Shown: positions 1 to 64,000, counted from the first letter of the stretch. The stretch is 64,000 bases of DNA from an uncultured Candidatus Saccharibacteria bacterium (GCA_964600295.1 CAZRIY010000001.1:169733-233732), one strand, 5' to 3'. A program made the numbers and translations. The notes: a model not told the origin generated them from the letters alone.

Positions 1-236
1 GTAGCGAATAGTGCTACCACCAAACCAATAATGGCATAAAGGATGGTATCTTTAGCCCGCTTAGCGCGCTCTGGGTTACCGGCAGAAGTAATATATTGAA
101 TCCCCGCAATAATGATAAAAATTACCGCCACCGCACCGACTATTAGAAAGATGGTGCTAAAGATGGAGCCCAAGGCGTTGCTATCGGCTTTGACGTCGGG
201 CAGATCCAAGCCGCCGGCCTTAAAGTCTGGGTTCAT
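1..236 (-). CDS. T4SS pilin-like small membrane protein (VirB2/TrbC-like), partial: the C-terminus lies beyond the window start
   Basis: Reverse-strand translation from the ATG at 234..236 gives MNPDFKAGGLDLPDVKADSNALGSIFSTIFLIVGAVAVIFIIIAGIQYITSAGNPERAKRAKDTILYAIIGLVVALFA... It has two hydrophobic helices separated by the ITSAGNPE motif shared with the next two genes. It starts 3 nt after the stop of the upstream paralog. Not in the ORF track because it is truncated by the window edge. Confidence 0.6.
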   Translation of the reverse strand, partial: MNPDFKAGGLDLPDVKADSNALGSIFSTIFLIVGAVAVIFIIIAGIQYITSAGNPERAKRAKDTILYAIIGLVVALFA

Positions 237-239
237 AAC

Positions 240-614
240 CTAAAATAGCCCCGCAATATAGCCCACTATTAGACTGGCTACAATCGCTATAATCAAACCT
301 ATAACGGCGTTGGTAAGAATGCTTTGGGCTTGTTTGGTGCGGTCTGGATTACCGGAGCTGGTGATGTAAGTTATGCCAGCGTAAATTATTAGAATTACCG
401 CCAGTAGCCCGGCCAAAGCCAGAGCCATGCGTGTTACATTTGCCACTACAGTCCAGATCTGAATTAACTCAAAATGTATAATCTGGCAATCAAATTTGTC
501 GCCGACTTTCTCTGCTTGAAAATGGAGACCCTTACCCCAATGCGGAAAACCGAAGAACACATTTTCCGCGCACTCTTTATTGGCATGATCGGCAAACCAG
601 TTCAACCAATTCAT
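240..614 (-). CDS. T4SS pilin-like small membrane protein (VirB2/TrbC-like), paralog 2
   Basis: The C-terminal 62 aa (MALALAGLLAVILIIYAGITYITSSGNPDRTKQAQSILTNAVIGLIIAIVASLIVGYIAGLF) has the same two-helix hairpin plus (I/Y)ITS(A/S)GNP(E/D) motif as the neighbours. The 60-aa N-terminal extension is non-hydrophobic, so the true start may be the internal Met (about 429). It overlaps the upstream paralog by 4 nt. Confidence 0.55.
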   Translation of the reverse strand: MNWLNWFADHANKECAENVFFGFPHWGKGLHFQAEKVGDKFDCQIIHFELIQIWTVVANVTRMALALAGLLAVILIIYAGITYITSSGNPDRTKQAQSILTNAVIGLIIAIVASLIVGYIAGLF

Positions 615-1009
615 AACAACCCGCCGGGGATTAAGAAATTCAGTATGGCCGCCATAAATATGAATAATAGCAGAGCAATTATGGCGTTGGTTAGCATCTT
701 CTTAGCACCAGCAATAGCTTCGGGATTGCCGGCACTTGTGATGTATCTAATGCCACTAATTACAATCATCAGCACAATTACAATTCCAACTCCGGCGGAT
801 AAGAAACGAATGATACCGCCCAACATATCAAAAATGGGATTAACAATGTCTCCGGCGTCCCCCTTGCAACCCACCGGTATGGCAATCTTTACTTTTTTTG
901 CGCCCTTACCGCATTCTTCTGCGAAGACAAGGGAGGGTATAAAAATCAAACCTGATATTAAAATACTAACAGCTGCTGCAAAGATTTTTGGTTTCGTTAG
1001 CTTTAACAT
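611..1009 (-). CDS. T4SS pilin-like protein (VirB2/TrbC-like) with N-terminal signal peptide, paralog 3
   Basis: Signal peptide MLKLTKPKIFAAAVSILISGLIFIPSLVFA. The mature part has two hydrophobic helices flanking RYITSAGNPEAIAGAKK. This architecture is typical of conjugative pilins. Confidence 0.6.
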   Translation of the reverse strand: MLKLTKPKIFAAAVSILISGLIFIPSLVFAEECGKGAKKVKIAIPVGCKGDAGDIVNPIFDMLGGIIRFLSAGVGIVIVLMIVISGIRYITSAGNPEAIAGAKKMLTNAIIALLLFIFMAAILNFLIPGGLL

Positions 1010-1128
1010 TTCTATCTTTCACTCATGCTTACCCAGATTGTACTAGGGGTAAAACGGTATTACAATATAGAGTGTCGCGCCACATAAAATGTTGATTTTG
1101 TATCAAGATTGTGGTATAAAAGGAGATT

Positions 1129-1842
1129 ATGGCAATGGTTAAAGTAGAAGAACAATTCAGACCTTCACATGTTGAACGAGGGGGTAAAGTTCTAGAGCTA
1201 AAGCGCAGCCCTTCTCGCACTAAACGGTTAATAGCCATTGGATCAATTCCAGTTACACTAGCCGGCGGCATCGTTGGCTATCTTGCAACTCGTGGTGAAG
1301 ATGCACCATCCCGCTCCCGTTCTACTGCTGCGGGCAATTCGCAAGAGCGACCAAGCGTGTATCAGCCTGAAGCAGAATTAATAGACCCCATTGGAGATAC
1401 AACAACAGTTGAACCGGTGATAGTGGATCCGGCGCGCGATGCCATCATTCAGGCTGAACAAGCCAAAGATTCCTTGGTTTCAAACTGGCAGAACATCGTT
1501 AATAGTGACACTTACGAAGAGGCTTTCACCTACGCCGAGCATTTTTTTACAGCCCGCGTCATTAATACAGAGCCGGAATATGTCAGCAGTTTCATAGAAG
1601 ATGCCATGGCATTTGGTGGCACCAACCAACACCGTGAATTCAAGTGGGTAGTTATGCCGGAATTGACAGATTTTAACGGCAACCGTAGTCGAACTCTAGG
1701 TATTCAGGAATACGAGCTTAGGGACGTTGTAGAGCTTCAAGGCGATCTCGTCCAATATACGCTCTGGTTAGATAAGGTAAGTGGTGAATTGCTGATAGAT
1801 GGGCTCGAAAATCTGGAGCAGGGCGTTATAGAATCTTCCTAG
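1129..1842 (+). CDS. Bitopic membrane protein, hypothetical; VirB8/TcpC-like topology
   Basis: 237 aa with a single TM helix (LIAIGSIPVTLAGGIVGYLA) after a ~30-aa cytoplasmic tail, then a ~180-aa extracytoplasmic domain. It is the first gene of the plus-strand T4SS operon, divergent from the pilin genes. The VirB8-like assignment is inference from size and topology only. Confidence 0.35.
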   Translation: MAMVKVEEQFRPSHVERGGKVLELKRSPSRTKRLIAIGSIPVTLAGGIVGYLATRGEDAPSRSRSTAAGNSQERPSVYQPEAELIDPIGDTTTVEPVIVDPARDAIIQAEQAKDSLVSNWQNIVNSDTYEEAFTYAEHFFTARVINTEPEYVSSFIEDAMAFGGTNQHREFKWVVMPELTDFNGNRSRTLGIQEYELRDVVELQGDLVQYTLWLDKVSGELLIDGLENLEQGVIESS

Positions 1843-1914
1843 CTTTAAATAAGTCATTGTAGCAATCGCCACATATAGGGGAAATTCCCTAAAAGCTCAT
1901 GCTAAAATAAGCCC

Positions 1915-4566
1915 ATGCGCTCCCTCTTATGGAAAGGCCTGCTTTCGCTTATACTGATTGCGTCATTGTTGCCATCCGGAGTCTGGGCTCAACCGCCGGG
2001 GGTTGCCATCGGAAAATGGATCGACCGTGCCACCATTGAGGTAACTTCAGGCGAATTAGTTGGCGAGAAGTTTTATGACCCCCTTATAGATACGGTATCG
2101 GTTTTCGTTGAGCACCCTTCCTCTGATGCAGATGACTGCACGAGCTTATTCTTTTTTGGCTATCGACGAAACGACTTTGCGGGGGGGGACTGGGAAATCG
2201 CCGAGTCGCCGACATCTAACGAAAGTGATTACAGTACCGGCGCCGCCTACATCGTTATCAACAAACTCAACCAAGCCGGCACGCAGTGTATCTGGCCTGA
2301 AATCACGGCCGACTTAGCCAATGATACTGATAACGCAGAAGCAAAATTAGACGATCTACCTGAAGGTGAGGTTAAACAGCTTATCGGCCTAACTGACCCT
2401 GACAACAGCCGCATATTTTATTACTACGCTAATGAAAAGCATGATGAGTTAATACGAGTCGATGATTTTGACTACTACGTGCAGGTCGATACCAACGCAG
2501 CCGGAAACAAAGTGTTCGAAAAGACTGATGACGCAGACGAATGCTCCGATAGGATCGAGATAACGGGCAGCGGTGGCCCCACTTACGACGATGCGGAGCA
2601 CAGAATAAGAGTACTGGATGCTACATGCAAGGTAGAAAGTTCGGCTGCAATCCGGATAGGAGAAGACGAGGAGCGTTCCAAGAACCCTGTTGTAGGCCCC
2701 CTAACCAAGGATGATCTAGACAGCCGTAAGCAAAAAGGTGGGCCAGCCGGTGCAACGGATGTAGAGTGCGATGCCGGGCCACTGTCCTGGATTGTTTGTA
2801 CAGTTATTGACGCTATTAAAAGTGCGGCCGACTGGTTTTTGAAGGAAGTTATTACACCCTTCCTTAAGGTTAGTCCGCTGCAAGCAGAAAGCGGCAATAC
2901 CGTTTTTGAGAGTTGGAAAGGCATCCGCAACTTGGCCAATATACTGCTGATACCGGTCTTTTTTGTGCTTATTTTTGCCCAAGCCCTGTCCTTAAACATC
3001 GATGCCTATACTATTAAGAAAATGCTGCCAAAGTTGGTGGCGGCAGTCATTCTAATACAATTTTCCTTCTATGCCGTAGCTTTCTTAGTGGATATCTTCA
3101 ACGTACTGGGCAATGGCATTGGAGATTTGCTAACCAGTGCCGTCAAGGGTGAACAGCTAGGCGGCAGTGGGGGTACACAGTTTAAATTTGGGGAAGGTGA
3201 AAGCGTGGCAGCTGGATTAGCTATTACTTTAGGGCTCTTACTTACTGTGCCGTTTGCCATAGCTATTTTTGGATTCTTGCTAATACTAATGCTGGCCTTG
3301 TTGGCGGTGGTAGTCACCCTTATCTTTAGGCAGGTACTAATTGTCTTTCTGGCAATCTTGGCCCCCGTCGCGTTTGTGGCCTGGGTATTACCCAATACCC
3401 AGGGCTTATTTAAGCTTTGGTGGGATAGCCTTCTGAAAGCGCTGGCAATGTACCCATTGATCGTAATGTTGTTTGCGGCCGCCGTCATTGGATCATCTCT
3501 AATTAGCGGCGGGGCCATCAGTGGTCCTAAGACCGGAGCACTCAGGAACAACTTAGAAACCATTGCCGCAATCATACTCCTAATCATTCCCTTCGCTTTA
3601 ATCCCCCTTACTTTTCGGCTCGGCGGTACTGCCATGGCTGGTATAGCTAGTGGCGTCCAAAATTTTCGTGGGCGTCTGCCTGGTGGAGGTGGCGGCGGGC
3701 GGCGTGGCGGAGGGCCAGGCGGACCAGGTGGCCAACCCCGCCCCGGTACTTTTCGAGATCGTATGCAACAATATCGTAGAGCAACAGCGGCTGGCGTAAA
3801 TAGGACTGGACGAATACCTTTAATAGGCGGTGTGGCTAGAGTAATGTCAAGACAGGGTGTAGGCATAGGTAGGGGGGCAAGGACAGGAGCACAAATGGAA
3901 CTACAAAGACAAGTTGGCGAAAACGTTAAAGAAATCGAAAACCTGAGTCATGATCAGCGAAATTTACTAGCTTTTGGATCTCGGGGGGCAGCACTTGCTG
4001 CAATAGATAGGCAGGAAACCGACAGAACTATGGATGCGGCGCAGGCGGCCAGAGCACGACAAAACGTAGATCAAAATTGGGGATCGGTGAGTGCGCTGGC
4101 CAGAAATCCATCTATGCATCTTGCTGCCTTCTCCAAGCTGGCGGAGGACGGGCTGGCTACACATGAACAATTTGCAAGTGTTAGGGATGTCACGCGGGAC
4201 AACCCACAGGTTAGGGGTGCTGTATTAGGAAAAGCGGCTTTCGATATGTACAGTAAGGGCTCTACTAACTTTCTGCGATGGTCTGATGGTGAAGGTGCAG
4301 CTAATGATACAGTGCAAAGCTTCGTTGGCAGGATGGGGGCACAACAGTTTGCTGAGGCGAAGGATCTTGGAGATCCAGTAATACACGGTGTCCTGATTGA
4401 TAGGGCGCGTCAGAACCCAGAGACTGCTAATGCCCTGCGCCATGCCTTAACGCTAACAGCTTCGCCCAATACTCGTGAAGATATAAGATTGATTCTGGAA
4501 TCGGCCGGGCGCTCGACTGAACCCATCGCCACTGCTACTACTCGTGGTACCCCGGACGAAACTTAA
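1915..4566 (+). CDS. VirB6/TrbL-like (ConG-like) polytopic T4SS membrane protein with large N- and C-terminal extramembrane domains
   Basis: 883 aa. Signal peptide, then a ~300-aa extracellular domain, about 7 TM helices (residues ~330-600) and a Gly/Pro-rich linker (GGGGGRRGGGPGGPGGQPRPG, ~3670-3740). A ~270-aa C-terminal domain follows. Size and topology resemble ConG/TcpH-type VirB6 homologs of Gram-positive conjugation systems. Confidence 0.55.
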   Translation: MRSLLWKGLLSLILIASLLPSGVWAQPPGVAIGKWIDRATIEVTSGELVGEKFYDPLIDTVSVFVEHPSSDADDCTSLFFFGYRRNDFAGGDWEIAESPTSNESDYSTGAAYIVINKLNQAGTQCIWPEITADLANDTDNAEAKLDDLPEGEVKQLIGLTDPDNSRIFYYYANEKHDELIRVDDFDYYVQVDTNAAGNKVFEKTDDADECSDRIEITGSGGPTYDDAEHRIRVLDATCKVESSAAIRIGEDEERSKNPVVGPLTKDDLDSRKQKGGPAGATDVECDAGPLSWIVCTVIDAIKSAADWFLKEVITPFLKVSPLQAESGNTVFESWKGIRNLANILLIPVFFVLIFAQALSLNIDAYTIKKMLPKLVAAVILIQFSFYAVAFLVDIFNVLGNGIGDLLTSAVKGEQLGGSGGTQFKFGEGESVAAGLAITLGLLLTVPFAIAIFGFLLILMLALLAVVVTLIFRQVLIVFLAILAPVAFVAWVLPNTQGLFKLWWDSLLKALAMYPLIVMLFAAAVIGSSLISGGAISGPKTGALRNNLETIAAIILLIIPFALIPLTFRLGGTAMAGIASGVQNFRGRLPGGGGGGRRGGGPGGPGGQPRPGTFRDRMQQYRRATAAGVNRTGRIPLIGGVARVMSRQGVGIGRGARTGAQMELQRQVGENVKEIENLSHDQRNLLAFGSRGAALAAIDRQETDRTMDAAQAARARQNVDQNWGSVSALARNPSMHLAAFSKLAEDGLATHEQFASVRDVTRDNPQVRGAVLGKAAFDMYSKGSTNFLRWSDGEGAANDTVQSFVGRMGAQQFAEAKDLGDPVIHGVLIDRARQNPETANALRHALTLTASPNTREDIRLILESAGRSTEPIATATTRGTPDET

Positions 4567-4574
4567 GAAGAAGT

Positions 4575-5417
4575 TTGATGGCTACCTATAAAATTCCCCA
4601 AAACGTCGAAGCCGAAGATAAACTACTTGGCCCTTTTACCTTTAAGCAGTTCATCTTCCTGCTTATGGCGGCTTTTGCGGCGTTGGTAACCTGGTTGCTG
4701 TGGCGGATTAATCCTTGGGTCAGTTCACTGTCTATACCTTTTATACTGCTTTTCGGATTCTTGGGCATCTACCACCGTGAGGACCAACCGGTAGAGGTCT
4801 ACCTAGTAGCAGCGCTAAATTACTTGTTTAAGCCGAGGCGGCGAAAGTGGAGCCAAGAAGGCTTGGTAGAAACTGTCCGCCTGACCGCGCCCAAAGTTAA
4901 GCTAAGGCCCGAACTTAAAAGGCTCAGTTCCGAGCGGGGACAGCTAAAGACCCTGGCTAACATCATGGACACTCGGGGCTGGGCTATTAAGCGGCCGGAA
5001 CTCACCGAACCGCTGGCCAACCAGTATTTTTCGGCTGATGATCGACTGGCTATGCCTGATCTACCTTCATCTGCCACTGAACCGCTGGAGGTGCATGCCT
5101 ATGATGATCCGCTTGACCCACTTCAGTATGGCGACGCCGATAAGTTTTCTGATCTGGCCCAAACCAGCTCCAAGCAGGCCAAAGCCCAGGCCATAGCCAA
5201 AATGGAGGCTGCTATCAATACCAGACAACCCACAGACGCACCAGCGGCAGTGGTCAATAGCACCGACCAAGTAGAGCGGGTAAGATCTGACACTGCCAAA
5301 AACTTAGCTATGAACGATGTTTTACGGGTCAGCGAGATCGCTAAACAGGCCCAAAAAATTCCCAAGGGCGAGCTACCAAAAGGCATAGAGATAGATCTGC
5401 CAAATCCTGGCGAATAG
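4575..5417 (+). CDS. VirB3/PrgI-like T4SS membrane protein with extended C-terminal domain
   Basis: N-terminus PQNVEAEDKLLGPFTFKQFIFLLMAAFAALVTWLLW plus a second TM (LSIPFILLFGFLGIY). This two-TM hairpin is typical of VirB3/PrgI/TcpE proteins that precede VirB4. Confidence 0.45.
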   Translation: MMATYKIPQNVEAEDKLLGPFTFKQFIFLLMAAFAALVTWLLWRINPWVSSLSIPFILLFGFLGIYHREDQPVEVYLVAALNYLFKPRRRKWSQEGLVETVRLTAPKVKLRPELKRLSSERGQLKTLANIMDTRGWAIKRPELTEPLANQYFSADDRLAMPDLPSSATEPLEVHAYDDPLDPLQYGDADKFSDLAQTSSKQAKAQAIAKMEAAINTRQPTDAPAAVVNSTDQVERVRSDTAKNLAMNDVLRVSEIAKQAQKIPKGELPKGIEIDLPNPGE

Positions 5418-5485
5418 AGCAAATCTACCGCTTATTGACATAAGCGGTATCTGTTATACTTGGGGCAGATTTAGAAGGATAATTA

Positions 5486-6403
5486 ATGGCGCTTCAAGAA
5501 AAACAGCCCCAACAGTCTAATCCTGTACCCACTGCGGCCGGTGGACTCCTCCCCGTCCAGCCAACCTCGGTTAATCAAACTAACCCGGCGGTATCCCCGC
5601 CAATTCAGCCCAACCCCGCACCGCAAGCCAGCCCTAGCCTGGCTGAACCAACCAAGCTGCCGAAAGCCAAAAAAACCAAGACCAAAGGGGTTTCGACCCA
5701 AGGCGCCTTGTTGATTTCGGAGATTCGCGACGGCCTGGTGATCATGAAGGATGGCAGCTTGCGAGCGGTAGTAATGTGCCAGTCAATCAATTTTGACCTG
5801 ATGAGTCCGGCCGAACGCGAGGCCGTGGAGTTTACTTACCAAGGTTTTTTGAACGCACTTTATTTCCCGATTCAAATCTTCATCCGCTCCCAGCGGGTGG
5901 ACCTCAACAGCTACATTGACAAGCTGGAAGCAATTCATACCGGTCAAGAGAACATTCTACTATCGCTGTTGATGGAGGATTACATTGCCTATGTACGCTA
6001 CTTAGTGGAGGCTGCTAATGTTATGGACAAGCAGTTTTATGTGGTAGTACCCTACTATCCGCCGCTGACCTTACAGAAAGGGGGAATTTCCACGGGTATC
6101 CACCGGTTTACTTCCTTCTTGCGCCCCAAAACCGGCCCGATTGTGATCAACCAGGCTGATTACGCCCGTTTCAAAGCCGAGCTGACCCAGCGGGTACAGG
6201 CGGTTTTATCGGGATTGAATCAAATGGGTACCCAGGCCGTGCCCCTAAATACTCAGGAACTGATCGAGCTTTACTACACAGTCTATAATCCCCAGACGGC
6301 ACTGAGTCAACGCTTGACCGATGTTGATGATTTGGAAGCACAGATGGTGGAAAAAGGTCAGGGGCAGGCACCGCCGGTTTTGCACGGAGATAGTCAACTA
6401 TGA
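5486..6403 (+). CDS. VirB4/TrbE-family T4SS ATPase, N-terminal segment (ends at the in-frame TGA 6401..6403)
   Basis: After a Pro-rich low-complexity N-terminus comes DGLVIMKDGSLRAVVMCQSINFDLMSPAEREAVEFTYQGFLNALYFPIQIFIRSQRVD, resembling the CagE/TrbE/VirB4 N-terminal domain. It is in the same frame as the next ORF, separated only by TGA. Confidence 0.6.
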   Translation: MALQEKQPQQSNPVPTAAGGLLPVQPTSVNQTNPAVSPPIQPNPAPQASPSLAEPTKLPKAKKTKTKGVSTQGALLISEIRDGLVIMKDGSLRAVVMCQSINFDLMSPAEREAVEFTYQGFLNALYFPIQIFIRSQRVDLNSYIDKLEAIHTGQENILLSLLMEDYIAYVRYLVEAANVMDKQFYVVVPYYPPLTLQKGGISTGIHRFTSFLRPKTGPIVINQADYARFKAELTQRVQAVLSGLNQMGTQAVPLNTQELIELYYTVYNPQTALSQRLTDVDDLEAQMVEKGQGQAPPVLHGDSQL

Positions 6404-6406
6404 GGG

Positions 6407-8422
6407 GTGGGGATGGCCTTACTGGGTAGATTCAAGAAGACCGCTGAAGTCGGGCTGGCCGAGCAACAGCGGCTGCGCGAAGCCGCCCAGGTTGAGCAAG
6501 AGTTTCGCGAAGGCATCACAACCTTGCGCGATTTTATCGCGCCTTCCTCGATTGAATTCAATTCCGATTACTTCCGCTTGGGAAACCGCTACGCTGCCAC
6601 TTTCTATGTCTACGGCTACCCTCGGCAGCTTTATACTGGCTGGTTATCTCCGATTATCAACGTTGATGAAACTATCGACCTGAGCATTTTCATTTACCCG
6701 GTAGAAAGCCGAGTGGTGCTAGAGAATTTGCGCAAAAAAGTTGGCCAGATGGAAGCCAGCATTTCCATCCTCCAAGAAAAAGGCCGGGTACGCGATCCTG
6801 GGCTAGATGCTTCAATTACCGATGCCGAGGAGCTGCGCGATAAACTCCAAGTTGGGGAAGAGCGCTTCTTTCGCTTTGGACTTTACCTAACGTTATATGC
6901 CGATACTCGCGAAGAGCTTCAAGCCGCCCAGCGCAAAATTGAGGGGATCTTTGGTCAAGAACTTGTCTATACCAAGATTGCCACCTTGCAGCTAGAACAA
7001 GGTTTTAACTCGACCGTGCCCCAAGGTATGGACCAGCTAGAAATCCGCCGCAATTTCAGTACGGGGGCGTTATCCACTAGCTTTCCTTTCACTTCGGCCG
7101 ACCTATCCCAAGAGAACGGCATTCTTTATGGCATCAACATGCACAACAATGGCTTGGTGATTTTCGATCGCTTTAGTTTGGAAAACGCCAACATGGTGGT
7201 GTTTGCCAAATCGGGTGCTGGTAAATCTTTTACGGTTAAGCTTGAGGCTTTGCGCTCACTAATGATGGGCACCCAAGTTATCGTCATAGATCCGGAGAAC
7301 GAATATCAGCGACTGTGCGAAGCTGTCGGGGGCAGCTATGTTCGGCTGAGCCTAAACTCCAAAACCTACATCAACCCCTTTGAACTGCCCCATGTACTGG
7401 ACGAGGAAGAAGCTGATAACGCCTTGCGGGCCAACTTAATTACCCTACACGGTTTATTGCGGTTGATGCTGGGGGCCCAGCAAGCCGGCGCCGCCTCCCA
7501 AATTTACGTTGGCCTTACACCCGAGGAAGAAGCTGATCTAGATCTGGCTTTAATCAATACTTACGGCCAAAAGGGCATTACCAATGATGCTTTGACGCAT
7601 GGTGCCACGCCACCGACCATCAAGGATCTTTACGAAACCCTGGTTAGCATGGAGGGCAATGGTCCTTCCCTGGCCCAACGGCTACGCAAGTTTACTACCG
7701 GCACTTTTTCTGGCATTTTTTCCAACCAATCCAGCGTTAGCTTAGACAATAACTTTATTGTTTTTAATATCCGCGATTTGGAAGAAGAACTGCGGCCGGT
7801 GGCTATGTACATTATTCTCAACCACGTTTGGAACCGAGTGAAGAGCGAAATGCGCCGACGTTACCTGATTGTCGATGAAGGCTGGCAGTTGATGCGTTAT
7901 GAGGATTCAGCCAACTTTTTGTTCTCAGTGGCCAAGCGAGCCCGCAAGTACGAACTGGGGTTAACCACAATTTCTCAGGACGTAGAAGATTTTCTGTCCT
8001 CGCGGATGGGACGGGCGATTGTGGCCAATTCCAGCTTGCAGATGTTGCTCAAGCAAGCGCCCTCGGCCGTCGATTTGGTGGCAGACACCTTTAAGTTAAC
8101 CAGCGAGGAAAAAAAGCGGCTATCCCAATTTCCGGTTGGACAGGGTCTATTTTTTGCCGGCTCCAACCATATCCATATGCGGATTGACGCCTCGCCCACT
8201 GAGACCCAGCTGATTACTACTGATCCCAAACAGTTGCGGGTGCTTCAAGCCATGGCCGAAAGTGGCAACACTGCTGCCGCTGCCACCTCATTGACTACTG
8301 AGCCCGTCGACCAAGAATCATCGACCGAGCCATCACGGGTTACCCCACCCGCATCATCGCAAATTGCGTCCCCGGGATCAGCTACTGATAAATTAATGCC
8401 CACCCAAACCCCAGAGGTTTAG
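6407..8422 (+). CDS. VirB4/TrbE-family T4SS ATPase, C-terminal segment containing the ATPase domain
   Basis: Walker A VVFAKSGAGKSFTVK; Walker B RRRYLIVDEGWQLM; motifs YGYPRQLYTGWLSPII and LTTISQDVEDF are typical of VirB4. The track start GTG 6407 is in frame with the upstream ORF. ATG 6413 has a GAGGGGTGGGG Shine-Dalgarno-like run 7 nt upstream. Confidence 0.8.
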   Translation: MGMALLGRFKKTAEVGLAEQQRLREAAQVEQEFREGITTLRDFIAPSSIEFNSDYFRLGNRYAATFYVYGYPRQLYTGWLSPIINVDETIDLSIFIYPVESRVVLENLRKKVGQMEASISILQEKGRVRDPGLDASITDAEELRDKLQVGEERFFRFGLYLTLYADTREELQAAQRKIEGIFGQELVYTKIATLQLEQGFNSTVPQGMDQLEIRRNFSTGALSTSFPFTSADLSQENGILYGINMHNNGLVIFDRFSLENANMVVFAKSGAGKSFTVKLEALRSLMMGTQVIVIDPENEYQRLCEAVGGSYVRLSLNSKTYINPFELPHVLDEEEADNALRANLITLHGLLRLMLGAQQAGAASQIYVGLTPEEEADLDLALINTYGQKGITNDALTHGATPPTIKDLYETLVSMEGNGPSLAQRLRKFTTGTFSGIFSNQSSVSLDNNFIVFNIRDLEEELRPVAMYIILNHVWNRVKSEMRRRYLIVDEGWQLMRYEDSANFLFSVAKRARKYELGLTTISQDVEDFLSSRMGRAIVANSSLQMLLKQAPSAVDLVADTFKLTSEEKKRLSQFPVGQGLFFAGSNHIHMRIDASPTETQLITTDPKQLRVLQAMAESGNTAAAATSLTTEPVDQESSTEPSRVTPPASSQIASPGSATDKLMPTQTPEV

Positions 8423-8437
8423 CCTCCCAGCATCAAA

Positions 8438-11400
8438 ATGGCCAAAGCCACTCCCGAAGAGCAAACCGAAAAAGACCAGTTAGACCGCACTTATAGGGAG
8501 TCGTTGAGCCAAGAAGATGTCGAGAGTGGGGTCAAACAAGCTGAATCTCACGCCAACCAGAGTTTTTATAACAATGGAGGCCAACCAAAAGGCTCCCAGC
8601 CATTTGGTTGGGTTGGCCGCCATCGCAAAAAACTTGTCACTGGTGGGATATTGGGAGTGCTAACTGGTGGTGGCCTGATTGGGCTTTTTTCATTTCTGGC
8701 TCCCTTAAAATTGGATTTCTTGGGCAAGAATATCGAGCAGACTCAACTGGACCGTCTCGAGTACACCGTAAATGGTCGTAGCCAGCGTTTTATGTACCAC
8801 CTGATGATGGCGGAAATAGCCGGCAATAATGGGGGCGATCCTAGTAACAATCGTTACTTCCGCGCTAAGGGCTGGTATCTAAGCGGCAATCCCCTGACTC
8901 AGTGGTATAAGGATATCCGCACCGACAAGTTTTTTAATGTGATGGAGCAGAAATACGGAGTCATCTTCGCTGCCGAAAGTGGAAATGCTCGCGGCCACCT
9001 GCGCGCCATCACCACTATTGATATGCCAGAATCCAAGGTCGATAGCCTCAGGCAATTATTTAAAGATATTGATACACCGAATGGCATAGATGTTGCCAAA
9101 CTGAACGAATTTGAGGGTGCTGTAGTTAATGAATTTGATAATGACCGTGATGCACGCCGAATGATCAGAAGTTTTATCAAGGATGACTCCCATGCCTGGC
9201 AGGTTCTCAAGCGGCGGCATTTGCGGCGATGGGCAGGAGAGCGACTGGGCATCCGTCGTTGGCGTTTCTTCGAGGGCACCCGCGATAAAACCGGTAAATC
9301 AGTTCGCACGACTTGGAGTAAGCTCACCGGTAACACCATGACTGGCAAAATCATCGGCTGTATTTTTTCGTTCGCTCTTTGTCCGGTTGATTCCAATGAC
9401 CTAAACGATAATGACAACAAGGTTGAAAATGGTAACGACCCAAATACCCAGCGATCGGTAGACGATACAGAAACCGATATCGACGACGGACAAGAGCGTG
9501 CCAAAGGACAGCTTGGCAAAGCCGATGAACGCTCGAGGATTCAAAAGTTAATTTCTAGAAAACTGATAATTCTAAGGGGTGTGAATATCCTCGACTGGCT
9601 GAGAACTTTCATAGCTATTGATGATAATATTTCTAGTCGTAAATTGACCAAAATGGTAGCCATTTCTCGAGCCGCAGAATACGCAACGGCCTACATGACT
9701 TTCGTGACGTTAACAGATCATCTCAAGGAAGGCGAAACCGTCACTGGCGAAGAAGTAAATGCAGCTATGCAGATGTTTCAATGTAGCGAATTTAGCGAGG
9801 CATATCAGCATATGATGGCCAAGCAAAATAGTGGTTCTAAAACGGCCAATATCGGTGCAGTGTATGCCCAGCAGAAGCAGCGCACCACCAAAGAATGCCC
9901 CTACTATGAAGAGGTAACTGACGAGCTTAAAGTTAACGGCCATGGTAGCAACGCCGCTAAAATTGAGAAATGGTACAACGATACCATCGGTCCGGTTATT
10001 GGTGAGATCGTGGATGCTGTTCGTTTTCTTGTGGAAAATCCGGTAAGCGCGGCCATCTTAAGCGTACTCGACTCCATATTCAACTTCTTACTACAGGGAT
10101 TGTTGGTAATCGTTAACTTTATATGGGACGAATCTGAGGAAGCTATCAAGAAACTGCTCAACAAGCTGGGCGAGGAAGTTATCTCTGGGCTGGGTGGGGC
10201 ACCACAATGCACCGCCAATGAATCGGGCGGCCGTAAGGTCGGCTGCGCTATTGGCGGCGCAGCAGTTACCCAAGAACAGTATCTGGCCTCCATTGGCGGC
10301 ATGAACCTGACCGATGATCAAGTTAATGAAGTGAAGCAAAAGGTAGCCTTTGCCAAGCAGCAAGATAGAGCCGCTACCAGCTGGTGGCATAGGCTGGCTT
10401 CAACCGAAGATCCCAATTCCCTGCTGGCCAGAACCGCAATGCGCTTGCCCAGCAATACTTCCCAGCTAGCCAGCGAATTTAGCAATCTGGCTAGCAGCTT
10501 CACCCCAACCAGCCGACTAACCGCCTCGGGCCAAGCACTAGCTGCTACAATCAGCGATTCGGCGTTAGCGGTGCCAGACCCGGATGAAAATCTTTTCGGC
10601 GTCGAATATAAAGGCTTTCTCAATAAAACCATCGAGAAGTCGCTACCCTATGACGGTAAAGCTAAAGACAAAGCAGGCGAACAGGCGCTGCTGGACGCCA
10701 TTGCTGATGGCCGCATTAAGGCAGAGCCACCTGCCGGTAATTGTGAAGATGAAATGGCTGCCCACACCGCACAATTGGTAGGTGATGACGACATTAAGAC
10801 CGATGATGATGGGCCAACCATGATGAGTGTATGTAAACTTGATACGGCTATTAGTGAAGCCATGAAATCATTCTTTACCGAGGAAGATGATGGTGGCATT
10901 GGAACTTCAACAAGCATTGATGGCTCTGGAGAGACGGGTGTAAATGGACTCGAGTGCCCAGATAAATTACAGGAAAACCCAACCCATCCGGGCTACTATA
11001 AAATGCCCGAAGCGCCAAGTGGTGAGTACGTTATTTACTCTGTTGATGCCCGTAGATATGGAAGCAAAGAGTTAGTTTGCTCAATTTATACGGTAGCTCT
11101 GGCCTATAAGGATAAATACGGTAATAAATCAACTGTTAACGTCGGTGACCTTAACGGCGGATATCCGCACGCCAGCCACTATAAAGGCATTGCCGTTGAT
11201 ATAGATGCGCACGGCCAAATCTGTGCGGCTGACCATACCCATCCTACGCCAGGTGATGGATCGGGACTTTGCGGACCATATAACGCAGAAGCCACCGTCG
11301 ACCTTGGCAAAATGTGGATAGACACCGGTATTTTGCAGGATATATGGTGGTGCGAGAAACCAGGAGACGGATCAACCGAAGCCATTCGCATATATGGCGA

Positions 11401-11506
11401 ACAAAAGGGAAAACCGGTAAATATTAAGTGCCTGTCGGGCCATGATAACCATTTCCACGTTAATATCCAGGAGAAGTATGCCTTGCCTGGTTCATGGACA
11501 CCTTAG
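8438..11506 (+). CDS. Large membrane-anchored T4SS-associated protein with C-terminal LAS-family (peptidase M15/VanY-like) zinc-peptidase signature
   Basis: 1022 aa with one N-terminal TM (LVTGGILGVLTGGGLIGLFSFLAPL). An acidic low-complexity segment (DSNDLNDNDNKVENGNDPNTQRSVDDTETDIDDGQERAKG) sits at ~9380-9500, and a hydrophobic segment at ~residue 530. The C-terminal YPHASHYKGIAVDIDAHG (~11161..11215) matches the SxHxxGxAxD motif, and GHDNHFHV (~11438..11461) is a His-cluster. Confidence 0.5.
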   Translation: MAKATPEEQTEKDQLDRTYRESLSQEDVESGVKQAESHANQSFYNNGGQPKGSQPFGWVGRHRKKLVTGGILGVLTGGGLIGLFSFLAPLKLDFLGKNIEQTQLDRLEYTVNGRSQRFMYHLMMAEIAGNNGGDPSNNRYFRAKGWYLSGNPLTQWYKDIRTDKFFNVMEQKYGVIFAAESGNARGHLRAITTIDMPESKVDSLRQLFKDIDTPNGIDVAKLNEFEGAVVNEFDNDRDARRMIRSFIKDDSHAWQVLKRRHLRRWAGERLGIRRWRFFEGTRDKTGKSVRTTWSKLTGNTMTGKIIGCIFSFALCPVDSNDLNDNDNKVENGNDPNTQRSVDDTETDIDDGQERAKGQLGKADERSRIQKLISRKLIILRGVNILDWLRTFIAIDDNISSRKLTKMVAISRAAEYATAYMTFVTLTDHLKEGETVTGEEVNAAMQMFQCSEFSEAYQHMMAKQNSGSKTANIGAVYAQQKQRTTKECPYYEEVTDELKVNGHGSNAAKIEKWYNDTIGPVIGEIVDAVRFLVENPVSAAILSVLDSIFNFLLQGLLVIVNFIWDESEEAIKKLLNKLGEEVISGLGGAPQCTANESGGRKVGCAIGGAAVTQEQYLASIGGMNLTDDQVNEVKQKVAFAKQQDRAATSWWHRLASTEDPNSLLARTAMRLPSNTSQLASEFSNLASSFTPTSRLTASGQALAATISDSALAVPDPDENLFGVEYKGFLNKTIEKSLPYDGKAKDKAGEQALLDAIADGRIKAEPPAGNCEDEMAAHTAQLVGDDDIKTDDDGPTMMSVCKLDTAISEAMKSFFTEEDDGGIGTSTSIDGSGETGVNGLECPDKLQENPTHPGYYKMPEAPSGEYVIYSVDARRYGSKELVCSIYTVALAYKDKYGNKSTVNVGDLNGGYPHASHYKGIAVDIDAHGQICAADHTHPTPGDGSGLCGPYNAEATVDLGKMWIDTGILQDIWWCEKPGDGSTEAIRIYGEQKGKPVNIKCLSGHDNHFHVNIQEKYALPGSWTP

Positions 11507-11507
11507 G

Positions 11508-12719
11508 ATGAATTCCAAGACACTCGTGCAGCTAGGTCTCATGACCCTATTGTTGGGCTTACCCATGAAGTTGTTGGCAATCAGTTCCCCGGATCGTCAC
11601 TCGGTTATTTACGACACTGTTTATTACGATCCCACAGACGTTAGCCAAGAATGCAGTGGCGGCACGGACCAGCTATCCGAAGATACCGTTCCCCAACCTT
11701 ACAATGATTTGTTTGAAGAGGCAGCCGCTAAGTTTAAAACCGACGTGGCCTTGTTGGCTGCCATTTTTTGGGTAGAACACCACGGCATAGGGGCAAAATG
11801 GGACCCCAAGAGTTGGCCCGATCATAAGGGGCCTTGGGCTTCGTCGACCGTTGGAGCTTCTGGACCATTTCAATTCATGCCAGATACGTGGGGTTACCCA
11901 CCGGATTATACGCCCGGTTATGCCATTGATGGTGATAAGGATGGCGATAGAGAAATCCAGGACCTTACAGATTCAGCCTATAGTGCCGCAAACTATCTTT
12001 CCGCAAATGGCGGAAAAGTTGGCGCCGAGGTAGGCAACCCTGATCTTGATGTCCCCCAAAAACCTTCATTTAGCAACGCCATTTGGCATTACAATCATGA
12101 TCCTGCCTACGTCAAAACTGTTCTTGAAGCGCGTGAAGGAATTCTAAAGGGCGGAGGCGCGTCCGCGAGCGGTAGTAGCGGAACCTGTGCCACCGGCAAC
12201 TGGATTTGGCCGATCGCTAAGAAGGACTATCTGGGACTTTCAACCTGCTGGAATACATCCCGCATTCTCAATGGCAATAAGTACCACCACGGCGGCCTTG
12301 ATATATCGGCGGGCCGCGGTGTTGATGCTTTAGCGGCTGATGGGGGTACTATTGAAGAAGTGAATCTAGATGCGAGCAATGGCAACGGTATATATGTGGT
12401 GATAAAACATGGAGGTAAGTTCTGGTCGGTTTACAAACATTTGCTCGAAGCTAAGGTTAAGAAAGGGGATCAAGTTAACCAGGGTGATGTAATTGGTGCT
12501 GTTGATAGTACTGGCACCAGTACGGGCGATCACCTTCATTTCAATATCCAAGATCGAGGTGGAGTATCGGGCTCGGTAGAGGACGGAGGCACTCTGAACC
12601 CCTTAGACTACTTGCCCGAGGATGGACGCAACCTTGAAACTGGAAATCCCGACCTTGGTAAATGTATACCGGGCGACAAGGGTCAAACTGGTAATGGCAT
12701 TCAGGTAATTAATACATAG
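11508..12719 (+). CDS. CwlT-like bifunctional cell-wall hydrolase: lytic transglycosylase (SLT) + M23 (LytM) peptidase, secreted
   Basis: Signal peptide MNSKTLVQLGLMTLLLGLPMKLLA; start chosen at ATG 11508, 1 nt after the upstream stop (ORF track 11442 would overlap). SLT motifs AAIFWVEHHG, GASGPFQFMPDTWG and YSAANYLS. M23 motifs HHGGLDISAG and GDHLHFNIQ. Confidence 0.8.
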   Translation: MNSKTLVQLGLMTLLLGLPMKLLAISSPDRHSVIYDTVYYDPTDVSQECSGGTDQLSEDTVPQPYNDLFEEAAAKFKTDVALLAAIFWVEHHGIGAKWDPKSWPDHKGPWASSTVGASGPFQFMPDTWGYPPDYTPGYAIDGDKDGDREIQDLTDSAYSAANYLSANGGKVGAEVGNPDLDVPQKPSFSNAIWHYNHDPAYVKTVLEAREGILKGGGASASGSSGTCATGNWIWPIAKKDYLGLSTCWNTSRILNGNKYHHGGLDISAGRGVDALAADGGTIEEVNLDASNGNGIYVVIKHGGKFWSVYKHLLEAKVKKGDQVNQGDVIGAVDSTGTSTGDHLHFNIQDRGGVSGSVEDGGTLNPLDYLPEDGRNLETGNPDLGKCIPGDKGQTGNGIQVINT

Positions 12720-12727
12720 GAATATAG

Positions 12728-14152
12728 ATGCAAACAAGAACCAAGTTATTTTTACTAGCCATGTCAGCCTTGATACTTCTAATTGTTGGCTGGCAGTTGT
12801 TATCCACGGGTAAGGTCGAGGTCACCACTTCTCCTGGCGTCAGCAGTTCCTTTTCGATTCGGGATGAAACCGGTAAGACTATAGAAACAAAAAAAGGTAA
12901 AAGAATTGCTGAACGTTTGCGGCCTGGTGAGTACTCGGTAACAGCAGAGCACGACAAAGGCGCCACCAAACAATCGTTCACTATCAAGGCTCGCGATACC
13001 CTCAGTTTGGTCCTGAAGCTGGAGGAATTAAAAACGCCGGTTCTAATAACTGATCGGCCAGCAGTGGATATCCAGCTGGGAAGTGGACTGTTGTTTGTTG
13101 ATCCCACACTTGATAGGCTATTTCAACTCAAAGAAGGTAGCACCATACCCCAACCCCTCTTCGACACCGTGGACGCTCAGCGCATCGAATGGCTGGGCCA
13201 AGACAGCGGTTTGATCCAAACCACCGAGCGCAATGGCTACTATTTTGATGGCTCAATGATTCGTGACATTGGGCTGGTATCCGTTGAAGAAGAGGATCAA
13301 GTGATAATTAACGCCGTAAGTGCTGACCCGGGCTCGCGAAGCTTTGTTTACAGCTCTGCCAAAGAACTATTTATTAGCCGCAATCTTGCACCGCGCCAGC
13401 ATCTGCTTACCGTTGATAAGGAAAAACCATCATTGGCGTTAAAGGGTGGTAACTTGGCATTTTTCTACTACCCTGAAGGCTTCCCCGAATACACTACGCC
13501 AGAACCAGCCTTTGTATTTGATCTGACTAGCAGCACCAAGACTGAGATTGTTTCAGATCAATTAATATTTGATATTCATTGGTCGGCCAGCGGGGATAAA
13601 TTGATTTATGACACCCCAGAAAATCTATATATATACGACTATCAAGCCAGGCGCGTAATAAACCGCATTTCAAAAAATCTAAATGTTGCCGTTCCGGTTC
13701 TGTGGCTTAATGACGCGGACTTTTTGTATGGCGACGAGGGTGGAATTTGGCGTTTCGAATTAAATAGTTCGCAGGCTATCAAACTAGCAAATGCCAGTGG
13801 TGCGAATGAGGGGTTTGATATTGCCAGACGATTAGATTCAGACGAAATTTTCTTTAGTAATGGTGATTCCGCGAGTCCGGGTATTTATAAATTACTACTC
13901 GCCGGAGATATCCCTGAAAATACGAGGATCCTAGCTAAAATCCTCCCCTCCAGTACCGTGCAGTTTGAAATTAAGTATTCGGCCCTTGCCGAACCAGCTA
14001 CTGTACTAATCCAGACCTTTGTGGATCGGCGGCCTGGCACTACCCCGGCCGAATATCTGGCCAAGGCCGCAGAATACAAAAAGGCGGCCCTGGATTTTCT
14101 TCAGAGCCACGGCGTAGACACCTCAAAGATTAGAATCCATTATCTGGAATAG
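12728..14152 (+). CDS. Secreted/anchored hypothetical protein, possibly beta-propeller (TolB-like)
   Basis: 474 aa with N-terminal TM/signal (LFLLAMSALILLIVGWQLL). Last gene of the plus-strand T4SS block. No catalytic motif recognised. Confidence 0.4.
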   Translation: MQTRTKLFLLAMSALILLIVGWQLLSTGKVEVTTSPGVSSSFSIRDETGKTIETKKGKRIAERLRPGEYSVTAEHDKGATKQSFTIKARDTLSLVLKLEELKTPVLITDRPAVDIQLGSGLLFVDPTLDRLFQLKEGSTIPQPLFDTVDAQRIEWLGQDSGLIQTTERNGYYFDGSMIRDIGLVSVEEEDQVIINAVSADPGSRSFVYSSAKELFISRNLAPRQHLLTVDKEKPSLALKGGNLAFFYYPEGFPEYTTPEPAFVFDLTSSTKTEIVSDQLIFDIHWSASGDKLIYDTPENLYIYDYQARRVINRISKNLNVAVPVLWLNDADFLYGDEGGIWRFELNSSQAIKLANASGANEGFDIARRLDSDEIFFSNGDSASPGIYKLLLAGDIPENTRILAKILPSSTVQFEIKYSALAEPATVLIQTFVDRRPGTTPAEYLAKAAEYKKAALDFLQSHGVDTSKIRIHYLE

Positions 14153-14276
14153 CGGGGCCCCTAGAGGGTGGTGATTTGGATATGCAGCCGGTTTAGTTCG
14201 AGTCAAAGCGAGGACTGGTTTTGATTAAACCAATTATCACATTTTATGCGATCACGTAAATTCTGATAATTTCTAT

Positions 14277-14555
14277 CTATTCTAGTGTAGTTATCTGAAT
14301 ATGTAGTCTATGTATCGGCCGCGTAGAGGTTTGGACGCATTTGACGATTAGATCTTGCTGGCGCAGCCGCAGCTCGGAAGCTACTGCTGCGCTAGGAGTT
14401 ATAACCTTGAGTACGCCCTCATTGAGACTTTTGGCGCGGCATTGACCCGGGAATTCTTCTTCTAAAATCGATTGAATAATTTTGAGAGCATCGGCTCGTT
14501 CCAAATCGAGCTGTTGGGCCTTACGGGCTAAATAGAGTTTGGCATTCTCTAACAC
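14277..14555 (-). CDS. DUF721-family protein (recF-downstream small protein)
   Basis: 92 aa, located immediately downstream of recF as in the canonical dnaA-dnaN-recF-DUF721-gyrB arrangement. Confidence 0.55.
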   Translation of the reverse strand: MLENAKLYLARKAQQLDLERADALKIIQSILEEEFPGQCRAKSLNEGVLKVITPSAAVASELRLRQQDLIVKCVQTSTRPIHRLHIQITTLE

Positions 14556-14595
14556 CCCCTCAGTATGGTAAACCCCTCAACTCGGTGCAAGCCGG

Positions 14596-15645
14596 CTAGA
14601 GTTTGATCAATTGGTGCGGCTTTGGGAGTTGCTTGGTTAACCCCCGCTGATCGGTAGTGGTAATAATGGTTTGGACTTTATCCAATTTAGCCAACAGGCG
14701 CAGCCGGCGGGTCTGATCCAGCTCGCTGAAGACATCGTCCAGCAGCAACATCGGCTGCTTGTCCGTGTGCCGTTTTAACCATTGCAATTGGGCCAGTTTA
14801 AGGGCCAGCACCAGTGTGCGCACTTCGCCGCGGCTGGCCACCACAGCCGCCGGCTTATGACCTAGCGCCACCGCCACTTCATCGCGGTGGGGACCCAAGC
14901 TGGTAGCGCCAAAACGGATATCTCGTTGCAATTTTTGGTTTAGACCTTTGAGTAGTTGCTCGCTATATTCACCCTCCCCCAGACCGGTCTGGTAGGTAAG
15001 ATGCAGGGCTGGCTTGGCACCGGCCAGCTGCCGGTAAAGGCTGGGCAGGCGGCGGTTAACGTAGGCGATAAACTTAGCACGTAAATCCACTAGCTGGGCG
15101 GCTAGCTCTACCAAGGTGACGTCCCAGGCAAATACCTGGTCTTCAATGGCCGCTCGCTGTTTTTGGCGCAACAAGTGGTTGCGCTGATTGACCACGCGGC
15201 GGTAAGCCAGCAAATTTTGCCAGTACTGGGGGTGGCTCTGGATCAAGGTTTGGTTGAGCCAGCGCCGCCGCTCTTCCGGGGCGCCGTTGATAATTTTTAG
15301 GCTGTCGGGCTCAAACAACACCACCGGCAAGCTGCCTAGATAGGCTTCGGGCTTGATGTTGGTTTGGTTAACTTTTAGCCGTTTGCGACCACCAGTCGGA
15401 TAAACCAGCTCAATTGTGGTTTTGGCGGCGGCGCCCTCTAGTCGGTACCAATCGGCCGTGTGCCGGACCAGGTCGCGGTCCCGCGCCCGCCAGGACTTGG
15501 TAGTGGCCAAAACATAAAGCGATTCCAATAGATTGGTTTTGCCGGCGCCGTTGGCTCCTACCACTAGCGTGACACCAGGCGAAAAGGTAAAGACTTGTTG
15601 GCTATAAGAGCGAAAGTTGGCCAGTTTCAGGCTATCAATCGGCAT
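14596..15645 (-). CDS. recF: DNA replication and repair protein RecF
   Basis: N-terminus MPIDSLKLANFRSYSQQVFTFSPGVTLVVGANGAGKTNLLESL (Walker A) and the C-terminal ABC/SMC signature region. Position downstream of dnaN. Confidence 0.9.
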   Translation of the reverse strand: MPIDSLKLANFRSYSQQVFTFSPGVTLVVGANGAGKTNLLESLYVLATTKSWRARDRDLVRHTADWYRLEGAAAKTTIELVYPTGGRKRLKVNQTNIKPEAYLGSLPVVLFEPDSLKIINGAPEERRRWLNQTLIQSHPQYWQNLLAYRRVVNQRNHLLRQKQRAAIEDQVFAWDVTLVELAAQLVDLRAKFIAYVNRRLPSLYRQLAGAKPALHLTYQTGLGEGEYSEQLLKGLNQKLQRDIRFGATSLGPHRDEVAVALGHKPAAVVASRGEVRTLVLALKLAQLQWLKRHTDKQPMLLLDDVFSELDQTRRLRLLAKLDKVQTIITTTDQRGLTKQLPKPHQLIKL

Positions 15646-15662
15646 AGAACGGTGCGGCGAGC

Positions 15663-16766
15663 CTAGGAGCGCAGGGGCATAATGATGTGGAGATAGCTTT
15701 TGTCTTCGGTGGGACGTATGACTACTGGGTTAACTTTGCCGGATACAGCTAGTTTGATTTGGGGAGAATTAATCACACTGAGGGCGTCTCCCAAATAACG
15801 GTAATTCAGGGCTACTTGGGCGTCATCGCCGTTAATTTCAGCTTTGGTGTCGGAGACATTCTCGCCTACCTGAGAGGCTACCGAGCGCAGCCGTAAACTG
15901 GAGCTTTGGTTATCTACCTCAAGGGTAATGCTGCCGCCGCCGGTTTGGGCAAACAGCCCGGCCACTTTGGTTAGGTTGCCGAGTTCCGCCGTATCGACGG
16001 TGACGACCGTGGGAGAATCTTTGGGAATCAGGCTGCGGTAATCGGGAAACTGGCCGTCGATTAGCCGCGATATTAGCTCGATATTATCCAGTTTAAACAA
16101 GGCTTGGTTTTCTTCCACCACCACTTCCAGGGTTTCGCTGTCATCACCAATCATCCGCAACAGTTCTTGGATGGTGCGAGCCGGAACTATTAGGTTTATC
16201 TGGCCGGTCTGGCCTTTTTGGCGGGGAATGATTTTTTCTGCCAGGCGGTAGCTATCGGTAGCCACTATGACCAGGTTTGAACCCTCAGAGTATAGGTAAA
16301 CACCGCCCAACACCGGACGGGTGTCGTCGGTTGAGGCGGCCAGTACCACCACGCTAGCCGCGGCTTTAAAATCTTGGGCTGGCAAACTAAACAGGGCCGA
16401 TTTTTTGAGACTGGGAATTGAGGGAAATTCAGCGGCTTCAATGCCGTTAAAGGTCGATTGGTAGTGGTTGGTGGTAACTTTGAGGTTGGTTTTATCTAGT
16501 TCCAGGCTGACGGTATCGTCTGGCAGGTTACCAACAAACTCGGCTAGTAGTCTAGCCGGTACCGTGATGGCCCCAGCTTGATCAACTTTAGCCCCAATCC
16601 AATAATTAATACCGAGTTCAAGATTGGTGGTCGATAGTTTTAGACGCTTACCATCAGTAGCCACTAGAACGTGGGCCAATACCGGCAGTGTGGCCTGTGA
16701 TCCCACAATTCTACCTACCGCGCCCAGGGCTTTAGCCAAGTTGTCTTTGGTTGCGCTAACCTTCAT
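15663..16766 (-). CDS. dnaN: DNA polymerase III beta sliding clamp
   Basis: 367 aa; MKVSATKDNLAKALGAVGRIVGSQATLPVLAHVLV is a typical DnaN N-terminus. Located between dnaA and recF. Confidence 0.9.
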   Translation of the reverse strand: MKVSATKDNLAKALGAVGRIVGSQATLPVLAHVLVATDGKRLKLSTTNLELGINYWIGAKVDQAGAITVPARLLAEFVGNLPDDTVSLELDKTNLKVTTNHYQSTFNGIEAAEFPSIPSLKKSALFSLPAQDFKAAASVVVLAASTDDTRPVLGGVYLYSEGSNLVIVATDSYRLAEKIIPRQKGQTGQINLIVPARTIQELLRMIGDDSETLEVVVEENQALFKLDNIELISRLIDGQFPDYRSLIPKDSPTVVTVDTAELGNLTKVAGLFAQTGGGSITLEVDNQSSSLRLRSVASQVGENVSDTKAEINGDDAQVALNYRYLGDALSVINSPQIKLAVSGKVNPVVIRPTEDKSYLHIIMPLRS

Positions 16767-16992
16767 AACTATCTTCCCATATATATTAATTGGTGATAGT
16801 GATTAGTGTGGTGGAAAAAGCCGGCCCGATTGGTTGATTGCAGATCAACAGGAGTGGTTAAAAACCGGGGAAAAACCAAGAAAGACTGTGTAGAAAACCG
16901 GTGGTTTATCCACAACCCAGATTGATTAAATTTTTTTATCACTAGATTCTCCTTTTTTATCCCCAAATAATTCCCCGGCTCGTCCACAGCTT
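16767..16992. other. Candidate oriC segment (dnaA-dnaN intergenic): DnaA boxes plus AT-rich unwinding region
   Basis: Perfect TTATCCACA at 16906..16914. Box-like TTATCCCCA (~16955) and GTGGTGGAAAAA (~16811). AT-rich stretches at ~16785-16800 and ~16920-16960. Confidence 0.55.
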
Positions 16993-18339
16993 CTAAACAT
17001 ACAACTTCTCCTTCAACTCGTAAACCGAACGCCGTAAGTAATGGTTATTTAACAGCGAACGCTCAACTTTTTTGACCGAATGGATAGCCGTGGTGTGATC
17101 GGACCGCCCGACCTGGCGAGCAATCTGGGGGAAGCTCAATTCGAGCTCGGTTCGCATTAGATACATCGCCACCTGCCGCGGCTCGGCGATTTGCTTGTGG
17201 CGCTTAGGGCTTATCAATTCTTCTACCGTTAGATTAAAAAACCGCGCGGTTTTTTCCAATACGATCTGGGGGTTGATGCGCCGCCCCTTAATGGCCGGGG
17301 GACTAATCATTTGTTCCACTAGCTCTAAAGACGGCACCAAACCACGCATCTCGCAATGGGCAAACAGCTTAATTAGGGCACCTTCGAGCTCGCGGATATT
17401 GGACTGAATATGGGTAGCCAGATATTCGACGACATCGGCTGGCACGGTGCGGCGGGCTTGGGCAATCTTGGCCTGCAGAATAACCATGCGGGTTTCGTAA
17501 TCGGGCGGCTGGATATCGGCCGTCATACCGCCGTCAAAACGGGAGCGCAAACGTTCCTCTAGCGTCGGGATGGCCCCGGGGGGCTTATCACTAGAGATAA
17601 TAATTTGTTTGTTGGCCTCGTGCAGTGAATTAAAGATATGGAAAAATTCTTCTTGGGCCTTCTCCTTGCCGGCAATAAACTGCATATCATCAACAATTAA
17701 GACATCGGCTGTACGGTAGCGGCTGGAGAAGGTTTTTTTGGCCAAAATTGCAGCCACAAATTCCTTAAAAAACCGCTCGCAGGTGGCGTATTCCACCTTA
17801 GCGTGGGGGTTGGTGGCCAATACCGCGCCGCCCACCGCCTGGATTAAGTGGGTTTTACCCAGTCCTACGCCGCCGTAAATAAATAAGGGATTATATTTGT
17901 TACCCGGGGCTTGGGCTACCGCTCGGGCCGCGGCATAGGCCAAATCATTGCTGGACCCTACCACAAAAGTCTCAAAACTATAGCGGGGGTTTAAACCTGA
18001 GGAATTGGGTCGAAACATACCTTGGGCGGGCGGGGGAACAGACAGCGGCTGGGGTGGGTTGGCACCCTCGATCGGCTGCACGCGGTACTCAAGGGTTTGG
18101 ACCTTAATGCCGTTGCGACGCAAAGTTTTGATAAGCAGCGGGTGGAACTTGGCTTCAAATTGGCGTTTGACAAAAATGCTGGGCACACCAATGATTACCC
18201 GGCCACCAACGCTCTCTAGCAGCGCGGTATGCTTAAACCAAGTAGTAAAGTTGGCCGAAGATACCGACACCTCGATTTCGCCCAATACTGATTGCCATAA
18301 CACACTGGTTGTCACTGTCTCACTTTGTCCCTTTTCCAT
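16993..18339 (-). CDS. dnaA: Chromosomal replication initiator DnaA
   Basis: Walker A GGVGLGKTHLIQAVG; sensor DVLIVDDMQFIAGKEKAQEEFFHIFNSL; C-terminal DnaA-box binding domain. The track ORF extends to 18402; the likely start is the internal Met (MEKGQSETVTTSVLWQSVLGEI...) at 18339. Confidence 0.9.
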   Translation of the reverse strand: MEKGQSETVTTSVLWQSVLGEIEVSVSSANFTTWFKHTALLESVGGRVIIGVPSIFVKRQFEAKFHPLLIKTLRRNGIKVQTLEYRVQPIEGANPPQPLSVPPPAQGMFRPNSSGLNPRYSFETFVVGSSNDLAYAAARAVAQAPGNKYNPLFIYGGVGLGKTHLIQAVGGAVLATNPHAKVEYATCERFFKEFVAAILAKKTFSSRYRTADVLIVDDMQFIAGKEKAQEEFFHIFNSLHEANKQIIISSDKPPGAIPTLEERLRSRFDGGMTADIQPPDYETRMVILQAKIAQARRTVPADVVEYLATHIQSNIRELEGALIKLFAHCEMRGLVPSLELVEQMISPPAIKGRRINPQIVLEKTARFFNLTVEELISPKRHKQIAEPRQVAMYLMRTELELSFPQIARQVGRSDHTTAIHSVKKVERSLLNNHYLRRSVYELKEKLYV

Positions 18340-18402
18340 TACTATACTAGCCGCTGGGACAGCTTTCCACAACCCGGCTGCCGAAAGCCCCAACAAGCGC
18401 AA

Positions 18403-18578
18403 ATATTATCCACACCACACCCCATACTCTGTAAAACTGTGGAAAAACCCCATGCCTTAGTGGAAAAACCACTTGACGCCGCCCGTCAAAAAGCCGTCTA
18501 ATGATTGAGCTAAAAAATTAGTCAATCTTGGACTTACGACTGTAATTTAGTGCCAACTTCTTATATGGTAGATACAAT
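18403..18578. promoter_or_regulatory. dnaA upstream region / second DnaA-box cluster and rpmH promoter region
   Basis: Perfect TTATCCACA at 18406..18414. Two TGTGGAAAA / AGTGGAAAA box-like sites (~18437-18462). Palindrome TTGACG-CCGCC-CGTCAA at 18473..18489. Confidence 0.5.
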
Positions 18579-18716
18579 ATGCCCAAACGAACTTTCCAAC
18601 CCAAAACCCGCCATAAGAAGCGCGTCCACGGCTTTTTTAAACGCATGAGCACGCGGGCCGGTCGCAACCTACTGGCACGTCGCCGCAACAAAGGCCGCCA
18701 GCGTCTGTCTCACTAA
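18579..18716 (+). CDS. rpmH: 50S ribosomal protein L34
   Basis: Translation [45 protein letters not shown] (45 aa), a canonical L34. Below the ORF-track length cutoff. Confidence 0.9.
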
Positions 18717-18806
18717 ATCGGTAGTTAGTAGCTAGTATCTAGTAGCTGGGGTTGGGCTTTATTACTGGCTACCGTCCGCCAGCTACTGACTGCTAAACTA
18801 AAACAT

Positions 18807-19148
18807 ATGCTGAGTCGCCGTTATCGTTTGCGCAACCGCCACGATTTTAACCGAGTCTATCGGGCCGGTAAAAGCGTCCGCAGTTCGTTGATGACGCTCA
18901 GATGCTTGGCCAATGGTTCGGCCACCAGCCGGGCCGCGGTGGTGGTTAGTACTAAGGTGGCCAAGCGGGCCACGGTACGCAACCGGCTGCGCCGTCGAAT
19001 CCACGCCCAGCTGACACAGCTATGGCCCCAGCTTGCCCCCGGCTACGACCTGATAATTAGCTTTAACCAAGATGCCAGCTCGCTGCCACCAATCGAGTTG
19101 ACCGCCCAATTAGTCGCTGGTTTGAAGCGGCTGGGCATTCTCAAGTGA
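18807..19148 (+). CDS. rnpA: Ribonuclease P protein component
   Basis: 113 aa basic protein (RRYRLRNRHDFNRVYRAGKSVRSSLMTL...) directly downstream of rpmH. Confidence 0.85.
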   Translation: MLSRRYRLRNRHDFNRVYRAGKSVRSSLMTLRCLANGSATSRAAVVVSTKVAKRATVRNRLRRRIHAQLTQLWPQLAPGYDLIISFNQDASSLPPIELTAQLVAGLKRLGILK

Positions 19149-19305
19149 TATAGTTGCTCGCTTTGCTCGCAAGCCGGTATAATTGTGGGATTGTAATTAA
19201 GGCCTCACCACTCGACGCGCTCCGCTTGCTCGCGGCAAGCCACAAGAAGAGTGACTCCGAGCGAAGTCGAGAAGCCAACTGTGCGTTGGGGCCAGAGGAA
19301 CCGCG

Positions 19306-20073
19306 ATGTTAAGAACGATTTTGGTTAACCCCTTATTTAATATCCTGCTGCTAATCTATGCCCTAATTCCAGGGCACGATTTTGGTTTGGCGGTGATTAT
19401 CCTGACCATCTTGATCCGACTGCTGCTGTGGCCGCTAGTCAAACGCCAATTGCACCACCAAAAAGCCATGAAAGAGCTGCAACCGGAAATTGCCAAGATT
19501 AAGGCCAAAACCAAGGGCGACCGCCAAAAGGAAAGCCAAATGATGGTGGAATTGTTCAAGGAAAAGGAAATTAACCCCTTTGGCTCACTGGGCTTGGCGC
19601 TGCTGCAGTTCCCAATTTTAATCGCTCTGTTTTTTGTACTGCGCCAAATTACCGATCCGGGTAGCTTCGGCCCCATCCTCTATAGCTGGGTAGAAGAACT
19701 CAAAGTCGTGGCCGATATTGTTGCCCAACCCAACAGTTTTGACCCGACCTTTTTGGGTTTGGTGCACATGGCCAAACCCAATATCGTACTGGCGCTATTG
19801 GCCGGCTTGGCCCAGTACGCCCAGGCTCGCCAGCTGATGCCGAAAAACACCACCAAAACTGGACCGCTCGCCAACTTGGGTTTTAACATGACGCTAATTT
19901 TTCCGATTCTAACCGTGGCCATCGCCGCCCAATTACCCTCGGCCCTAGCCCTCTACTGGGCTGCCAGCTCGGCCGTGGCGGTTATCCAGCAGCAGCTGGT
20001 GCTGTCCGATGAAGTTGGTTTCATGCGCAAGTTAACCCCCGCTAGGTTTAAGAACGATGATGCCGGCCAATGA
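19306..20073 (+). CDS. yidC: Membrane protein insertase YidC/Oxa1 family (short Gram-positive-type)
   Basis: 255 aa, 5 TM; the LLWPLVKRQLHHQKAMKELQPEIAKIKAKTKGDRQK helix-hairpin region is typical of YidC. Follows rnpA. Confidence 0.85.
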   Translation: MLRTILVNPLFNILLLIYALIPGHDFGLAVIILTILIRLLLWPLVKRQLHHQKAMKELQPEIAKIKAKTKGDRQKESQMMVELFKEKEINPFGSLGLALLQFPILIALFFVLRQITDPGSFGPILYSWVEELKVVADIVAQPNSFDPTFLGLVHMAKPNIVLALLAGLAQYAQARQLMPKNTTKTGPLANLGFNMTLIFPILTVAIAAQLPSALALYWAASSAVAVIQQQLVLSDEVGFMRKLTPARFKNDDAGQ

Positions 20074-20518
20074 ATTTGCCCGCCGTTATCTAGAAGACCT
20101 GCTGAGTTTTTTTGGTCTCAATACCAGCGTAGAAGACCAGTTGGTCGATAGCACTGTCGAGCTGATGGTGCCTTCTAGCCGCCTCAACGGTTTCCTGATA
20201 GGCCAACGGGGACAGAATTTACAGTCGATGCAACACTTAACCAATATGGCCGTGCGGCGCGGCGGCTATGAGGATGTAACGGTAGTGATTGACGTGGCCG
20301 GCTACAAAAAGCAGCGCTACGAGCGGCTGGCCAGACAGGCGCAGGGTATAGCCGAGGAGGTGCTGGCTAGCGGTCAGGATCGCGAGCTGGAACCAATGAA
20401 TCCGGCCGAACGGCGGGTGGTCCACCAAGCCATCGGTGAAATCGAGGGCCTATCCAGCGACAGCAGCGGCGAGGGCCGCGATCGCCACATTGTTATCAAG
20501 AAAACTGATAGCTCTTAA
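20057..20518 (+). CDS. jag: Jag/KhpB R3H-domain RNA-binding protein
   Basis: 153 aa; the C-terminal R3H region (ERRVVHQAIGEIEGLSS) follows a KH-like domain. Overlaps the yidC end, as in the conserved yidC-jag arrangement. Confidence 0.75.
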   Translation: MMPANEFARRYLEDLLSFFGLNTSVEDQLVDSTVELMVPSSRLNGFLIGQRGQNLQSMQHLTNMAVRRGGYEDVTVVIDVAGYKKQRYERLARQAQGIAEEVLASGQDRELEPMNPAERRVVHQAIGEIEGLSSDSSGEGRDRHIVIKKTDSS

Positions 20519-20764
20519 TATTCTTTTCTAACTACTTTTGTAACCAACCCCTTTTCGCTACCCTTGGCAGCAAAGGTAGCGCCAAACTGTCGGCTAAAGC
20601 TCACAAACGCTATGTGTACCCGTCCTAGAATCGGCTAGCCTGCGGAACTCGCTTTCTGGCTCGGCCTAAAGGCTGGTCCTCGGCTCAAGACGCCAATATC
20701 AGTCCTCGTCCACATAGGTCTGTTCGATAGCCGATTCTTAATTCAACTCGGTTTTCTTTATGTT

Positions 20765-21859
20765 CTAGTTGTCTAGGGCGTCGCGGTAGACTTCTAGCGT
20801 CTGAGTAGCCATCTTGGCCCAGGAGAAGTGTTTTAGACGCTGCTGACCAGCCTGAATCAGGCTTTGGCGCAAAGACCGGTCCTCCAGCAATTGCGTGATG
20901 CGGGCGGCCATACCGTCCGGATTGAGGGGATCAAAATAGAGCGCGGCCCCTTCACAAACTTCCGAATAAGCGCCATTGTTGGCGGCCAGTACCGGGGCGC
21001 GGTGGCACATGGCTTCTAGAGCCTGCAGACCGAAGCCCTCGGATATTGAGGGCAAGACCACGGCGGCGGAGTGTTCGTAGGCCCAGGCCAGCTGAGAATC
21101 GCTGATATAGCCCAACCATACTACCCGATCGCTCAAATTCAGCTGGCTAACCCGCTGTTTCAACTCTTCCTCGGCCGGTCCCATATTTCCGGCCAGCGCC
21201 AGCTGAATAGTTGGATGATCGGCGGCTACGGTGCCGAAAGCGTCGAGTAAGCGCGGCAGATTTTTATGGGGATAGGCGTTGCCGACGTAGAGCAAGAATT
21301 GGTGATTGGCCAAGGGTTCAACTGGCCGCGGATGATCACTAATTGGCCCCGCCGCCTCGTTAATCACCATGGTCTTGGCCGCGGCTCCCGGAAAACGCTG
21401 GTTCAGCACGTCTCGGGTATGTTCCAACGGTACGATTATCCGGTCGGTACTGGCCACTACGCGTTTGGCCACAAATTTGAGACCCCACAGTTTGTAGCGT
21501 TTGTACCAAGCGGCCAGCTCGGTGGGATCTAGCATCTGCAAATCATGGATGGTGGTAACCGTACGTCCTTTATAAAATGCCGGGCGGTTGATGGCAGTAA
21601 AATGGACCAAATCCGGCTTGAGGCTGGCGATAAACCGCGCCAAACCGAACTGCTCCTTGATGGGGTGATAGGGTGGCGCATCAAAGTTTAACACCTCAAA
21701 GTTGGGAGAGCTGGGGCGCCACTTGGCCCGCTGCTTGGACGACATTATTACCAGGTATTGGTTTTGTTGGTCCTGCTTTTGCAACTCATCCAGCAAGTTA
21801 ACGGTATAGCGGCCCACACCTGTCCAGTGGATCATGCGCCCGTCGATCACGATTCTCAC
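20765..21859 (-). CDS. Glycosyltransferase family 1 (GT4-type)
   Basis: C-terminal EGFGLQALEAMCHRAPVLAANNGAYSEV is the GT-B EX7E region. 4-nt overlap with the upstream GT2 gene. Confidence 0.8.
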   Translation of the reverse strand: MRIVIDGRMIHWTGVGRYTVNLLDELQKQDQQNQYLVIMSSKQRAKWRPSSPNFEVLNFDAPPYHPIKEQFGLARFIASLKPDLVHFTAINRPAFYKGRTVTTIHDLQMLDPTELAAWYKRYKLWGLKFVAKRVVASTDRIIVPLEHTRDVLNQRFPGAAAKTMVINEAAGPISDHPRPVEPLANHQFLLYVGNAYPHKNLPRLLDAFGTVAADHPTIQLALAGNMGPAEEELKQRVSQLNLSDRVVWLGYISDSQLAWAYEHSAAVVLPSISEGFGLQALEAMCHRAPVLAANNGAYSEVCEGAALYFDPLNPDGMAARITQLLEDRSLRQSLIQAGQQRLKHFSWAKMATQTLEVYRDALDN

Positions 21860-22860
21860 TTGGTACCTCGCAGTCGTTTGGCCAGCCTCAGCAGGCTGGT
21901 TTGGGTGGGCGGGATACCGTGGTAGAGCCGGGCGTCCAACTGAGCGATCGATATCCGCCGGTGCCGCTGGATCCGCCAGCGCTTGGCTAGAATGGAGGGA
22001 AGATTAATTAGCACCTTGGCGTAAGCCGAAAATAGCGATTTAAATAGTCGCCGTTTGAGGTTATACAGCTCTAGCGTATTGGCGGTAATCATAAAGCGGG
22101 GTAGGTATTTCCAAAAGAGTGGCGCCGGCATGTTTTTGAGGTAAAGATAGTAAAAGTTTTTAAGGGTATGGTAGCGGGTGAATTGCCCCAGTTTAGAGCT
22201 AGTAGCACCGATTTGATGATAGGCCACTGCCCCTGGTTCATAGACTATCTGCCAGCCGGCCAGCTGGGCGCGAAAACTGAGGTCGACATCTTCATAGTAG
22301 GCAAAAAAGGCCTCATCAAATAAACCAATATCGCGGAATAGGCCGGCTCGGTAGAGGCTAGCGCCGCCGGTAGCGGCAAACACAAATTCAACTTGGTTAT
22401 ATTGCCCAGTGTTGGTTTGATTGCGGCCGCGAGGGAAGGGCAGCCCCCAAGTTGAATACTGGTCCCCCGTACTATCAATCTTTGGCGCGGTCTTTGATTG
22501 CTGCAGGAGTTTACCTGTAACAATGCCGATTTTGGGGCCAAGCTGCATACGCTTGACCAATTTTTCCAGCCAATACTTATCGGCTGTGGCGTCGTTATTA
22601 AAAAGAGCAATGTAATCGGCTTTTTGTTCAAGAGCGTGTTCGATACCGCGGTTAACCCCTCCGGCAAAGCCATAGTTCTTGTCGAGTTGAATAAGTTCAA
22701 CGCTAGGGAAGTTTTTCTTGATGTAAGCTGCTGAACCATCGGTGGAACCGTTTTCGACCACTACGATATCAGCCGGCAGCGATTGCTTCTTTAATGAGCG
22801 CAAACACTGGCCAATAACCGCCTTACCATTCCAATTTGGGACTACTACTGTTACTTTCAT
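21856..22860 (-). CDS. Glycosyltransferase family 2
   Basis: N-terminus MKVTVVVPNWNGKAVIGQCLRSLKKQSLPADIVVVENGSTDGS is the GT-A DXD-type fold. Confidence 0.8.
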   Translation of the reverse strand: MKVTVVVPNWNGKAVIGQCLRSLKKQSLPADIVVVENGSTDGSAAYIKKNFPSVELIQLDKNYGFAGGVNRGIEHALEQKADYIALFNNDATADKYWLEKLVKRMQLGPKIGIVTGKLLQQSKTAPKIDSTGDQYSTWGLPFPRGRNQTNTGQYNQVEFVFAATGGASLYRAGLFRDIGLFDEAFFAYYEDVDLSFRAQLAGWQIVYEPGAVAYHQIGATSSKLGQFTRYHTLKNFYYLYLKNMPAPLFWKYLPRFMITANTLELYNLKRRLFKSLFSAYAKVLINLPSILAKRWRIQRHRRISIAQLDARLYHGIPPTQTSLLRLAKRLRGTK

Positions 22861-22897
22861 CGCGTTGGTACTAACAGTAGTTTATACTGATACCGAT

Positions 22898-23707
22898 ATG
22901 ACCGAAAGCAACCTGCTGGGCCACGTTTTTAGCAAGCAAAAACGTTCGTTGCTGCGGCAGCTGGTAATTACCGATTTTAAGTTGCGCTACCAGGGTTCGA
23001 TGCTGGGCTACCTTTGGTCGATAGTTCGGCCACTGGCCCTGTTTACCGTACTGTACTTCGTCTTTTCACATATCTTCCGTTTTGGTGACTCAATACCTGC
23101 GTACCCTGCCTATTTATTGCTTGGGATCGTAGTGTGGACCTTCTTTGTAGAGGCAACCAATATGGGCATGCAATCGATCGTTGGCAGGGGAGACTTAATC
23201 CGAAAGGTAACAATACCAAAGTGGACAATTGTACTATCCACGTCTTTTACGGCCTTTATTAATTTTGGGATTAATTTAATAGTTGCCATGATATTTGCCA
23301 TTCCCCTGGGCACGCAACTGATCGAAGGGATTTGGATATTACCCCTCTTAATTATCGAGCTGTTTGTTCTAGCAGTTGGCGTATCCTTCTTGCTGGCGGC
23401 CCTCTATGTGCGTTTTCGTGATATGGCCTTCATTTGGGAACTAATCTTACAAGTAGCCTTTTATGCTACGCCTATAATTTATCCTTTAAGCTTGGTCCCT
23501 GAACGCTTCCAAAAAATTATGCTATTCAATCCAGTGGCACAGATCATCCAGGATGCCCGCTATGTACTGGTGACACCCAAGACTACCACTGCCCCCCAGG
23601 TACTAGGGGCGTACAGCTTTGTTCCTATAGTTATTGTTTTGTCACTGGCGATACTGGCGGCTCTCTATTTTAGGAAAGCCTCGCGTGATTTTGCGGAGAA
23701 TGTTTAA
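22898..23707 (+). CDS. ABC-2 type polysaccharide exporter permease (Wzm/TagG-like)
   Basis: 6-TM ABC-2 permease. Start assigned to the internal Met (MTESNLLGHVFSKQKRSLLRQLVITDFKLRYQGSMLGYLW), because the track start 22742 would overlap the divergent GT2 gene. Confidence 0.75.
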   Translation: MTESNLLGHVFSKQKRSLLRQLVITDFKLRYQGSMLGYLWSIVRPLALFTVLYFVFSHIFRFGDSIPAYPAYLLLGIVVWTFFVEATNMGMQSIVGRGDLIRKVTIPKWTIVLSTSFTAFINFGINLIVAMIFAIPLGTQLIEGIWILPLLIIELFVLAVGVSFLLAALYVRFRDMAFIWELILQVAFYATPIIYPLSLVPERFQKIMLFNPVAQIIQDARYVLVTPKTTTAPQVLGAYSFVPIVIVLSLAILAALYFRKASRDFAENV

Positions 23708-24936
23708 TGGAAAGCGCAGTGGAGGTCAAAAATTTAAGTAAAATCTTTCGCTTACCGCACGATCGTTCTAATACCTTGAAGCAAACACTGATTAATTTTG
23801 GACGAAATCATTCATACGAAGAACTAAGAGCGCTGGATAAAATTAGCTTTAAAATCAAAAAAGGAGAGTTCTTTGGGGTAGTCGGCCGCAATGGTAGCGG
23901 CAAAAGTACGCTGCTCAAAATTCTGGCTGGAATTTATACCCCCACCTCAGGCGAAATAAAGGTTAACGGGGAGTTAACACCTTTTATTGAACTCGGTATC
24001 GGGTTTAATCCCGAGCTCACTGGTCGCGAAAACGTTTTTCTGAACGGAGCTATCCTTGGGCTCACCGAAAAGGAAGTGGCCAACAAATACGATGAAATAG
24101 TTGCCTTTGCTGAGCTACAAAGATTTATGGATCAAAAACTCAAAAATTACTCTTCGGGTATGCAAGTAAGATTGGCATTTTCGATAGCCATCCAGGCTCA
24201 TAACGAAATCCTGCTGATAGATGAAGTTTTGGCGGTGGGGGATGTAGCCTTCCAGCAGAAATGCTTCGAATTCTTCAGACAATTAAAAAAACGAAAAGAC
24301 AAAACAGTCATTTTGGTTACCCACGATATGGAAACTATCCGCCGATTCTGCTCCAACGCCATCTTAATAGACGACGGTACGATAATACGTGGTGGTTCGC
24401 CGCAGAATATTGCCGAGATGTATGAAAACATTAATCTGCGTTCAGCCGAAGAAAGACTGGAGCAGGAGAACCAAGGTATCCAAAAAAAGAAGCGCCAGGG
24501 TAATCAAAAAGCTGTAATTGAGAAGACTGAAACCTACAATGTGAAATCCGGAAAAGTTCAATTTACCTTCAATGCTAGTGAGTCAATCGGTGTGCGCATT
24601 AACTTCAAATGCATGGAGGATATTTCGGCTCCTGCTGTCGGCTTCATCTTCCAGGATCGCGACGATATAACTGTCTTTGCTGCCAATAATCAAATACTAG
24701 GTGTTACTACAAAGCCGCTGCAAAGTGATCAGACGCTTATCATGGAGGCCACGATAGGAAATGTGTTTACGGATGGGGAGTACACCATTACCTGCGCGAT
24801 AGAGAGCGATGATTTATCTATCATCTACGACAGAATTGAATATATTCACAAGTTTATTATCGGCGGACATAAACTTTCCCATGCCACCACCCATCCACCA
24901 CAGCAAATGACAATTAAATATCTAACCAAAACTTAA
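23707..24936 (+). CDS. ABC transporter ATP-binding protein (Wzt/TagH-like) with C-terminal extra domain
   Basis: Walker A GRNGSGKSTLLKILAG; signature LSGGMQ-like YSSGMQVRLAF; Walker B ILLIDEVLAVGD. A ~150-aa C-terminal domain follows, as in Wzt O-polysaccharide-binding domains. Confidence 0.8.
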   Translation: MESAVEVKNLSKIFRLPHDRSNTLKQTLINFGRNHSYEELRALDKISFKIKKGEFFGVVGRNGSGKSTLLKILAGIYTPTSGEIKVNGELTPFIELGIGFNPELTGRENVFLNGAILGLTEKEVANKYDEIVAFAELQRFMDQKLKNYSSGMQVRLAFSIAIQAHNEILLIDEVLAVGDVAFQQKCFEFFRQLKKRKDKTVILVTHDMETIRRFCSNAILIDDGTIIRGGSPQNIAEMYENINLRSAEERLEQENQGIQKKKRQGNQKAVIEKTETYNVKSGKVQFTFNASESIGVRINFKCMEDISAPAVGFIFQDRDDITVFAANNQILGVTTKPLQSDQTLIMEATIGNVFTDGEYTITCAIESDDLSIIYDRIEYIHKFIIGGHKLSHATTHPPQQMTIKYLTKT

Positions 24937-24946
24937 TTCTAAGAGC

Positions 24947-26953
24947 ATGGAAAATTACCCCGAGCATAGCCACAATAAAGAGCTAGAAAAAATTATTCAA
25001 AAACTCAAGAACCAACAGGAATATATTGAGTGGCTGGAGAATGAACTTGCCCATATCCAAGCCTCCAAGGGCTGGAAGTTGATAAAAGTTATTAGAGCTA
25101 TTGTTTATCCACTCAGGGTAAGGTTAGTAGGTGCAGCTTTCTATATTCTCAAACGCATACCCGTAATAGGCAAAAAAATAAAACAGCTGGATGCAAGTCT
25201 GCTTTGGAAGGAAAACCATGAGAAAAGGCGGAAGGATTATCAAAAATGGTTTGCTAAAAATTTCCCTGATGCCGCAAGTCTAAAATCGCAGGAGGCGGCC
25301 AGCCAAAAATTTACAAACAGCCCGCTGATTAGCATTATTCTGCCGACATACAACACCCCGACACAATTTTTACGCCGGTGTATTGAATCGGTGTTGAACC
25401 AGACCTATCGGAATTGGCAGTTATGCGTTGCGGATGATGCCTCCACCGATTCCGGCGTAAGAGAGATAATCAAAGAATATGCGGCAAAAGATCCTCGTAT
25501 AAAGTACATTTTCCGCGGTCGCAACGGCCATATCTGCCGGGCTTCAAATTCGTCACTTAAGATAGCCGACGGTGAATACGTGGCGCTCTTGGATCATGAT
25601 GATCTACTTTGGCCAAACGCCCTATATGAGAACGTCAAGGTTCTTAATCAACATCCTCGGGCAGATTTTATATACAGCGATGAAGACAAACTAGAAGAAG
25701 ATGGGACAACCCATTCCGATCCTTTCTTTAAACCAGACTGGAGCCCGGACTACTTAAGAGCGGTCAACTACATTACTCACTTCGCCCTCATTAGGAAAAA
25801 ATTGGTAGATCAGACGGGTGGCTTTCGCCCCGGTTATGAGGGTACCCAAGACTGGGATCTCTTCTTGCGCATCAGCAACGTTACCGATTCGATTTTTCAC
25901 ATACCCAAGGTTCTTTATAGTTGGCGAAAATCTCCGCACTCAACTGCCAGCCAGGCAAGCGCGAAAGATTATGCTTATATCAATCAGAAAAAAGCCCTTG
26001 CAGACGACGCCAAAAGCCGCGGATACAAGGTAGCCATTGCCTGGACGGTACCTTATTTAACCTGGCGCCTGAAGTACGAATTAAAGGGTAAGCCACTAGT
26101 TTCAATCATAATACCCACCAAAGATCAGTATCGATATATTAAAAAATGTCTGAACTCCATCCTTAGAAAAAGCAGCTACCCAAATTATGAGTTAATAATT
26201 GTGGATACCGGCTCGAAAGATCCCAAAGTCCAGAAGCTCTACGAAGCTGTCAAAAAACAGCATCCTAAAACGCGGGTATCGCACTGGGATAAACCATTTA
26301 ATTTCGCGGCCGTCTGTAATTACGGCGCCGAACAGGCCAAGGGATCTTACCTACTGTTTTTAAATAATGATACTGAAGTGATTACGCCCAATTGGATCGA
26401 AGGAATGCTAGAGCATGCTCAACGTCCTGAAGTTGCAGCCGTTGGCTGCAAGTTGCTTTATGGGGATGGGAAGATTCAGCATGCAGGTGTAGTTTTGGGA
26501 ATTGGCGCCTTTAAAACTACTCCAGGTGTAGCAGGGCACCTTTTTCAAGGATACATCGACAGCCCGCCCAGCGATCCTTATCAGAATATTTACACCAAAG
26601 GCGTCAGAAACTTATCGGCAGTTACGGCTGCTTGTCTGATGGTAGCCAAAGACAGATTCGATAAGGTCAAAGGCTTTGACCCAAAGTTCAGAATAGCTTT
26701 TAACGATGTCGACCTTTGCCTAAAACTAAGGAGCCAGGGTTGGTGTAACATCTATACCCCACATGTTGAACTTTATCACTACGAATCGGTATCGGTAGGT
26801 AAGCCAGGATCAGACGAACGAGACATGAAGGAGCTCATAAAAGAAGCCCGAATAATGGGGGAGAGATGGAACTGGAAATTTCTGAGTAATGATCCCTACT
26901 ATAACCCAAATTTCAGGAGAGATACGGCCGATGCTAGGCTGAAGTTGAAATAG
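24947..26953 (+). CDS. Bifunctional glycosyltransferase with two tandem GT2 domains
   Basis: Two GT-A signatures, PLISIILPTYNTPTQFLRRCIESVLNQTY...DDASTD and PLVSIIIPTKDQYRYIKKCLNSIL..., after an N-terminal coiled-coil. Confidence 0.75.
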   Translation: MENYPEHSHNKELEKIIQKLKNQQEYIEWLENELAHIQASKGWKLIKVIRAIVYPLRVRLVGAAFYILKRIPVIGKKIKQLDASLLWKENHEKRRKDYQKWFAKNFPDAASLKSQEAASQKFTNSPLISIILPTYNTPTQFLRRCIESVLNQTYRNWQLCVADDASTDSGVREIIKEYAAKDPRIKYIFRGRNGHICRASNSSLKIADGEYVALLDHDDLLWPNALYENVKVLNQHPRADFIYSDEDKLEEDGTTHSDPFFKPDWSPDYLRAVNYITHFALIRKKLVDQTGGFRPGYEGTQDWDLFLRISNVTDSIFHIPKVLYSWRKSPHSTASQASAKDYAYINQKKALADDAKSRGYKVAIAWTVPYLTWRLKYELKGKPLVSIIIPTKDQYRYIKKCLNSILRKSSYPNYELIIVDTGSKDPKVQKLYEAVKKQHPKTRVSHWDKPFNFAAVCNYGAEQAKGSYLLFLNNDTEVITPNWIEGMLEHAQRPEVAAVGCKLLYGDGKIQHAGVVLGIGAFKTTPGVAGHLFQGYIDSPPSDPYQNIYTKGVRNLSAVTAACLMVAKDRFDKVKGFDPKFRIAFNDVDLCLKLRSQGWCNIYTPHVELYHYESVSVGKPGSDERDMKELIKEARIMGERWNWKFLSNDPYYNPNFRRDTADARLKLK

Positions 26954-26955
26954 GT

Positions 26956-28647
26956 TTAGAACTGGGGATGGTTGGTGGCCACGTTGCTCAGCCAGGCTTG
27001 CTGTCCGGCTGCCCAGGTATGGATTTCGATCTTACCGCTCCCGGTATTGCGGTATTTCACAAAAACTAATTCGTCAACCGCCCCGCCATAAATGTTACCA
27101 GACGTAATAAAGGAATCTTCATCTGGGTTAACTTCTGGATGGTTGGTAGCCACATTGCTCAACCAACCCTGCGCACTCCCGGCCCAGGTGTGAATCTCAA
27201 TCCGGCCGCTCCCGGTATTGCGGTATTTGACGAAGATTAATTCATCCGCCGAGCTTCCATACAGGTTAGCCGCAATAATGCGGCCATCGGCCGGATCAAT
27301 CTCCGGCAGGTTGGTGGCCGTATTGGCTGTCCAGCGTTGTCGGTCTTGGCTCCATTCATGGACTTCAATCCGGCCGCTGCCGGTGTTGCGGTATTTGACG
27401 AAGACTAGTTCGTCGTGGCCATCACCATTTGCATCCATGGCGACCACGTCACTATCTGCCGGATCGGTCACTGGATGGTTGGTGGCGATATTGGTAAGCC
27501 AATGTTGCAAAGAGGCGTCCCAGGTATGGATTTCCAGCCGTCCGCTGCCGCTGACGCGGGACGAGATTAGCATCATCTCGGATTTGCCGTCGCCATAGGT
27601 ATTACCGCTAATTATTTCTCCATCAGGCGGATTGACGGCCCCTAAATTACTGGCGATATTGGTAAGCCAACCCTGAAGGCTGGAATTCCATGTGTGCATC
27701 TCCACGCACTTGGAGCCAGTCTGATTAAGCACGGTTAGTGTGAATATAGCGTTCGCTCCTGCCGAATATTCGTTAGTGACCACTCTGGGTCCCGGGCCAG
27801 CTCCAGTTATGTTATTACCGTTCCAACACGCGTAACTAAATGGGTCGCCGAACCAATCACTATAATCGCGCCAAAAATTCCGATTACCGTATGAGCTACA
27901 ACTGTCACCAGTACTATACAGGTTAGTAAGAGCGGCTTGATTGGGTCGGTAGGGGGTATATGAGTATAGGGCCGCTGTAGCCCGGTTTTCGATAAAGACC
28001 TCGGATGTGCCGCAACCACTGTTCGGGTGCCACTTAATTGTATTTGTGCCCGGGCGGTGAGGAATAGTCCAGTTAGGATTCAAGTCCCAAAAATTGCGAA
28101 AATGGCGTGCGCCCTCGTGCATCTGTAATGTAAAACCACTGTAATTGGGGTCGCATGGTCCTCCATCAGGACAAGCAAAACCCATAGCGGAGTTATACTG
28201 AACCTGCCATGGCCAATCGTCAGTTACCAGGCCCTGCTCTTTTTGTAAGGTCACGATAAGGACCTTGGGATTGATGCTAAATTCCTGAGCTTTGTCCCAT
28301 ATAATCTGAGCAGCACTTTTACTGTTCTGTGAATAATCCTTTAAACAAATGTAGGGCGGAGGATTGCCGCGTCGACTACCGTAAGTTGACCTAGGAACAG
28401 TATCCCCATGTGCTGGATCGTAGATCATTTGTTCACCGTTGGTATCGCAAGTTGGGCGCTTATTATTCAAGAAAGTCTGAATATCTGATACTCCCATCGT
28501 TGTCTTATCATTAAAGATGGAATCATCAATAATACGGCCTGGTTTGAAAGATGCCGCATCAGCTGCCCCAACCCTAGGTGGGCCGCCAAAGAGTACGGGC
28601 GAGACAACTAAGATCAGGATAAGGCTAAAGAAGTGGATTTTTTTCAT
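26956..28647 (-). CDS. Secreted protein: N-terminal domain (possibly lysozyme-like) + C-terminal tandem ~47-aa FG-GAP-like repeats
   Basis: Signal peptide MKKIHFFSLILILVVSPVLFGG. The N-terminal domain contains INPKVLIVTLQKEQGL. The C-terminal third has at least 5 repeats of ...FVKYRNTGSGRIE(I/V)H(T/E)W......W(L/T)(S/T)N(I/V)ATNHP.V(N/D)P.D... with DANGDGHDEL Ca-loop-like motifs (26956..~27750). Confidence 0.6.
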   Translation of the reverse strand: MKKIHFFSLILILVVSPVLFGGPPRVGAADAASFKPGRIIDDSIFNDKTTMGVSDIQTFLNNKRPTCDTNGEQMIYDPAHGDTVPRSTYGSRRGNPPPYICLKDYSQNSKSAAQIIWDKAQEFSINPKVLIVTLQKEQGLVTDDWPWQVQYNSAMGFACPDGGPCDPNYSGFTLQMHEGARHFRNFWDLNPNWTIPHRPGTNTIKWHPNSGCGTSEVFIENRATAALYSYTPYRPNQAALTNLYSTGDSCSSYGNRNFWRDYSDWFGDPFSYACWNGNNITGAGPGPRVVTNEYSAGANAIFTLTVLNQTGSKCVEMHTWNSSLQGWLTNIASNLGAVNPPDGEIISGNTYGDGKSEMMLISSRVSGSGRLEIHTWDASLQHWLTNIATNHPVTDPADSDVVAMDANGDGHDELVFVKYRNTGSGRIEVHEWSQDRQRWTANTATNLPEIDPADGRIIAANLYGSSADELIFVKYRNTGSGRIEIHTWAGSAQGWLSNVATNHPEVNPDEDSFITSGNIYGGAVDELVFVKYRNTGSGKIEIHTWAAGQQAWLSNVATNHPQF

Positions 28648-28649
28648 GG

Positions 28650-29174
28650 TTATTGAATATCGATTGCTTTAGAAGTTGAAGTACCCTGTTTGTTATCTCC
28701 AGTAAAGTTGACCTGTACTTCCCACTCTCCCCTAACTGGGAATCGACTTTTTGCAATAGATATTTGACAAGCATAGTAATTGGTAACTCGATTAAGCGAG
28801 GCGTTCTCTTGAACTGACGCTTGACCCATTCGTGAAAATACCGCAGTACAGGTGCCGCTTGTAGCTCCATCTACTGTGGCTGTAACAATTATAGGATCAT
28901 CACTTCCCGACGCATATGTAACAGTAACAGTGACCGAACCCTGGGAGGGAGAATTATTAGATGTGCCTCCATTTGAAGCCGGCGTGCCATCCGGTTTGGG
29001 CTTGTCCACTTCCCTTGGTTGATTATCAGGGCTTTGTTGACCATTTTTATTCTGTTGATTGTCTGCGGGATTGGCATTGTCACCTCTACTTATTTGCCAA
29101 TACGCAAAAACGCCACCACCGATTAAGAGCGTCGCAACCACTGCTATTAAGATTTTTTTTCGGGGAATACCCAT
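28650..29174 (-). CDS. Hypothetical membrane-anchored low-complexity protein
   Basis: N-terminal TM (ILIAVVATLLIGGGVFAYW), then a Q/N/S/T-rich low-complexity region and a small C-terminal domain. Confidence 0.4.
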   Translation of the reverse strand: MGIPRKKILIAVVATLLIGGGVFAYWQISRGDNANPADNQQNKNGQQSPDNQPREVDKPKPDGTPASNGGTSNNSPSQGSVTVTVTYASGSDDPIIVTATVDGATSGTCTAVFSRMGQASVQENASLNRVTNYYACQISIAKSRFPVRGEWEVQVNFTGDNKQGTSTSKAIDIQ

Positions 29175-29236
29175 ATGTTTATTTTAGCAAGCCGTAAAAG
29201 CTAATAACTAAATACTGACATAAAAGGTAGCAAAAG

Positions 29237-31252
29237 TCAAAATAGCTTATAAATAAAAATATCCCTAGTGGGGTAATTTATTGTCTTGAGAAGCTGGGCG
29301 CAATTATCCTGGCCCTGAGTTCTAGCAACAGTTATTAAAAACCGAACATTATGATTTTTTAGAAAGTCGCTACACGGCTCTGTATTTACCTGGATATAGT
29401 CCTTATCTATTAATTTCAAGCTCGTAGGGGCTATAACGGCGGGGTTGCGATCAATCGTAAATATAATATGAGCATAGCGATTATATATGTTTTCATTTGA
29501 GTCCAAGCTTTTCCAGAGATCTAGCTGCGGATAGATATAAACTCCTGAGAGAGAAGGAGCGCCATTCGCAAGAGCCATATTCTCCAACAACAGGTCATCA
29601 CTAGCAATCCACCGGCCAGGATTGCTGAGAGATAACGCTCGAATCTCCCTCGAGAGAGATGAATCAGTAACTACCTCGAGCCCCCGATATAAAGGGTTAA
29701 CCCTACCGCTTGATAGTATTGAAAAAAGTAAGAATACAGCCATCGCCAAGGTAAATCTGCGGTTCAGAAGTAAATAAATAACTACAGGCACGGGAATAGA
29801 TAGGGCCAAAAACGTCGGCAGGCCAATAAAACCAGGAGATCTATTCATGGTAACAAGTCCTATGTATACCAGGAACGCGAAAACTACCAATGCATATACA
29901 GCGGTGATTTTGTGAAATTGCCGCGGAAGTTTATTTAACTTTAATAAATTACGAATAACTAGAACGGTGTGGATTATTCCCAGCAAGCCAACACCAATAA
30001 TAAGCCGACCGGGAGGTACTTTACCCATTAGGAATAAATTGAATAGCCAGTTTAGCCAGGGAGTGCACATCATTACTACTAACAGCAAGAAAGAACTAGT
30101 GGTAACTAAGAGTAACCAATCAATTTGTTTCCGTTTTCTGTAACCATTTATTAGTAGAAACATGGCAGGAAGAATAAAAAACGGAGTAAGTAATATAAAG
30201 TTCGATGATTCACTTTGATTTATAGGCTTAAAGGTGCCTTCACTAGGGAGATGGTACTGCGCAGCCCTTGGGTGTCGCTGAAATTGAACTGATAGATGGC
30301 TGGAAAATAAATGAGGCACATCAAACCCGCCACTCTCTGTATTACGAGTTCCAGGATATGCAGTGTTTTGAAGGGCATGGACAGCATCGAGTCGGGTCCA
30401 CAAGAAGCTAGCTGTGATTACTCCGGCGGTAACTACTGCCGTGGTAATAATCCCTAGATTTTGCCAAATTTGTTTTGTTGGCATATTTTTAATCTTTTTT
30501 ATAAAATATCCAAGGCCAAAAACCGCCATTGCCAGCGCACATGGAATCTGGAATGGCGGGTAAAGTATAAGAGCAAAACAGCTAACCACATAGGCTAGGA
30601 GAAAACCCCAAAACCACTTCCATCGAGTTCTCTTTTCTTCCAACAATTTTATTAAAATTGCCCCGGCAAAAAAACTATAATAAATTGAACCTACGGTTCC
30701 GTACACATACCACCACTGAATAAATGGGCTGAAGAAGAAAGCAACTGATAACAAAGCTGCCAACAGTTTTTTTGCCGGCAACAAAGCCAGCGTGAAAAGG
30801 TAGCAGCTAGTAATCAGCAAAAATCCCATCACCCACCATCTAAAGGCGAAAGCATTGTCAAGCGGCATTGCAAAAAAGGCCAGGTTGTGTGGTTTAAAAA
30901 TAATTGACCAATCTTTATAAGGTACATCTAGCAACAACGACACGTCTTGTCCGGCGCCAATATTCTGATTTATACGCTCGAAGTTACTATTTTTCTGGGC
31001 AATTGTCATTTGGGAGTTAACTTGCCACTCATCCGATCGAATCAACCGTGGCTCGCCCAGTAGCAGGTTCGGATCTTTTGCGGACTCCCCGTAAAAGTAG
31101 CTGTTATATGCACCAATCGAACTGCCGTGGATCTGAAACATTGTGAACAAGATTACTGGTATTGCCATAATCGCAGGAAACAGCCAAATACTATTCAGAA
31201 AACGGTTCATGATATTGGCGCCTTGAAGTTTTTGCTGAGAGAAAAGTGTCAT
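29237..31252 (-). CDS. Large polytopic membrane protein, possibly GT-C fold / YfhO-like glycan-modifying enzyme
   Basis: 671 aa with more than 12 predicted TM helices and periplasmic loops. Embedded in a glycan biosynthesis island. Family assignment is inference. Confidence 0.4.
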   Translation of the reverse strand: MTLFSQQKLQGANIMNRFLNSIWLFPAIMAIPVILFTMFQIHGSSIGAYNSYFYGESAKDPNLLLGEPRLIRSDEWQVNSQMTIAQKNSNFERINQNIGAGQDVSLLLDVPYKDWSIIFKPHNLAFFAMPLDNAFAFRWWVMGFLLITSCYLFTLALLPAKKLLAALLSVAFFFSPFIQWWYVYGTVGSIYYSFFAGAILIKLLEEKRTRWKWFWGFLLAYVVSCFALILYPPFQIPCALAMAVFGLGYFIKKIKNMPTKQIWQNLGIITTAVVTAGVITASFLWTRLDAVHALQNTAYPGTRNTESGGFDVPHLFSSHLSVQFQRHPRAAQYHLPSEGTFKPINQSESSNFILLTPFFILPAMFLLINGYRKRKQIDWLLLVTTSSFLLLVVMMCTPWLNWLFNLFLMGKVPPGRLIIGVGLLGIIHTVLVIRNLLKLNKLPRQFHKITAVYALVVFAFLVYIGLVTMNRSPGFIGLPTFLALSIPVPVVIYLLLNRRFTLAMAVFLLFSILSSGRVNPLYRGLEVVTDSSLSREIRALSLSNPGRWIASDDLLLENMALANGAPSLSGVYIYPQLDLWKSLDSNENIYNRYAHIIFTIDRNPAVIAPTSLKLIDKDYIQVNTEPCSDFLKNHNVRFLITVARTQGQDNCAQLLKTINYPTRDIFIYKLF

Positions 31253-31312
31253 TTAACAGATCTTAACATTAACCTATATAACAGGGTTCAGGAAAGCGTT
31301 AAAGAGGCAGAG

Positions 31313-31669
31313 CTATTTATTTAGATTAAGGAAAATCAACCCAATTAGGATTAAAGCTATTCCTACAACCTTAGTAAACGTAAAAACTTCGTTCAGGATG
31401 TAGAAAGATGCCAAAAAAACTAAAATATATACAAAAGCTGCCAATAGCGGGATGATATAACCAAGCTCATATTTGGAAATTAAATAAACGTATAATGCAA
31501 AGCTTAACCCATATAAGATTATGCCAACCACTGAGTACGGTGTTAAATTAAACTGAAGTTTGCTACCCCCCAAATATTTGAGCGGTGGGCCGGCCTTTGT
31601 TCCATACTTCAAGGCCACTAACGCTGCGGAAGTGGTTAGAATATACAAAGTAATAATAAGCTTTGACAT
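31313..31669 (-). CDS. Small 4-TM membrane protein (EamA/GtrA-like, possible lipid-linked sugar flippase subunit)
   Basis: 118 aa with four hydrophobic helices, adjacent to glycosyltransferases. Confidence 0.3.
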   Translation of the reverse strand: MSKLIITLYILTTSAALVALKYGTKAGPPLKYLGGSKLQFNLTPYSVVGIILYGLSFALYVYLISKYELGYIIPLLAAFVYILVFLASFYILNEVFTFTKVVGIALILIGLIFLNLNK

Positions 31670-31690
31670 CTTATGTATTGTATATCCAAC

Positions 31691-32920
31691 TTAGCTGAAA
31701 ATAAAACTATAGAGCTTATTTAGGATAAGGTTTCTTTCAAAATGTTTGAAGTGATAGGCTCTGCCTCGAGCGCCCATCTTTCGCCTCTCTATGCGCGACA
31801 ATTCGTAAACTTTCCTAATATTAGCAGCTAGGGTTTGGACATCTTCGGTCGGACCGGCAAATCCGCACTGGATAGTCTTATTCACGAGATCCCGTGCTTC
31901 GCCATCTATAGCCAGAACCATTGGTTTTCCAGCTGCAAAATATGACGTTACCTTTGACGGTATTGTGGCTTCCAGCAGTTCACTTTTTACCAAACAGCCG
32001 ATTAATAGATCTGCTACCCCCATGTACTTAGGCATATCCGTAATCGGTTTTTGGCCCTCGAAATAGAAGCTATCGATAAGGCCGGCCTGTTTTACCTCTT
32101 CTTCTAGCCATTTACGCGACATACCATCACCAACAATTATCCAATTGATGTTATTGATCCCAGTTGAATGTAGCCGCTTGGCCGCATCAATAATTGTATT
32201 GAATGACTGAGCTGGGCTGATGTTTCCAGTGAAGACAATGTTAAAACCTGGTTTGAACTTGGCCACTAGTTTCTCATCATGTATGTCCTTTTCATAGATT
32301 TTTTCGGGGGCCTGAGGTAAGACGATAATTTTGTCGCTGGGTTTCTTGGTAATACCCTGCAATTTTATTTTCATTTGTCCGGATAATGTTACTAGCTTAT
32401 CGGTGTTCCGATAATGCCAGTGAGACACTACGGCGGCTATTTTTCTTAACGCTTTATTTTTTACTTTAATTACCGAATATAGATTTTCAGGCCAAAGATC
32501 AAGTACATACATGGTGGTTTCAATTTTCTTAATTTTTCCAACAAGTATGCCGGCAATAGCCATCATCACTGGAGAAAGTTGATAGATAAAAATCTCATCG
32601 TATCTTTTTGTTAACAATCTTGGCACATGGAATAAGCTTGCAAGAGGGAAGGAGATATAATTCAAAAAAATTCGGATGTTTGAGTTATTACCTCGCGGGA
32701 ACTCGAAGACCCGGCGGATGTTTATGCCATTGTACCTTTGCTTTCGGTTGCGGAAATATCCATATCCATGGAAGATTCTACCCGTAGGATAGTTGGGAAT
32801 TCCGCATAAAACATCGATCGCGACATTTCGTTCAACTAAATAATCACAAATATCGTTTATTCGAAATGACTCCGGCCAGAAGTGCTGCCCGATTATTAGA
32901 ATTTTCTTTTTTGGTTGCAT
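31691..32920 (-). CDS. Glycosyltransferase family 1, WbuB-like (L-FucNAc transferase type)
   Basis: N-terminus KILIIGQHFWPESFRINDICDYLVERN is typical of WbuB/WbjE. Genetically linked to fnlABC. Confidence 0.7.
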   Translation of the reverse strand: MQPKKKILIIGQHFWPESFRINDICDYLVERNVAIDVLCGIPNYPTGRIFHGYGYFRNRKQRYNGINIRRVFEFPRGNNSNIRIFLNYISFPLASLFHVPRLLTKRYDEIFIYQLSPVMMAIAGILVGKIKKIETTMYVLDLWPENLYSVIKVKNKALRKIAAVVSHWHYRNTDKLVTLSGQMKIKLQGITKKPSDKIIVLPQAPEKIYEKDIHDEKLVAKFKPGFNIVFTGNISPAQSFNTIIDAAKRLHSTGINNINWIIVGDGMSRKWLEEEVKQAGLIDSFYFEGQKPITDMPKYMGVADLLIGCLVKSELLEATIPSKVTSYFAAGKPMVLAIDGEARDLVNKTIQCGFAGPTEDVQTLAANIRKVYELSRIERRKMGARGRAYHFKHFERNLILNKLYSFIFS

Positions 32921-32946
32921 TTTTATAGACTGTCTTTTACAAAGTA

Positions 32947-33837
32947 CTACTTTAGGCTATATGGCCTATTTGCTAGTAGAAAATTATTATTATCTCGATT
33001 CAACAGCGTCTCTACGCCCGAAATTCTCGAAATCAACTTCTTCCGCTCATCAATAGAGTAACAGTATTTGAAAATGTTGAGCATTTCGCGCGCTACATAT
33101 TCAGGGCTTTTGCCAGCACGTCTAATGTAGTCAGCGGAAAATTCAGTCAACAGCATAATATCTGTATTGCTAAAAGTTCTTTTTGCGCCATCAAGCGCGT
33201 GTCCCTCGTAACCCTCGATATCCATTTTAACGAAGCCCACTTTTAACCTATGGGTAGATACAAAGCTGTCTACTGTATCGACTTTCACAGAAATTGAATT
33301 CGATGGACGCGCACCAATGTAGTGGGTAGCGAGATCATCTTTAACAAGAGATATTTCTACCTCTCCCTGTTTGTCGCCAATAGCGCAGTTTACAATATGT
33401 ACATTGGACGTGTTATTAAGTTCTAAATTGTGTTTTAACAGTCTCAAGTTTTCAGGTACTGGTTCAAATGCATATACGGCACCCGTGTCACCAATTTTCT
33501 CGCTGGCGATAATGGAATATATCCCAATGTTTGCTCCAATATCCAGTACTGTCATACCGGGCTGGAGTATTTTCTCGTATAGTTCAAGCTCAAACTCCTC
33601 AAAGTATTGGTTAATAAGTGCAGGCACTATTGAGATATCTTTTGTACGCACGAGTAACTTTTTCCCCCTGAACAATATTTCTTGCTCACCCTCAACTCTT
33701 CCTAGGTAGAAAATCTTTCTGTAAATCCAAGTCGTTATGGGTAAACGGTAAACCCAAGTATTGAGGAAATACTTCCTCGATATCTTAATAACATACATCG
33801 ATACGAGTTCAATGAAATTCGATTTCTTAATCTTCAT
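32947..33837 (-). CDS. FkbM-family SAM-dependent methyltransferase
   Basis: VLDIGANIGIYSI SAM-binding motif; 296 aa; FkbM-type. Confidence 0.7.
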   Translation of the reverse strand: MKIKKSNFIELVSMYVIKISRKYFLNTWVYRLPITTWIYRKIFYLGRVEGEQEILFRGKKLLVRTKDISIVPALINQYFEEFELELYEKILQPGMTVLDIGANIGIYSIIASEKIGDTGAVYAFEPVPENLRLLKHNLELNNTSNVHIVNCAIGDKQGEVEISLVKDDLATHYIGARPSNSISVKVDTVDSFVSTHRLKVGFVKMDIEGYEGHALDGAKRTFSNTDIMLLTEFSADYIRRAGKSPEYVAREMLNIFKYCYSIDERKKLISRISGVETLLNRDNNNFLLANRPYSLK

Positions 33838-33848
33838 CCTCCCAATGT

Positions 33849-34973
33849 TTATTTATCCCAGACGACTTTGTTAACAATTTTAGTGTAGCTTTGGATTATC
33901 TTTATAACCTTAGTAGATACGTTTGTATCACGATAGTTGGGGGGGAGATTGAACGTTTCTTGGTTCTGTCTTAGATCTCGAGATAACTCAATAGCTTGTT
34001 CTATGTCGATTTCTTCGATGCCGCCCAAGATGATCGACCCCGCGTCAAGGGTTTCCGGCCTTTCGGTTGAGGTCCTGATCAAAATCCCATCAAAACCCAG
34101 AATAACGCTCTCCTCGGATAATGTCCCGCTGTCAGATAAAACACAGAGGGCGTTAAGTTGGAGGTGGTTATAATCAAAGAACCCAAATGGCTTTAGAATC
34201 TGGACCAGTTTATGCAATTTAAATCCACTTTTTTTGATCCTGTCGAGACTGCGAGGATGGGCGGAATAAATTATGGGCAATTGATGTCTTTCGGCGATAT
34301 CATTTATGGCGCTCATCAAGGAATTAAAATTAGTCTCGTCATCAATATTCTCTTCCCTATGGGCAGAAACAAGAATGTACTTATCTTTTTTTAGCTTCAA
34401 CTTCTCTAGAATATTGCTTTCCTTAATTTTTTCTATATGGGCATGTAGAACTTCGGGTAGCGGAGAACCCGTGACAAATATATGTTCTTTTCGTAACCCC
34501 TCCGCAAGCAAATATCTGCGCGAATGTTCAGTGTAGGGAAGATTAATATCAGAGATGTGATCAACGATCTTTCTATTTATTTCCTCGGGGACGTTTTGGT
34601 CGAAACAGCGATTCCCGGCTTCCATATGAAAAATTGGAATCTTCAAACGTTTAGCCGGTATCGCCGATAACGCACTGTTTGTGTCGCCCAGTATCAAGAG
34701 AGCATCTGGCTTTTCGCGAAGCAACACTTTATAGCTGCCGGCAATAATGTTGCCTATAGTCTCTCCGAGGTTCTTGCCTACGCTTTTTAGATAGTGATCA
34801 GGTTCTCTCAGTTTGAGGTCTTCAAAGAAAACCTGGTTTAAGGTATAGTCCCAGTTTTGCCCAGTATGTACCAAAATATGGTCAAAGTACTGATCGCACC
34901 GCTTAATAGTTTCTGACAGCCTGATGATTTCGGGCCTGGTACCAACTATGGTCATTAACTTCAGCTTCTTCAC
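33849..34973 (-). CDS. fnlC: UDP-N-acetylglucosamine 2-epimerase (non-hydrolysing), FnlC/CapG/WbjD-type
   Basis: N-terminus MKKLKLMTIVGTRPEIIRLSETIKRC and overall length 374 aa. Positioned after fnlA-fnlB. Confidence 0.8.
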   Translation of the reverse strand: MKKLKLMTIVGTRPEIIRLSETIKRCDQYFDHILVHTGQNWDYTLNQVFFEDLKLREPDHYLKSVGKNLGETIGNIIAGSYKVLLREKPDALLILGDTNSALSAIPAKRLKIPIFHMEAGNRCFDQNVPEEINRKIVDHISDINLPYTEHSRRYLLAEGLRKEHIFVTGSPLPEVLHAHIEKIKESNILEKLKLKKDKYILVSAHREENIDDETNFNSLMSAINDIAERHQLPIIYSAHPRSLDRIKKSGFKLHKLVQILKPFGFFDYNHLQLNALCVLSDSGTLSEESVILGFDGILIRTSTERPETLDAGSIILGGIEEIDIEQAIELSRDLRQNQETFNLPPNYRDTNVSTKVIKIIQSYTKIVNKVVWDK

Positions 34974-36086
34974 TTAAACCTCTAAAGAATATGTGTCAGG
35001 GCTGGCAGGGTTAAATACTTCATCAGCCCAGAATAATGTTATTAGTTCACTTTTTCCGGTATTAGTAATTGAGTGAGTATAGCCAGGAGGGATATCAATT
35101 ACCTTAAGCTTCTCACCGCCCACCCTATAGGTAACAGTTTTTGGTGAGCTTATACGCCTAAGTTTAATTAGGGCCTTCCCCTCGACTACCAAGAATTTTT
35201 CGACCTTGGTATGATGCCAATGATTACCCCTGGTTACGCCGGGATTCGTTCTGGATACGAAAATCTGGCCGAATTGTTTTGATTTAATAAACTCAGCCAA
35301 CCATCCCCGGTTGTCTTTTTTCATTTCCAAATTATGGTCCAATTTCTTCTCGGGCAAATACGAGGCGTAGGTGGCGTATAATGCTCGATCAAAATAGCTT
35401 TCAAAATTTGGTATCAAAAGGGTTTGGCGGCTTCTTTGAAAAGAATAAATTTTATCGGTAAGCTCCCGAAGTGTGATAGGGAAGTCTCGCGGGATCTGAT
35501 AAAAACCTTGTTTCAAGGTTTGTTTTTCACCGCGCATGGACTTGATAAATTCACCTACGACATCATCTATGTAAACAAGCTGCAGTTCCGAATCAGGGTC
35601 GTTAATCTTTATATCCAGGTTATTGGCAATGTTGTAACAAAAAGTTGCTACAACCGAATTGTAGTTGGGTTTGCACCACTTACCGAAGACATTAGGTAGT
35701 CTATAAATGTAAGCGCTTGTCTTGGCCGATCCCGCCCAACTGTGTACAGCATCCTCTGCTGCCTTTTTACTTTTCCCGTATGAATTATCAAGCTCTGCCT
35801 GGGTTGATGAGGCTAGCAGGACAGGTGTTTTAAGACCTTCCTCTCTCATTATGTCTAAGAGCGTTTGGGTTAACTCAAAGTTACCTTTCTCAAATTCGGA
35901 CTCATTTTTTGGCCGGTTGACTCCAGCTAAGTGGAAAATAAAATCTGCTTTATTTATGAACTTCTTTAAGTCTGTAACTGAATGGTTTCTATCAAAACGA
36001 AGGGTTTCAATATCTTCATATTTTTCTAAGGTTGCACGCAGATTCTTACCAATAAAACCTGACGAACCGGTTACTAATACCTTTAT
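34974..36086 (-). CDS. fnlB: FnlB/CapF/WbjC-type bifunctional reductase/epimerase, apparent non-canonical (ATA) start
   Basis: The track ORF (34974..35849, starting MREEGLK) lacks the Rossmann motif. The upstream in-frame sequence IKVLVTGSSGFIGKNLRATLEKYEDIETLRFDRNHSVTDLKKFINKADFIFHLAGVNRPKNESEFEKGNFELTQTLLDIM is intact back to a TAA stop. No ATG/GTG/TTG exists there; ATA at 36084..36086 overlaps the fnlA stop (ATATAA). Confidence 0.65.
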   Translation of the reverse strand: MKVLVTGSSGFIGKNLRATLEKYEDIETLRFDRNHSVTDLKKFINKADFIFHLAGVNRPKNESEFEKGNFELTQTLLDIMREEGLKTPVLLASSTQAELDNSYGKSKKAAEDAVHSWAGSAKTSAYIYRLPNVFGKWCKPNYNSVVATFCYNIANNLDIKINDPDSELQLVYIDDVVGEFIKSMRGEKQTLKQGFYQIPRDFPITLRELTDKIYSFQRSRQTLLIPNFESYFDRALYATYASYLPEKKLDHNLEMKKDNRGWLAEFIKSKQFGQIFVSRTNPGVTRGNHWHHTKVEKFLVVEGKALIKLRRISSPKTVTYRVGGEKLKVIDIPPGYTHSITNTGKSELITLFWADEVFNPASPDTYSLEV

Positions 36087-37111
36087 ATCAGTTCTCCCTC
36101 TATACCCTTAAGCTCGTCTCGGATGTAGTCAGTTGTGAGTAGCTTATTCATAACTTCATCTACATTGAGTCTTGTGGTGTTGTCAGATGTATATTCAGTT
36201 GCTTCCTCTACTATATGGCTACCCTTAATGAAGAATTGAGCATAGTTTAGATCCCTGGTGTCTGCCGGAACCCGGAAATAGCCTTTGAGGTTCTTGCTGT
36301 TGCCCCGCTCCTCTTTAGTAAGTAGAGTTTCATGCAGCTTCTCACCATGCCGGGTACCGATAATTTTTATATCAGTCTTAGACTTGAACAGCTTTTTAAT
36401 AGCCCGGGCCAGGTCTCCAATCGTACTGGCTGGAGACTTTTGGACGAATAAATCGCCCTGCTTGGCATTGCTAAAGGCAAACAGAACCAAATCAACAGAA
36501 TCATCTAGGTTCATCAAAAACCTAGTCATATCTGCATCGGTGATGGTAATGGGCCCTCCGGTTTTCACTTGCTCCACAAATAATGGGATAACCGAGCCAC
36601 GAGAAGCCATAACATTGCCGTAGCGAGTCACACAGATGATAGTCTTGGTAGGATCAACATTTCGTGATTTTGCCTCGGCCACTCGCTCCATCATGGCTTT
36701 TGATATGCCCATGGCGTTAATGGGATAGGCGGCCTTATCAGTAGAGAGACAAATAACTTTCTTTACGTTTTCCTTAATGGCGGCTTCAAGAACATTGTCT
36801 GTCCCGATGATGTTGGTGCGGACCGCCTCCATAGGGAAGAATTCACACGAAGGAACTTGCTTTAGAGCGGCGGCGTGAAAGACATAGTCAACTCCAGCCA
36901 TGGCTTCTCTCACGCCCTCAAAATTTCGCACATCTCCAAGATAGAACTTTACCTTGTCACTCTTTAAGCTTTTTCGCATGTCGTCTTGTTTTTTTTCGTC
37001 TCGCGAGAAAATGCGGATCTCCTTGACGTCAGTATTCAAAAAACGTTTTAGAACCGCGTTTCCGAATGATCCTGTGCCGCCTGTGATCATCAGGGTCTTA
37101 CTCTTAAACAT
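36083..37111 (-). CDS. fnlA: UDP-GlcNAc 4,6-dehydratase/5-epimerase FnlA/CapE/WbjB-type
   Basis: N-terminus MFKSKTLMITGGTGSFGNAVLKRF, 342 aa, polysaccharide-biosynthesis SDR. Confidence 0.85.
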   Translation of the reverse strand: MFKSKTLMITGGTGSFGNAVLKRFLNTDVKEIRIFSRDEKKQDDMRKSLKSDKVKFYLGDVRNFEGVREAMAGVDYVFHAAALKQVPSCEFFPMEAVRTNIIGTDNVLEAAIKENVKKVICLSTDKAAYPINAMGISKAMMERVAEAKSRNVDPTKTIICVTRYGNVMASRGSVIPLFVEQVKTGGPITITDADMTRFLMNLDDSVDLVLFAFSNAKQGDLFVQKSPASTIGDLARAIKKLFKSKTDIKIIGTRHGEKLHETLLTKEERGNSKNLKGYFRVPADTRDLNYAQFFIKGSHIVEEATEYTSDNTTRLNVDEVMNKLLTTDYIRDELKGIEGELI

Positions 37112-37172
37112 GAAACTCTTTCCACTTATTATTCAAAGTGAATATTAACAGATTTGTCCTATTATATCTTAA

Positions 37173-37541
37173 TCATTTTTTAGACTCTTCTTTGGACAAC
37201 CGAATCGATAGTTCTTGATGGAGATCTTGAACCCGTCGTTCGAGGGCATCGTTTCTAACATATGCTTCATGGGCAATAAAAAACGTGAAAGTGATTCCAG
37301 TAATCTGGATGACGTCAAACAGACTTAGCGGTTCGGTTTGAGTCAACTGGTGGGAAAACAAAAAAGCGTAGATAGGTTCCGCAAAGACAATGCCTCCCAA
37401 TATGCTTGACCAAAATATAATCCTGAAGATAAATCTACGTCGGCTAGTTTGACCAAGCTTGTAAGCGGTAATTGCGCTGACAATGCCAGCTGCGATCAAT
37501 GGAGTGTTAAGGATTATTAATATTAGATATCTACTCACCAA
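37173..37541 (-). CDS. DUF2304-family small membrane protein
   Basis: 122 aa, 3-4 TM plus a C-terminal coiled-coil. Typical partner located immediately downstream of DPM-synthase-like GT2 genes. Confidence 0.5.
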   Translation of the reverse strand: MVSRYLILIILNTPLIAAGIVSAITAYKLGQTSRRRFIFRIIFWSSILGGIVFAEPIYAFLFSHQLTQTEPLSLFDVIQITGITFTFFIAHEAYVRNDALERRVQDLHQELSIRLSKEESKK

Positions 37542-38229
37542 AAATCTCCATCACCCGCCTCTTAAACAGAGATTTTATTATATTGAATGCGTTCCAGTTA
37601 TTTTGTCCCTTCGACTTTGAATAGTCAGTATAGATAGCCTTAATTGGGTATTCTTTAACGCTCAAGCGCAGTTGCTTGGCTCGCCACAGCATTTCAGAAC
37701 CAAAATCGAACCCGCTAGCTTTCCATCTGAGTTGCTCCAGGGCCTTTTGGGAAAAAATCCTTAAGCCTGTTTGAGAATCAGTAACCCTAATACCGAACAA
37801 AAGGCCGGTAATCAAGCTCAAGCTCTTATTGCCAAATACCTTCGCTCTTGACATGCCACGTTTATCAATCAGTCTGCTGCCGATCAGGAGATCGCCATCC
37901 CCACTATTAATTAATTTTATGCCCTTAATAACATCATTCGCGTCATGTTGACCGTCGGCATCAAGTGTGGCTGCCAGGTCAAAGTTATTTCGCTGGGCAT
38001 AGTTTAGACCAGTAGCCGTGGCGCTACCGGTGCCGGTATTTAAGATGTGACGGATGACATAAGCCCCAGCTTGTCTAGCCACTTGGGCGGTAGTGTCATT
38101 TGAGCCGTCATCGACAACGATTATTTGATATTTGTGGGTTGTCTCAGAAAAGGCTGACTTAAGGCCAGCGATTACAGTTTTGATGACTGTCGCTTCATTA
38201 TAAGCCGGCATAACCACAGCGACTCTCAA
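37531..38229 (-). CDS. GT2 polyprenol-phosphate glycosyltransferase (DPM1/GtrB-like)
   Basis: MRVAVVMPAYNEATVIKTVIAGL...VVDDGSNDTT GT-A motif; 232 aa. Confidence 0.8.
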   Translation of the reverse strand: MRVAVVMPAYNEATVIKTVIAGLKSAFSETTHKYQIIVVDDGSNDTTAQVARQAGAYVIRHILNTGTGSATATGLNYAQRNNFDLAATLDADGQHDANDVIKGIKLINSGDGDLLIGSRLIDKRGMSRAKVFGNKSLSLITGLLFGIRVTDSQTGLRIFSQKALEQLRWKASGFDFGSEMLWRAKQLRLSVKEYPIKAIYTDYSKSKGQNNWNAFNIIKSLFKRRVMEIFGE

Positions 38230-38302
38230 TATGGACTCCTAAATCTCCCAAGAATGAATTATTCAAACTATATTACATTAGAGAAAAGATGCCTACATGT
38301 CT

Positions 38303-40690
38303 CTAGGGATCAACTGCCGGATGGTTGGTTGCAATATTGCTAGTCCAGCTCTGCTGCCCGGACGCCCAAGTGTGGACTTCGATCCGTCCACTGCCGTTAT
38401 TGCGATATTTGATGAAGATCAGCCCATCCCGGCCATCGCCGTTGGTATCCCCAGAGATGACATCGGTATCAACCGGATTAACTTCACCATGGTTAGTAGC
38501 GATGTTGGTGATCCAGCTTTGGTAACCGGGAGCCCAAGTATGCACTTCTACCAGGCCACTGCCGTTACTACGGTATTTAACAAACACCAACTCATCCTTG
38601 CCATCACCATAGAGATTGCCCCCCACCACGCCAGCGTTATCTGGGCTTACCTCCCCATGGTTGGTGGCAATATTAGATATCCAGCTCTGCTGTCCAGCCG
38701 CCCATGTATGGATCTCGATCCGTCCACTGCCAGTGTTGCGGTATTTAACAAAGATTAGCTCGTCGGCCCCATCACCGTTAGTATCGGCGGCTATCACACG
38801 CCCATCTGCCGGATCAATCGCCGGATGGTTGCTGGCAATATTGCTTACCCAGTGCTGGTAAGTCGTATCCCAAGTATGCACCTCGATCCGTCCACTACCA
38901 GTGTTGCGGTATTTGACGAAGATTAGCTCTGACTTTGAGTCACCATAAATATTGCCGCTGATTATCTCTCCATCTGCCGGATCAATCGCCGGATGGTTGC
39001 TGGCAATATTGGTCAACCAGCTCTGGTAGCCCGGGTTCCATGTATGAATTTCGATACAAGCTGTGCCGGTGTTGTTAAGGACGCTGAGGGATAGTCGATC
39101 GGGGGAATCAATTGAATAACGATTGGACAGAACTTTGGGACCACTAGGAGTGCTGGGTATATTACCATTTGGAGATATATTATTGGGGCACGTAAAGGCG
39201 CTTAAGTTGGTTAATTTAAGGGTATTAAGTCGGCCATAACCATGCTGATTTGTATAGTTCGCGCCAGACATCTGCGATACTTTGTCGGTTGCTCCATTTA
39301 GAGCCGTGGTTATCTGCGAAACTGATAGGTTACTACGCACCGAAAACAATAGGCTTACCGAACCAGAAACTACCGGAGTAGCCAAGGAGGTACCCGAAGC
39401 CGAAGCATAGGCAGTAGTGGGAGACCCGCTGCTCCAAGAAGTAGTAACGATTCCGGAACCCGGCGCCATAATATCCAAATTGGCTCCGTAGCTAGAAAAG
39501 CTGGAACGGTCATCACCTTGATTACTAGCTCCCACCGCAATCACTGGCGGATAGTTGGCCGGATCCAACATCTGACCAACACTATCACAACCGTTAAAAA
39601 AATACGTTTGGGGATCGCCGCAATTGCCGGCTGCTGCTACTACCACCACACCGGCTGCAATGGCCGCATCAATCCGCTGGCGCAGGAAGTTATCAACATC
39701 GGTTGAACCCAAGCTCATACTAATCACCTTGGCACCGCGGCTTACGGCGTAATCCACAGCCTCGGCCACGCCATCAGTTGTACCGCCGCCGCTATCGGCC
39801 AAGGCTTGGAGGGGTAAGATTTTGGCTTGCCAGTCAACCCCGGCCACGCCCACGCCGTTGTTGCCGGCTGCTGCTGCGGCTCCCGAGGTGAGGGTGCCAT
39901 GGTTAACCCCGTCGCCATTTGGGTTATTATCGCAATCACCATCGGCTACCGCCGGGCTGTTGTTATCGCAAATAAAATCCCAGCCCCGCCAGTCGTCCAC
40001 TTTACCGTTGCCATCATCATCCAAATTATTACAAGATTTGTCTGGCGGTAACCCCGTAGTGACACAATTTGGCGCTGGCCCCAGGGCCACAGTGGCTCCC
40101 ACTTCGCCGCTGTTGTTAGCCCATCTGTCAGCCAGATCTTCATGATTTAAAGAAAAGCCGGTATCAATTACCGCGATCGTAACGGAACTAGAACCGGTGG
40201 TAATATCCCAGACTGATGGGGCCGAGATTTTGGGCAGATGCCACTGCTGGGAATAGCGGCTGTCATTTGGAGTTGTGGTTATGAAGTAGGAAAGATTGGG
40301 GGAGGCCTGGCTGCCTTCGGGCAGTTGCAATTGCCCGGCTGGTTTATTGACTACAAAAGCCCCGGCTGCAGTGGGGGCTAAATCACTCTGAGCCACGTCA
40401 TTTGCAGTTAGGAATTGCTGTTTGGAATCCTCATTGCTGAACTGGACAATAGTACTACCGCCAGCTGCCTGGGGTTTATCCAGTTCCGGGGTGAAGCTGC
40501 GGGTATCCTGGGTCGGAAGAGCGGCATCGGATTCTGGTTCGGCCGGTCGGGAAATCTCAACTGAACCGGGCTGCGTTGGAATGGGGATATTCTTTTGAGA
40601 CAGGAACCACAAGAACAATCCAGCACCAATAGTTAGCACTGCGCCGCTTAAATAGAATATTTTTCTGGATTTAGACATAGTCCTACCCAA
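38303..40690 (-). CDS. Secreted subtilisin-like serine protease (S8) fused to C-terminal ~47-aa FG-GAP-like repeat propeller
   Basis: N-terminal TM/signal (IFYLSGAVLTIGAGLFLWFL). S8 triad motifs VIDTGFSLNHEDL (Asp), HGTLTSGAAAAAGNNGVGVAGV (His) and GTSLATPVVSGSVSLL (Ser). The C-terminal ~280 aa (38303..~39150) are repeats ...IFVKYRNTGSGRIEVHTW...W(I/V)SNIA(S/T)NH... paralogous to those in 26956..28647. Confidence 0.8.
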   Translation of the reverse strand: MGRTMSKSRKIFYLSGAVLTIGAGLFLWFLSQKNIPIPTQPGSVEISRPAEPESDAALPTQDTRSFTPELDKPQAAGGSTIVQFSNEDSKQQFLTANDVAQSDLAPTAAGAFVVNKPAGQLQLPEGSQASPNLSYFITTTPNDSRYSQQWHLPKISAPSVWDITTGSSSVTIAVIDTGFSLNHEDLADRWANNSGEVGATVALGPAPNCVTTGLPPDKSCNNLDDDGNGKVDDWRGWDFICDNNSPAVADGDCDNNPNGDGVNHGTLTSGAAAAAGNNGVGVAGVDWQAKILPLQALADSGGGTTDGVAEAVDYAVSRGAKVISMSLGSTDVDNFLRQRIDAAIAAGVVVVAAAGNCGDPQTYFFNGCDSVGQMLDPANYPPVIAVGASNQGDDRSSFSSYGANLDIMAPGSGIVTTSWSSGSPTTAYASASGTSLATPVVSGSVSLLFSVRSNLSVSQITTALNGATDKVSQMSGANYTNQHGYGRLNTLKLTNLSAFTCPNNISPNGNIPSTPSGPKVLSNRYSIDSPDRLSLSVLNNTGTACIEIHTWNPGYQSWLTNIASNHPAIDPADGEIISGNIYGDSKSELIFVKYRNTGSGRIEVHTWDTTYQHWVSNIASNHPAIDPADGRVIAADTNGDGADELIFVKYRNTGSGRIEIHTWAAGQQSWISNIATNHGEVSPDNAGVVGGNLYGDGKDELVFVKYRSNGSGLVEVHTWAPGYQSWITNIATNHGEVNPVDTDVISGDTNGDGRDGLIFIKYRNNGSGRIEVHTWASGQQSWTSNIATNHPAVDP

Positions 40691-40822
40691 GCCTTATTTC
40701 ACCATATTTACAGAGAATGGACAATGTTGGGGTGGTATATAAACTTCAGAAATCAAAAACCAATAATCCTTAAAGTTTTCAACGGACCCAGCCGGGTATG
40801 GTAAGTCCCACCTCTCAGAAGT

Positions 40823-42208
40823 TTGAAGCCATTTGAGCTCGCTGCTGTTCGCTCAAGCCGTTATAATCCGACTAAGGTGTCGAGGTTCAACAGGTCTGTT
40901 TCTATAGCGTGGCAAAGTACAGTTTGGTTGGCGCTACTGGCGCTGTTACCGTTTCATGCCTTGCTGACCACATGGGCGGGTAGTCTGTTTGGTTACCGGG
41001 AAATCTGGCAAGCCTGGAAGGAAATTCTGGTATTGGGGTTGCTGGCCGGTGTGGGTTTCAAACTGATTACAGACCGGCAGCTGCGTCGATTCCTTTGGGG
41101 CTATTGGTCCAATCGTCTGATTTTGGTCTATGGCTTGCTGCATCTGCTGATGGCCATTATCATGTCCAGCGATCTCGATGCTACATTACTGGGTTTACGC
41201 AACAATCTAATTTTTCTGGCCATCTTTATAATCGGCCAGACTATAGCTTTCCGGTCGCCCAGCGGGCGCTTTAAAACCCTGTTGCCGAAGATTATTCTGG
41301 TAACCGCCGCCATCGTAGCTATCTTTGGTCTGCTGCAAGCCTACTTGCTGCCATACGACTTCCTGGCCAAGTTCGGCTACGGCGAGGGCACCATTCCGCC
41401 CTATCTACTTCTACAAGATAGCGAAATTGTGCGGGTTATTTCTACTCTAGACAGTCCCAATACTCTGGGTAGCTGGTTAATTTTGCCATGGGCTTTGAGC
41501 CTAACATTACTGTTGAAAAAACGCATCGATTCATCCTGGTGGCTGTTGCCCCCAACGCTTTTTCTGGCGCTTTACCACAGCCATTCCCGCAGCGCCTGGA
41601 TTGGCGTTGCTTTGGCTACAGTCTTCATTGGCTGGCGGATCTTACCGAAACATCGCCTCCGCCAAGCCACTATCGTCCTGTTTAGCGGCTTGTTAATAGT
41701 CGCAGCCGCTCTGATTTACCTAGTACCTAAAGTGCCGGTTTTGCAGAGCGTTTTTTTACATGCGCCGCTCGAAAAGGCGTCAGACGAAAGCTCCAATGCT
41801 GACCATCTGGAGGAAATTATCAAAGGGATTCCGGAGTTGGTGCACAACCCGCTTGGTAAAGGGCCAGGCGCGGCGGGGCCGGCGTCACTGGAGTCTAACA
41901 ATCCGGACATTACCGAAAACTACTTTTTGCAGGTTGGTTTGGAGGTAGGCTTTATTGGCTTGGGGCTATTTCTAGCCATCAACTACTTAATTGCCCGCGA
42001 TCTATGGCGGGCATCCCGGCAAAGCCTGTTGGCGGTTGCTCTCTTAGCCAGCTTTATCGGGCTCTCGTTCATGAATTTGCTGCTGCACACTTGGGCCAAT
42101 GGTCCAACAGCCATCACCTGGTGGGGATTGGCCGGTCTGATGTTGGGTATCTGGCGGCTTAAGCCTCGGCCAGAACCGACATCAGGTACCGGCCGTAGCC
42201 GCTTTTGA
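40823..42208 (+). CDS. O-antigen ligase/polymerase-like (WaaL/Wzy_C family) polytopic membrane protein
   Basis: About 11 TM helices with the loop motif [19 protein letters not shown], characteristic of the Wzy_C/O-antigen ligase domain. Its 3-prime end overlaps convergent rmlA by ~50 nt. Confidence 0.65.
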
Positions 42209-43025
42209 GCAAGGGCTTGGCCAGTTTGGAAAGCTGGCCTTTAGTAATAAAGCCTTCCCGGTAAGCTACCTCTTCGATGCAGCCAATCTTTAAACCTTGT
42301 CGGTGTTCGATAACATGGATAAAATGAGCCGCATCCATTAACGATTCAAAGGTGCCGGTATCCAGCCAGGCCGTACCTCGGTCCAACAAACTGACTCTTA
42401 ACTTACCTTTTCGCAAATAGATATCTAGCACCGAGGTGATTTCTAACTCCCCGCGGGGGCTGGGCTTTACTTCCTTAGCAATTTTAACCACCTCGTTATC
42501 ACAGAAATACAAGCCAGCATTAGCGTAATTAGATTTAGGTTTGGCTGGTTTTTCTTCTATGGAAAGTACCTTCATATCTTTATCAAACTCATAGACACCA
42601 TAACGCTGCGGGTCTGTAACTTGGGCAGCAAAACCAACCGCCCCATTAACATTAATGTACTTCTTTAATCTTTGACCCATCTGCGTGCCATAGAAGATGT
42701 TATCGCCGAGGATCATGGCTACTTTATCGTCCCCAATGAAGTCTTCACCGACGATAAAGGCGTCGGCCAGACCCCGAGGCTTAACTTGAACCTTATATGA
42801 AAAGCGGCAGCCATAAGTGGAACCGTCTCCCAGCAGTTTAGCGAAGTGGGGAGTATCTTCTGGGGTAGAAATAATTAAGATTTCGCGAATGCCCGCCAGC
42901 ATCAAGGTCGACAGCGGATAATAAACCATTGGTTTATCGTAAACCGGCATCAGCTGTTTACTGATTGCATTGGTTATTGGATAAAGCCTAGTGCCGGAAC
43001 CGCCGGCCAGAATAATTCCCTTCAT
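42159..43025 (-). CDS. rmlA: Glucose-1-phosphate thymidylyltransferase
   Basis: [33 protein letters not shown] canonical RmlA N-terminus. Confidence 0.9.
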
Positions 43026-43609
43026 ATTCGTTCGCTTTCAAATTCGCGCAACTTCGGCAAGGCTCGATCCTTTTCCGACAACAAGGCATGATCGATAGAG
43101 ATTGGCCAGTCGATATTCAGGTCTGGATCAAAGGCGTGGATTGCCGGGTAAACCATATTTGGCCGCCAGTGCTCGGTGACTAGATAACTATAAACAGAAT
43201 AGTCGCTAAGGGTCTGGTAGGAATTTCCACAGCCTTTAGGTATGAATACGGCTTTACCGGGGGATAATTGAAATTGTTCAAGCTGGCCGAAATTAGGCCC
43301 GGGCCTTAGATCAACATAAGCTACGTAGATTTGGCCTACCACCGGGGCTATATATTTATCCCACGGCTCGGCATGAATACCTCGGGTAACTCCAGGCCAA
43401 ATATTTTCGGCTACATTCCATTGCACCGGGCCAAGTTCCGGTAGACCCAGCTCGGCCATCTTCTCTGCCTGCCAGGCCTCGCGAAAGGTTCCGCGTTGAT
43501 CACGGTTTACTACCAGATCGACCTTGAACAGGCTGGGGATCGACAGCTCCTCGACCACTAGCTCTTGGTTGGGATTAAGAATGTCAGTTGCGGGATTGGA
43601 TTGTTCCAT
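43022..43609 (-). CDS. rmlC: dTDP-4-dehydrorhamnose 3,5-epimerase
   Basis: 195 aa cupin-type RmlC lying between rmlB and rmlA. Confidence 0.8.
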
Positions 43610-43614
43610 AAGGC

Positions 43615-44613
43615 TTATTTAAGGGCGTAGATACTCTCCGCCTCTTTTATCAGAGGCTCCCACCAGGCTTGGTTGTTCAAATACCATTGTACGGTATCTT
43701 CGAATTGCTGCCAGACATCGGTAGTCGGTTGCCAGCCCAGCTGTTTAATCTTGGTAGTATCAACGCCATAGCGAAAGTCGTGGTGAGCGCGAGGATCAGG
43801 CTGGTATTCAACTTTGGCGCCAAATTCTTCTAGGCGTTTAGCCAGCCACTCGGCTAAGTTACGGTTGGTGATCTCGGGCTGGTTGTTGGCGCCAATATTA
43901 AAAGTCTCGCCGGCGTGGGCTTTTTTTAGCACCAGCTCGATCCCTCGAGCGGTATCGGGCGCATACAGCCAATCGCGCACTTGGTTACCCTTACCCCATA
44001 CCGGAATAGTTTTGCCGCCCATAATGCGGGTAATCGAGCGTGGTAACATCTTTTCCGGATACTGATAGGGTCCAAAGTTGTTGGTGGGGCGAATAATATT
44101 GAGTGGCAGTTTATCTGCAAAACTTTTAGCCACGTCGTCGGCTCGGGATTTTGACTTGGCATAGGCACTAGTAGCTTGGTGGTCGGCTGGCTCTTTTTCA
44201 GTTTCTTTAAAAAAGTGACCATCCGCGGCGTCCCCATAAACTTCATCGGTTGAAATGTGTATAAACCGCCTTAATTTGCTATTGACCTGAGCCAGTTCCA
44301 GTAGATTGCTGGTGCCTTGGACGTTGCTGCGTTCAAAAACCTCGGAGTCGGTTTCAGAACGGGTAACATGGCTTTCAGCCGCAAAGTGGACGATGTAATC
44401 GGCTTTACTAATCGCACCCTGGCAAGCCGCGGCATCGTTAATATCGGTATTAATAAATTTGATGCGATCTTTAACTGATTCTAGGTTGGCCGGGTTGCCC
44501 GCGTAGGTTAGCTTATCGATAACAATGATTTGATCATGGGGATGGCGCTCAGCCCAATGGTGGACAAAATTGGCGCCAATAAAGCCGGCGCCTCCGGTTA
44601 CTACAATTTTCAC
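43615..44613 (-). CDS. rmlB: dTDP-glucose 4,6-dehydratase
   Basis: MKIVVTGGAGFIGANFVHHW Rossmann motif; YAKSKSRADD has the YxxxK catalytic motif. Confidence 0.9.
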   Translation of the reverse strand: MKIVVTGGAGFIGANFVHHWAERHPHDQIIVIDKLTYAGNPANLESVKDRIKFINTDINDAAACQGAISKADYIVHFAAESHVTRSETDSEVFERSNVQGTSNLLELAQVNSKLRRFIHISTDEVYGDAADGHFFKETEKEPADHQATSAYAKSKSRADDVAKSFADKLPLNIIRPTNNFGPYQYPEKMLPRSITRIMGGKTIPVWGKGNQVRDWLYAPDTARGIELVLKKAHAGETFNIGANNQPEITNRNLAEWLAKRLEEFGAKVEYQPDPRAHHDFRYGVDTTKIKQLGWQPTTDVWQQFEDTVQWYLNNQAWWEPLIKEAESIYALK

Positions 44614-44756
44614 TCCGTTATTCTACCACGTAGCTAGAGTTGTATTTTCGGGTTTTCTGCTTGCCTGTCCTCCGGAAGGCGGGCCGGCAGGCAGGTGTTC
44701 TTTCTCAGTTCCAGACCATTGACTGTTCGCCTTTTGTACGCTATCATTGCGGCAGA

Positions 44757-45374
44757 ATGAAACAAAGCCTCACCAAAAAGCAAAAATTCCTGCTCGATTT
44801 TATTCGTAAATTTACCGCCGATAATGGCTATCCCCCCAGTTTCCGCGAGATTATGGAGGGCTTGAATTATAGTTCTGTAGCCACAGTTGCTCAACACGTT
44901 GATAACCTAGTAGCCAAGGGTTATTTGCACAAGCGCGATAATGAAGCTCGCTCAATTCAATTAGTGGAGGCCGATGTGGAAATGAGTGGCGGCAGTGATT
45001 TACCGGTGCTGGGGCTGATTGCCGCCGGCGAACCCATCACGGTTATGGATGAAACCAAAGAAACCCTGATGGTACCGCCCTTTATGATCAAGAGTGATAA
45101 TTCTTATGTACTGCGGGTAAAAGGCAACAGCATGATAGACGACGGTATTCTAGATAAAGATTACATTGTGGTACGCGAGAACAAAGCTCCCAAAAACGGT
45201 GAAGTGGTGGTGGCTATGCTCAATGGCTACTCGGCCACTCTCAAGCGCTTCTATAAAGAAGGCAGTAAAATTCGGCTGCAGCCCGCTAATTCAAGCATGA
45301 AGCCGATAATTTTAGACGAAAACGATTTTTTGGAAATCCAAGGTATCGTTACCGGAGTTATCCGCAGCTTCTAA
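44757..45374 (+). CDS. lexA: LexA repressor (S24 peptidase)
   Basis: N-terminal wHTH (YPPSFREIMEGLNYSSVATVAQHVDNLVAKGYL), cleavage site and catalytic VKGNSMIDDGI (Ser) and K (SATLKRF). Start at the internal ATG 44757; the track ORF 44640 has a spurious N-terminal extension. Confidence 0.85.
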   Translation: MKQSLTKKQKFLLDFIRKFTADNGYPPSFREIMEGLNYSSVATVAQHVDNLVAKGYLHKRDNEARSIQLVEADVEMSGGSDLPVLGLIAAGEPITVMDETKETLMVPPFMIKSDNSYVLRVKGNSMIDDGILDKDYIVVRENKAPKNGEVVVAMLNGYSATLKRFYKEGSKIRLQPANSSMKPIILDENDFLEIQGIVTGVIRSF

Positions 45375-45457
45375 AAAGAGTCATTGATATGATTTATCTG
45401 TATACCATGCAGGCTAACTGGTGCTGATTTAAAGCGCCAGTTATACTTTTAAGACAT

Positions 45458-45532
45458 TCCGGAGTAGCTCAATGGTAGAGCACCGCCCTGTTAAGGCGAT
45501 GGTTGCCGGTTCGAGTCCGGCCTCCGGAGCCA
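45458..45532 (+). tRNA. tRNA-Asn (anticodon GTT)
   Basis: 75-nt cloverleaf: acceptor TCCGGAG/CTCCGGA, D-arm GCTCAATGGTAGAGC, anticodon loop CTGTTAA, T-arm GCCGGTTCGAGTCCGGC and encoded CCA. Confidence 0.85.
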
Positions 45533-45534
45533 TG

Positions 45535-45567
45535 AAAAAACGCTAGTCACATCGACTGGCGTTTTTT
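45535..45567 (+). terminator. Rho-independent (bidirectional-type) terminator hairpin after tRNA-Asn
   Basis: AAAAAACGCTAGTC-ACATC-GACTGGCGTTTTTT: a GC-rich stem flanked by an A-tract and a T-tract. Confidence 0.6.
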
Positions 45568-45652
45568 CATTAATTCGCAGTCTGCGAAACGAACCGAGCC
45601 CATAGGGCCGGTTCAGATAACAGCGGCTATATACTGAGCACAGCGAGGTAAT

Positions 45653-45671
45653 AGTCCGGCCTCCGGAGCCA
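45653..45671 (+). repeat. 19-nt direct repeat of the tRNA-Asn 3-prime end (att-like remnant)
   Basis: AGTCCGGCCTCCGGAGCCA at 45653..45671 is identical to tRNA positions 45514..45532. Confidence 0.7.
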
Positions 45672-45713
45672 AGCATGGCATGAGCTGCTGTGTTTATTTG
45701 ATACACTAAAACT

Positions 45714-45923
45714 ATGCAAAAGATAGCTACACGATTATTTATCTATTCGTCAATTGTTTTTGGTGTCCTAGGGCTTTTTATGGTTCTGACTGGGATCGAT
45801 CCGGATGAAAATAGCTCCGGCCTTGAGCTAGTCATAACGAAACTCTTTATGGCCACCATTTTTATCATCCTGCCTTCATTCGCATTAAGTGTTGCTAGTA
45901 AGTACTTAAACGGTAAATCTTAG
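45714..45923 (+). CDS. Small 2-TM membrane protein (cassette gene A)
   Basis: 69 aa MQKIATRLFIYSSIVFGVLGLF...ILPSFALSVASKYLNGKS. A paralog lies at 47133..47321. Confidence 0.5.
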   Translation: MQKIATRLFIYSSIVFGVLGLFMVLTGIDPDENSSGLELVITKLFMATIFIILPSFALSVASKYLNGKS

Positions 45924-45951
45924 TTCCAACTTCCTCCACTACGGGGAGCCA
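45924..45951 (+). repeat. Recurrent post-stop ~30-nt motif, copy A (TTCCAACTTCCTCCACTACGGGGAGCCA)
   Basis: Begins 1 nt after the TAG of gene A. Confidence 0.6.
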
Positions 45952-45990
45952 TAAAACTGGGTACGAGCAATTGAGGTATGATTCTTTTAG

Positions 45991-46155
45991 ATGAATAAAA
46001 GTAGAATAATATACTTCGTTCTCGCAATATTATTCGGAGTATTTATGTTTGTATATGGTGAAATTGATGATAGTCCCGGTGGGCAACTGCTCGGACTTCT
46101 CGCAGTCATTATCGGCATAATTGGCGTGATAAAGGGCACGAAGAATTCTGGCTAA
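45991..46155 (+). CDS. Small 2-TM membrane protein (54 aa), unannotated in ORF track
   Basis: ATG 45991 ... TAA 46153..46155 encodes MNKSRIIYFVLAILFGVFMFVYGEIDDSPGGQLLGLLAVIIGIIGVIKGTKNSG. It is followed immediately by the recurrent 30-nt motif. Confidence 0.35.
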   Translation: MNKSRIIYFVLAILFGVFMFVYGEIDDSPGGQLLGLLAVIIGIIGVIKGTKNSG

Positions 46156-46158
46156 ACA

Positions 46159-46188
46159 GGTTCTAACTTCCTCCACCACGGGGTGCTA
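46159..46188 (+). repeat. Recurrent post-stop motif, copy B (GGTTCTAACTTCCTCCACCACGGGGTGCTA), followed by the 12-nt palindrome GTGCTATAGCAC
   Basis: Begins 4 nt after the TAA of the 54-aa ORF. Confidence 0.6.
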
Positions 46189-46261
46189 TAGCACAAGTGC
46201 GGTTAAGAGCTTGATAAGGCATTCTTTGTTATGATTAATCTATGTAAATAAGGAGGATCGC

Positions 46262-46654
46262 ATGGCAGAAATAGAAGAAAACGTGAAGGAGACCGAAGTT
46301 TCCCAGCAGGGGGACACGCAAGTAGTGCGGCAACGCACCTCTACTGATTCAAGCCAAGATTCCCGTTTAACTCTTGCTAATGCTGTTTGGTTCCTACTCG
46401 GTGTGCTGGAGGTTTTGCTGGTCTTCCGGCTTTTTCTCAAGCTTTTCGGAGCCAATCCAGATAGTGGTTTTGTAAGCTTTGTTTACACAGTAACTAGCGG
46501 TTTTACAGCCCCTTTTAGGGGTATATTCAGTACGCCGACCACCCAGGGTGACATCACTACTTCGGTGTTCGAAACGGGTACCCTGCTGGCTATGATAGTT
46601 TACGCATTAATCGGCTGGGGACTAGTGAAACTAGTCAACCTAAATAAAAGATAA
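46262..46654 (+). CDS. YggT-like small membrane protein (cassette gene B)
   Basis: 130 aa; the FTAPFRGIFSTPTTQGDITTSVFETGTLLAMIVYAL segment resembles the YGGT-family core. Acidic N-terminal tail. GGAGG RBS upstream. A paralog lies at 47996..48388. Confidence 0.45.
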   Translation: MAEIEENVKETEVSQQGDTQVVRQRTSTDSSQDSRLTLANAVWFLLGVLEVLLVFRLFLKLFGANPDSGFVSFVYTVTSGFTAPFRGIFSTPTTQGDITTSVFETGTLLAMIVYALIGWGLVKLVNLNKR

Positions 46655-46686
46655 CCCCGTTCCTGAAAGTTCAATAGTACTAACGA

Positions 46687-46716
46687 AGTTCTAACTTCCT
46701 CCACTATGGGGAGCCA
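46687..46716 (+). repeat. Recurrent post-stop motif, copy C (AGTTCTAACTTCCTCCACTATGGGGAGCCA)
   Basis: Begins 33 nt after the stop of gene B. Confidence 0.6.
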
Positions 46717-46796
46717 AACTTCTGATGTTTTTAAACGCTAACAGTACAGCTTTACCAAAAATTTTCATTTGCAGGTAGGATAGCTAAAATAAACTT

Positions 46797-47108
46797 ATGG
46801 CCAAAAAAGAAATCGCTACTAGTGTGGTGCATAGAGTGCCAGCGGATTTGAGAAAGGTTTTGACATCTGCCCCCGAGGTGCGAGCAGCATGGGAGGATAT
46901 TACGCCACTCGCACGCAATGAGTGGATCTGCTGGGTCGTTTCCGTCAAGAAACCAGCGACGAGAAGTGACCATATCAAGAGGGTACGCACAGAACTTCTA
47001 GACGGAAAGCGCCGACCTTGTTGTTGGGCCGGCTGCATTCATCGCACGGACAAATCGATAAGCCCGTCGGTGCAGTGGGCGCTCAATAGACAACCTAAGT
47101 CCAAGTAG
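46797..47108 (+). CDS. YdeI/OmpD-associated (OmdA-like) family small protein
   Basis: 103 aa; ARNEWICWVVSVKKPATRSDHIKRVRTELLDGKRRPC resembles the OmdA domain. Inserted between the two copies of the duplicated cassette. Confidence 0.4.
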   Translation: MAKKEIATSVVHRVPADLRKVLTSAPEVRAAWEDITPLARNEWICWVVSVKKPATRSDHIKRVRTELLDGKRRPCCWAGCIHRTDKSISPSVQWALNRQPKSK

Positions 47109-47132
47109 CAACAAGCTTGTTATAATAAGCTC

Positions 47133-47321
47133 GTGCAAAAAATAGCTACACAAATATTTATCTACGCCTCAATTGCATTTGGAGTTTTGGGAGTTTTAGT
47201 TGCTCTGACGCAGCCTGATGAAAATGAAATACTTGCAAAACTTCTGTTTGCAACGGTTTTTATTATACTGTCCTCATTCGCATTAAGTGTTGCTAGTAAA
47301 TACTTAAACGGTAAATCATAG
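47133..47321 (+). CDS. Small 2-TM membrane protein (cassette gene A-prime, paralog of 45714..45923)
   Basis: 62 aa MQKIATQIFIYASIAFGVLGVLVALTQPDENEILAKLLFATVFIILSSFALSVASKYLNGKS. The C-terminal 20 aa are identical to gene A. Confidence 0.5.
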   Translation: MQKIATQIFIYASIAFGVLGVLVALTQPDENEILAKLLFATVFIILSSFALSVASKYLNGKS

Positions 47322-47327
47322 CATTAA

Positions 47328-47813
47328 ATGTCTATAAGCAAGGGGTCTAATAACATGAAAACTATCACGCCGAATCTATGGTTCGACGGCAAGGCAAAAG
47401 AGGCCGTGGATTTTTACATATCTGTGTTTCCAGACAGTAAAATAATCTCCACAATCAATTATCCAAACAGTGCCGAGGAAGGTTTGGCTGATTTCCAAAA
47501 GGACCTCGCTGGCAAAGTGCTCACGATAGACTTCGAGCTAAGCGGCAACCGTTTCGTGGCCATTAACGCTGGACCCGAGTTTAAATTTAACGAATCTGTG
47601 TCTTTTTCGATTCCTTGTGAAGATCAGGAAGAGATTGATTACTACTGGGAAAAACTTTCTAAAGTCCCGGAATCTGAACAATGTGGTTGGTGTAAAGACC
47701 AGTATGGCCTTAGCTGGCAAGTTGTACCGAAGCACATGGAAGAATTAATGAAGCGCCCGAATGCTTTTGCTAATTTGATGCAGATGCACAAAATTGTTAT
47801 TGAGGATTTTTAA
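47328..47813 (+). CDS. PhnB-like VOC/glyoxalase-fold protein (3-demethylubiquinone-9 3-methyltransferase domain family)
   Basis: ITPNLWFDGKAKEAVDFYISVF ... CGWCKDQYGLSWQVVP are hallmark motifs of the PhnB-like family. The likely start is the internal Met at 47355 (MKTITPNLWF). Confidence 0.65.
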   Translation: MSISKGSNNMKTITPNLWFDGKAKEAVDFYISVFPDSKIISTINYPNSAEEGLADFQKDLAGKVLTIDFELSGNRFVAINAGPEFKFNESVSFSIPCEDQEEIDYYWEKLSKVPESEQCGWCKDQYGLSWQVVPKHMEELMKRPNAFANLMQMHKIVIEDF

Positions 47814-47862
47814 GTTCGTTCACTATCAAGCGTTATCAAATCGCAGAGTAACCCATTAATGC

Positions 47863-47880
47863 GGTTCTAACCTGTCTACC
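47863..47880 (+). repeat. Recurrent motif, degenerate copy D (GGTTCTAACCTGTCTACC), followed by (GGCT)4
   Basis: Lies downstream of the PhnB-like gene stop. Confidence 0.4.
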
Positions 47881-47995
47881 GGCTGGCTGGCTGGCTTCCA
47901 TCACTAGGAGAGCCAAAATATTTACGCTTATTTTGCTGATATAATTAACCGTGAGCTTAGATCTAGTAAAATATCTCTAGAACAAGGAGGATCCC

Positions 47996-48388
47996 GTGGC
48001 AGAAATAGAAGAAAATGTAAAAGAAACCGAAGTTTCCCAGCAGGGCGACATGCAAGTAGTTCGAGAACGCACTTCCACTGATTCAAGCCAAGATACACGA
48101 TTGACTTTGGCTAATGCTGTTTGGTTTTTAGTTGGCTTGATGGAGTTTCTGTTGGCCTTTCGGCTTCTACTTAAGCTTCTTGGGGCCAATCCGTCCAGCG
48201 GTTTTGTAAGCTTTGTATATACAGTAACTAGCGGTTTCACCGCCCCTTTTAGAGGTATATTCAGTACGCCGACCACCCAGGGCGACATTACTACTTCGGT
48301 ATTCGAAACAGGCACCTTACTAGCTATGGTAGTCTACGCATTAGTCGGCTGGGGTGTAGTAAAACTCGTTAATCTCAATAAGAAATAA
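47996..48388 (+). CDS. YggT-like small membrane protein (cassette gene B-prime, paralog of 46262..46654)
   Basis: 130 aa, GTG start; about 85% identical to gene B (MAEIEENVKETEVSQQGD...). Confidence 0.45.
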   Translation: MAEIEENVKETEVSQQGDMQVVRERTSTDSSQDTRLTLANAVWFLVGLMEFLLAFRLLLKLLGANPSSGFVSFVYTVTSGFTAPFRGIFSTPTTQGDITTSVFETGTLLAMVVYALVGWGVVKLVNLNKK

Positions 48389-48419
48389 TTGCGTTACTAA
48401 AAATTCAACAGGGCTAACG

Positions 48420-48449
48420 GAGTTCTAACTTCCTTCACCATGCGGATCC
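48420..48449 (+). repeat. Recurrent post-stop motif, copy E (AGTTCTAACTTCCTTCACCATGCGGATCCA)
   Basis: Begins 32 nt after the stop of gene B-prime. Confidence 0.55.
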
Positions 48450-48460
48450 ATAACCCACGC

Positions 48461-49075
48461 TTATTCAGACAATTTTAGTGACGAGAAGAAAATCGTAAAA
48501 TCATCGTAATAGCGCTGATTATCAGAAGCCAAGCTTTGGCAGTAGGCAATCACCTGGTTAACGTTGCCCAGCGCTATTATTTCAACTCTTTTAATTTTTG
48601 AACCCCCTTCTGTATACAAGATTTCTAGTAGTATTCCTTGGGCTTCACCAAATTTTACGGGATTTAGGGCGGTTGACTCGTTGGCGACTACGGCATCTGG
48701 ATGAACCTTTCTCACCTCGTCCATAATTCCATTGCGTAACTCCTCACCCGTCGCAGATCCTCTCCCTGCCAACTTAGTCTGAGACACAATACATTGTGCG
48801 TTTGGGTCATCATTTGGCCTAAAACCATAAGTAAACCCCGGGTTCATGGCCGCCAGCTCTTCTCTGGGAATCGTCTCGAATTTCTTGCTCATGTTAAAAG
48901 AAAGGCCGGTTGAACTATCGGAAATTGTATTGTAATTAGTAGTTTGAGTTTCAGACTTATTTTCTGGAGCCTTATTAAAAGCACTAAACCAAACAGCTAG
49001 TGCAATAAGCACTAGCAAAAGAGCCAGGTATAAAAGCTTTCTTTTGGTCAAAATACTTCTGAGTACCTTTCGCAT
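48461..49075 (-). CDS. Hypothetical membrane-anchored/secreted protein
   Basis: 204 aa with N-terminal TM (LLYLALLLVLIALAVWFSAF); no recognised domain. Confidence 0.35.
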   Translation of the reverse strand: MRKVLRSILTKRKLLYLALLLVLIALAVWFSAFNKAPENKSETQTTNYNTISDSSTGLSFNMSKKFETIPREELAAMNPGFTYGFRPNDDPNAQCIVSQTKLAGRGSATGEELRNGIMDEVRKVHPDAVVANESTALNPVKFGEAQGILLEILYTEGGSKIKRVEIIALGNVNQVIAYCQSLASDNQRYYDDFTIFFSSLKLSE

Positions 49076-49173
49076 AGAAGGCTATTATAAAACTACGTTT
49101 CTGATTAAACAAAACAGCTCCCCGGAGTGGGGAGCTGTCTGCTCGCTTTGTTTTAGTTTGTTTATGTTTGTGT

Positions 49174-50235
49174 CTACGGTTCGTTCGAGACGGCCACCCA
49201 GGCGGTAGCAATACAGGTGTAAGCTGTACTGTCAGCCGCGCCATCTGTTCTCAAGTATAGAGAGCCTGAGATACAACTACCTGTTGGGGCGCCTGCGCCC
49301 GAGCCGATAGTCGCGCCTGATGACAAACGGATGTCAGCTACGCCATACTCAACTGCCGAGTTAATGTAGTCAGCAGTTTCCGCATGAAACAGATCTAGTC
49401 CGTAATCGAACTTACTTGCTGCAGTCGAGTTAAAGTATTGTACCCCGTAAGCTGCAGTTGGCGTGAGGGTACCGGTGTCACCGCCAAGTACTGCCATAAT
49501 GGCTGCGTCAGCAACATCAGTTCCAGCTTCACCCACTAATCCCGCTTTAGCACCCGTCAAAGCATCGCTGGTGGTGACTTCGTACTTACCAATTACACCG
49601 GCGTGGATATCGGAACCTGTGTTGGTAAGAGTATCACCCATGAAGTTACCCATCATACCAGCGTGGTAGGTGCTAGTTCCACCTGCCGCCCCCTCATACG
49701 TTAGATCACCCCAGACTGACTGGAATGAGCCCGTCGCTCCGGTAGCACGAGTTACAGCTGCGCTTACTCCTGTTGTGGAAGCTATTGTAAGTGCATCTGG
49801 CACCGATGCGTCCGTTAAGGCCGCACAGGTTAGGTTACCGTTGGCTGCAATAGTTGTGGCAAAGGTATTGGCAGCACAATCGGTCGGGTCTGCAGCCAGC
49901 GCTGTAGCCGTACTGGCGTTTCCGGTTAAAGGCCCAACCAAAGCACCCGCGGTAAGAGTTCCCACAACAAGCATGTCCTTCTCAACAATGGTAAGGACCG
50001 GTGCGTTTAGATATAGATAGTTGTCGGTCGCTATATGCAACTCACTGTTCTCATAAATCCTGCTGGCCCCTTGGACAAAATCAATTAGGTTAGTTGTCGC
50101 CGGTGGTCCACCAACAAATTGCCAAAGGTGATCAGTAAAAGTCGATGCCGCAAATGCCGGCGTAGCCGTTAATAGTAAAGTAACCAGCAAAGCTACGGCC
50201 CTTTTCGCTAGGGTCTTTATACCCTTAATTTTCAT
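49174..50235 (-). CDS. Secreted Thr/Ala/Gly-rich surface protein, fibre/adhesin-like
   Basis: Signal peptide MKIKGIKTLAKRAVALLVTLLLTATPAFA. Repetitive T/A/G-rich body and a C-terminal knob-like segment (GSCISGSLYLRTDGAADSTAYTCIATAWVAVSNEP). Confidence 0.45.
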   Translation of the reverse strand: MKIKGIKTLAKRAVALLVTLLLTATPAFAASTFTDHLWQFVGGPPATTNLIDFVQGASRIYENSELHIATDNYLYLNAPVLTIVEKDMLVVGTLTAGALVGPLTGNASTATALAADPTDCAANTFATTIAANGNLTCAALTDASVPDALTIASTTGVSAAVTRATGATGSFQSVWGDLTYEGAAGGTSTYHAGMMGNFMGDTLTNTGSDIHAGVIGKYEVTTSDALTGAKAGLVGEAGTDVADAAIMAVLGGDTGTLTPTAAYGVQYFNSTAASKFDYGLDLFHAETADYINSAVEYGVADIRLSSGATIGSGAGAPTGSCISGSLYLRTDGAADSTAYTCIATAWVAVSNEP

Positions 50236-50390
50236 AGCACTCCTTAAATTATAGTTAAATATACGTTAATTCTCATGCTTTGTGGATTAATTGTCAATTA
50301 AATATAACCGAAAACCTTAATAGCATACCCCTCTTTCTTACTCAAATCCTGACAATTTTTACTTTCTGCGTATATGGGTTAAAATCGACC

Positions 50391-50969
50391 ATGATGACAT
50401 ACCCCAAACCCAAGCTAAAAGTGATAGCTCCAATTGTTGTAGTTCTAGTCGCGGTAACGATAGGTTACTTTGCATTCGGGCCATCTTCGAAAGAAGATCA
50501 AGCCAAACAGGGAGAAATAAATCCCGAGCTAGTAAAGGCAGAAGAGATTGAAGCAGGTGATTTTAAGTACACAAAACCGGATGGTTGGGGCGTACTGTCT
50601 AAAGAATTTTTAGATTCGGAAAGCGCAGTCAACGGTATTGCTACCGTGCCGTTGCCCACTTCTCGATTTACTGTAGGAATAGAATTGTCTGTGCCACCTA
50701 GCGAGGCAGAATTAAAAGACTCTACGCAAGAGACACTTAAAAAACTTCAAAATTTTGAATTAATCAACTCCGGTGACACTACAGTAGACGGAAAGTCTAG
50801 CCACAGATTTACCTACAGGTTCGGTGACAAAGTTAAAACCAAGCAAGAATTAACAGTCCTTATATATAAGGACAAAGTCTTTCTTTTGAAATTTGTCAGT
50901 CCCGATTCAGACTTTGATAAAAAGAAAACAGATTTCGATAAGATTATCTCTAGTTTCAAATTTAAATAA
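50391..50969 (+). CDS. Hypothetical secreted/anchored protein
   Basis: Track ORF is 50280..50969; the likely start is the internal MMTYPKPKLKVIAPIVVVLVAVTIGYFAF (a TM/signal anchor). Confidence 0.35.
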   Translation: MMTYPKPKLKVIAPIVVVLVAVTIGYFAFGPSSKEDQAKQGEINPELVKAEEIEAGDFKYTKPDGWGVLSKEFLDSESAVNGIATVPLPTSRFTVGIELSVPPSEAELKDSTQETLKKLQNFELINSGDTTVDGKSSHRFTYRFGDKVKTKQELTVLIYKDKVFLLKFVSPDSDFDKKKTDFDKIISSFKFK

Positions 50970-51097
50970 TTCAAATTCTTCTCATTCAGCCAAATTTCTG
51001 ACAAGTGTACTCAAATGATGGATTTAGGGTATTGTCGCTAAGCAAATCCCAAAAGTAGCCAAACTACACCATACTTTATGGTTATGGTAAAATTAGT

Positions 51098-51529
51098 ATG
51101 TTAAACCCAGGTAAAATAAACAGCATGAAGCTTAAACAAAAATCCACATCTCTTAAGCGAAATCTTACCGTTCTAACCGTATTTCTGATTTTGCTACTGA
51201 GCACTGTGGGGCAAACGGTCTCATGGAATCGTCTGATGGACCCCCGAGGGCAAGCCGATGAGCAAAATCAGCCAAATCAGGAGAATGATCCTGAGCAGTC
51301 GGCCGAAAACTACAGGGATGAAACTCAAACTCAATCCAACACTCCGGCTGACTCTGTGGAGGCATCTATTGGCTCAAGCAGCCGTTCACCAGCTCGTGGT
51401 CCAACTAGCCCCAAACCAACTTCAGATTTGCCATCGAATTCAAACCAACCTACTACACCTCAAAATCCACAGCCGGAACCAGAACCCACCCATATAATCG
51501 GTTGTTTGGCCGGAATTTTTTGTATATAA
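51098..51529 (+). CDS. Secreted low-complexity (Pro/Gln/Ser-rich) protein
   Basis: N-terminal TM (LTVLTVFLILLLSTVG) followed by a polar low-complexity region. Confidence 0.3.
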   Translation: MLNPGKINSMKLKQKSTSLKRNLTVLTVFLILLLSTVGQTVSWNRLMDPRGQADEQNQPNQENDPEQSAENYRDETQTQSNTPADSVEASIGSSSRSPARGPTSPKPTSDLPSNSNQPTTPQNPQPEPEPTHIIGCLAGIFCI

Positions 51530-51607
51530 GCAATTTGCCTACTCAAAAAGTTGAGCGGCTGATTAACCGGTTCTAGCTTAGAAATAAATCGAGCTTAGTC
51601 GGTATGT

Positions 51608-51898
51608 TTAAGCTGCGCGGTCGCCGGAAGACGGACCGAAGTCGCGCTTTTCCTGGGGGCGGGCTTCACTGACTCGCAGGTTGCGTCCGCCAACGTCCTT
51701 GTTGTTGAGCTGTTTGATGGCCTCATCGGCCTCAGCATCGTTCGACATCTCTACGAATGCAAATCCCTTGGATTTGCCCGAAAAGCGGTCGGTAATGACG
51801 TTAACCGAAGCCACTTCTCCGAACTCGGAGAAAGACTTCTTTAAATCCTCTTCAGTTGTTTCGTAGGAGAGGTTACCTACATAGATCCTTTTTGCCAT
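51608..51898 (-). CDS. RNA-binding protein (RRM domain)
   Basis: RNP-2 IYVGNL and RNP-1 KGFAFVEM; 96 aa with a Gly/Arg-rich tail. Confidence 0.85.
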   Translation of the reverse strand: MAKRIYVGNLSYETTEEDLKKSFSEFGEVASVNVITDRFSGKSKGFAFVEMSNDAEADEAIKQLNNKDVGGRNLRVSEARPQEKRDFGPSSGDRAA

Positions 51899-52021
51899 CC
51901 GTTAACAATAAGACAAAATGGGTATTTTGGCAACAGGGAAGAAGCCCTAGGGTAGAATTGCTTACAATCTGCTCATAAAACTAAATTCCCCTCCCGTGCC
52001 TTTCAACGGTATAATTTTGTT

Positions 52022-52366
52022 ATGAAACAGAATTTTAGAGCTGTGCTTGAGTTTGTCAGGAGCAAGGGAGTGGTCGGCTTGGCCGTAGCCGTCATTTTGG
52101 GGGCAGCGCTGACGGCTCTGGTTAAAGCCATCGTCGATGGATTGCTTGACCCGCTGATTGGCCTGGTTCTGCCCAATACCGATAACTTGGAGCGGGCATC
52201 GTTCCAGATTGCCGATTCAGAATTTAAATGGGGGCAAGTAGCTAGCGCCCTGATCGATTTCGTGGCCATTGCAGCCGTGCTGTACTATTTGCTGCGCTGG
52301 CTGAGACTGGACAAGCTGGACAAAGGCCAATCCGGGGATGCCAAGGATCTGGTGGAGAAACTCTAA
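52022..52366 (+). CDS. mscL: Large-conductance mechanosensitive channel MscL
   Basis: FVRSKGVVGLAVAVILGAALTALVKAIVDGLLDPLIG is the canonical MscL TM1. The ATG lies ~10 nt after a TATAAT hexamer, so the mRNA may be leaderless. Confidence 0.8.
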   Translation: MKQNFRAVLEFVRSKGVVGLAVAVILGAALTALVKAIVDGLLDPLIGLVLPNTDNLERASFQIADSEFKWGQVASALIDFVAIAAVLYYLLRWLRLDKLDKGQSGDAKDLVEKL

Positions 52367-52411
52367 GCAGTTGAGTATGATTAAGACTGACATTAAACGG
52401 GGGAGTAGCTG

Positions 52412-52609
52412 ATGTGTTTGACCTGCGGTTGCGATCAGCCCTACGACGATATGGGGCATACCGACAATGTAACTTATGACGATATCAAAAAGGCGGTAGA
52501 AACCCCAGATGGCAAGGGCTTGACCACCGAAGAGGCTATTAAGAATCTGAACGAAACTTGGCGCAAAGTTAAGGACGAGGATAAAAATTACAAAGCCAGC
52601 AACAAATAA
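52412..52609 (+). CDS. Small Cys-containing hypothetical protein (65 aa)
   Basis: MCLTCGCDQPYDDMGHTDNVTYDDIKK... with CxxCxC at the extreme N-terminus. GGGGGAG RBS 6 nt upstream. Confidence 0.35.
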   Translation: MCLTCGCDQPYDDMGHTDNVTYDDIKKAVETPDGKGLTTEEAIKNLNETWRKVKDEDKNYKASNK

Positions 52610-52676
52610 TAGCTTCAAAAAGACTAGGTATTACGGCTTTTTAGCTGTCTGCAGTCTGCTATATACCCTGGTTAGC

Positions 52677-53498
52677 TTGCTTAGTCCGATAACCGACAAC
52701 CGTTTTAATCTGTCGCTGGTGCAAATTCGGCTACTTCAGTTGACAATTATTTTACCGGTAATTGCCATTTGGGGGTTGGCCTGGTTTGGTGCTACCCGCT
52801 TTAAGGATTATTCGCAGACTATCAAAAACAGTGATGATGGGCACGCCTTGGGACAAGTCTCTAACGGGCTGCTAGTGATAGCCACCGGTTTAATTATCAG
52901 CGGCCTGTTTGCCAGTTTTAGGGGCTGGGCGATCCAAAATGATCTAATAGCCCAATTTACGATTACCAACAGCTATCTGGTACTAATCTTTCCCTTGATT
53001 GGTTTTGGCTTGATGTTCGCGGGTTCTCGCCAACTGCTGAAAATTACCGAAGCCCGGCGCATGGAGCCGAAGAAAATACTGATAGCCCTGGTGTTGGTAA
53101 CGGCGGCAATTTATATTTATGCGCGCGGCATTCTGAGCGGGCATGGGTCTAACAACCTATATCTTAATCAAAATCTGATCTGGCTAACCATTGTTGTTCC
53201 CTACGCTCTAACCTGGCTACTGGGGACCAGCACGATACTTAACATCGCCACTTATCAGCAATCGGTCAAAGGCATAATTTACCGCCAGGCCTTGCGGCGG
53301 CTGAGCTTGGGTCTTTACGTGGTGGTGGGTTTTTCAATTGGGCTGCAGCTACTGACCCTGCTGGTTTCGTCTTTGCAAACGGCGGGCTTGAGCACCTTGT
53401 TAATCATCATTCAAATCCTGATCCTGTTTTATGGCTTGGGTTACCTATTGATTGCGGTCGGCGCCAAGAATCTGGCTAAGATTGAGGCCGTCCATTGA
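52677..53498 (+). CDS. Polytopic membrane protein, hypothetical
   Basis: 273 aa, about 8 TM helices. Confidence 0.4.
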   Translation: MLSPITDNRFNLSLVQIRLLQLTIILPVIAIWGLAWFGATRFKDYSQTIKNSDDGHALGQVSNGLLVIATGLIISGLFASFRGWAIQNDLIAQFTITNSYLVLIFPLIGFGLMFAGSRQLLKITEARRMEPKKILIALVLVTAAIYIYARGILSGHGSNNLYLNQNLIWLTIVVPYALTWLLGTSTILNIATYQQSVKGIIYRQALRRLSLGLYVVVGFSIGLQLLTLLVSSLQTAGLSTLLIIIQILILFYGLGYLLIAVGAKNLAKIEAVH

Positions 53499-53734
53499 TT
53501 ACCGGCGATCTACTCGGCCAAGTGACATCTGTTGTAGAACAGTACCTGGGCCCGGCGGCCGACCGTTTTGTTAAGCGCCAGATCCTATTCCATTTGGCTA
53601 AAAATCCCGAGGATATTGAAAAGTACGACCTACCCGAGCTTACAGAATGGATAAAAATATCGATGAGTTTTGTAACCGAAGACAAAACCGCCATCAATAA
53701 CTGTGAGGCCGAAATACTCAAGCTGGTTAGATAA
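53495..53734 (+). CDS. Small hypothetical protein, translationally coupled (ATGA overlap) to the upstream membrane protein
   Basis: 79 aa, soluble. Confidence 0.3.
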   Translation: MITGDLLGQVTSVVEQYLGPAADRFVKRQILFHLAKNPEDIEKYDLPELTEWIKISMSFVTEDKTAINNCEAEILKLVR

Positions 53735-53763
53735 TTTTAAAGTAGAATGGATTTAGTTGACGG

Positions 53764-54360
53764 CTAAAACCAGAGGTGGTGCCAGCGAGCCCGCCAACCT
53801 GATTGGTCCTGACCGGCGCAGGCCGCCGGGTCATCTTGGCTGTTAAAAGTGGCGGCCGAATCTGCAACCGACTGATATTCGGTTTCAGCTTGCGGTGCTG
53901 CTCCATAACTTACCAGCAGTTTATCGCGGCTTTGAATCACCCGGCTGGCCACGTCTTCCTGTCTGACTTCGTTGAGTATAAAAGTTAGTTCGCCGCCCCG
54001 ACCGTCAACATAGATAGTATTAGTATTCTTTAAGGCTAAGCCGCTAACTGACCAGCCCAAGTTTTCAAAAAATTGACCCCAAGTTACGCCCTGATCCTCA
54101 ACGTGAGCCACATCATTGACCGAATCGTGCATATGAGCGCGATGCAGTGGGTTGGCACTGGCGTTAGCGTCACAGCTCAAGACTTCCTGGTAATAACCCG
54201 GGGAGCTAAATTGTTCGCGTGCTCCATTGATGTAGACAGCGAAATTGGCGTGATAGTGAACCGATTCATCCCGGTAACCAAACCAGCGGACAGCGGCAAA
54301 CAGCAACAGGCCCAGCAGTAATCCTAAGACCAAATAGGCGACCGGCTTAAGTTTTGGCAT
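53764..54360 (-). CDS. Secreted His-rich hypothetical protein (possible metal-binding)
   Basis: Signal anchor VAYLVLGLLLGLLLFAAV; VHYHANF...HRAHMHDSVNDVAHVED His clusters. Confidence 0.3.
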   Translation of the reverse strand: MPKLKPVAYLVLGLLLGLLLFAAVRWFGYRDESVHYHANFAVYINGAREQFSSPGYYQEVLSCDANASANPLHRAHMHDSVNDVAHVEDQGVTWGQFFENLGWSVSGLALKNTNTIYVDGRGGELTFILNEVRQEDVASRVIQSRDKLLVSYGAAPQAETEYQSVADSAATFNSQDDPAACAGQDQSGWRARWHHLWF

Positions 54361-54636
54361 GGGTTTAGTATACCTAAACTTTTAGCCCCAGCTTATTAAT
54401 TGACAGCTACCCAGCCAATCAGTCATAGTAGGACTAATTGGAAGTTGCCCCGGTGGCGACTAGCCAAAACAAAAACTTAAAAATAAGGAGACGCTCAAAG
54501 ATGGCTATCAAATTGGTCTATCAACCACGGGTGCATCAAATCAAAGTCATCCTTCGACAACCGGCCTAAGGTCTGCTCAGGATGACCCTGAGCAAAGTCG
54601 AATGGGTCAAAGTTAGCCAACCGGCCTAGTTTTTTG

Positions 54637-55248
54637 CTAAGTCCTGGCCAGCAGTATCACCACCAGGATGCCAAAAGCGTTCAATAGGAAGGCTAAAGCT
54701 AGGAACTGCCAGGTTTTGATTTTGGAAATCCCCATTAGGGTAATGCCCAGTTCATCGGGAAACGGTGAGGCTATAACTAGCGCTCCGATTACCGGAGTAA
54801 GCCAGGCAAAATATGGCGTTCTGAAGATATTGAATTTTCGCCAGGAGGCGAGTTTTTGGCCCAATGGCCGCAGCTCTTCGAACACGCGATCTTTGAGGTA
54901 GCGGAAGACGATATAATCACCCAGGACAGCGCCAGCCCCCGCCAAAACGGCAATCTCGTACGGATTCAAAACTTCGGCTAGATGATACAAAATTACACCC
55001 GCTGGCGCCACCGTAAAAGTGGAGACAAATAGGAGACCGGCTATCAAGGCGCCCAGGTAGCCCAACCCGCCAACCGACTTTATCAAATCATCAATAGCGG
55101 GCAGACCAAGTAGGTAAATAAATACCCCTAAACTTAGTAGCAGCAAGGCGATATTTTTGTAATGCCAATAGCGCCAGCGGATCTCAAGCTTTAGTCGCTT
55201 CATTTCCAGTTTATGTAATTCCGCTTGGGATAGTTTTAACCGGCGCAT
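54637..55248 (-). CDS. Membrane protein, hypothetical (4-5 TM)
   Basis: 203 aa hydrophobic protein. Confidence 0.35.
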   Translation of the reverse strand: MRRLKLSQAELHKLEMKRLKLEIRWRYWHYKNIALLLLSLGVFIYLLGLPAIDDLIKSVGGLGYLGALIAGLLFVSTFTVAPAGVILYHLAEVLNPYEIAVLAGAGAVLGDYIVFRYLKDRVFEELRPLGQKLASWRKFNIFRTPYFAWLTPVIGALVIASPFPDELGITLMGISKIKTWQFLALAFLLNAFGILVVILLART

Positions 55249-55497
55249 TGCTGTCTATCTTAGAACGATGAAGCCACCGCCAGCAATGATAAAGCTTGGT
55301 ACTCGAAGGCAAGGGGCCGGAGTTGCGGTAAGCGCTTAAGCCGCGGTACGCTAGCGGTATATACCAGGGTTGTCCGGCTTTCGATATTGCTGGTTATTTT
55401 TCCTGTCAAACCCCTGATATAGTAGTATCAGATTGGATCAGATATTGCCTATGCTCAAATCTCACAATAGAAAAATAAATCGAAAGCCGTTTGCGTA

Positions 55498-57183
55498 ATG
55501 GAAGCCGGTATCTTTGCAGAGATTAGTTTAATCCTGGCAATCGCCACTGTAATTGCCGCCCTTACCCAGCTACTCAAGCAGCCTATAATTATCGGCCACA
55601 TTCTGACCGGTATCCTGGTGGGTCCGGCTGTGCTCAACCTGGTTAAATCAACCGAAACGGTGGAGCTATTTTCCCATATCGGGGTAGCTTTGCTGCTGTT
55701 TATTATTGGTCTGGGGCTAAATCCGCGGGTAATTAAAGAAGTGGGTAAGGTAGCTCTCTTAACCGGTCTGGGTCAGATCGTGGTTACCAGCATCATCGGC
55801 TTTGGGTTGGCCAGATTGCTGGGCTTTAGCAGCGTGGTGGCGCTGTATATTGCCGTGGGGCTGACTTTTTCTAGTACCATCATAATTCTGAAGATTTTAT
55901 CTGATAAAAAGGAACAGCATCGGTTGTACGGCAAAATTACCACCGGTTTCTTGCTGGTCCAAGACATTATTGCCATTACCATCCTGATGGCGGTATCTAG
56001 CCTGGCCCAAGAACAAACCAGCACGCTGACCGTTGCCCTAACCCTGGCCAAGGGGATGGCTGCTCTAGGGATTCTGGTCTTTATCTCGGTTTATATCTTG
56101 CCCCGTCTGGCCAATTTCATCTCTCGTTCCCAAGAATTTTTGTTCCTGTTCAGCTTGGGCTGGGGACTGGGTATTGCCTCACTGGCGGCTATTCTAGGGT
56201 TCTCATTTGAAATTGGGGCGCTAGCGGCCGGCGTAGCTTTAGCCTCCACCCCCTACAGCTACGAAATTAGCTCGCGAATGCGGCCGTTGCGCGATTTCTT
56301 CGTCATTCTCTTTTTCATTATTCTGGGCACCAGCGTCAGCCTAACTAGTTCGGCTGGGATATTACTGCCAGTAGTTCTGTTCTCGGCCTACGTGTTGCTG
56401 GGTAATCCGCTACTCATGATGGCTTTGATGGGGAGCTTGGGCTATACCAAAAAAACCAGTTTCAAGGCCGGTTTGACCGTGGCTCAAATTAGCGAATTTT
56501 CGCTAATCCTGATCCTACTGGGTAATCGGCTGGGGCATTTGCCCGATGGAGTGGTGGCCATCATGACCTTGGTGGGGATTATCACTATTGCCGGCTCAAC
56601 TTATATGATGCTCTACGATGACCAGCTTTACCGGAAGCTGGCACCTTGGCTGGGGGTGTTTGAACGCGGCAAGCTCAAACGTGTGGGAGCCGATGATAAG
56701 CCCCACGACATTGTGCTTTTCGGCTACAAAGCCGGCGGACATGGCTTTATCAAAGCTTTCAAAAGGTTGGGGCGTAGCTACCTGGTGGTTGATTACGACC
56801 CAGAAACCATTGATCATCTGAAGGCCCAGGACATAGATTGCCAATATGGTGATGCCAACGATCCAGAGTTTTTGGAAGAATTAAATTTGGGGAGAGTTCG
56901 GTTGGTAATCATCAACCTGACCGATTTTGCTACCAACGCTTTGATCGTCGATGAAACCCGCGCCCGGAGCCGCCGCGCCATTGTGATTGCCATGACCAAA
57001 ACCGACGATAAAATCGAGGAAGCTCTGGAGCTGTACGACCGCGGGGCCAGCTACGTGATGATGCCGCGTTATCTCAGCAGTCTCAAAGTCGGCAATCTGT
57101 TGAAACGCTATGAATTCAACGCCAGCGGTTTTGAGCGAGCCGCCGGCCGCCACCAAAAAGTTTTACATTCAGTACGAGATTAG
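55498..57183 (+). CDS. Cation:proton antiporter (CPA2, Kef-type) with C-terminal RCK/TrkA-N domain
   Basis: N-terminal Na+/H+ exchanger membrane domain (13 TM) plus a C-terminal Rossmann-like domain (IVLFGYKAGGHGFIKAF). Confidence 0.8.
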   Translation: MEAGIFAEISLILAIATVIAALTQLLKQPIIIGHILTGILVGPAVLNLVKSTETVELFSHIGVALLLFIIGLGLNPRVIKEVGKVALLTGLGQIVVTSIIGFGLARLLGFSSVVALYIAVGLTFSSTIIILKILSDKKEQHRLYGKITTGFLLVQDIIAITILMAVSSLAQEQTSTLTVALTLAKGMAALGILVFISVYILPRLANFISRSQEFLFLFSLGWGLGIASLAAILGFSFEIGALAAGVALASTPYSYEISSRMRPLRDFFVILFFIILGTSVSLTSSAGILLPVVLFSAYVLLGNPLLMMALMGSLGYTKKTSFKAGLTVAQISEFSLILILLGNRLGHLPDGVVAIMTLVGIITIAGSTYMMLYDDQLYRKLAPWLGVFERGKLKRVGADDKPHDIVLFGYKAGGHGFIKAFKRLGRSYLVVDYDPETIDHLKAQDIDCQYGDANDPEFLEELNLGRVRLVIINLTDFATNALIVDETRARSRRAIVIAMTKTDDKIEEALELYDRGASYVMMPRYLSSLKVGNLLKRYEFNASGFERAAGRHQKVLHSVRD

Positions 57184-57830
57184 CCGCCGGCTTGGGCCAG
57201 TGCGGCTTCTATCTTGGCTTTGAGCTCTTCGTAAGAACGGGGATTGGGCTCAAGTTTTTGTCCGTCGAGTATAAAGGTGGGAGTACCAGTAGCCCCAGCC
57301 GCTTTGCCAAGTTCAATATCTCCATTAATGCGGTCGGTAGTTGACCCTTCGCTATAGGCAGTATTGAACTGTTCAAGATTTAAACCGAGCTCGCCCGCGT
57401 AGTCCCGAAACAGCTGCTGAGCTGAAGTGCTGGATGCCCATTTGTCTTGACGTTCATAGAGCAAGTCGTGCATTTCAAAAAATTTACCTTGAGTTCCGGC
57501 AGCTTCGGCCGCTCGCGACCCGGCAAAGGCGTTGGGGTGGATGGCGGCGATAGGGAAATGCCGGAAAACCAGTCGCACCCGATCGCCATACTCGTCCAGC
57601 AGCTGCTTTACCAAAGGAAAAGCAGCTTTGCAAGCTGGACATTGGAAGTCCCCGTACTCGACTAGCGTTACTTTGGCCTGGGGATTTCCGCGTATATGCT
57701 CATCAGGACGGATTTCCTGGTGATTGGCTGTGTTGGTACTAGGCTCACCCCCGCTGTTATTAAACAGGGCAAAGGCGCCGATGAGCGTGCCAACTGTCAA
57801 AATCAGTATTAACCAAAAGCCTTTTTTCAT
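57180..57830 (-). CDS. DsbA-family thiol:disulfide oxidoreductase (thioredoxin fold)
   Basis: N-terminal anchor, CPAC active site (GDFQCPACKAAFP), conserved cis-Pro region. Confidence 0.75.
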   Translation of the reverse strand: MKKGFWLILILTVGTLIGAFALFNNSGGEPSTNTANHQEIRPDEHIRGNPQAKVTLVEYGDFQCPACKAAFPLVKQLLDEYGDRVRLVFRHFPIAAIHPNAFAGSRAAEAAGTQGKFFEMHDLLYERQDKWASSTSAQQLFRDYAGELGLNLEQFNTAYSEGSTTDRINGDIELGKAAGATGTPTFILDGQKLEPNPRSYEELKAKIEAALAQAGG

Positions 57831-57904
57831 AATCTACTCTGGTATGTTAGCAAAAAGCCCGAGTTATCACCAATCGCCAATAGTAGGCTAAAATAGCGGA
57901 AGAC

Positions 57905-59215
57905 ATGCGAGTTTTGAGCGCAGAGCTAACCAAACACAAAGGTAAGACAATAGAGCTATCGGGCTGGCTGCACAAAAAACGCCAGCTGGGGGCCATTACC
58001 TTTATTTTGCTGCGCGATCGCAGCGGCCTGGCCCAGCTTAAATTGGAAGATAAACCTGAAGTAGCCAAACTTAGGGGTTTGCAAATTGGTACGGTGTTAA
58101 GCGTGCGTGGCAAAGTGACGGTGGAAGCCCGCGCTCCTGGCGGTTTAGAAATTCAGCAGCCGACTCTTGAGGTAATTGTGCCAGTAACCGAAACCCCGCC
58201 GATTGAATTTGACAAACCGATTGATCACAAGCCCGACAATCTCGACACCTTGTTTGAGAACCGGGTTTATAACCTGCGCAACCCGGCTGAGCAAAAGATC
58301 TTCAAATTGCGTGCTAGTTTGATTGGCTATATCCGCGGCTTCCTAAACCAGCATGATTTCGTAGAGATCCAGACACCGAAGCTGTTGGCTGGGGCCACCG
58401 AGGGCGGAGCCGAAGTTTTTAAACTTGATTATTTCGGCCAAGAAGCTACGCTGGCCCAATCACCCCAGTTGTACAAGCAAATGCTGGTTGGTGCCTACGA
58501 GCGAGTTTATGAAATTGGTCCAGCCTTCAGAGCTGAGCCATCGATGACCACCCGCCATATGAGTGAATCGACCATGCTCGACATTGAGATGGGCTTTATC
58601 GAGGATCACGAAGACGTTTTGCAAATGACGGAACAGCTGGTCTATGAAGTACTGAGCCGGACTTACAAAGAGCATGCCGCCGATCTCAAAGCCCTGGGGG
58701 CTCCGTCGCTAACCATCAGCCAACAGTTTCCCCGGTTCAGCGTGGCCGAAGTTCACAAACTCTATAGCCATGACAGTGGTCAAGATACTAGCCGCGAAAA
58801 AGACTTGCTGCCGGCAGAGGAACGTTGGATTTGCCAATATGCACTTAGCAAGCACGGCTCAGAAGCGGTTTTTGTCAAAGATTTCCCGGTGGAAGCCATG
58901 AAGTTTTACCACATGATCAACCCGGACAACGCCAAAACTGTGCTGTGGGCGGATCTGCTGTTTCGCGGTATCGAGATTGCCACAGTGCCCCAGCGCGAAC
59001 ATCGCCACGAACAATTGGTTAAGCAGATTAAAGCCGCCGGACTTGATCCGGCCCACCCCGCCTACAAGTATTTTTTGCAAGCTTTCAAAGCTGGCCTGCC
59101 GCCCCATGGCGGTTTTGGTTTTGGCATTGACCGCTTGGTACAAACCGTAATTGGGCTGAATAACGTCAAAGAAGCCACGCTATTCCCGCGCGATATTAAT
59201 CGGCTGGCTCCTTAG
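57905..59215 (+). CDS. Class IIb aminoacyl-tRNA synthetase, archaeal/eukaryal-type AspRS (or AsnRS)
   Basis: 436 aa; N-terminal OB anticodon-binding domain; motif 2 FRAEPSMTTRHMSE; motif 3 GLPPHGGFGFGIDRLV. Confidence 0.75.
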   Translation: MRVLSAELTKHKGKTIELSGWLHKKRQLGAITFILLRDRSGLAQLKLEDKPEVAKLRGLQIGTVLSVRGKVTVEARAPGGLEIQQPTLEVIVPVTETPPIEFDKPIDHKPDNLDTLFENRVYNLRNPAEQKIFKLRASLIGYIRGFLNQHDFVEIQTPKLLAGATEGGAEVFKLDYFGQEATLAQSPQLYKQMLVGAYERVYEIGPAFRAEPSMTTRHMSESTMLDIEMGFIEDHEDVLQMTEQLVYEVLSRTYKEHAADLKALGAPSLTISQQFPRFSVAEVHKLYSHDSGQDTSREKDLLPAEERWICQYALSKHGSEAVFVKDFPVEAMKFYHMINPDNAKTVLWADLLFRGIEIATVPQREHRHEQLVKQIKAAGLDPAHPAYKYFLQAFKAGLPPHGGFGFGIDRLVQTVIGLNNVKEATLFPRDINRLAP

Positions 59216-59538
59216 GCTTTAGGTTTGGGCGAGCGGCTCTTGGGACCAGCGGGTCTGGCCGGCCGATAAGTCTTCTTGACTACGAAGTAATAAACTAGTG
59301 CTCCAATCAGCCACATACCAAAGAAAAAAGACACCAGCAGAATCAAGATCCAAACTGGCTTATCCGCGATATTATTCTTTACGGCGTGAATCAACATCAT
59401 CAGCCAAAACCCCAAGCTAATCAGCATTACCAAGCCAAGCATGATTAACAGAATCATAGCGGCCACGCTCACGCCCAACCAGGCATGCTCGGGTATATCA
59501 TCAGTGCGATAATGGGCCAAAGCCAGTTGGGGCACCAA
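59212..59538 (-). CDS. Small membrane protein, hypothetical
   Basis: 108 aa, 2-3 TM, basic C-terminal tail. Confidence 0.3.
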   Translation of the reverse strand: MVPQLALAHYRTDDIPEHAWLGVSVAAMILLIMLGLVMLISLGFWLMMLIHAVKNNIADKPVWILILLVSFFFGMWLIGALVYYFVVKKTYRPARPAGPKSRSPKPKA

Positions 59539-59602
59539 AGTCGTTATTAAACCCGGAAAGCTTCAGATAAATTTTTGCAAACTATATTTATGATAACAAA
59601 AA

Positions 59603-60241
59603 CTAAGAGCGGTACCAGAGCTTAGACTTGATCCAGCCGATCAATCTTTGGCGCTCCCGAGGGTGGCGGAATAAATGAATCAGCGAAGGTGAGATTGATA
59701 GCAAAATGATTAGGCCAATAATCGGTACCAAATAACGGTCGATGTTTGGTATGCGTTGGCCAAGATAGTAGCCGAGCAGGGGCAGGCTCAGGCTCCAAAC
59801 CAACCCGCCAACCAGATTAAAGATTACGAAACGGCGATAGGGCATTTTGCCGACCCCGGCCAGTACCGGCGCAAAAGTTCTAACTATCGGGGTAAAACGA
59901 GCTAGAATTAGGGTTTTGCCACCATACTTGTCGTAAAAGTGTTCAGAGCGTTTTAGATGCTCGAGGTTAAATATACGGGCATCTTTGCGCTTGAAAACTC
60001 GGTGGCCAAAGCGGCGTCCCAGCGAGTAGCCCACGTTATCCCCGAGCACCGCCGCGATAAATACCAGTACCACTACAGCAGTTATGTCTAGCAATTGCTG
60101 GCTGGCCAAAAACCCGGCGGTAAACAGCAAACTATCCCCAGGTAGGAAGAAGCCCACCAATAGGCCCGATTCCACAAAAACGATTATGAACAGGCCGACG
60201 TAGCCCGTGGCCTGCAGAATCGAAACTGGGTCCAAGTGCAT
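59603..60241 (-). CDS. DedA-family membrane protein
   Basis: GYVGLFIIVFVESGLLVGFFLPGDSLLFTAGFLA is the DedA/SNARE-associated signature. Confidence 0.75.
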   Translation of the reverse strand: MHLDPVSILQATGYVGLFIIVFVESGLLVGFFLPGDSLLFTAGFLASQQLLDITAVVVLVFIAAVLGDNVGYSLGRRFGHRVFKRKDARIFNLEHLKRSEHFYDKYGGKTLILARFTPIVRTFAPVLAGVGKMPYRRFVIFNLVGGLVWSLSLPLLGYYLGQRIPNIDRYLVPIIGLIILLSISPSLIHLFRHPRERQRLIGWIKSKLWYRS

Positions 60242-60297
60242 AATCCTAATACTACTACAAGGCCACCCCAGCCCACCGGCTGATATATTATGGGTAT

Positions 60298-60723
60298 ATG
60301 GCCAAATCTAGAAGTGTCCGCCGGGAGGGCGCCCGACCAAAAGAGCGGGCGGCCCAACGGATGGAGCAGGCAGTTGAAGCAATGACATTGGCCGGCAAGA
60401 TGCAGGCCGGTAGCTTTGTAGAATTCATTCGGGAACGCGGCGTAGTTGGCTTGGCGGTCGGTGTCATCTTGGGTTCTTCGGTAACCGCTGCCGCCCATTC
60501 CTTTGTGGATAATGTGATTGATCCGGTTTTGGCGCTCCTGATCGGTTCAGAAAACCGGCTTGATCAAGCCACCATTCATCTGTCCACGGCCGAGATTCGG
60601 ATTGGACATTTCATCAGCGCCTTGATTGATGTGCTGCTGCTAATCTTGTTGTTATATATCGTCTTTAGGCTATTGCGCCTGGATAAGCTGGATAAAAAGC
60701 AGCCACGAGTTCGCGACGACTAG
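60298..60723 (+). CDS. MscL-family mechanosensitive channel, second paralog
   Basis: FIRERGVVGLAVGVILGSSVTAAAHSFVDNVIDPVLALLIG is MscL TM1. The real start is probably an internal Met (60361/60382/60400) rather than the track start. Confidence 0.65.
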   Translation: MAKSRSVRREGARPKERAAQRMEQAVEAMTLAGKMQAGSFVEFIRERGVVGLAVGVILGSSVTAAAHSFVDNVIDPVLALLIGSENRLDQATIHLSTAEIRIGHFISALIDVLLLILLLYIVFRLLRLDKLDKKQPRVRDD

Positions 60724-60729
60724 ACTAGG

Positions 60730-63234
60730 TTAGTTGGCTCTACGCAACCACCATTTGTGAAGATCGCCGACCGCCATGGTAATCAGCGCGGCCGGAATCA
60801 GGATCAGCAATTGAGCGGGACTGACGGCCACAGTGCCGATGTAGTTTTGCAACGGCCCATAGACGGCCAGGCCAACCAGAACGGCTCCAATTGCTACGCC
60901 GTACCATAAGTGGTGGCGCGGCCGAATAAACCCCCACCAGCTATATTCATACTCACTGCGGCTGTTAAAACCAGTAGCCCACTGCACGGTACACAGACTC
61001 AAAAAAGCCATGGTGCGCCCTAGTTCTAAATTCTGGTTCGAAAAGTAAACAAAAACTGCCACTGAGCAGGCGGCCATAACTATAACTGTCAAAATTAAGC
61101 GGCTTAGCAAATGGTTGCTCAGCAGCGATTCGCGGGGTGAGCGGGGAGGGGACCGCATTTGCTTGGCCTCGGCCGCCTCCATACCCAAGGGAATAATCAT
61201 GGTGGTATCGGTCACCAGGTTTAGCCAGAGGATTTGGGCGGCCGTCATGACTAGCGGCAAACCCAGCACCAAGCCTCCAACCACGCTCAAGGCCTCGGCC
61301 AGATTGGTAGACAATTGGTAATAGATAATCTTACGTACATTGGCGTAGATGCGCCGTCCCTCGCGAATAGCTTCGACAATGGTTTGATAATTATCATCCA
61401 GCAGTACAATATCGGCTGCCTCCTTGGCCACGTCAGTTCCAGAACCCATGGCGATACCAACATCGGCCTTAGCTAGCGCCGGGGCATCGTTAACGCCATC
61501 TCCCGTCATGGCCGCAATTTCGGTTTGCTTCAAAGCTTGCAGCAGCCGAAATTTGTGCTCGGGCAAGACCCGGGCGAAAACTCGGGTTTTAGCTAGAAGC
61601 CGACGCAAACCTGAGCCATCCGCCTTAACCAGTGCTTGGCCTTCAACCACCGCTTCCTGATCGCTAGCAATACCAACGGCTTGGCCAATGGTCCGGGCGG
61701 TATTCAAGTGATCGCCGGTTAACATATAAACTTTGATGCCAGCCGCCCGAGTCTGCTCAACCGCCGATCTAGCTTCCTGGCGTAGCTGGTCGGCAAAGCC
61801 AATCAACCCCTCAAAATCCATATCCGCCAACTTCAAGCTGTCTAAATCTGCTGGAGGATGGCTCAAACGCAGTTTGGCAACGGCAATTACCCGCATATTA
61901 CCCGACGTCATCTGAGCTAGCTTGGTATTAAGTTTGTCCAATTGATCGGCCGATAAATCACAATCATCAATGATAGCTTCGGGTGCACCCTTAACATAAA
62001 CCCTAAATTCTTGATCCTTGCGCCAGGCGACGATGGTTAAACGGCGCTGGTTATCAAAACCCGATGACGCAATTTCGGTCCAATTGCCCGGAGCCGCTCG
62101 ACCTTCACTATATTGGGTGATTAATTTTTCGATTGGGTGAATTAGATCGGGATGAGCATGACTGACACTCAGCCAAAGGTCGGTATTGTCATCGGTTGAG
62201 AGGCTGCCGTCCAGATCCCAAAATTCGGCAATGGCCATCCGATTTTGGGTTAGGGTGCCGGTTTTATCGGTGGCAATAGCTGTTACCATGCCCAAAGTTT
62301 CAACCGCCGGCAGGTTGCGTACGAAGGCTTGTTTTCTGGCCATTCGCCGCACACCCAACAATAAAATAATCGTCAAAGTTACGGGCAACCCCTCCGGTAT
62401 GATCGATACCATCAGGGCAACTCCAAATCGCAGCAACTCCAGCGGGTCTTGTCCTTGCAGCCAGCCCAGACCCACGGCCAAAATTGACAGCCCCAAGCTG
62501 CCCAAAATCAGCCGTAGCGTCAAAGATTTGATCTTAGCGATAATCGGTGCTGGCTCAGATGGCTTGGCTGCCAGCTCGGCTATGCGACCAAATTCGGTGG
62601 TATCACCAATAGCAGTTACCAAGACTTCGGCCTGGCCAAATTCAACCAACGTGCCGGTAAAAACCATATTGGTTTGCTGGTAAATAAGGGGCTGTCCGTT
62701 CAAGCGTGCGCTATTTTTGGCTACCACGTTAGATTCGCCCGTTAGCGCTGACTCATTAATTCTCAAATCATAGGCTTCGAGCAGCCGCCCATCGGCCGGT
62801 ATCTTTTCGCCCTCCGATAGCAGCATAATATCGCCCGGTACCAAGCCGACACTGTCAATCTCTGATACCTTGCCCTCGCGCCGAACCCTGACAACCTTGG
62901 CGCTGTAACGGCGCAGGCTGGCCAAAACCCGCGCCGCCGATGCTCGCTGGAACCATTCAATTATGGCGTTGACCAAGATGACTAGCCCGATTACTGCCGC
63001 ATCGTTACGATGACCGATTGCCCAGCTAACCATCCCGCCTAGACCAAGTACAACCACAAATGCGCTGGTAAAAGGTTCCAGCACCAACCGCCACCATGGC
63101 GTTTTCAAGCGGTCGCGAATTAAATTTTCGCCATAACGAATTTGACGATTTCCAACTTCGGCAGAGGCTAATCCCTGACGGTTAGTTTTTAAAAGAGCCA
63201 TCGACTCTTCGACCGACAGACGGCAGAATTCCAT
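60730..63234 (-). CDS. P-type cation-transporting ATPase (type II, Ca2+/Mg2+-like)
   Basis: DKTGTLT phosphorylation motif; TGDGVNDAPAL hinge motif; N-terminal cation-ATPase domain; 8-10 TM. Confidence 0.85.
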   Translation of the reverse strand: MEFCRLSVEESMALLKTNRQGLASAEVGNRQIRYGENLIRDRLKTPWWRLVLEPFTSAFVVVLGLGGMVSWAIGHRNDAAVIGLVILVNAIIEWFQRASAARVLASLRRYSAKVVRVRREGKVSEIDSVGLVPGDIMLLSEGEKIPADGRLLEAYDLRINESALTGESNVVAKNSARLNGQPLIYQQTNMVFTGTLVEFGQAEVLVTAIGDTTEFGRIAELAAKPSEPAPIIAKIKSLTLRLILGSLGLSILAVGLGWLQGQDPLELLRFGVALMVSIIPEGLPVTLTIILLLGVRRMARKQAFVRNLPAVETLGMVTAIATDKTGTLTQNRMAIAEFWDLDGSLSTDDNTDLWLSVSHAHPDLIHPIEKLITQYSEGRAAPGNWTEIASSGFDNQRRLTIVAWRKDQEFRVYVKGAPEAIIDDCDLSADQLDKLNTKLAQMTSGNMRVIAVAKLRLSHPPADLDSLKLADMDFEGLIGFADQLRQEARSAVEQTRAAGIKVYMLTGDHLNTARTIGQAVGIASDQEAVVEGQALVKADGSGLRRLLAKTRVFARVLPEHKFRLLQALKQTEIAAMTGDGVNDAPALAKADVGIAMGSGTDVAKEAADIVLLDDNYQTIVEAIREGRRIYANVRKIIYYQLSTNLAEALSVVGGLVLGLPLVMTAAQILWLNLVTDTTMIIPLGMEAAEAKQMRSPPRSPRESLLSNHLLSRLILTVIVMAACSVAVFVYFSNQNLELGRTMAFLSLCTVQWATGFNSRSEYEYSWWGFIRPRHHLWYGVAIGAVLVGLAVYGPLQNYIGTVAVSPAQLLILIPAALITMAVGDLHKWWLRRAN

Positions 63235-63277
63235 GGTTTAAACTATACCGTTTTCAACCTAAGTTATACTACCTGAT

Positions 63278-63823
63278 ATGAAGCCGCGTTATCTGTTTAG
63301 CTTGGGAGTGGTGGCTGCCATTTTGGCAATCGTTGGTTTGCGTTCTAACGCCAGTCGCTCTATCGAACTCAAGGATGGTATTTTGCAAAAGGATCAGTCC
63401 GGCCTAGAAGTTAGCGCAGATTTAGACAGCTTGCGCCAGTTTGTTTTCTCGCATATGAATAGCTCGGTGCGCTTTGAGCTGAGTGGAGCTTATGACCGAG
63501 CCGTAGCGGCTGCTCGCGCGGGGTCGCAAAGCCATGTTAGCGGCGAGATCTATGCCCAAGCCCAAGCCGCTTGCGGCCCAGAAGTCGGTACCAACTCAGT
63601 GGCTCAGGTAGCCTGTGTGCAAGCCTATCTGGACAGCCATCTCAATCAGCCCAACACCACTCCGGTGAATCTGCCGCCTGCGGCCGAATACAACTTTGCC
63701 TACGCTGCCCCCACCTGGAGCCCGGATCTGGCGGGACTAGGAATTTTAACCGCGACAATACTAATACTGGGTGCTTTCACCAGCTATATCTGGCAATTAT
63801 TCAAAGCCCGGCCGCAAACTTAA
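63278..63823 (+). CDS. Hypothetical secreted/membrane-anchored protein
   Basis: N-terminal signal anchor and C-terminal TM; no recognised domain. Confidence 0.35.
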   Translation: MKPRYLFSLGVVAAILAIVGLRSNASRSIELKDGILQKDQSGLEVSADLDSLRQFVFSHMNSSVRFELSGAYDRAVAAARAGSQSHVSGEIYAQAQAACGPEVGTNSVAQVACVQAYLDSHLNQPNTTPVNLPPAAEYNFAYAAPTWSPDLAGLGILTATILILGAFTSYIWQLFKARPQT

Positions 63824-64000
63824 GGGACAACTTAGGGTTGGACTTGATTGCCCTTGATAGCTTGAACTACCTTGCCGTCTTCTTTGAGATTTTCCCAAAA
63901 CAGAATTTGATCGCGATCGATAAACATTTCGTTCTCGGGCCCATGTAGTTCGTTACCCAACCGGACTAAGGACAGATTATTTTGTTGACTTTGATCGGCA

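Follow-up and report, generated by a model that had tools for sequence, protein, structure and literature searches.

In a 64-kb stretch of one genome of an uncultured Candidatus Saccharibacteria bacterium (hereafter the window; positions are counted from its first nucleotide), the 3' end of a tRNA-Asn gene recurs a short distance downstream, ahead of a series of small genes. The locus therefore raises the question of how this second copy came about, and whether the genes behind it were gathered by the same process. Our analysis suggests that the repeated 19-mer is probably an attachment-site relic, heading a tRNA-Asn-anchored variable island that was built by serial site-specific integration. 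The type of the recombinase, the position of the crossover and the direction of the events are points that we infer.

The tRNA-Asn gene and the repeat of its 3' end

The left part of the locus, from the conserved flank to the second copy of the repeat, comprises the following features.

44757..45374, plus strand: lexA (205 aa), conserved left flank; LexA_DNA_bind and Peptidase_S24 domains
45415..45443, plus strand: terminator-like hairpin inside the conserved lexA-tRNA block
45458-45532, plus strand: tRNA-Asn (GTT), anchor of the proposed island; ARAGORN and Rfam (71 bits)
45514-45532, plus strand: repeat copy 1, the last 19 nt of tRNA-Asn, AGTCCGGCCTCCGGAGCCA
45532..45570, plus strand: strong terminator hairpin directly 3' of the tRNA; 17-nt arms, 94% complementary, followed by a T-run; inverted repeat and fold
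45571..45652, plus strand: remainder of the spacer; hairpins 45574-45588, 45591-45614 and 45625-45656; no ORF
45653-45671, plus strand: repeat copy 2, 19/19 duplicate of the tRNA-Asn 3' end; putative displaced-fragment or attR-type site
45672 onward: sequence directly 3' of repeat copy 2, AGCATGGCATG

A first-pass annotation had described the tRNA-Asn gene together with a perfect 19-nt repeat of its 3' end 120 bp further on, and we reproduced the exact coordinates as well as the identity. The 19-mer is present in exactly two exact copies within the 64-kb window, both on the same strand and both at the tRNA-Asn locus, lying 120 nt apart (45533-45652) with a period of 139 nt. Allowing up to three mismatches did not reveal a third copy in the window. 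The sequence did not match any of 100 dinucleotide-preserving shuffles, excluding chance, and gave 0 matches in the viral contigs of IMG/VR, so that it is neither a fortuitous nor a dispersed repeat, the case that by the annotation's own terms would have refuted it.

The left edge of the repeat falls on the fifth base of the T-loop, between TTCG and AGT, and its right edge exactly on CCA. To the left identity is lost, with GGTTCG preceding AGTCC in the tRNA vs. GGTAAT preceding AGTCC in copy 2, and past each CCA the two copies diverge at once. A repeat with this extent, from T-loop to CCA, has the geometry classically seen when a tRNA fragment is displaced. With respect to the next cassette, copy 2 takes the same upstream placement as the D2 sites described below, and as the tRNA end itself in two of the related loci (L006 and L022).

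Genomic islands in tRNA genes carrying a displaced 3' tDNA fragment were reportedly described by Reiter in 1989 and by Williams in 2002. In the Islander collection, such a 3' tDNA fragment is found in 3,760 of 3,919 islands, and the crossover lies in the T-stem region in 1,836 (PMC4383910). Like these tDNA islands, the present locus combines an intact tRNA gene with a co-oriented cognate copy on its 3' side, the block of identity running from a canonical sublocation (the T-stem/T-loop region) to the CCA of the tRNA 3' end, and it has a terminator behind the putatively regenerated gene (PMC4383910). It likewise varies among relatives, showing presence/absence polymorphism with the upstream flank conserved (z = 25) and the downstream flank unrelated, where the comparison genome L022 differs by more than the 139-bp unit. 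Unlike in the islands of that collection, only 120 bp separate the copies, containing neither an ORF nor an integrase gene; since the Islander filters require an integrase gene, they would reject the 139-bp unit. The annotated attL/attR signature of a tyrosine integrase was thus borne out as far as the repeat geometry is concerned, while the tyrosine class derives solely from that geometry and the recombinase of a relative belongs to the serine class.

The spacer between the two copies

As hairpin-rich, ORF-less DNA of 120 bp lies between the copies, we read the unit as an integrase-less miniature element. Without its terminator, the spacer reaches a minimum free energy of -38 kcal/mol (z = -3.66), and 0 of 200 shuffles folded equally well. 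It matched no Rfam family, only tRNA-Asn reaching the threshold, and a search of the region 45300-48700 against Rfam at E <= 10 returned nothing credible besides the tRNA. The best local match of the spacer to the tRNA is the start of the T-stem/T-loop, GCCGGTTC, which was not significant in the window (p = 0.085) or in the related locus L002 (p = 0.79), and which in each of the two spacers serves as the 3' strand of a GAACC...GGTTC hairpin. Phage and plasmid collections, queried by blastn with the spacer and the downstream array, gave no match.

The locus in related genomes

To the left of the tRNA lies lexA, whose homologues carry a Saccharimonadales LexA annotation and thereby place the organism in that group (Saccharibacteria/TM7, Patescibacteria). 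Relatives were defined as contigs encoding LexA orthologues, which provided about ten related loci for comparison with the window, representing 64 kb of one genome. Scans of genome collections with LexA peptide patterns and with the exact 75-nt tRNA gave no match; either no close relative of this lineage is included in the set of species representatives, or the stretch in question is masked there.

In most of the relatives' contigs tRNA-Asn either adjoins lexA or lies not far from it. The window, L022 and L004 share a conserved stretch of 90 nt upstream of the tRNA (z = 18-26), while over the 90 nt on its downstream side no relationship was detected in 28 of 28 pairwise comparisons (z about 0). 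In L022, the closest relative found (LexA 87% identical), the tRNA is joined straight to the promoter and start of cassette C, and neither the spacer with the repeat nor cassettes A and B are present. In L003, tRNA-Asn is followed by a prophage-like block with a terminase, a ParB-methylase, an HNH gene and a large serine recombinase, the gene for the latter lying ~470 bp from the tRNA. Runs of small accessory genes follow the tRNA in L006 (LexA 67% identical), L004 (71%) and L026, and the cassette families C, OmdA, A and 3-dmu vary in order and orientation between genomes. The locus is thus not invariant, and the variable downstream content among these Saccharimonadales relatives supports its earlier reading as an integration hotspot.

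A duplication of its own is present in L002, a different species in which the T-stem and the acceptor stem of tRNA-Asn differ from those of the window. There, the 18-nt tail of the resident tRNA, GTCCGCCCCCAGGAGCCA, is repeated with a period of 174 bp, the block starting one base later than in the window. The spacers of the two loci share short words only (AGATAACAGCGGCTAT and GAGCAC[AT]G; p ~0.5 without the terminators), and since they are not collinearly homologous, we consider the two duplications as independent events of the same kind.

In the two lineages, 120-156 bp are kept between the copies, which is odd for random deletion and as such speaks against serial integration.

At the strain level, L006, L007 and L008 are identical, and we did not observe any rearrangement of cassettes among them. 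In four independent assemblies, contigs break inside tRNA-Asn or at most 29 nt past it, one of the broken contigs being 100% identical to the window and ending at tRNA position 48. These breaks hint, if weakly, at strain heterogeneity.

Small-gene cassettes downstream of the repeat

The following units, all on the tRNA strand, occupy the interval between the second copy of the repeat and the end of the recognisable array.

45714-45923, plus strand: cassette A, 69-aa membrane protein; D2 at 45923-45951 (GTTCCAACTTCCTCCACTACGGGGAGCCA); unit 45714..45951
45991-46155, plus strand: cassette B, 54-aa membrane protein; D2 at 46160-46188; unit 45991..46188
46262-46654, plus strand: cassette C, 130-aa YGGT-like protein (Pfam YGGT); D2 at 46688-46716; unit 46262..46716
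46797-47108, plus strand: OmdA/YdeI-like gene (Pfam)
47133-47321, plus strand: A', paralogue of A (repeat search)
47328-47813, plus strand: PhnB-like gene of the 3-dmu-9_3-mt family (Pfam)
47864-47915, plus strand: long D2 variant with a 23-nt insert after GTTCTAAC (motif scan), ending the 46797..47915 block
47996-48388, plus strand: cassette C', paralogue of C; D2 at 48422-48450, the last recognisable array site; unit 47996..48450

The duplicated small cassettes that had been noted downstream of the tRNA were confirmed as two pairs, A and A' being similar and C and C' sharing 84% DNA identity. The homology between C and C' extends across D2 and ends at the CCA of D2. A homologue of cassette A adjoins the tRNA-tail repeat in L002. 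Across the arrays, the cargo includes GNAT, glyoxalase/PhnB-like, zeta/AAA_33 kinase, DUF1801 and OmdA proteins as well as small membrane proteins. A scan with promoter and terminator consensus sequences returned counts at the background level, and direct reading of the sequence indicates that the cassettes appear to own -10-like boxes and ribosome-binding sites. The region had also been singled out for its lower GC content, and the drop is real but modest, amounting to 0.42-0.45 at 45-49 kb vs. about 0.48-0.51 in the flanks, with still lower values elsewhere in the window.

A 29-nt site resembling the tRNA tail separates the genes

The small genes between 45.7 and 48.45 kb are separated by a site of fixed length (29 nt) with the consensus GTTCTAAC-TTCC-N10-GGAGCCA, termed D2, which in search-pattern form reads GTTCYAAYTTCC-N10-RGAGCCA. 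These D2 sites, not described in the first-pass annotation, are the more distinctive feature of the locus. Within the window D2 starts at 45923, 46160, 46688 and 48422, in addition to the long variant at 47864-47915. D2 is known from the arrays of three species, L006 contributing at least five copies behind cassettes and L004 another two, and every one of these sites is on the plus strand. The clean copies, obtained from two of the species, measure exactly 29 nt in 8 of 8 cases.

D2 is similar to the segment of tRNA-Asn running from the T-loop to CCA (GTTCGAGTCCGGCCTCCGGAGCCA), with a distal GTTC.AA and a proximal GGAGCCA motif common to both and a length of 29 nt vs. 24 nt. Given this excess of 5 nt over the genuine tRNA tail, D2 is not a simple displaced host fragment. 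GGAGCCA forms the terminus of all tRNA-Asn variants seen, whatever their stems, as well as the conserved 3' end of D2. Decayed tails with the 24-nt spacing of the tRNA were observed in L006 (11891-11914) and L026 (8404-8427), and many of the sites in these two loci are degenerate. The hexamer GAGCCA occurs 19 times on the tRNA strand of the arrays vs. 7 times on the other strand (p = 0.029), its density being 0.72/kb in arrays vs. 0.27-0.37/kb in controls.

A PWM scan of ~200 kb, covering the window and related loci, yielded 11 D2 hits vs. ~1.5 in shuffles, all of them on the tRNA strand and within arrays downstream of tRNA-Asn. Because 10 of the 11 are training sites, the informative part of this result is that no hits appeared elsewhere; L003 was devoid of D2 at a PWM score >= 14. 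Most copies sit just past the stop codons of plus-strand genes, and the site stays on the plus strand even beside minus-strand genes (L006 15471, L004 13842). In L002 and L004 a minus-strand OmdA gene abuts a site ending in GAGCCA, the OmdA gene of the window being inverted by comparison.

In IMG/VR, the D2 pattern with N10 matched once, on a 488-kb contig (L017) having tRNA-Pyl as its only tRNA, and we take this match as chance. With an 11-N form of the pattern, where the site itself has 10, viral contigs gave 0 matches. Eight metagenome matches to the 11-N form (L009-L016) were dismissed as chance as well, two of them occurring at a GC content of 0.69-0.70 and the one in L012 falling within an opposite-strand ORF of 453 aa.

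Several identities of D2 were considered and rejected. The attC site of integrons is an imperfect palindrome of 55-140 nt bearing R'' (RYYYAAC) and R' (GTTRRRY) boxes; D2 is too short at 29 nt, has no inverted R''/R' pair, and is not followed by a GTTRRRY partner in any of its copies. An intrinsic terminator is ruled out by the lack of a T-run and of any terminator call, and for a folded RNA or single-stranded DNA element the covariation was weak and not convincing. D2 is also not a symmetric full recombination site, the right flanks carrying no inverted arm (all p > 0.1). It behaves like an asymmetric arm-plus-core, as a hybrid (attR-type) junction would, and in our model it would be read as an element-borne arm.

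Search for a recombinase

The annotation had stated that the window lacks an integrase, which holds at the sensitivity of Pfam, as none of the 50 ORFs of the window contains a tyrosine or serine recombinase domain. The same was found within 10 kb downstream of the tRNA in L006, L004 and L026. An element combining an integrase with a matching attP was not recovered from the viral, phage and plasmid searches. From these results it follows that the enzyme works in trans, has its gene at another location, or is gone.

The sole recombinase seen at the locus in a relative, that of L003, is of the serine class, which does not make 19-bp repeats. This observation counts against serial integration, as do the absence of a recombinase from the window and of a matching element from the searches, the extra 5 nt of D2 and the lack of dyad symmetry in its right flank. 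Its relatives in IMG/VR numbered 0.

Proposed origin of the island and alternative readings

We propose a model in which a trans-acting site-specific recombinase would join an incoming DNA circle to the tRNA gene in its T-loop/T-stem region. The circle would bring the 3' end that the tRNA has today together with the strong terminator behind it, and the original 3' end would be displaced downstream to 45653-45671. The 139-bp unit would then represent an integrase-less mini-element, of the att-only kind or left over from a deletion (CIME-like); a collapsed element is indistinguishable from one that has always been miniature. Earlier insertions would have accreted as an array of modules with a single gene or a few genes each, new arrivals pushing the older ones outward. 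In this scheme each D2 would represent a core arm carried by an element, bounding its module on the 3' side as an attR-type junction, and the D2 family would mimic the tRNA segment from T-loop to CCA, with the invariant GGAGCCA as the likely common core. Serial integration leaving partial tRNAs has been documented (bioRxiv 10.1101/2020.12.28.424599), as have integrase-less remnants flanked by att sites (PMC5704250).

The array also bears a resemblance to integrons and CALINs, consisting of short, mostly co-oriented single-gene modules with typical cassette cargo, in which the ORF is followed by one D2 of fixed length and constant orientation, and including duplicates with no integrase nearby. 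Unlikely as we consider it, an active integron-like platform, the leading alternative, would account for these properties, D2 taking the part of attC, the GGAGCCA end of the tRNA or the 19-mer as a decoy that of attI, and a dedicated, trans-encoded recombinase inserting, excising and shuffling the single-gene cassettes. The end of the C/C' homology at D2, the same cassette families in different orders and orientations between genomes, and the equivalent positions of the 19-mer, D2 and the tRNA end upstream of cassettes all fit such a platform. Against it, neither an IntI-like nor any other recombinase was found near the arrays examined, the window contains no recombinase and no intI/attI, its array being headed by a tRNA gene instead, and D2 is asymmetric and tRNA-like, lacking the length and the R''/R' architecture of attC. 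Furthermore, the cassettes seem to bear their own promoters, unlike the typically promoterless cassettes of integrons, L006 and L007 do not differ by any strain-level rearrangement, and the many degenerate sites in L006 and L026 resemble relics more than working sites. Were the platform active after all, Saccharibacteria (CPR) might possess a tRNA-anchored gene-capture system that evolved independently of integrons in bacteria of ultra-small, episymbiotic habit, with cassettes going in at the GGAGCCA end of the tRNA or at a decoy tail sparing it; we assign this idea the same low probability.

Improbable in our view is a role at the RNA level, by which the spacer with the tail copy as well as D2 would serve as tRNA-like 3' elements, made of a T-arm-like hairpin and an NCCA end, for transcript processing, stability or recognition by CCA-adding enzyme or RNase. 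The spacer folds beyond its shuffles, pairing with the 4-5 nt upstream allows several D2 copies to adopt a T-arm-like hairpin, the TCC/GGA helix displays some covariation (25 of 33 cells paired vs. 11-20 of 33 in shifted controls), and the preferred position of D2 just after plus-strand stop codons would suit an RNA element. This role is, however, at odds with the retention of the plus orientation beside minus-strand genes, with the lack of any Rfam match even at E <= 10, and with D2 having neither a T-run nor a terminator call. The support from the helices is weak overall, H1 and H2 being 61-64% paired vs. 39-59% in controls, and the hotspot signature and the presence/absence polymorphism would be left unexplained.

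We regard it as highly improbable that a large serine recombinase of the kind present in L003 uses these sites as its half-sites, with GC as the central dinucleotide of GGA-GC-CA, the tRNA tail as a 20-bp attB-type site and D2 as a 25-bp attP-type site. In large serine recombinases, the attB and attP half-sites are said by Rutherford and Van Duyne to be offset by 5 bp, and D2 (29 nt) exceeds the tRNA segment (24 nt) by exactly 5 nt with the same distal and proximal motifs; a gene for such an enzyme lies close to tRNA-Asn in L003. Yet dyad symmetry around the central dinucleotide was not found, no inverted partner being present to the right of any D2 or tRNA end (all p > 0.1), and L003 itself has no D2 at the PWM score given above. 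In addition, exchange at a 2-bp core would not create exact repeats of 18-19 nt, and IMG/VR offers no relative of the L003 recombinase from which an attP might be read.

Bacteria often have tRNA genes duplicated in tandem, and the two copies are close together and co-oriented; a decayed second tRNA-Asn, or slippage or gene conversion without a mobile element, nevertheless has very little to recommend it, as ARAGORN and Rfam recognise a single tRNA at the locus, the 56 nt preceding the copy agree with the tRNA body at chance level (12 of 56 positions in an ungapped comparison, the best local match being 8 nt with p = 0.085; 14 of 57 in L002), a pseudogene would not hold a 19/19 tail while losing the rest, a strong terminator stands between the copies, L022 lacks the whole unit plus two cassettes, and the D2 sites are left unexplained.

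Discussion

Serial site-specific integration at tRNA-Asn, the reading that we favor, finds its counterparts in several known systems. CIMEs and site-specific accretion are said to have been described by Pavlovic in 2004. As in CIMEs (PMC5704250), a unit flanked by att sites is found without genes for integration or transfer, here in the form of two identical 19-nt sites around 120 bp of non-coding DNA that would retain attL and attR, and further integrated DNA adjoins it in tandem at a single target gene. Integration, decay and re-integration into the resident att site would yield such an array (PMC5704250). Known CIMEs are, however, kilobases in size and clearly derived from ICEs, whereas the present unit measures 139 bp and has no ICE/IME backbone genes, no parent element came up in the viral, phage and plasmid searches, and the modules accreted behind it are single small genes.

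A second parallel is provided by the tycheposon islands of Prochlorococcus, which share with this locus the streamlined genome, the anchoring at a tRNA and the scattered partial tRNAs, an island beside a tRNA with additional partial-tRNA repeats being what we observe here. Those islands involve tyrosine or large serine recombinases and contain many integrase-less remnants, and newcomers push older insertions outward (bioRxiv 10.1101/2020.12.28.424599). In contrast, the hallmark genes of tycheposons are absent from the window, with a large serine recombinase, terminase, ParB-MTase and HNH present at the same tRNA in L003, the modules are much smaller, and the relics include, besides true partial tRNAs, a distinct and conserved 29-nt mimic of the tRNA tail.

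The asn tDNAs of Klebsiella pneumoniae are recurrent targets of different islands (PMC4891358). Those islands of a proteobacterium are large, bear integrases, relate to virulence and involve several asn tDNA copies, and are unrelated to the present locus in sequence and scale. For tRNA-linked islands in Saccharibacteria or for integron-like arrays in CPR, we found no description in the searchable literature.

Saccharibacteria, and CPR in general, have tiny genomes with few recognisable mobile elements, and little is understood of how they come by accessory genes. Here, a conserved site of gene acquisition emerges on the 3' side of tRNA-Asn across several Saccharimonadales lineages, and the locus offers a searchable 29-nt signature as well as a minimal att-flanked unit of 139 bp. 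If the sites are active, they would constitute a natural landing pad and a route to the responsible recombinase, useful for the emerging genetics of Saccharibacteria, and the system would be a tRNA-anchored counterpart to the integron style of cassette capture. If they are relics only, the locus would still illustrate clearly how an island builds up in a streamlined genome through repeated integration and decay, in parallel to the tycheposon islands of Prochlorococcus.

Displaced lexA end in the closest relative

In contig L022, which derives from the closest relative found (ENA ERZ27256841 k141_1361984), a RelB-like/RelE-like toxin-antitoxin pair interrupts the last ~7 codons of lexA (L022:1300-2127). 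A recoded replacement end, GTCATCAGGTCTTTCTGA, came with the toxin-antitoxin insert and maintains the encoding of VIRSF*. The original end, CGGCGTTATCCGCAGCTTCTAA, is identical to the lexA end of the window and is now located ~680 bp downstream, immediately before the conserved pre-tRNA block. With lexA in L022, the tRNA-Asn locus shows for a second time the signature of a regenerated gene whose original 3' fragment has been displaced.

Regions downstream of tRNA-Asn

The related contig L003 carries a prophage- or satellite-like block at 7914-15053, immediately 3' of its tRNA-Asn gene. The tRNA-Asn tail has no duplicate at this block, and its large serine recombinase yielded no relatives in IMG/VR.

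Genes of the L003 block (all within 7914-15053)
97-aa protein
large serine recombinase (Resolvase + Recombinase + Zn_ribbon_recom)
terminase large subunit
ParB-N6/N4 methylase
HNH protein
S24 peptidase repressor
HTH protein

An intergenic segment of the accessory gene array in L006 (15560-15620) contains GGTTCGAGTCCGATCGCCCTCAG, a T-arm-plus-acceptor-like fragment without CCA. Because it differs from the tRNA-Asn of L006 itself, this fragment may represent the remnant of another tRNA tail.

Short words are common to the regions 3' of three different tRNA-Asn genes, comprising window 45574-45652, L002:15025-15136 and, in a further contig, L020:11025-11053. GAGCAC[AT]G is present in all three, and AGTCTGC together with a GAACC...GGTTC hairpin is common to the window and L002. 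The order of the shared words varies and, as an alignment, they are not significant, but they could be protein-binding sites.

Other regions of the window

A Type IV secretion-like block extends over window 4575-12719; counted with it are large open reading frames at 1915-4566 and 8438-11506 that gave no Pfam hits. Because recF-like, dnaN and dnaA genes are consecutive, the replication origin region probably falls within the window. A surface-polysaccharide cluster lies in a long low-GC stretch (0.39-0.45) at 22700-38300. Its GC content is below that of the tRNA-linked array, and therefore low GC alone is not distinctive of the array.

Features of the window
4575-5417, PrgI family protein (Type IV secretion-like block)
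6407-8422, TraG/VirB4-like P-loop ATPase (same block)
11442-12719, M23 peptidase with SLT domain (same block)
14596-18402, - strand, recF-like (SMC_N), dnaN, dnaA
within 22700-38300, polysaccharide cluster: Wzm/Wzt ABC transporter; several GT2/GT4 glycosyltransferases; FkbM methyltransferase; UDP-GlcNAc 2-epimerase; Polysacc_synt_2; DUF7657/DUF7654

tRNA-Asn similarity and relatedness

Comparing the window tRNA-Asn (45458-45532) with those of L003, L006, L022, L004 and L002 revealed that tRNA-Asn similarity does not track kinship. The window gene is identical to its L003 counterpart at 74/75 positions (LexA 75%) and to that of L006 at 70/75 (LexA 67%). For L022 only 59 of 75 positions are identical, despite a LexA identity of 87% and a conserved upstream flank, the differences including compensatory changes in three stems. 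This discordance between tRNA-Asn similarity and relatedness suggests an exchange between lineages of the whole tRNA-Asn gene, or of the tRNA together with its downstream region.

Follow-up and report, generated by a model that had tools for sequence, protein, structure and literature searches.

A bipartite motif closing small gene cassettes behind tRNA genes points to an integron-like gene-capture system in Patescibacteria

In a 64-kb stretch of DNA from an uncultured Candidatus Saccharibacteria bacterium (64,000 nt, hereafter the window), a motif of about 30 nt follows the stop codons of successive small genes. We read this motif, with a probability of roughly 0.65, as a DNA recombination site that bounds integrase-less cassettes at tRNA 3' ends, the cassettes being moved by a putative trans-acting recombinase. 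The anatomy of the motif is composite, its tail follows the sequence of the local tRNA, homology between loci breaks off at its core, and a related genome holds a differing set of cassettes at the same tRNA locus. The recurrence of the motif behind many tRNA genes in the ultra-small Patescibacteria (CPR) points to an integron-like gene-capture system in bacteria with tiny genomes and an epibiotic lifestyle, in which the gain and exchange of accessory genes are poorly understood.

The array behind tRNA-Asn in the window

A pattern search allowing up to three mismatches located four full copies of the motif (A, B, C, and E) in the window, and a fifth copy (D), interrupted by a 23-nt insert, was read directly from the sequence. 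All of them lie on the plus strand, and the same search returned 0 motif matches in 100 shuffles. A sequence-only model (R1), built from 41 motif copies of many loci, scored copies A, B, C, and E at E = 2.5e-11 to 8.6e-9 and detected copy D in two halves, one at 47860-47871 and the other at 47895-47919. Beyond copies A-E, neither the pattern search nor the model detected a motif copy in the 64 kb. The array is composed of the following features:

45458..45532, plus strand: tRNA-Asn(GTT), head of the array (ARAGORN; Rfam tRNA, 71 bits)
45532..45570, plus strand: terminator-like hairpin and T-run directly 3' of tRNA-Asn (inverted repeat with 17-nt arms, 94% complementary)
45653..45671, plus strand: exact 19-nt direct repeat of the tRNA-Asn 3' end, AGTCCGGCCTCCGGAGCCA
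45672..45951, plus strand: cassette 1, a 69-aa membrane protein gene (45714-45923) and copy A
45922-45951, plus strand: motif copy A (pattern search)
45952..46188, plus strand: cassette 2, a 54-aa ORF (45991-46155) and copy B
46159-46188, plus strand: motif copy B (pattern search), with tail GGGGTGCTA
46189..46716, plus strand: cassette 3, a YGGT-family gene (46262-46654; Pfam YGGT) and copy C
46687-46716, plus strand: motif copy C, the consensus copy (pattern search)
46717..47915, plus strand: cassette 4, three genes and the interrupted copy D
46797-47108, plus strand: OmdA/YdeI gene of cassette 4 (Pfam)
47133-47321, plus strand: 62-aa paralogue of the cassette-1 gene, in cassette 4 (repeats)
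47355-47813, plus strand: PhnB-like 3-dmu-9_3-mt gene of cassette 4 (Pfam)
47863-47915, plus strand: motif copy D, interrupted, with GGTTCTAAC at 47863-47871, the insert at 47872-47894, and CTTCCATCACTAGGAGAGCCA at 47895-47915 (read directly)
47916..48450, plus strand: cassette 5, a second YGGT gene (47996-48388) and copy E
48421-48450, plus strand: motif copy E (pattern search)

The recurrence of the motif after the stops of small genes, as described in the initial annotation, is real. The distance of 1-35 nt reported there holds for copies B (3 nt), C, and E (32 nt each), whereas copy D begins 50 nt past the stop and copy A overlaps the preceding TAG. That annotation overlooked the tRNA-Asn gene heading the array and the match between the motif tails and the tRNA 3' end, ...CCTCCGGAGCCA, which is the source of the 7-nt core GGAGCCA closing the motif copies. 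The 19-nt repeat of this end, 139 bp downstream of tRNA-Asn, is a classical att-type duplication after which the array proper begins, and a locus of a related genome (L182, positions 1-86) keeps a homologous degenerate copy of the repeat together with the segment preceding it. At the other end, copy E forms the last array junction and is followed by a convergent gene on the minus strand (48461-49075).

The cassettes bearing copies C and E encode YGGT paralogues that are 84% identical, so these two copies are not independent, and A, B, C/E, and D represent four unrelated sequence contexts. Besides cassette 5, cassette 3 has a homologue in L182 (2738-3295). The perfect 12-nt palindrome previously pointed out behind copy B is indeed present (GTGCTATAGCAC, 46183-46194) and arises from two substitutions in the tail of that copy, which reads GGGGTGCTA in place of GGGGAGCCA. 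Cassette 4 probably comprises three fused cassettes; in L151, its OmdA gene forms a single-gene cassette with its own degenerate motif copy after it. For the 69-aa gene, the orthologues in L184 and L177 have decayed remnants of the motif behind them. A consensus scan for promoters and terminators across the window array performed no better than on shuffles, and several cassettes, when read directly, have -10 or extended -10 boxes of their own.

Site anatomy and its match to the local tRNA

The motif is bipartite, consisting of a near-invariant arm, GTTCTAACTTCCTCCACYA, and a tail ending in CCA exactly 12 nt on. In its fuller form the arm reads (A-N4-A)GTTCTAACTTCCTCCACYA-Y-G, the CCA ending 12 nt past ...CAC. 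This fixed spacing and the near-invariant arm hold over 49-50 unique copies, with 19 near-invariant bases, and the arm is unchanged in lineages spanning 30-50% G+C, the flanks being variable. The last 6-8 nt of the tail reproduce the 3' end of the adjacent tRNA. The arm was also found at over 40 further loci, located behind genes for tRNA-Asn, Gly, Leu, Trp, His, and Arg, with the following correspondence of tails:

tRNA-Asn tails: window, L152, L173, and L159 (tRNA co-oriented)
tRNA-Gly tail: L089 (tRNA co-oriented)
tRNA-Leu tail: L032 (tRNA co-oriented)
tRNA-Trp tails: L139 and L156 (tRNA co-oriented)
tRNA-His tails: L161 and L168 (tRNA co-oriented)
tRNA-Arg, matching tail: L148 (tRNA not co-oriented)

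Suffix identity between tails and the tRNA of their own locus averaged 6.0 nt, compared with 3.3 nt in mismatched pairs (essentially the CCA alone), and the match between tail and tRNA was supported by a permutation p of 2e-5. The exceptions comprise L107, where the tails match tRNA-Trp and the neighbouring gene is tRNA-Glu, as well as L148 and L146/L163, where the array stands head-to-head with the tRNA. To the right of the core, no conserved binding site common to the copies was detected. An inverted GTTAGAAC follows 5 of 53 copies against 0.56 expected, an enriched feature of a minority of copies, and the longer inverted arm GGAAGTTAGAAC was not enriched after the motif.

Several known site types were compared with this anatomy and rejected. 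The start of the arm, GTTCTAAC, resembles a T-loop, but a tRNA or tRNA-like 3' half is contradicted by the lack of a T-stem partner, by a CCA that is 5 nt too distant, and by blank results from ARAGORN and Rfam. A site of the large-serine-recombinase type, with a central crossover at YAYG, was discarded as there is no tRNA identity at YAYG, and a dif-like (Xer) site as the motif halves are without dyad symmetry.

Among named genomes, the arm is confined to Patescibacteria. The first scan of a genome collection covered 596 Gb with a loose pattern and returned mostly chance matches, the true ones being sorted afterwards; among the matches listed, 6 of the 118 genome matches seeded by a 17-mer were full-length, all of them in Patescibacteria, Saccharibacteria, or Peribacteria MAGs. 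Searches of 2.9 million viral contigs, as well as of 50,697 phage and 72,556 plasmid records, yielded chance matches only. Three copies in a Sphingomonas locus (L116) fall within the coding sequence of a serine-recombinase C-terminus and were judged a chance resemblance. Searches of open-access full text returned no description of the site, and the one paper there with the motif string deals with E2F1 in breast cancer and is unrelated.

Cassette boundaries and alternative explanations

The 42 units delimited by the motif have a median size of 700 bp (interquartile range 484-1201), the smallest measuring 184-295 bp and some multi-gene units reaching 4 kb. A co-oriented ORF ends within 150 nt upstream in 50 of 57 copies, compared with 41% for random positions. 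Among the cargo observed in these units are membrane proteins, heliorhodopsin, a cold-shock protein, and enzymes for nucleotide sanitising and detoxification.

Comparisons between loci revealed homology breakpoints at the core. L140, L144, and L149 have about 2 kb in common at 74-79% identity, up to precisely the final base of the core. In L151 and L152, the motif and 67 nt downstream are 98% identical and the upstream DNA is unrelated. A cold-shock-protein cassette of about 500 bp exhibits 86% identity between L059 and L162 within unrelated flanks, its homology beginning at one core (...ACCCCA) and stopping where the next core ends. Additionally, L182 matches the tRNA-proximal remnant of the window and then carries a different series of cassettes at tRNA-Asn, with a motif copy after each of five plus-strand genes and a degenerate copy after one minus-strand gene; the YGGT cassette is the only one common to both. 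These core breakpoints, the core-to-core cassette, and the differing L182 set back the earlier suggestion that the motif is a recombination site delimiting mobile micro-cassettes, and the comparison of cassette boundaries proposed along with it, made here between related genomes, does find different cassettes at the same tRNA-Asn locus. Since the 139-bp remnant stays beside the tRNA in the window and in L182 while the distal cassettes differ, turnover did not take place at the tRNA itself. In several relatives, the YGGT, OmdA, and 69-aa genes are present close to tRNA-Asn and the motif has decayed or is missing, indicating that at least some arrays are old and static. One further breakpoint, between L154 and L159, corresponds to an IS1595 end and not to the motif. 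Neither an excised or circular cassette form nor an occupied-versus-empty site pair between near-identical genomes was seen.

Searches with Pfam, NCBIfam, and PHROGs detected no integrase or recombinase, including the integron-type integrase that the initial annotation had proposed to look for, in 37 window ORFs, which cover all of 43.6-51 kb, and likewise none in 21 ORFs of the L140, L144, L149, L151, L139, L154, L161, and L059 arrays. All-versus-all clustering of the ORFs of 45 loci produced no protein family common to the arrays, and three conserved proteins adjoining the motif in L140, L144, and L149 gave no matches in profile searches. Since no recombinase was found in the window or array ORFs scanned, the enzyme is one that we infer purely.

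The absence of an integrase also bears on an alternative which we regard as unlikely, namely that the motif copies are attR scars with adjacent cargo, left by the successive insertion and decay of larger integrase-bearing islands or prophages from one widespread element family of Patescibacteria, the cassettes being deletion remnants and not units of mobility. The repeats of tRNA fragments, which measure 19 nt in the window and 30 nt and 9-17 nt in L151 and L155, are consistent with it, and their classical form indicates that conventional integration has occurred at these same tRNAs; the multi-gene units of up to 4 kb, the stretch of 2 kb or more, closed by the motif, that L140, L144, and L149 have in common, and the existence of decayed motif copies also agree with such an origin. 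However, an integrase or integrase fragment occurs in 0 of 42 units, and the median of 700 bp and the smallest units of 184-295 bp speak against island remnants. The gene adjacent to the motif is nearly always co-oriented and ends tens of nt away, which random deletion would not give and which therefore weakens this explanation. It is further opposed by the single-gene cassette common core-to-core to two arrays, and by the absence of the motif from the viral contigs, phage records, and plasmid records.

The missing recombinase would, in turn, be accounted for if the motif were a portable short homology, exchanged by RecA between 30-nt repeats after natural transformation with no dedicated recombinase. 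Saccharibacteria are naturally competent, and the sequence after the core is homogenised within arrays, being near-identical in L161, L162, and L182. Moreover, L151 and L152 have 97 nt at 98% identity inside DNA that is otherwise 68% identical, and this homogenisation of the motif and its downstream flank, within arrays and in this pair, lends them the look of gene conversion. Nevertheless, we consider such an exchange improbable, as it leaves unexplained the retuning of the tail to each tRNA, the invariant arm across lineages of 30-50% G+C, and the location of the breakpoints in a 6-nt core instead of anywhere in the 30 nt, which is itself a very short length for RecA-mediated exchange.

The position of the motif, always just past a co-oriented stop codon, its tRNA-like CCA end, and an anti-Shine-Dalgarno-like CCUCC within it would suit an element acting in RNA (3'-UTR stability, processing, termination, or mimicry of the tRNA end through CCA) or a site at which a regulator of the gene upstream binds. 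Structural analysis is not in line with this. Fold z-scores of the motif range from -0.3 to +0.5, not above shuffled controls, no Rfam family matches it, and the covariance analysis that had been advised, performed with RNAalifold, gave 0 consensus pairs on 41 copies. The 4-bp CTCC...GGAG hairpin described earlier is confined to tails of the tRNA-Asn type and is not conserved in the family. None of the five window copies contains a terminator-like site or stable fold, which argues against the terminator reading, and terminator hairpins lie upstream of the motif in the L059/L162 cassette and downstream of it in L089 and L161. Furthermore, the tail reproduces no more than 3-5 specific bases of whichever tRNA gene adjoins it, which is not predicted by an RNA function, the homology breakpoints coincide with the site, and orthologous genes do without the motif. 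The 3'-UTR, RNA-stability, and regulator readings of the initial annotation thus go unsupported, and we deem a role of this kind very improbable. Finally, hardly any weight can be given to a REP/MITE-like selfish repeat or a DNA uptake sequence spreading into intergenic regions, since the motif, short, intergenic, and post-stop as such repeats are, amounts to five copies in 64 kb within one 2.5-kb array on one strand, has neither palindrome nor the hairpin expected of the REP-like element suggested before, and bears a tail that depends on the adjacent tRNA.

Proposed mechanism and comparison with known systems

Under the preferred reading of a recombination site, each motif copy would represent the right-hand junction of a cassette, attC/attR-like, in an array docked on a tRNA 3' end. 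The family-wide arm (A-N4-A)GTTCTAACTTCCTCCACYA-Y-G would presumably be bound by a site-specific recombinase, and strand exchange would take place in the core, whose 6-8 nt are the same as the final bases of the local tRNA (for tRNA-Asn, GGAGCCA). An identity of 6-8 bp agrees with the overlap region that a tyrosine recombinase uses. A free cassette would consist of the arm, the core, and its own first segment, in many cases a terminator followed by a promoter, and could insert by recombination with the core at the tRNA end, at a displaced tRNA fragment, or at another junction. Such an insertion would rebuild the tRNA end and leave the cassette with arm and core at its distal end, and repeated events may have given rise to the arrays. 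The action of a recombinase, its supply in trans, and the free (circular) form of the cassette are steps that we infer from this arrangement.

More tentatively, and at somewhat less than even odds, these arrays could constitute a CPR platform analogous to integrons, with docking on tRNA genes, a universal arm of about 20 nt, a swappable overlap of 6-8 nt matching the target tRNA, and a putative, perhaps novel, trans-acting recombinase moving single genes between arrays and lineages. The site marks cassette boundaries and appears retargetable to different tRNA genes; being defined by sequence, it would offer a direct, searchable handle on the flexible gene pool of the Patescibacteria, Saccharibacteria and Peribacteria among them. 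A recombinase with an unusually modular site logic, of constant arm and programmable core, would be a further implication, and it might find use as a genetic tool, as some Saccharibacteria have become tractable.

Several known systems differ clearly from the arrays described here. CRISPR arrays have regular short non-coding spacers, whereas the motif spacings in the window are 237, 528, 1199, and 535 nt with genes between. Intrinsic terminators comprise a G+C-rich hairpin and a T-run, absent at the five copies. REP, BIME, and MITE repeats are dispersed, palindromic, and found in both orientations, unlike this one cluster on one strand. The Xer/dif sites of IMEX and pdif modules are 28 nt long, with inverted arms of about 11 nt around a 6-nt spacer, in contrast to a motif without dyad symmetry.

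A closer likeness is found in the islands that target tRNA genes (Islander), which sit at tRNA or tmRNA genes and have, at the far end, a direct repeat formed by the displaced 3' fragment of the tRNA. The window array shares this arrangement, with tRNA-Asn and its 19-nt repeat and with a tRNA-identical core of 6-8 nt closing every motif copy. As in these islands and those built by tycheposons, a variable region grows beside a tRNA in a streamlined genome, with newer and older insertions adjoining. Islander islands encode their own integrase, and none was found in the present arrays. The tycheposons of Prochlorococcus carry a site-specific integrase at one end along with replication and mobility hallmark genes, and their att sites of about 40 nt consist of a partial tRNA (bioRxiv 10.1101/2020.12.28.424599). 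Here, by contrast, only 6-8 nt are tRNA-derived and no integrase or hallmark genes were found. Also unlike in tRNA islands, the non-tRNA arm is common to cassettes at six or more tRNA species, in units of 0.2-4 kb. CIMEs and integrase-less satellites, which accrete in arrays at one att site, are bounded by att sites, have no recombination genes of their own, and presumably depend for their movement on an enzyme from elsewhere in the genome. The known CIMEs derive from ICEs by decay, measure several kb, and have specificity for a single att site. The arrays would be similar to them in their att-like boundaries and lack of own recombination genes, and would differ in the gene-sized units and in a single arm serving many tRNA targets across the superphylum.

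Integrons differ from the present arrays in the nature of both sites. The likeness to attC proposed by the initial annotation does not extend to the site itself, which is conserved in sequence, with no palindrome or fold and no IntI nearby, whereas attC sites (57-141 nt) vary in sequence and are conserved in structure through their imperfect R''-L''...L'-R' palindrome; the start of the arm, GTTCTAAC, is reminiscent of the attC R'' box RYYYAAC, which we take as a lead only. Docking occurs at a tRNA 3' end with a retuned core and not at attI beside intI, and no intI adjoins the array. In integrons, a Pc promoter expresses promoterless cassettes; here, promoters, and often a terminator, seem to come with the cassettes themselves. 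In organization, the arrays resemble integrons: they are made of mostly single-gene, co-oriented cassettes (median 700 bp here), each closed by a recombination site at or just past the stop; fused cassettes appear where a site is lost; and cassette content varies between relatives at one fixed docking site. The concept of the integron would thereby be extended to another docking site and another kind of cassette site.

A tRNA-headed array of small cassettes

The recurrence of a ~30-nt motif behind small genes, proposed in the initial annotation, was borne out by four full copies at 45.9-48.5 kb and one interrupted copy. With a covariance model that uses sequence alone and was derived from 41 copies at many loci, the full copies scored E = 2.5e-11 to 8.6e-9; the same search returned none beyond these five in the 64 kb, and shuffled sequence yielded 0 full copies. 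The array is headed by a previously overlooked tRNA-Asn(GTT) gene, whose end, GGAGCCA, is also the end of the motif.

Features of the array in the window (gap: distance from the stop codon of the preceding + strand gene)
45458-45532, tRNA-Asn(GTT) gene
45533-45652, segment without genes, holding the tRNA terminator
45653-45671, exact repeat of the final 19 nt of tRNA-Asn
45922-45951, + strand, copy A, full, gap 0 nt
46159-46188, + strand, copy B, full, gap 3 nt
46687-46716, + strand, copy C, full, gap 32 nt
47863-47871 and 47895-47915, + strand, copy D, GGTTCTAAC and CTTCCATCACTAGGAGAGCCA interrupted by a G+C-rich 23-nt insert, gap 50 nt
48421-48450, + strand, copy E, full, gap 32 nt

All five copies follow stop codons as originally described; the gap of copy D exceeds the 1-35 nt range then given. 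The cassettes carry, in order, a 69-aa membrane protein, a 54-aa ORF, a YGGT protein, a block of OmdA/YdeI, a 62-aa paralogue of the first gene and a PhnB-like protein, and a second YGGT protein. Copies C and E lie in paralogous cassettes (84% identical), and the others stand in independent contexts. The three-gene fourth cassette looks like a fusion following site loss, since OmdA forms a single-gene cassette in L151 (L-numbers denote other loci or contigs compared with the window).

Copy B is followed by a perfect palindrome, GTGCTATAGCAC (46183-46194), which arose from two tail substitutions (GGGGAGCCA to GGGGTGCTA) and is seen at none of the other copies. The interruption of copy D recurs in several genomes as a G+C-rich insert between GTTCTAAC and CTTCC...CCA (window 47872-47894, where its size of 23 nt was measured; L182 about 3245-3295; L151 about 6533-6490, - strand; L180 about 92-150). 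The segment 45533-45652 also holds a second hairpin, GAACCGAGCCC-ATA-GGGCCGGTTC (about 45584-45607), and has been kept at positions 1-86 of the related contig L182; the segment could represent a minimal insert or what is left of another integrative element.

The surroundings are chromosomal, comprising T4SS-like and polysaccharide genes as well as recF-dnaN (14.6-16.8 kb). Within 1129-18402, recF and dnaN come after T4SS-like genes (PrgI, TrsD/TraD-like, M23/SLT hydrolase), and the adjoining 469-aa ORF (16993-18402) is probably dnaA, in which case the window would adjoin the chromosomal replication origin.

Site anatomy and correspondence to tRNA 3' ends

Across 49-50 unique copies, positions -6 (A), -1 (A) and 1-19 (GTTCTAACTTCCTCCACYA) are near-invariant, position 21 is mostly G, 22-26 are variable and 27-29 read CCA, with no family-wide conservation outside these positions and a constant 12 nt from ...CAC to the CCA end. 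Wherever the upstream tRNA gene is co-oriented, the variable tail equals its 3' end.

Motif tails by tRNA species
tRNA-Asn: GGAGCCA (window, L152, L173; near-match in L159/L171/L174)
tRNA-Gly: GCTCCA (L089)
tRNA-Leu: GCACCA+AA (L032/L143)
tRNA-Trp: TGCCA+A (L139); CTGCCAG (L156)
tRNA-His: GCCCCA (L161); ACCCCAA (L168)
tRNA-Arg: TGTACCA (L148, tRNA not co-oriented)

Mean tail identity was 6.0 nt with the tRNA of the same locus versus 3.3 nt for mismatched pairs (permutation p = 2e-5). One exception is L107 (1791-4972 and 6033-6108), a complete Saccharibacteria chromosome, in which the tails are tRNA-Trp-like and the neighbouring gene is tRNA-Glu; its three tails, GCCCCTGCCA / GCAA, agree over 10 nt with a tRNA-Trp encoded at another locus. 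Further exceptions are L148 (943-1809) and L146/L163 (L146 1104-2137), where the arrays stand head-to-head with the tRNA. The L148 tail is an exact 7-nt match to the tRNA-Arg 3' end and that of L146 a looser match to the tRNA-Asn 3' end, arrangements that could reflect inversion or a cassette-borne tRNA.

At the tRNA-Asn hot spot there is also a second junction class, in which a longer tRNA-Asn fragment (9-17 nt) replaces the GTTCTAAC arm. Small putative GIY-YIG nuclease genes, read by eye, adjoin tRNA-Asn and occur in longer-fragment cassettes (L151 7535-7798; L155 about 1200-1420; L152 upstream of 541).

Cassette content, turnover and distribution

The 42 inter-junction units have a median length of 700 bp (interquartile range 484-1201, full range 184-4026), and a co-oriented ORF stops within 150 nt upstream in 50/57 copies, compared with 41% for random positions. 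Their cargo comprises small membrane proteins, YGGT, OmdA and PhnB-like proteins, heliorhodopsin, cold-shock protein, Ham1, NUDIX and GIY-YIG proteins, methyltransferases, kinases and an IS1595 transposase. Many cassettes open, right after the core, with a -10-like box and a terminator hairpin; an incoming cassette would therefore provide the tRNA, or the cassette upstream of it, with a terminator anew. In L184 (55-933), a motif copy lies on each side of the heliorhodopsin gene (168-884), which thus forms the cargo of a cassette; AGGTTAGAAC, the inverted arm, comes after the second core.

Homology breaks at the core. L140, L144 and L149 share 74-79% identity over ~2 kb, which vanishes exactly past the core's last base, and in L151 and L152 the motif together with the following 67 nt is 98% identical, preceded by unrelated DNA (a Ham1 operon in one, tRNA-Asn and a 75-aa gene in the other). 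A ~500-bp cold-shock protein cassette is 86% identical between L059, a Saccharibacteria MAG, and the unrelated array L162, from the preceding core (...ACCCCA) to just past the next one with both flanks unrelated, which puts the point of exchange inside the 6-nt core. The contig L182, from a related organism whose YGGT protein is 85% identical, aligns with the 139-bp tRNA-proximal remnant of the window and continues with other cassettes: a 113-aa membrane protein, a 109-aa protein cupin-like by reading, MauE, a 234-aa protein, an 82-aa protein and YGGT, with a motif copy after each of the five + strand genes and a degenerate one after the - strand 82-aa gene. Retention of the remnant beside differing distal cassettes places turnover at the displaced tRNA fragment or internal junctions rather than at the tRNA itself. 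Decayed motif remnants lie behind the L177 and L184 orthologues of the window gene for the 69-aa protein, and in L178 the gene that comes first behind tRNA-Asn likewise bears a decayed copy (...CGTCCACTAGAGGGAGCCG); gene and site are thus inherited together, and the site can erode. Between the otherwise 99.7%-identical L154 (about 10980) and L159 (about 403), the breakpoint is the left end of an IS1595-family element that lies within the first cassette behind tRNA-Asn.

When one genome per species was scanned with GTTCNAACTTCCTNCAC, most matches were due to chance. Among those listed, full-length sites were present in 6 MAGs (3 labelled 'Patescibacteria group', 2 Candidatus Saccharibacteria, 1 Candidatus Peribacteria), several with two or three copies, and in no non-Patescibacteria genome. 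A metagenome scan with the 19-mer recovered 38 loci, ~36 of them true family members (G+C 30-49%); the matches in viral contigs, phage records and plasmids were all due to chance. L116 (Sphingomonas oligophenolica, 4451-7987) was rejected, its likeness to the motif being probably chance (23.7 bits): its three motif-like copies are minus-strand coding sequence (LLGVVEEVRTF), located at the C-terminal end of an ORF that reads as a large serine recombinase and in a pair of displaced C-terminal gene fragments, which looks like tandem insertion into the 3' end of a putative recombinase gene.

Interpretation and relation to known systems

We place at roughly 65% the probability that the motif is a tRNA-anchored, integron-like cassette boundary and DNA recombination site, in which the tail core matching the tRNA 3' end would be the crossover point and a trans-acting recombinase would move the cassettes. 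Neither an integron-type integrase, as the initial annotation had suggested looking for, nor any other recombinase was detected among the 37 window ORFs or in or beside the scanned arrays elsewhere, and no protein family is common to the arrays; we therefore infer an enzyme acting in trans. A 6-8-bp identity block suits the overlap region of a tyrosine recombinase and would also arise from selection for restoring the tRNA end. Past the core there is no right-hand binding site common to all copies; an inverted GTTAGAAC occurs there, at +3 or about +48, in 5/53 copies against 0.56 expected, and also after tRNA-Asn in L173 and tRNA-Trp in L156.

That the copies are scars of decayed larger islands seems unlikely, and that they serve as short homology for RecA-mediated exchange rather improbable. 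An RNA or regulatory element is very improbable: the motif folds no better than shuffled controls, has no consensus pair or Rfam family, and is preceded by terminators in some cassettes and followed by them in others; the CTCC/GGAG hairpin reported earlier exists only in Asn-type tails. Neither function predicts a tail specific to the adjacent tRNA gene, as a DNA crossover core does. A selfish short repeat is hardly credible.

The searchable literature, which omits most subscription journals, yielded no published description of this site. As in integrons, gene-sized co-oriented cassettes each bear a terminal recombination site and content varies at a fixed docking site; the earlier suggestion of a recombination site delimiting cassettes is supported by the comparisons between loci, whereas identity with attC, and integron membership, fail because there is no IntI or attC palindrome here and the site is conserved in sequence. 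The system also resembles tRNA-island accretion and tycheposon-built islands, whose elements carry their own integrase and att sites of ~40 nt of partial tRNA (bioRxiv 10.1101/2020.12.28.424599). Here, by contrast, only 6-8 nt are tRNA-derived, and a single arm of non-tRNA origin is used at six or more tRNA species.
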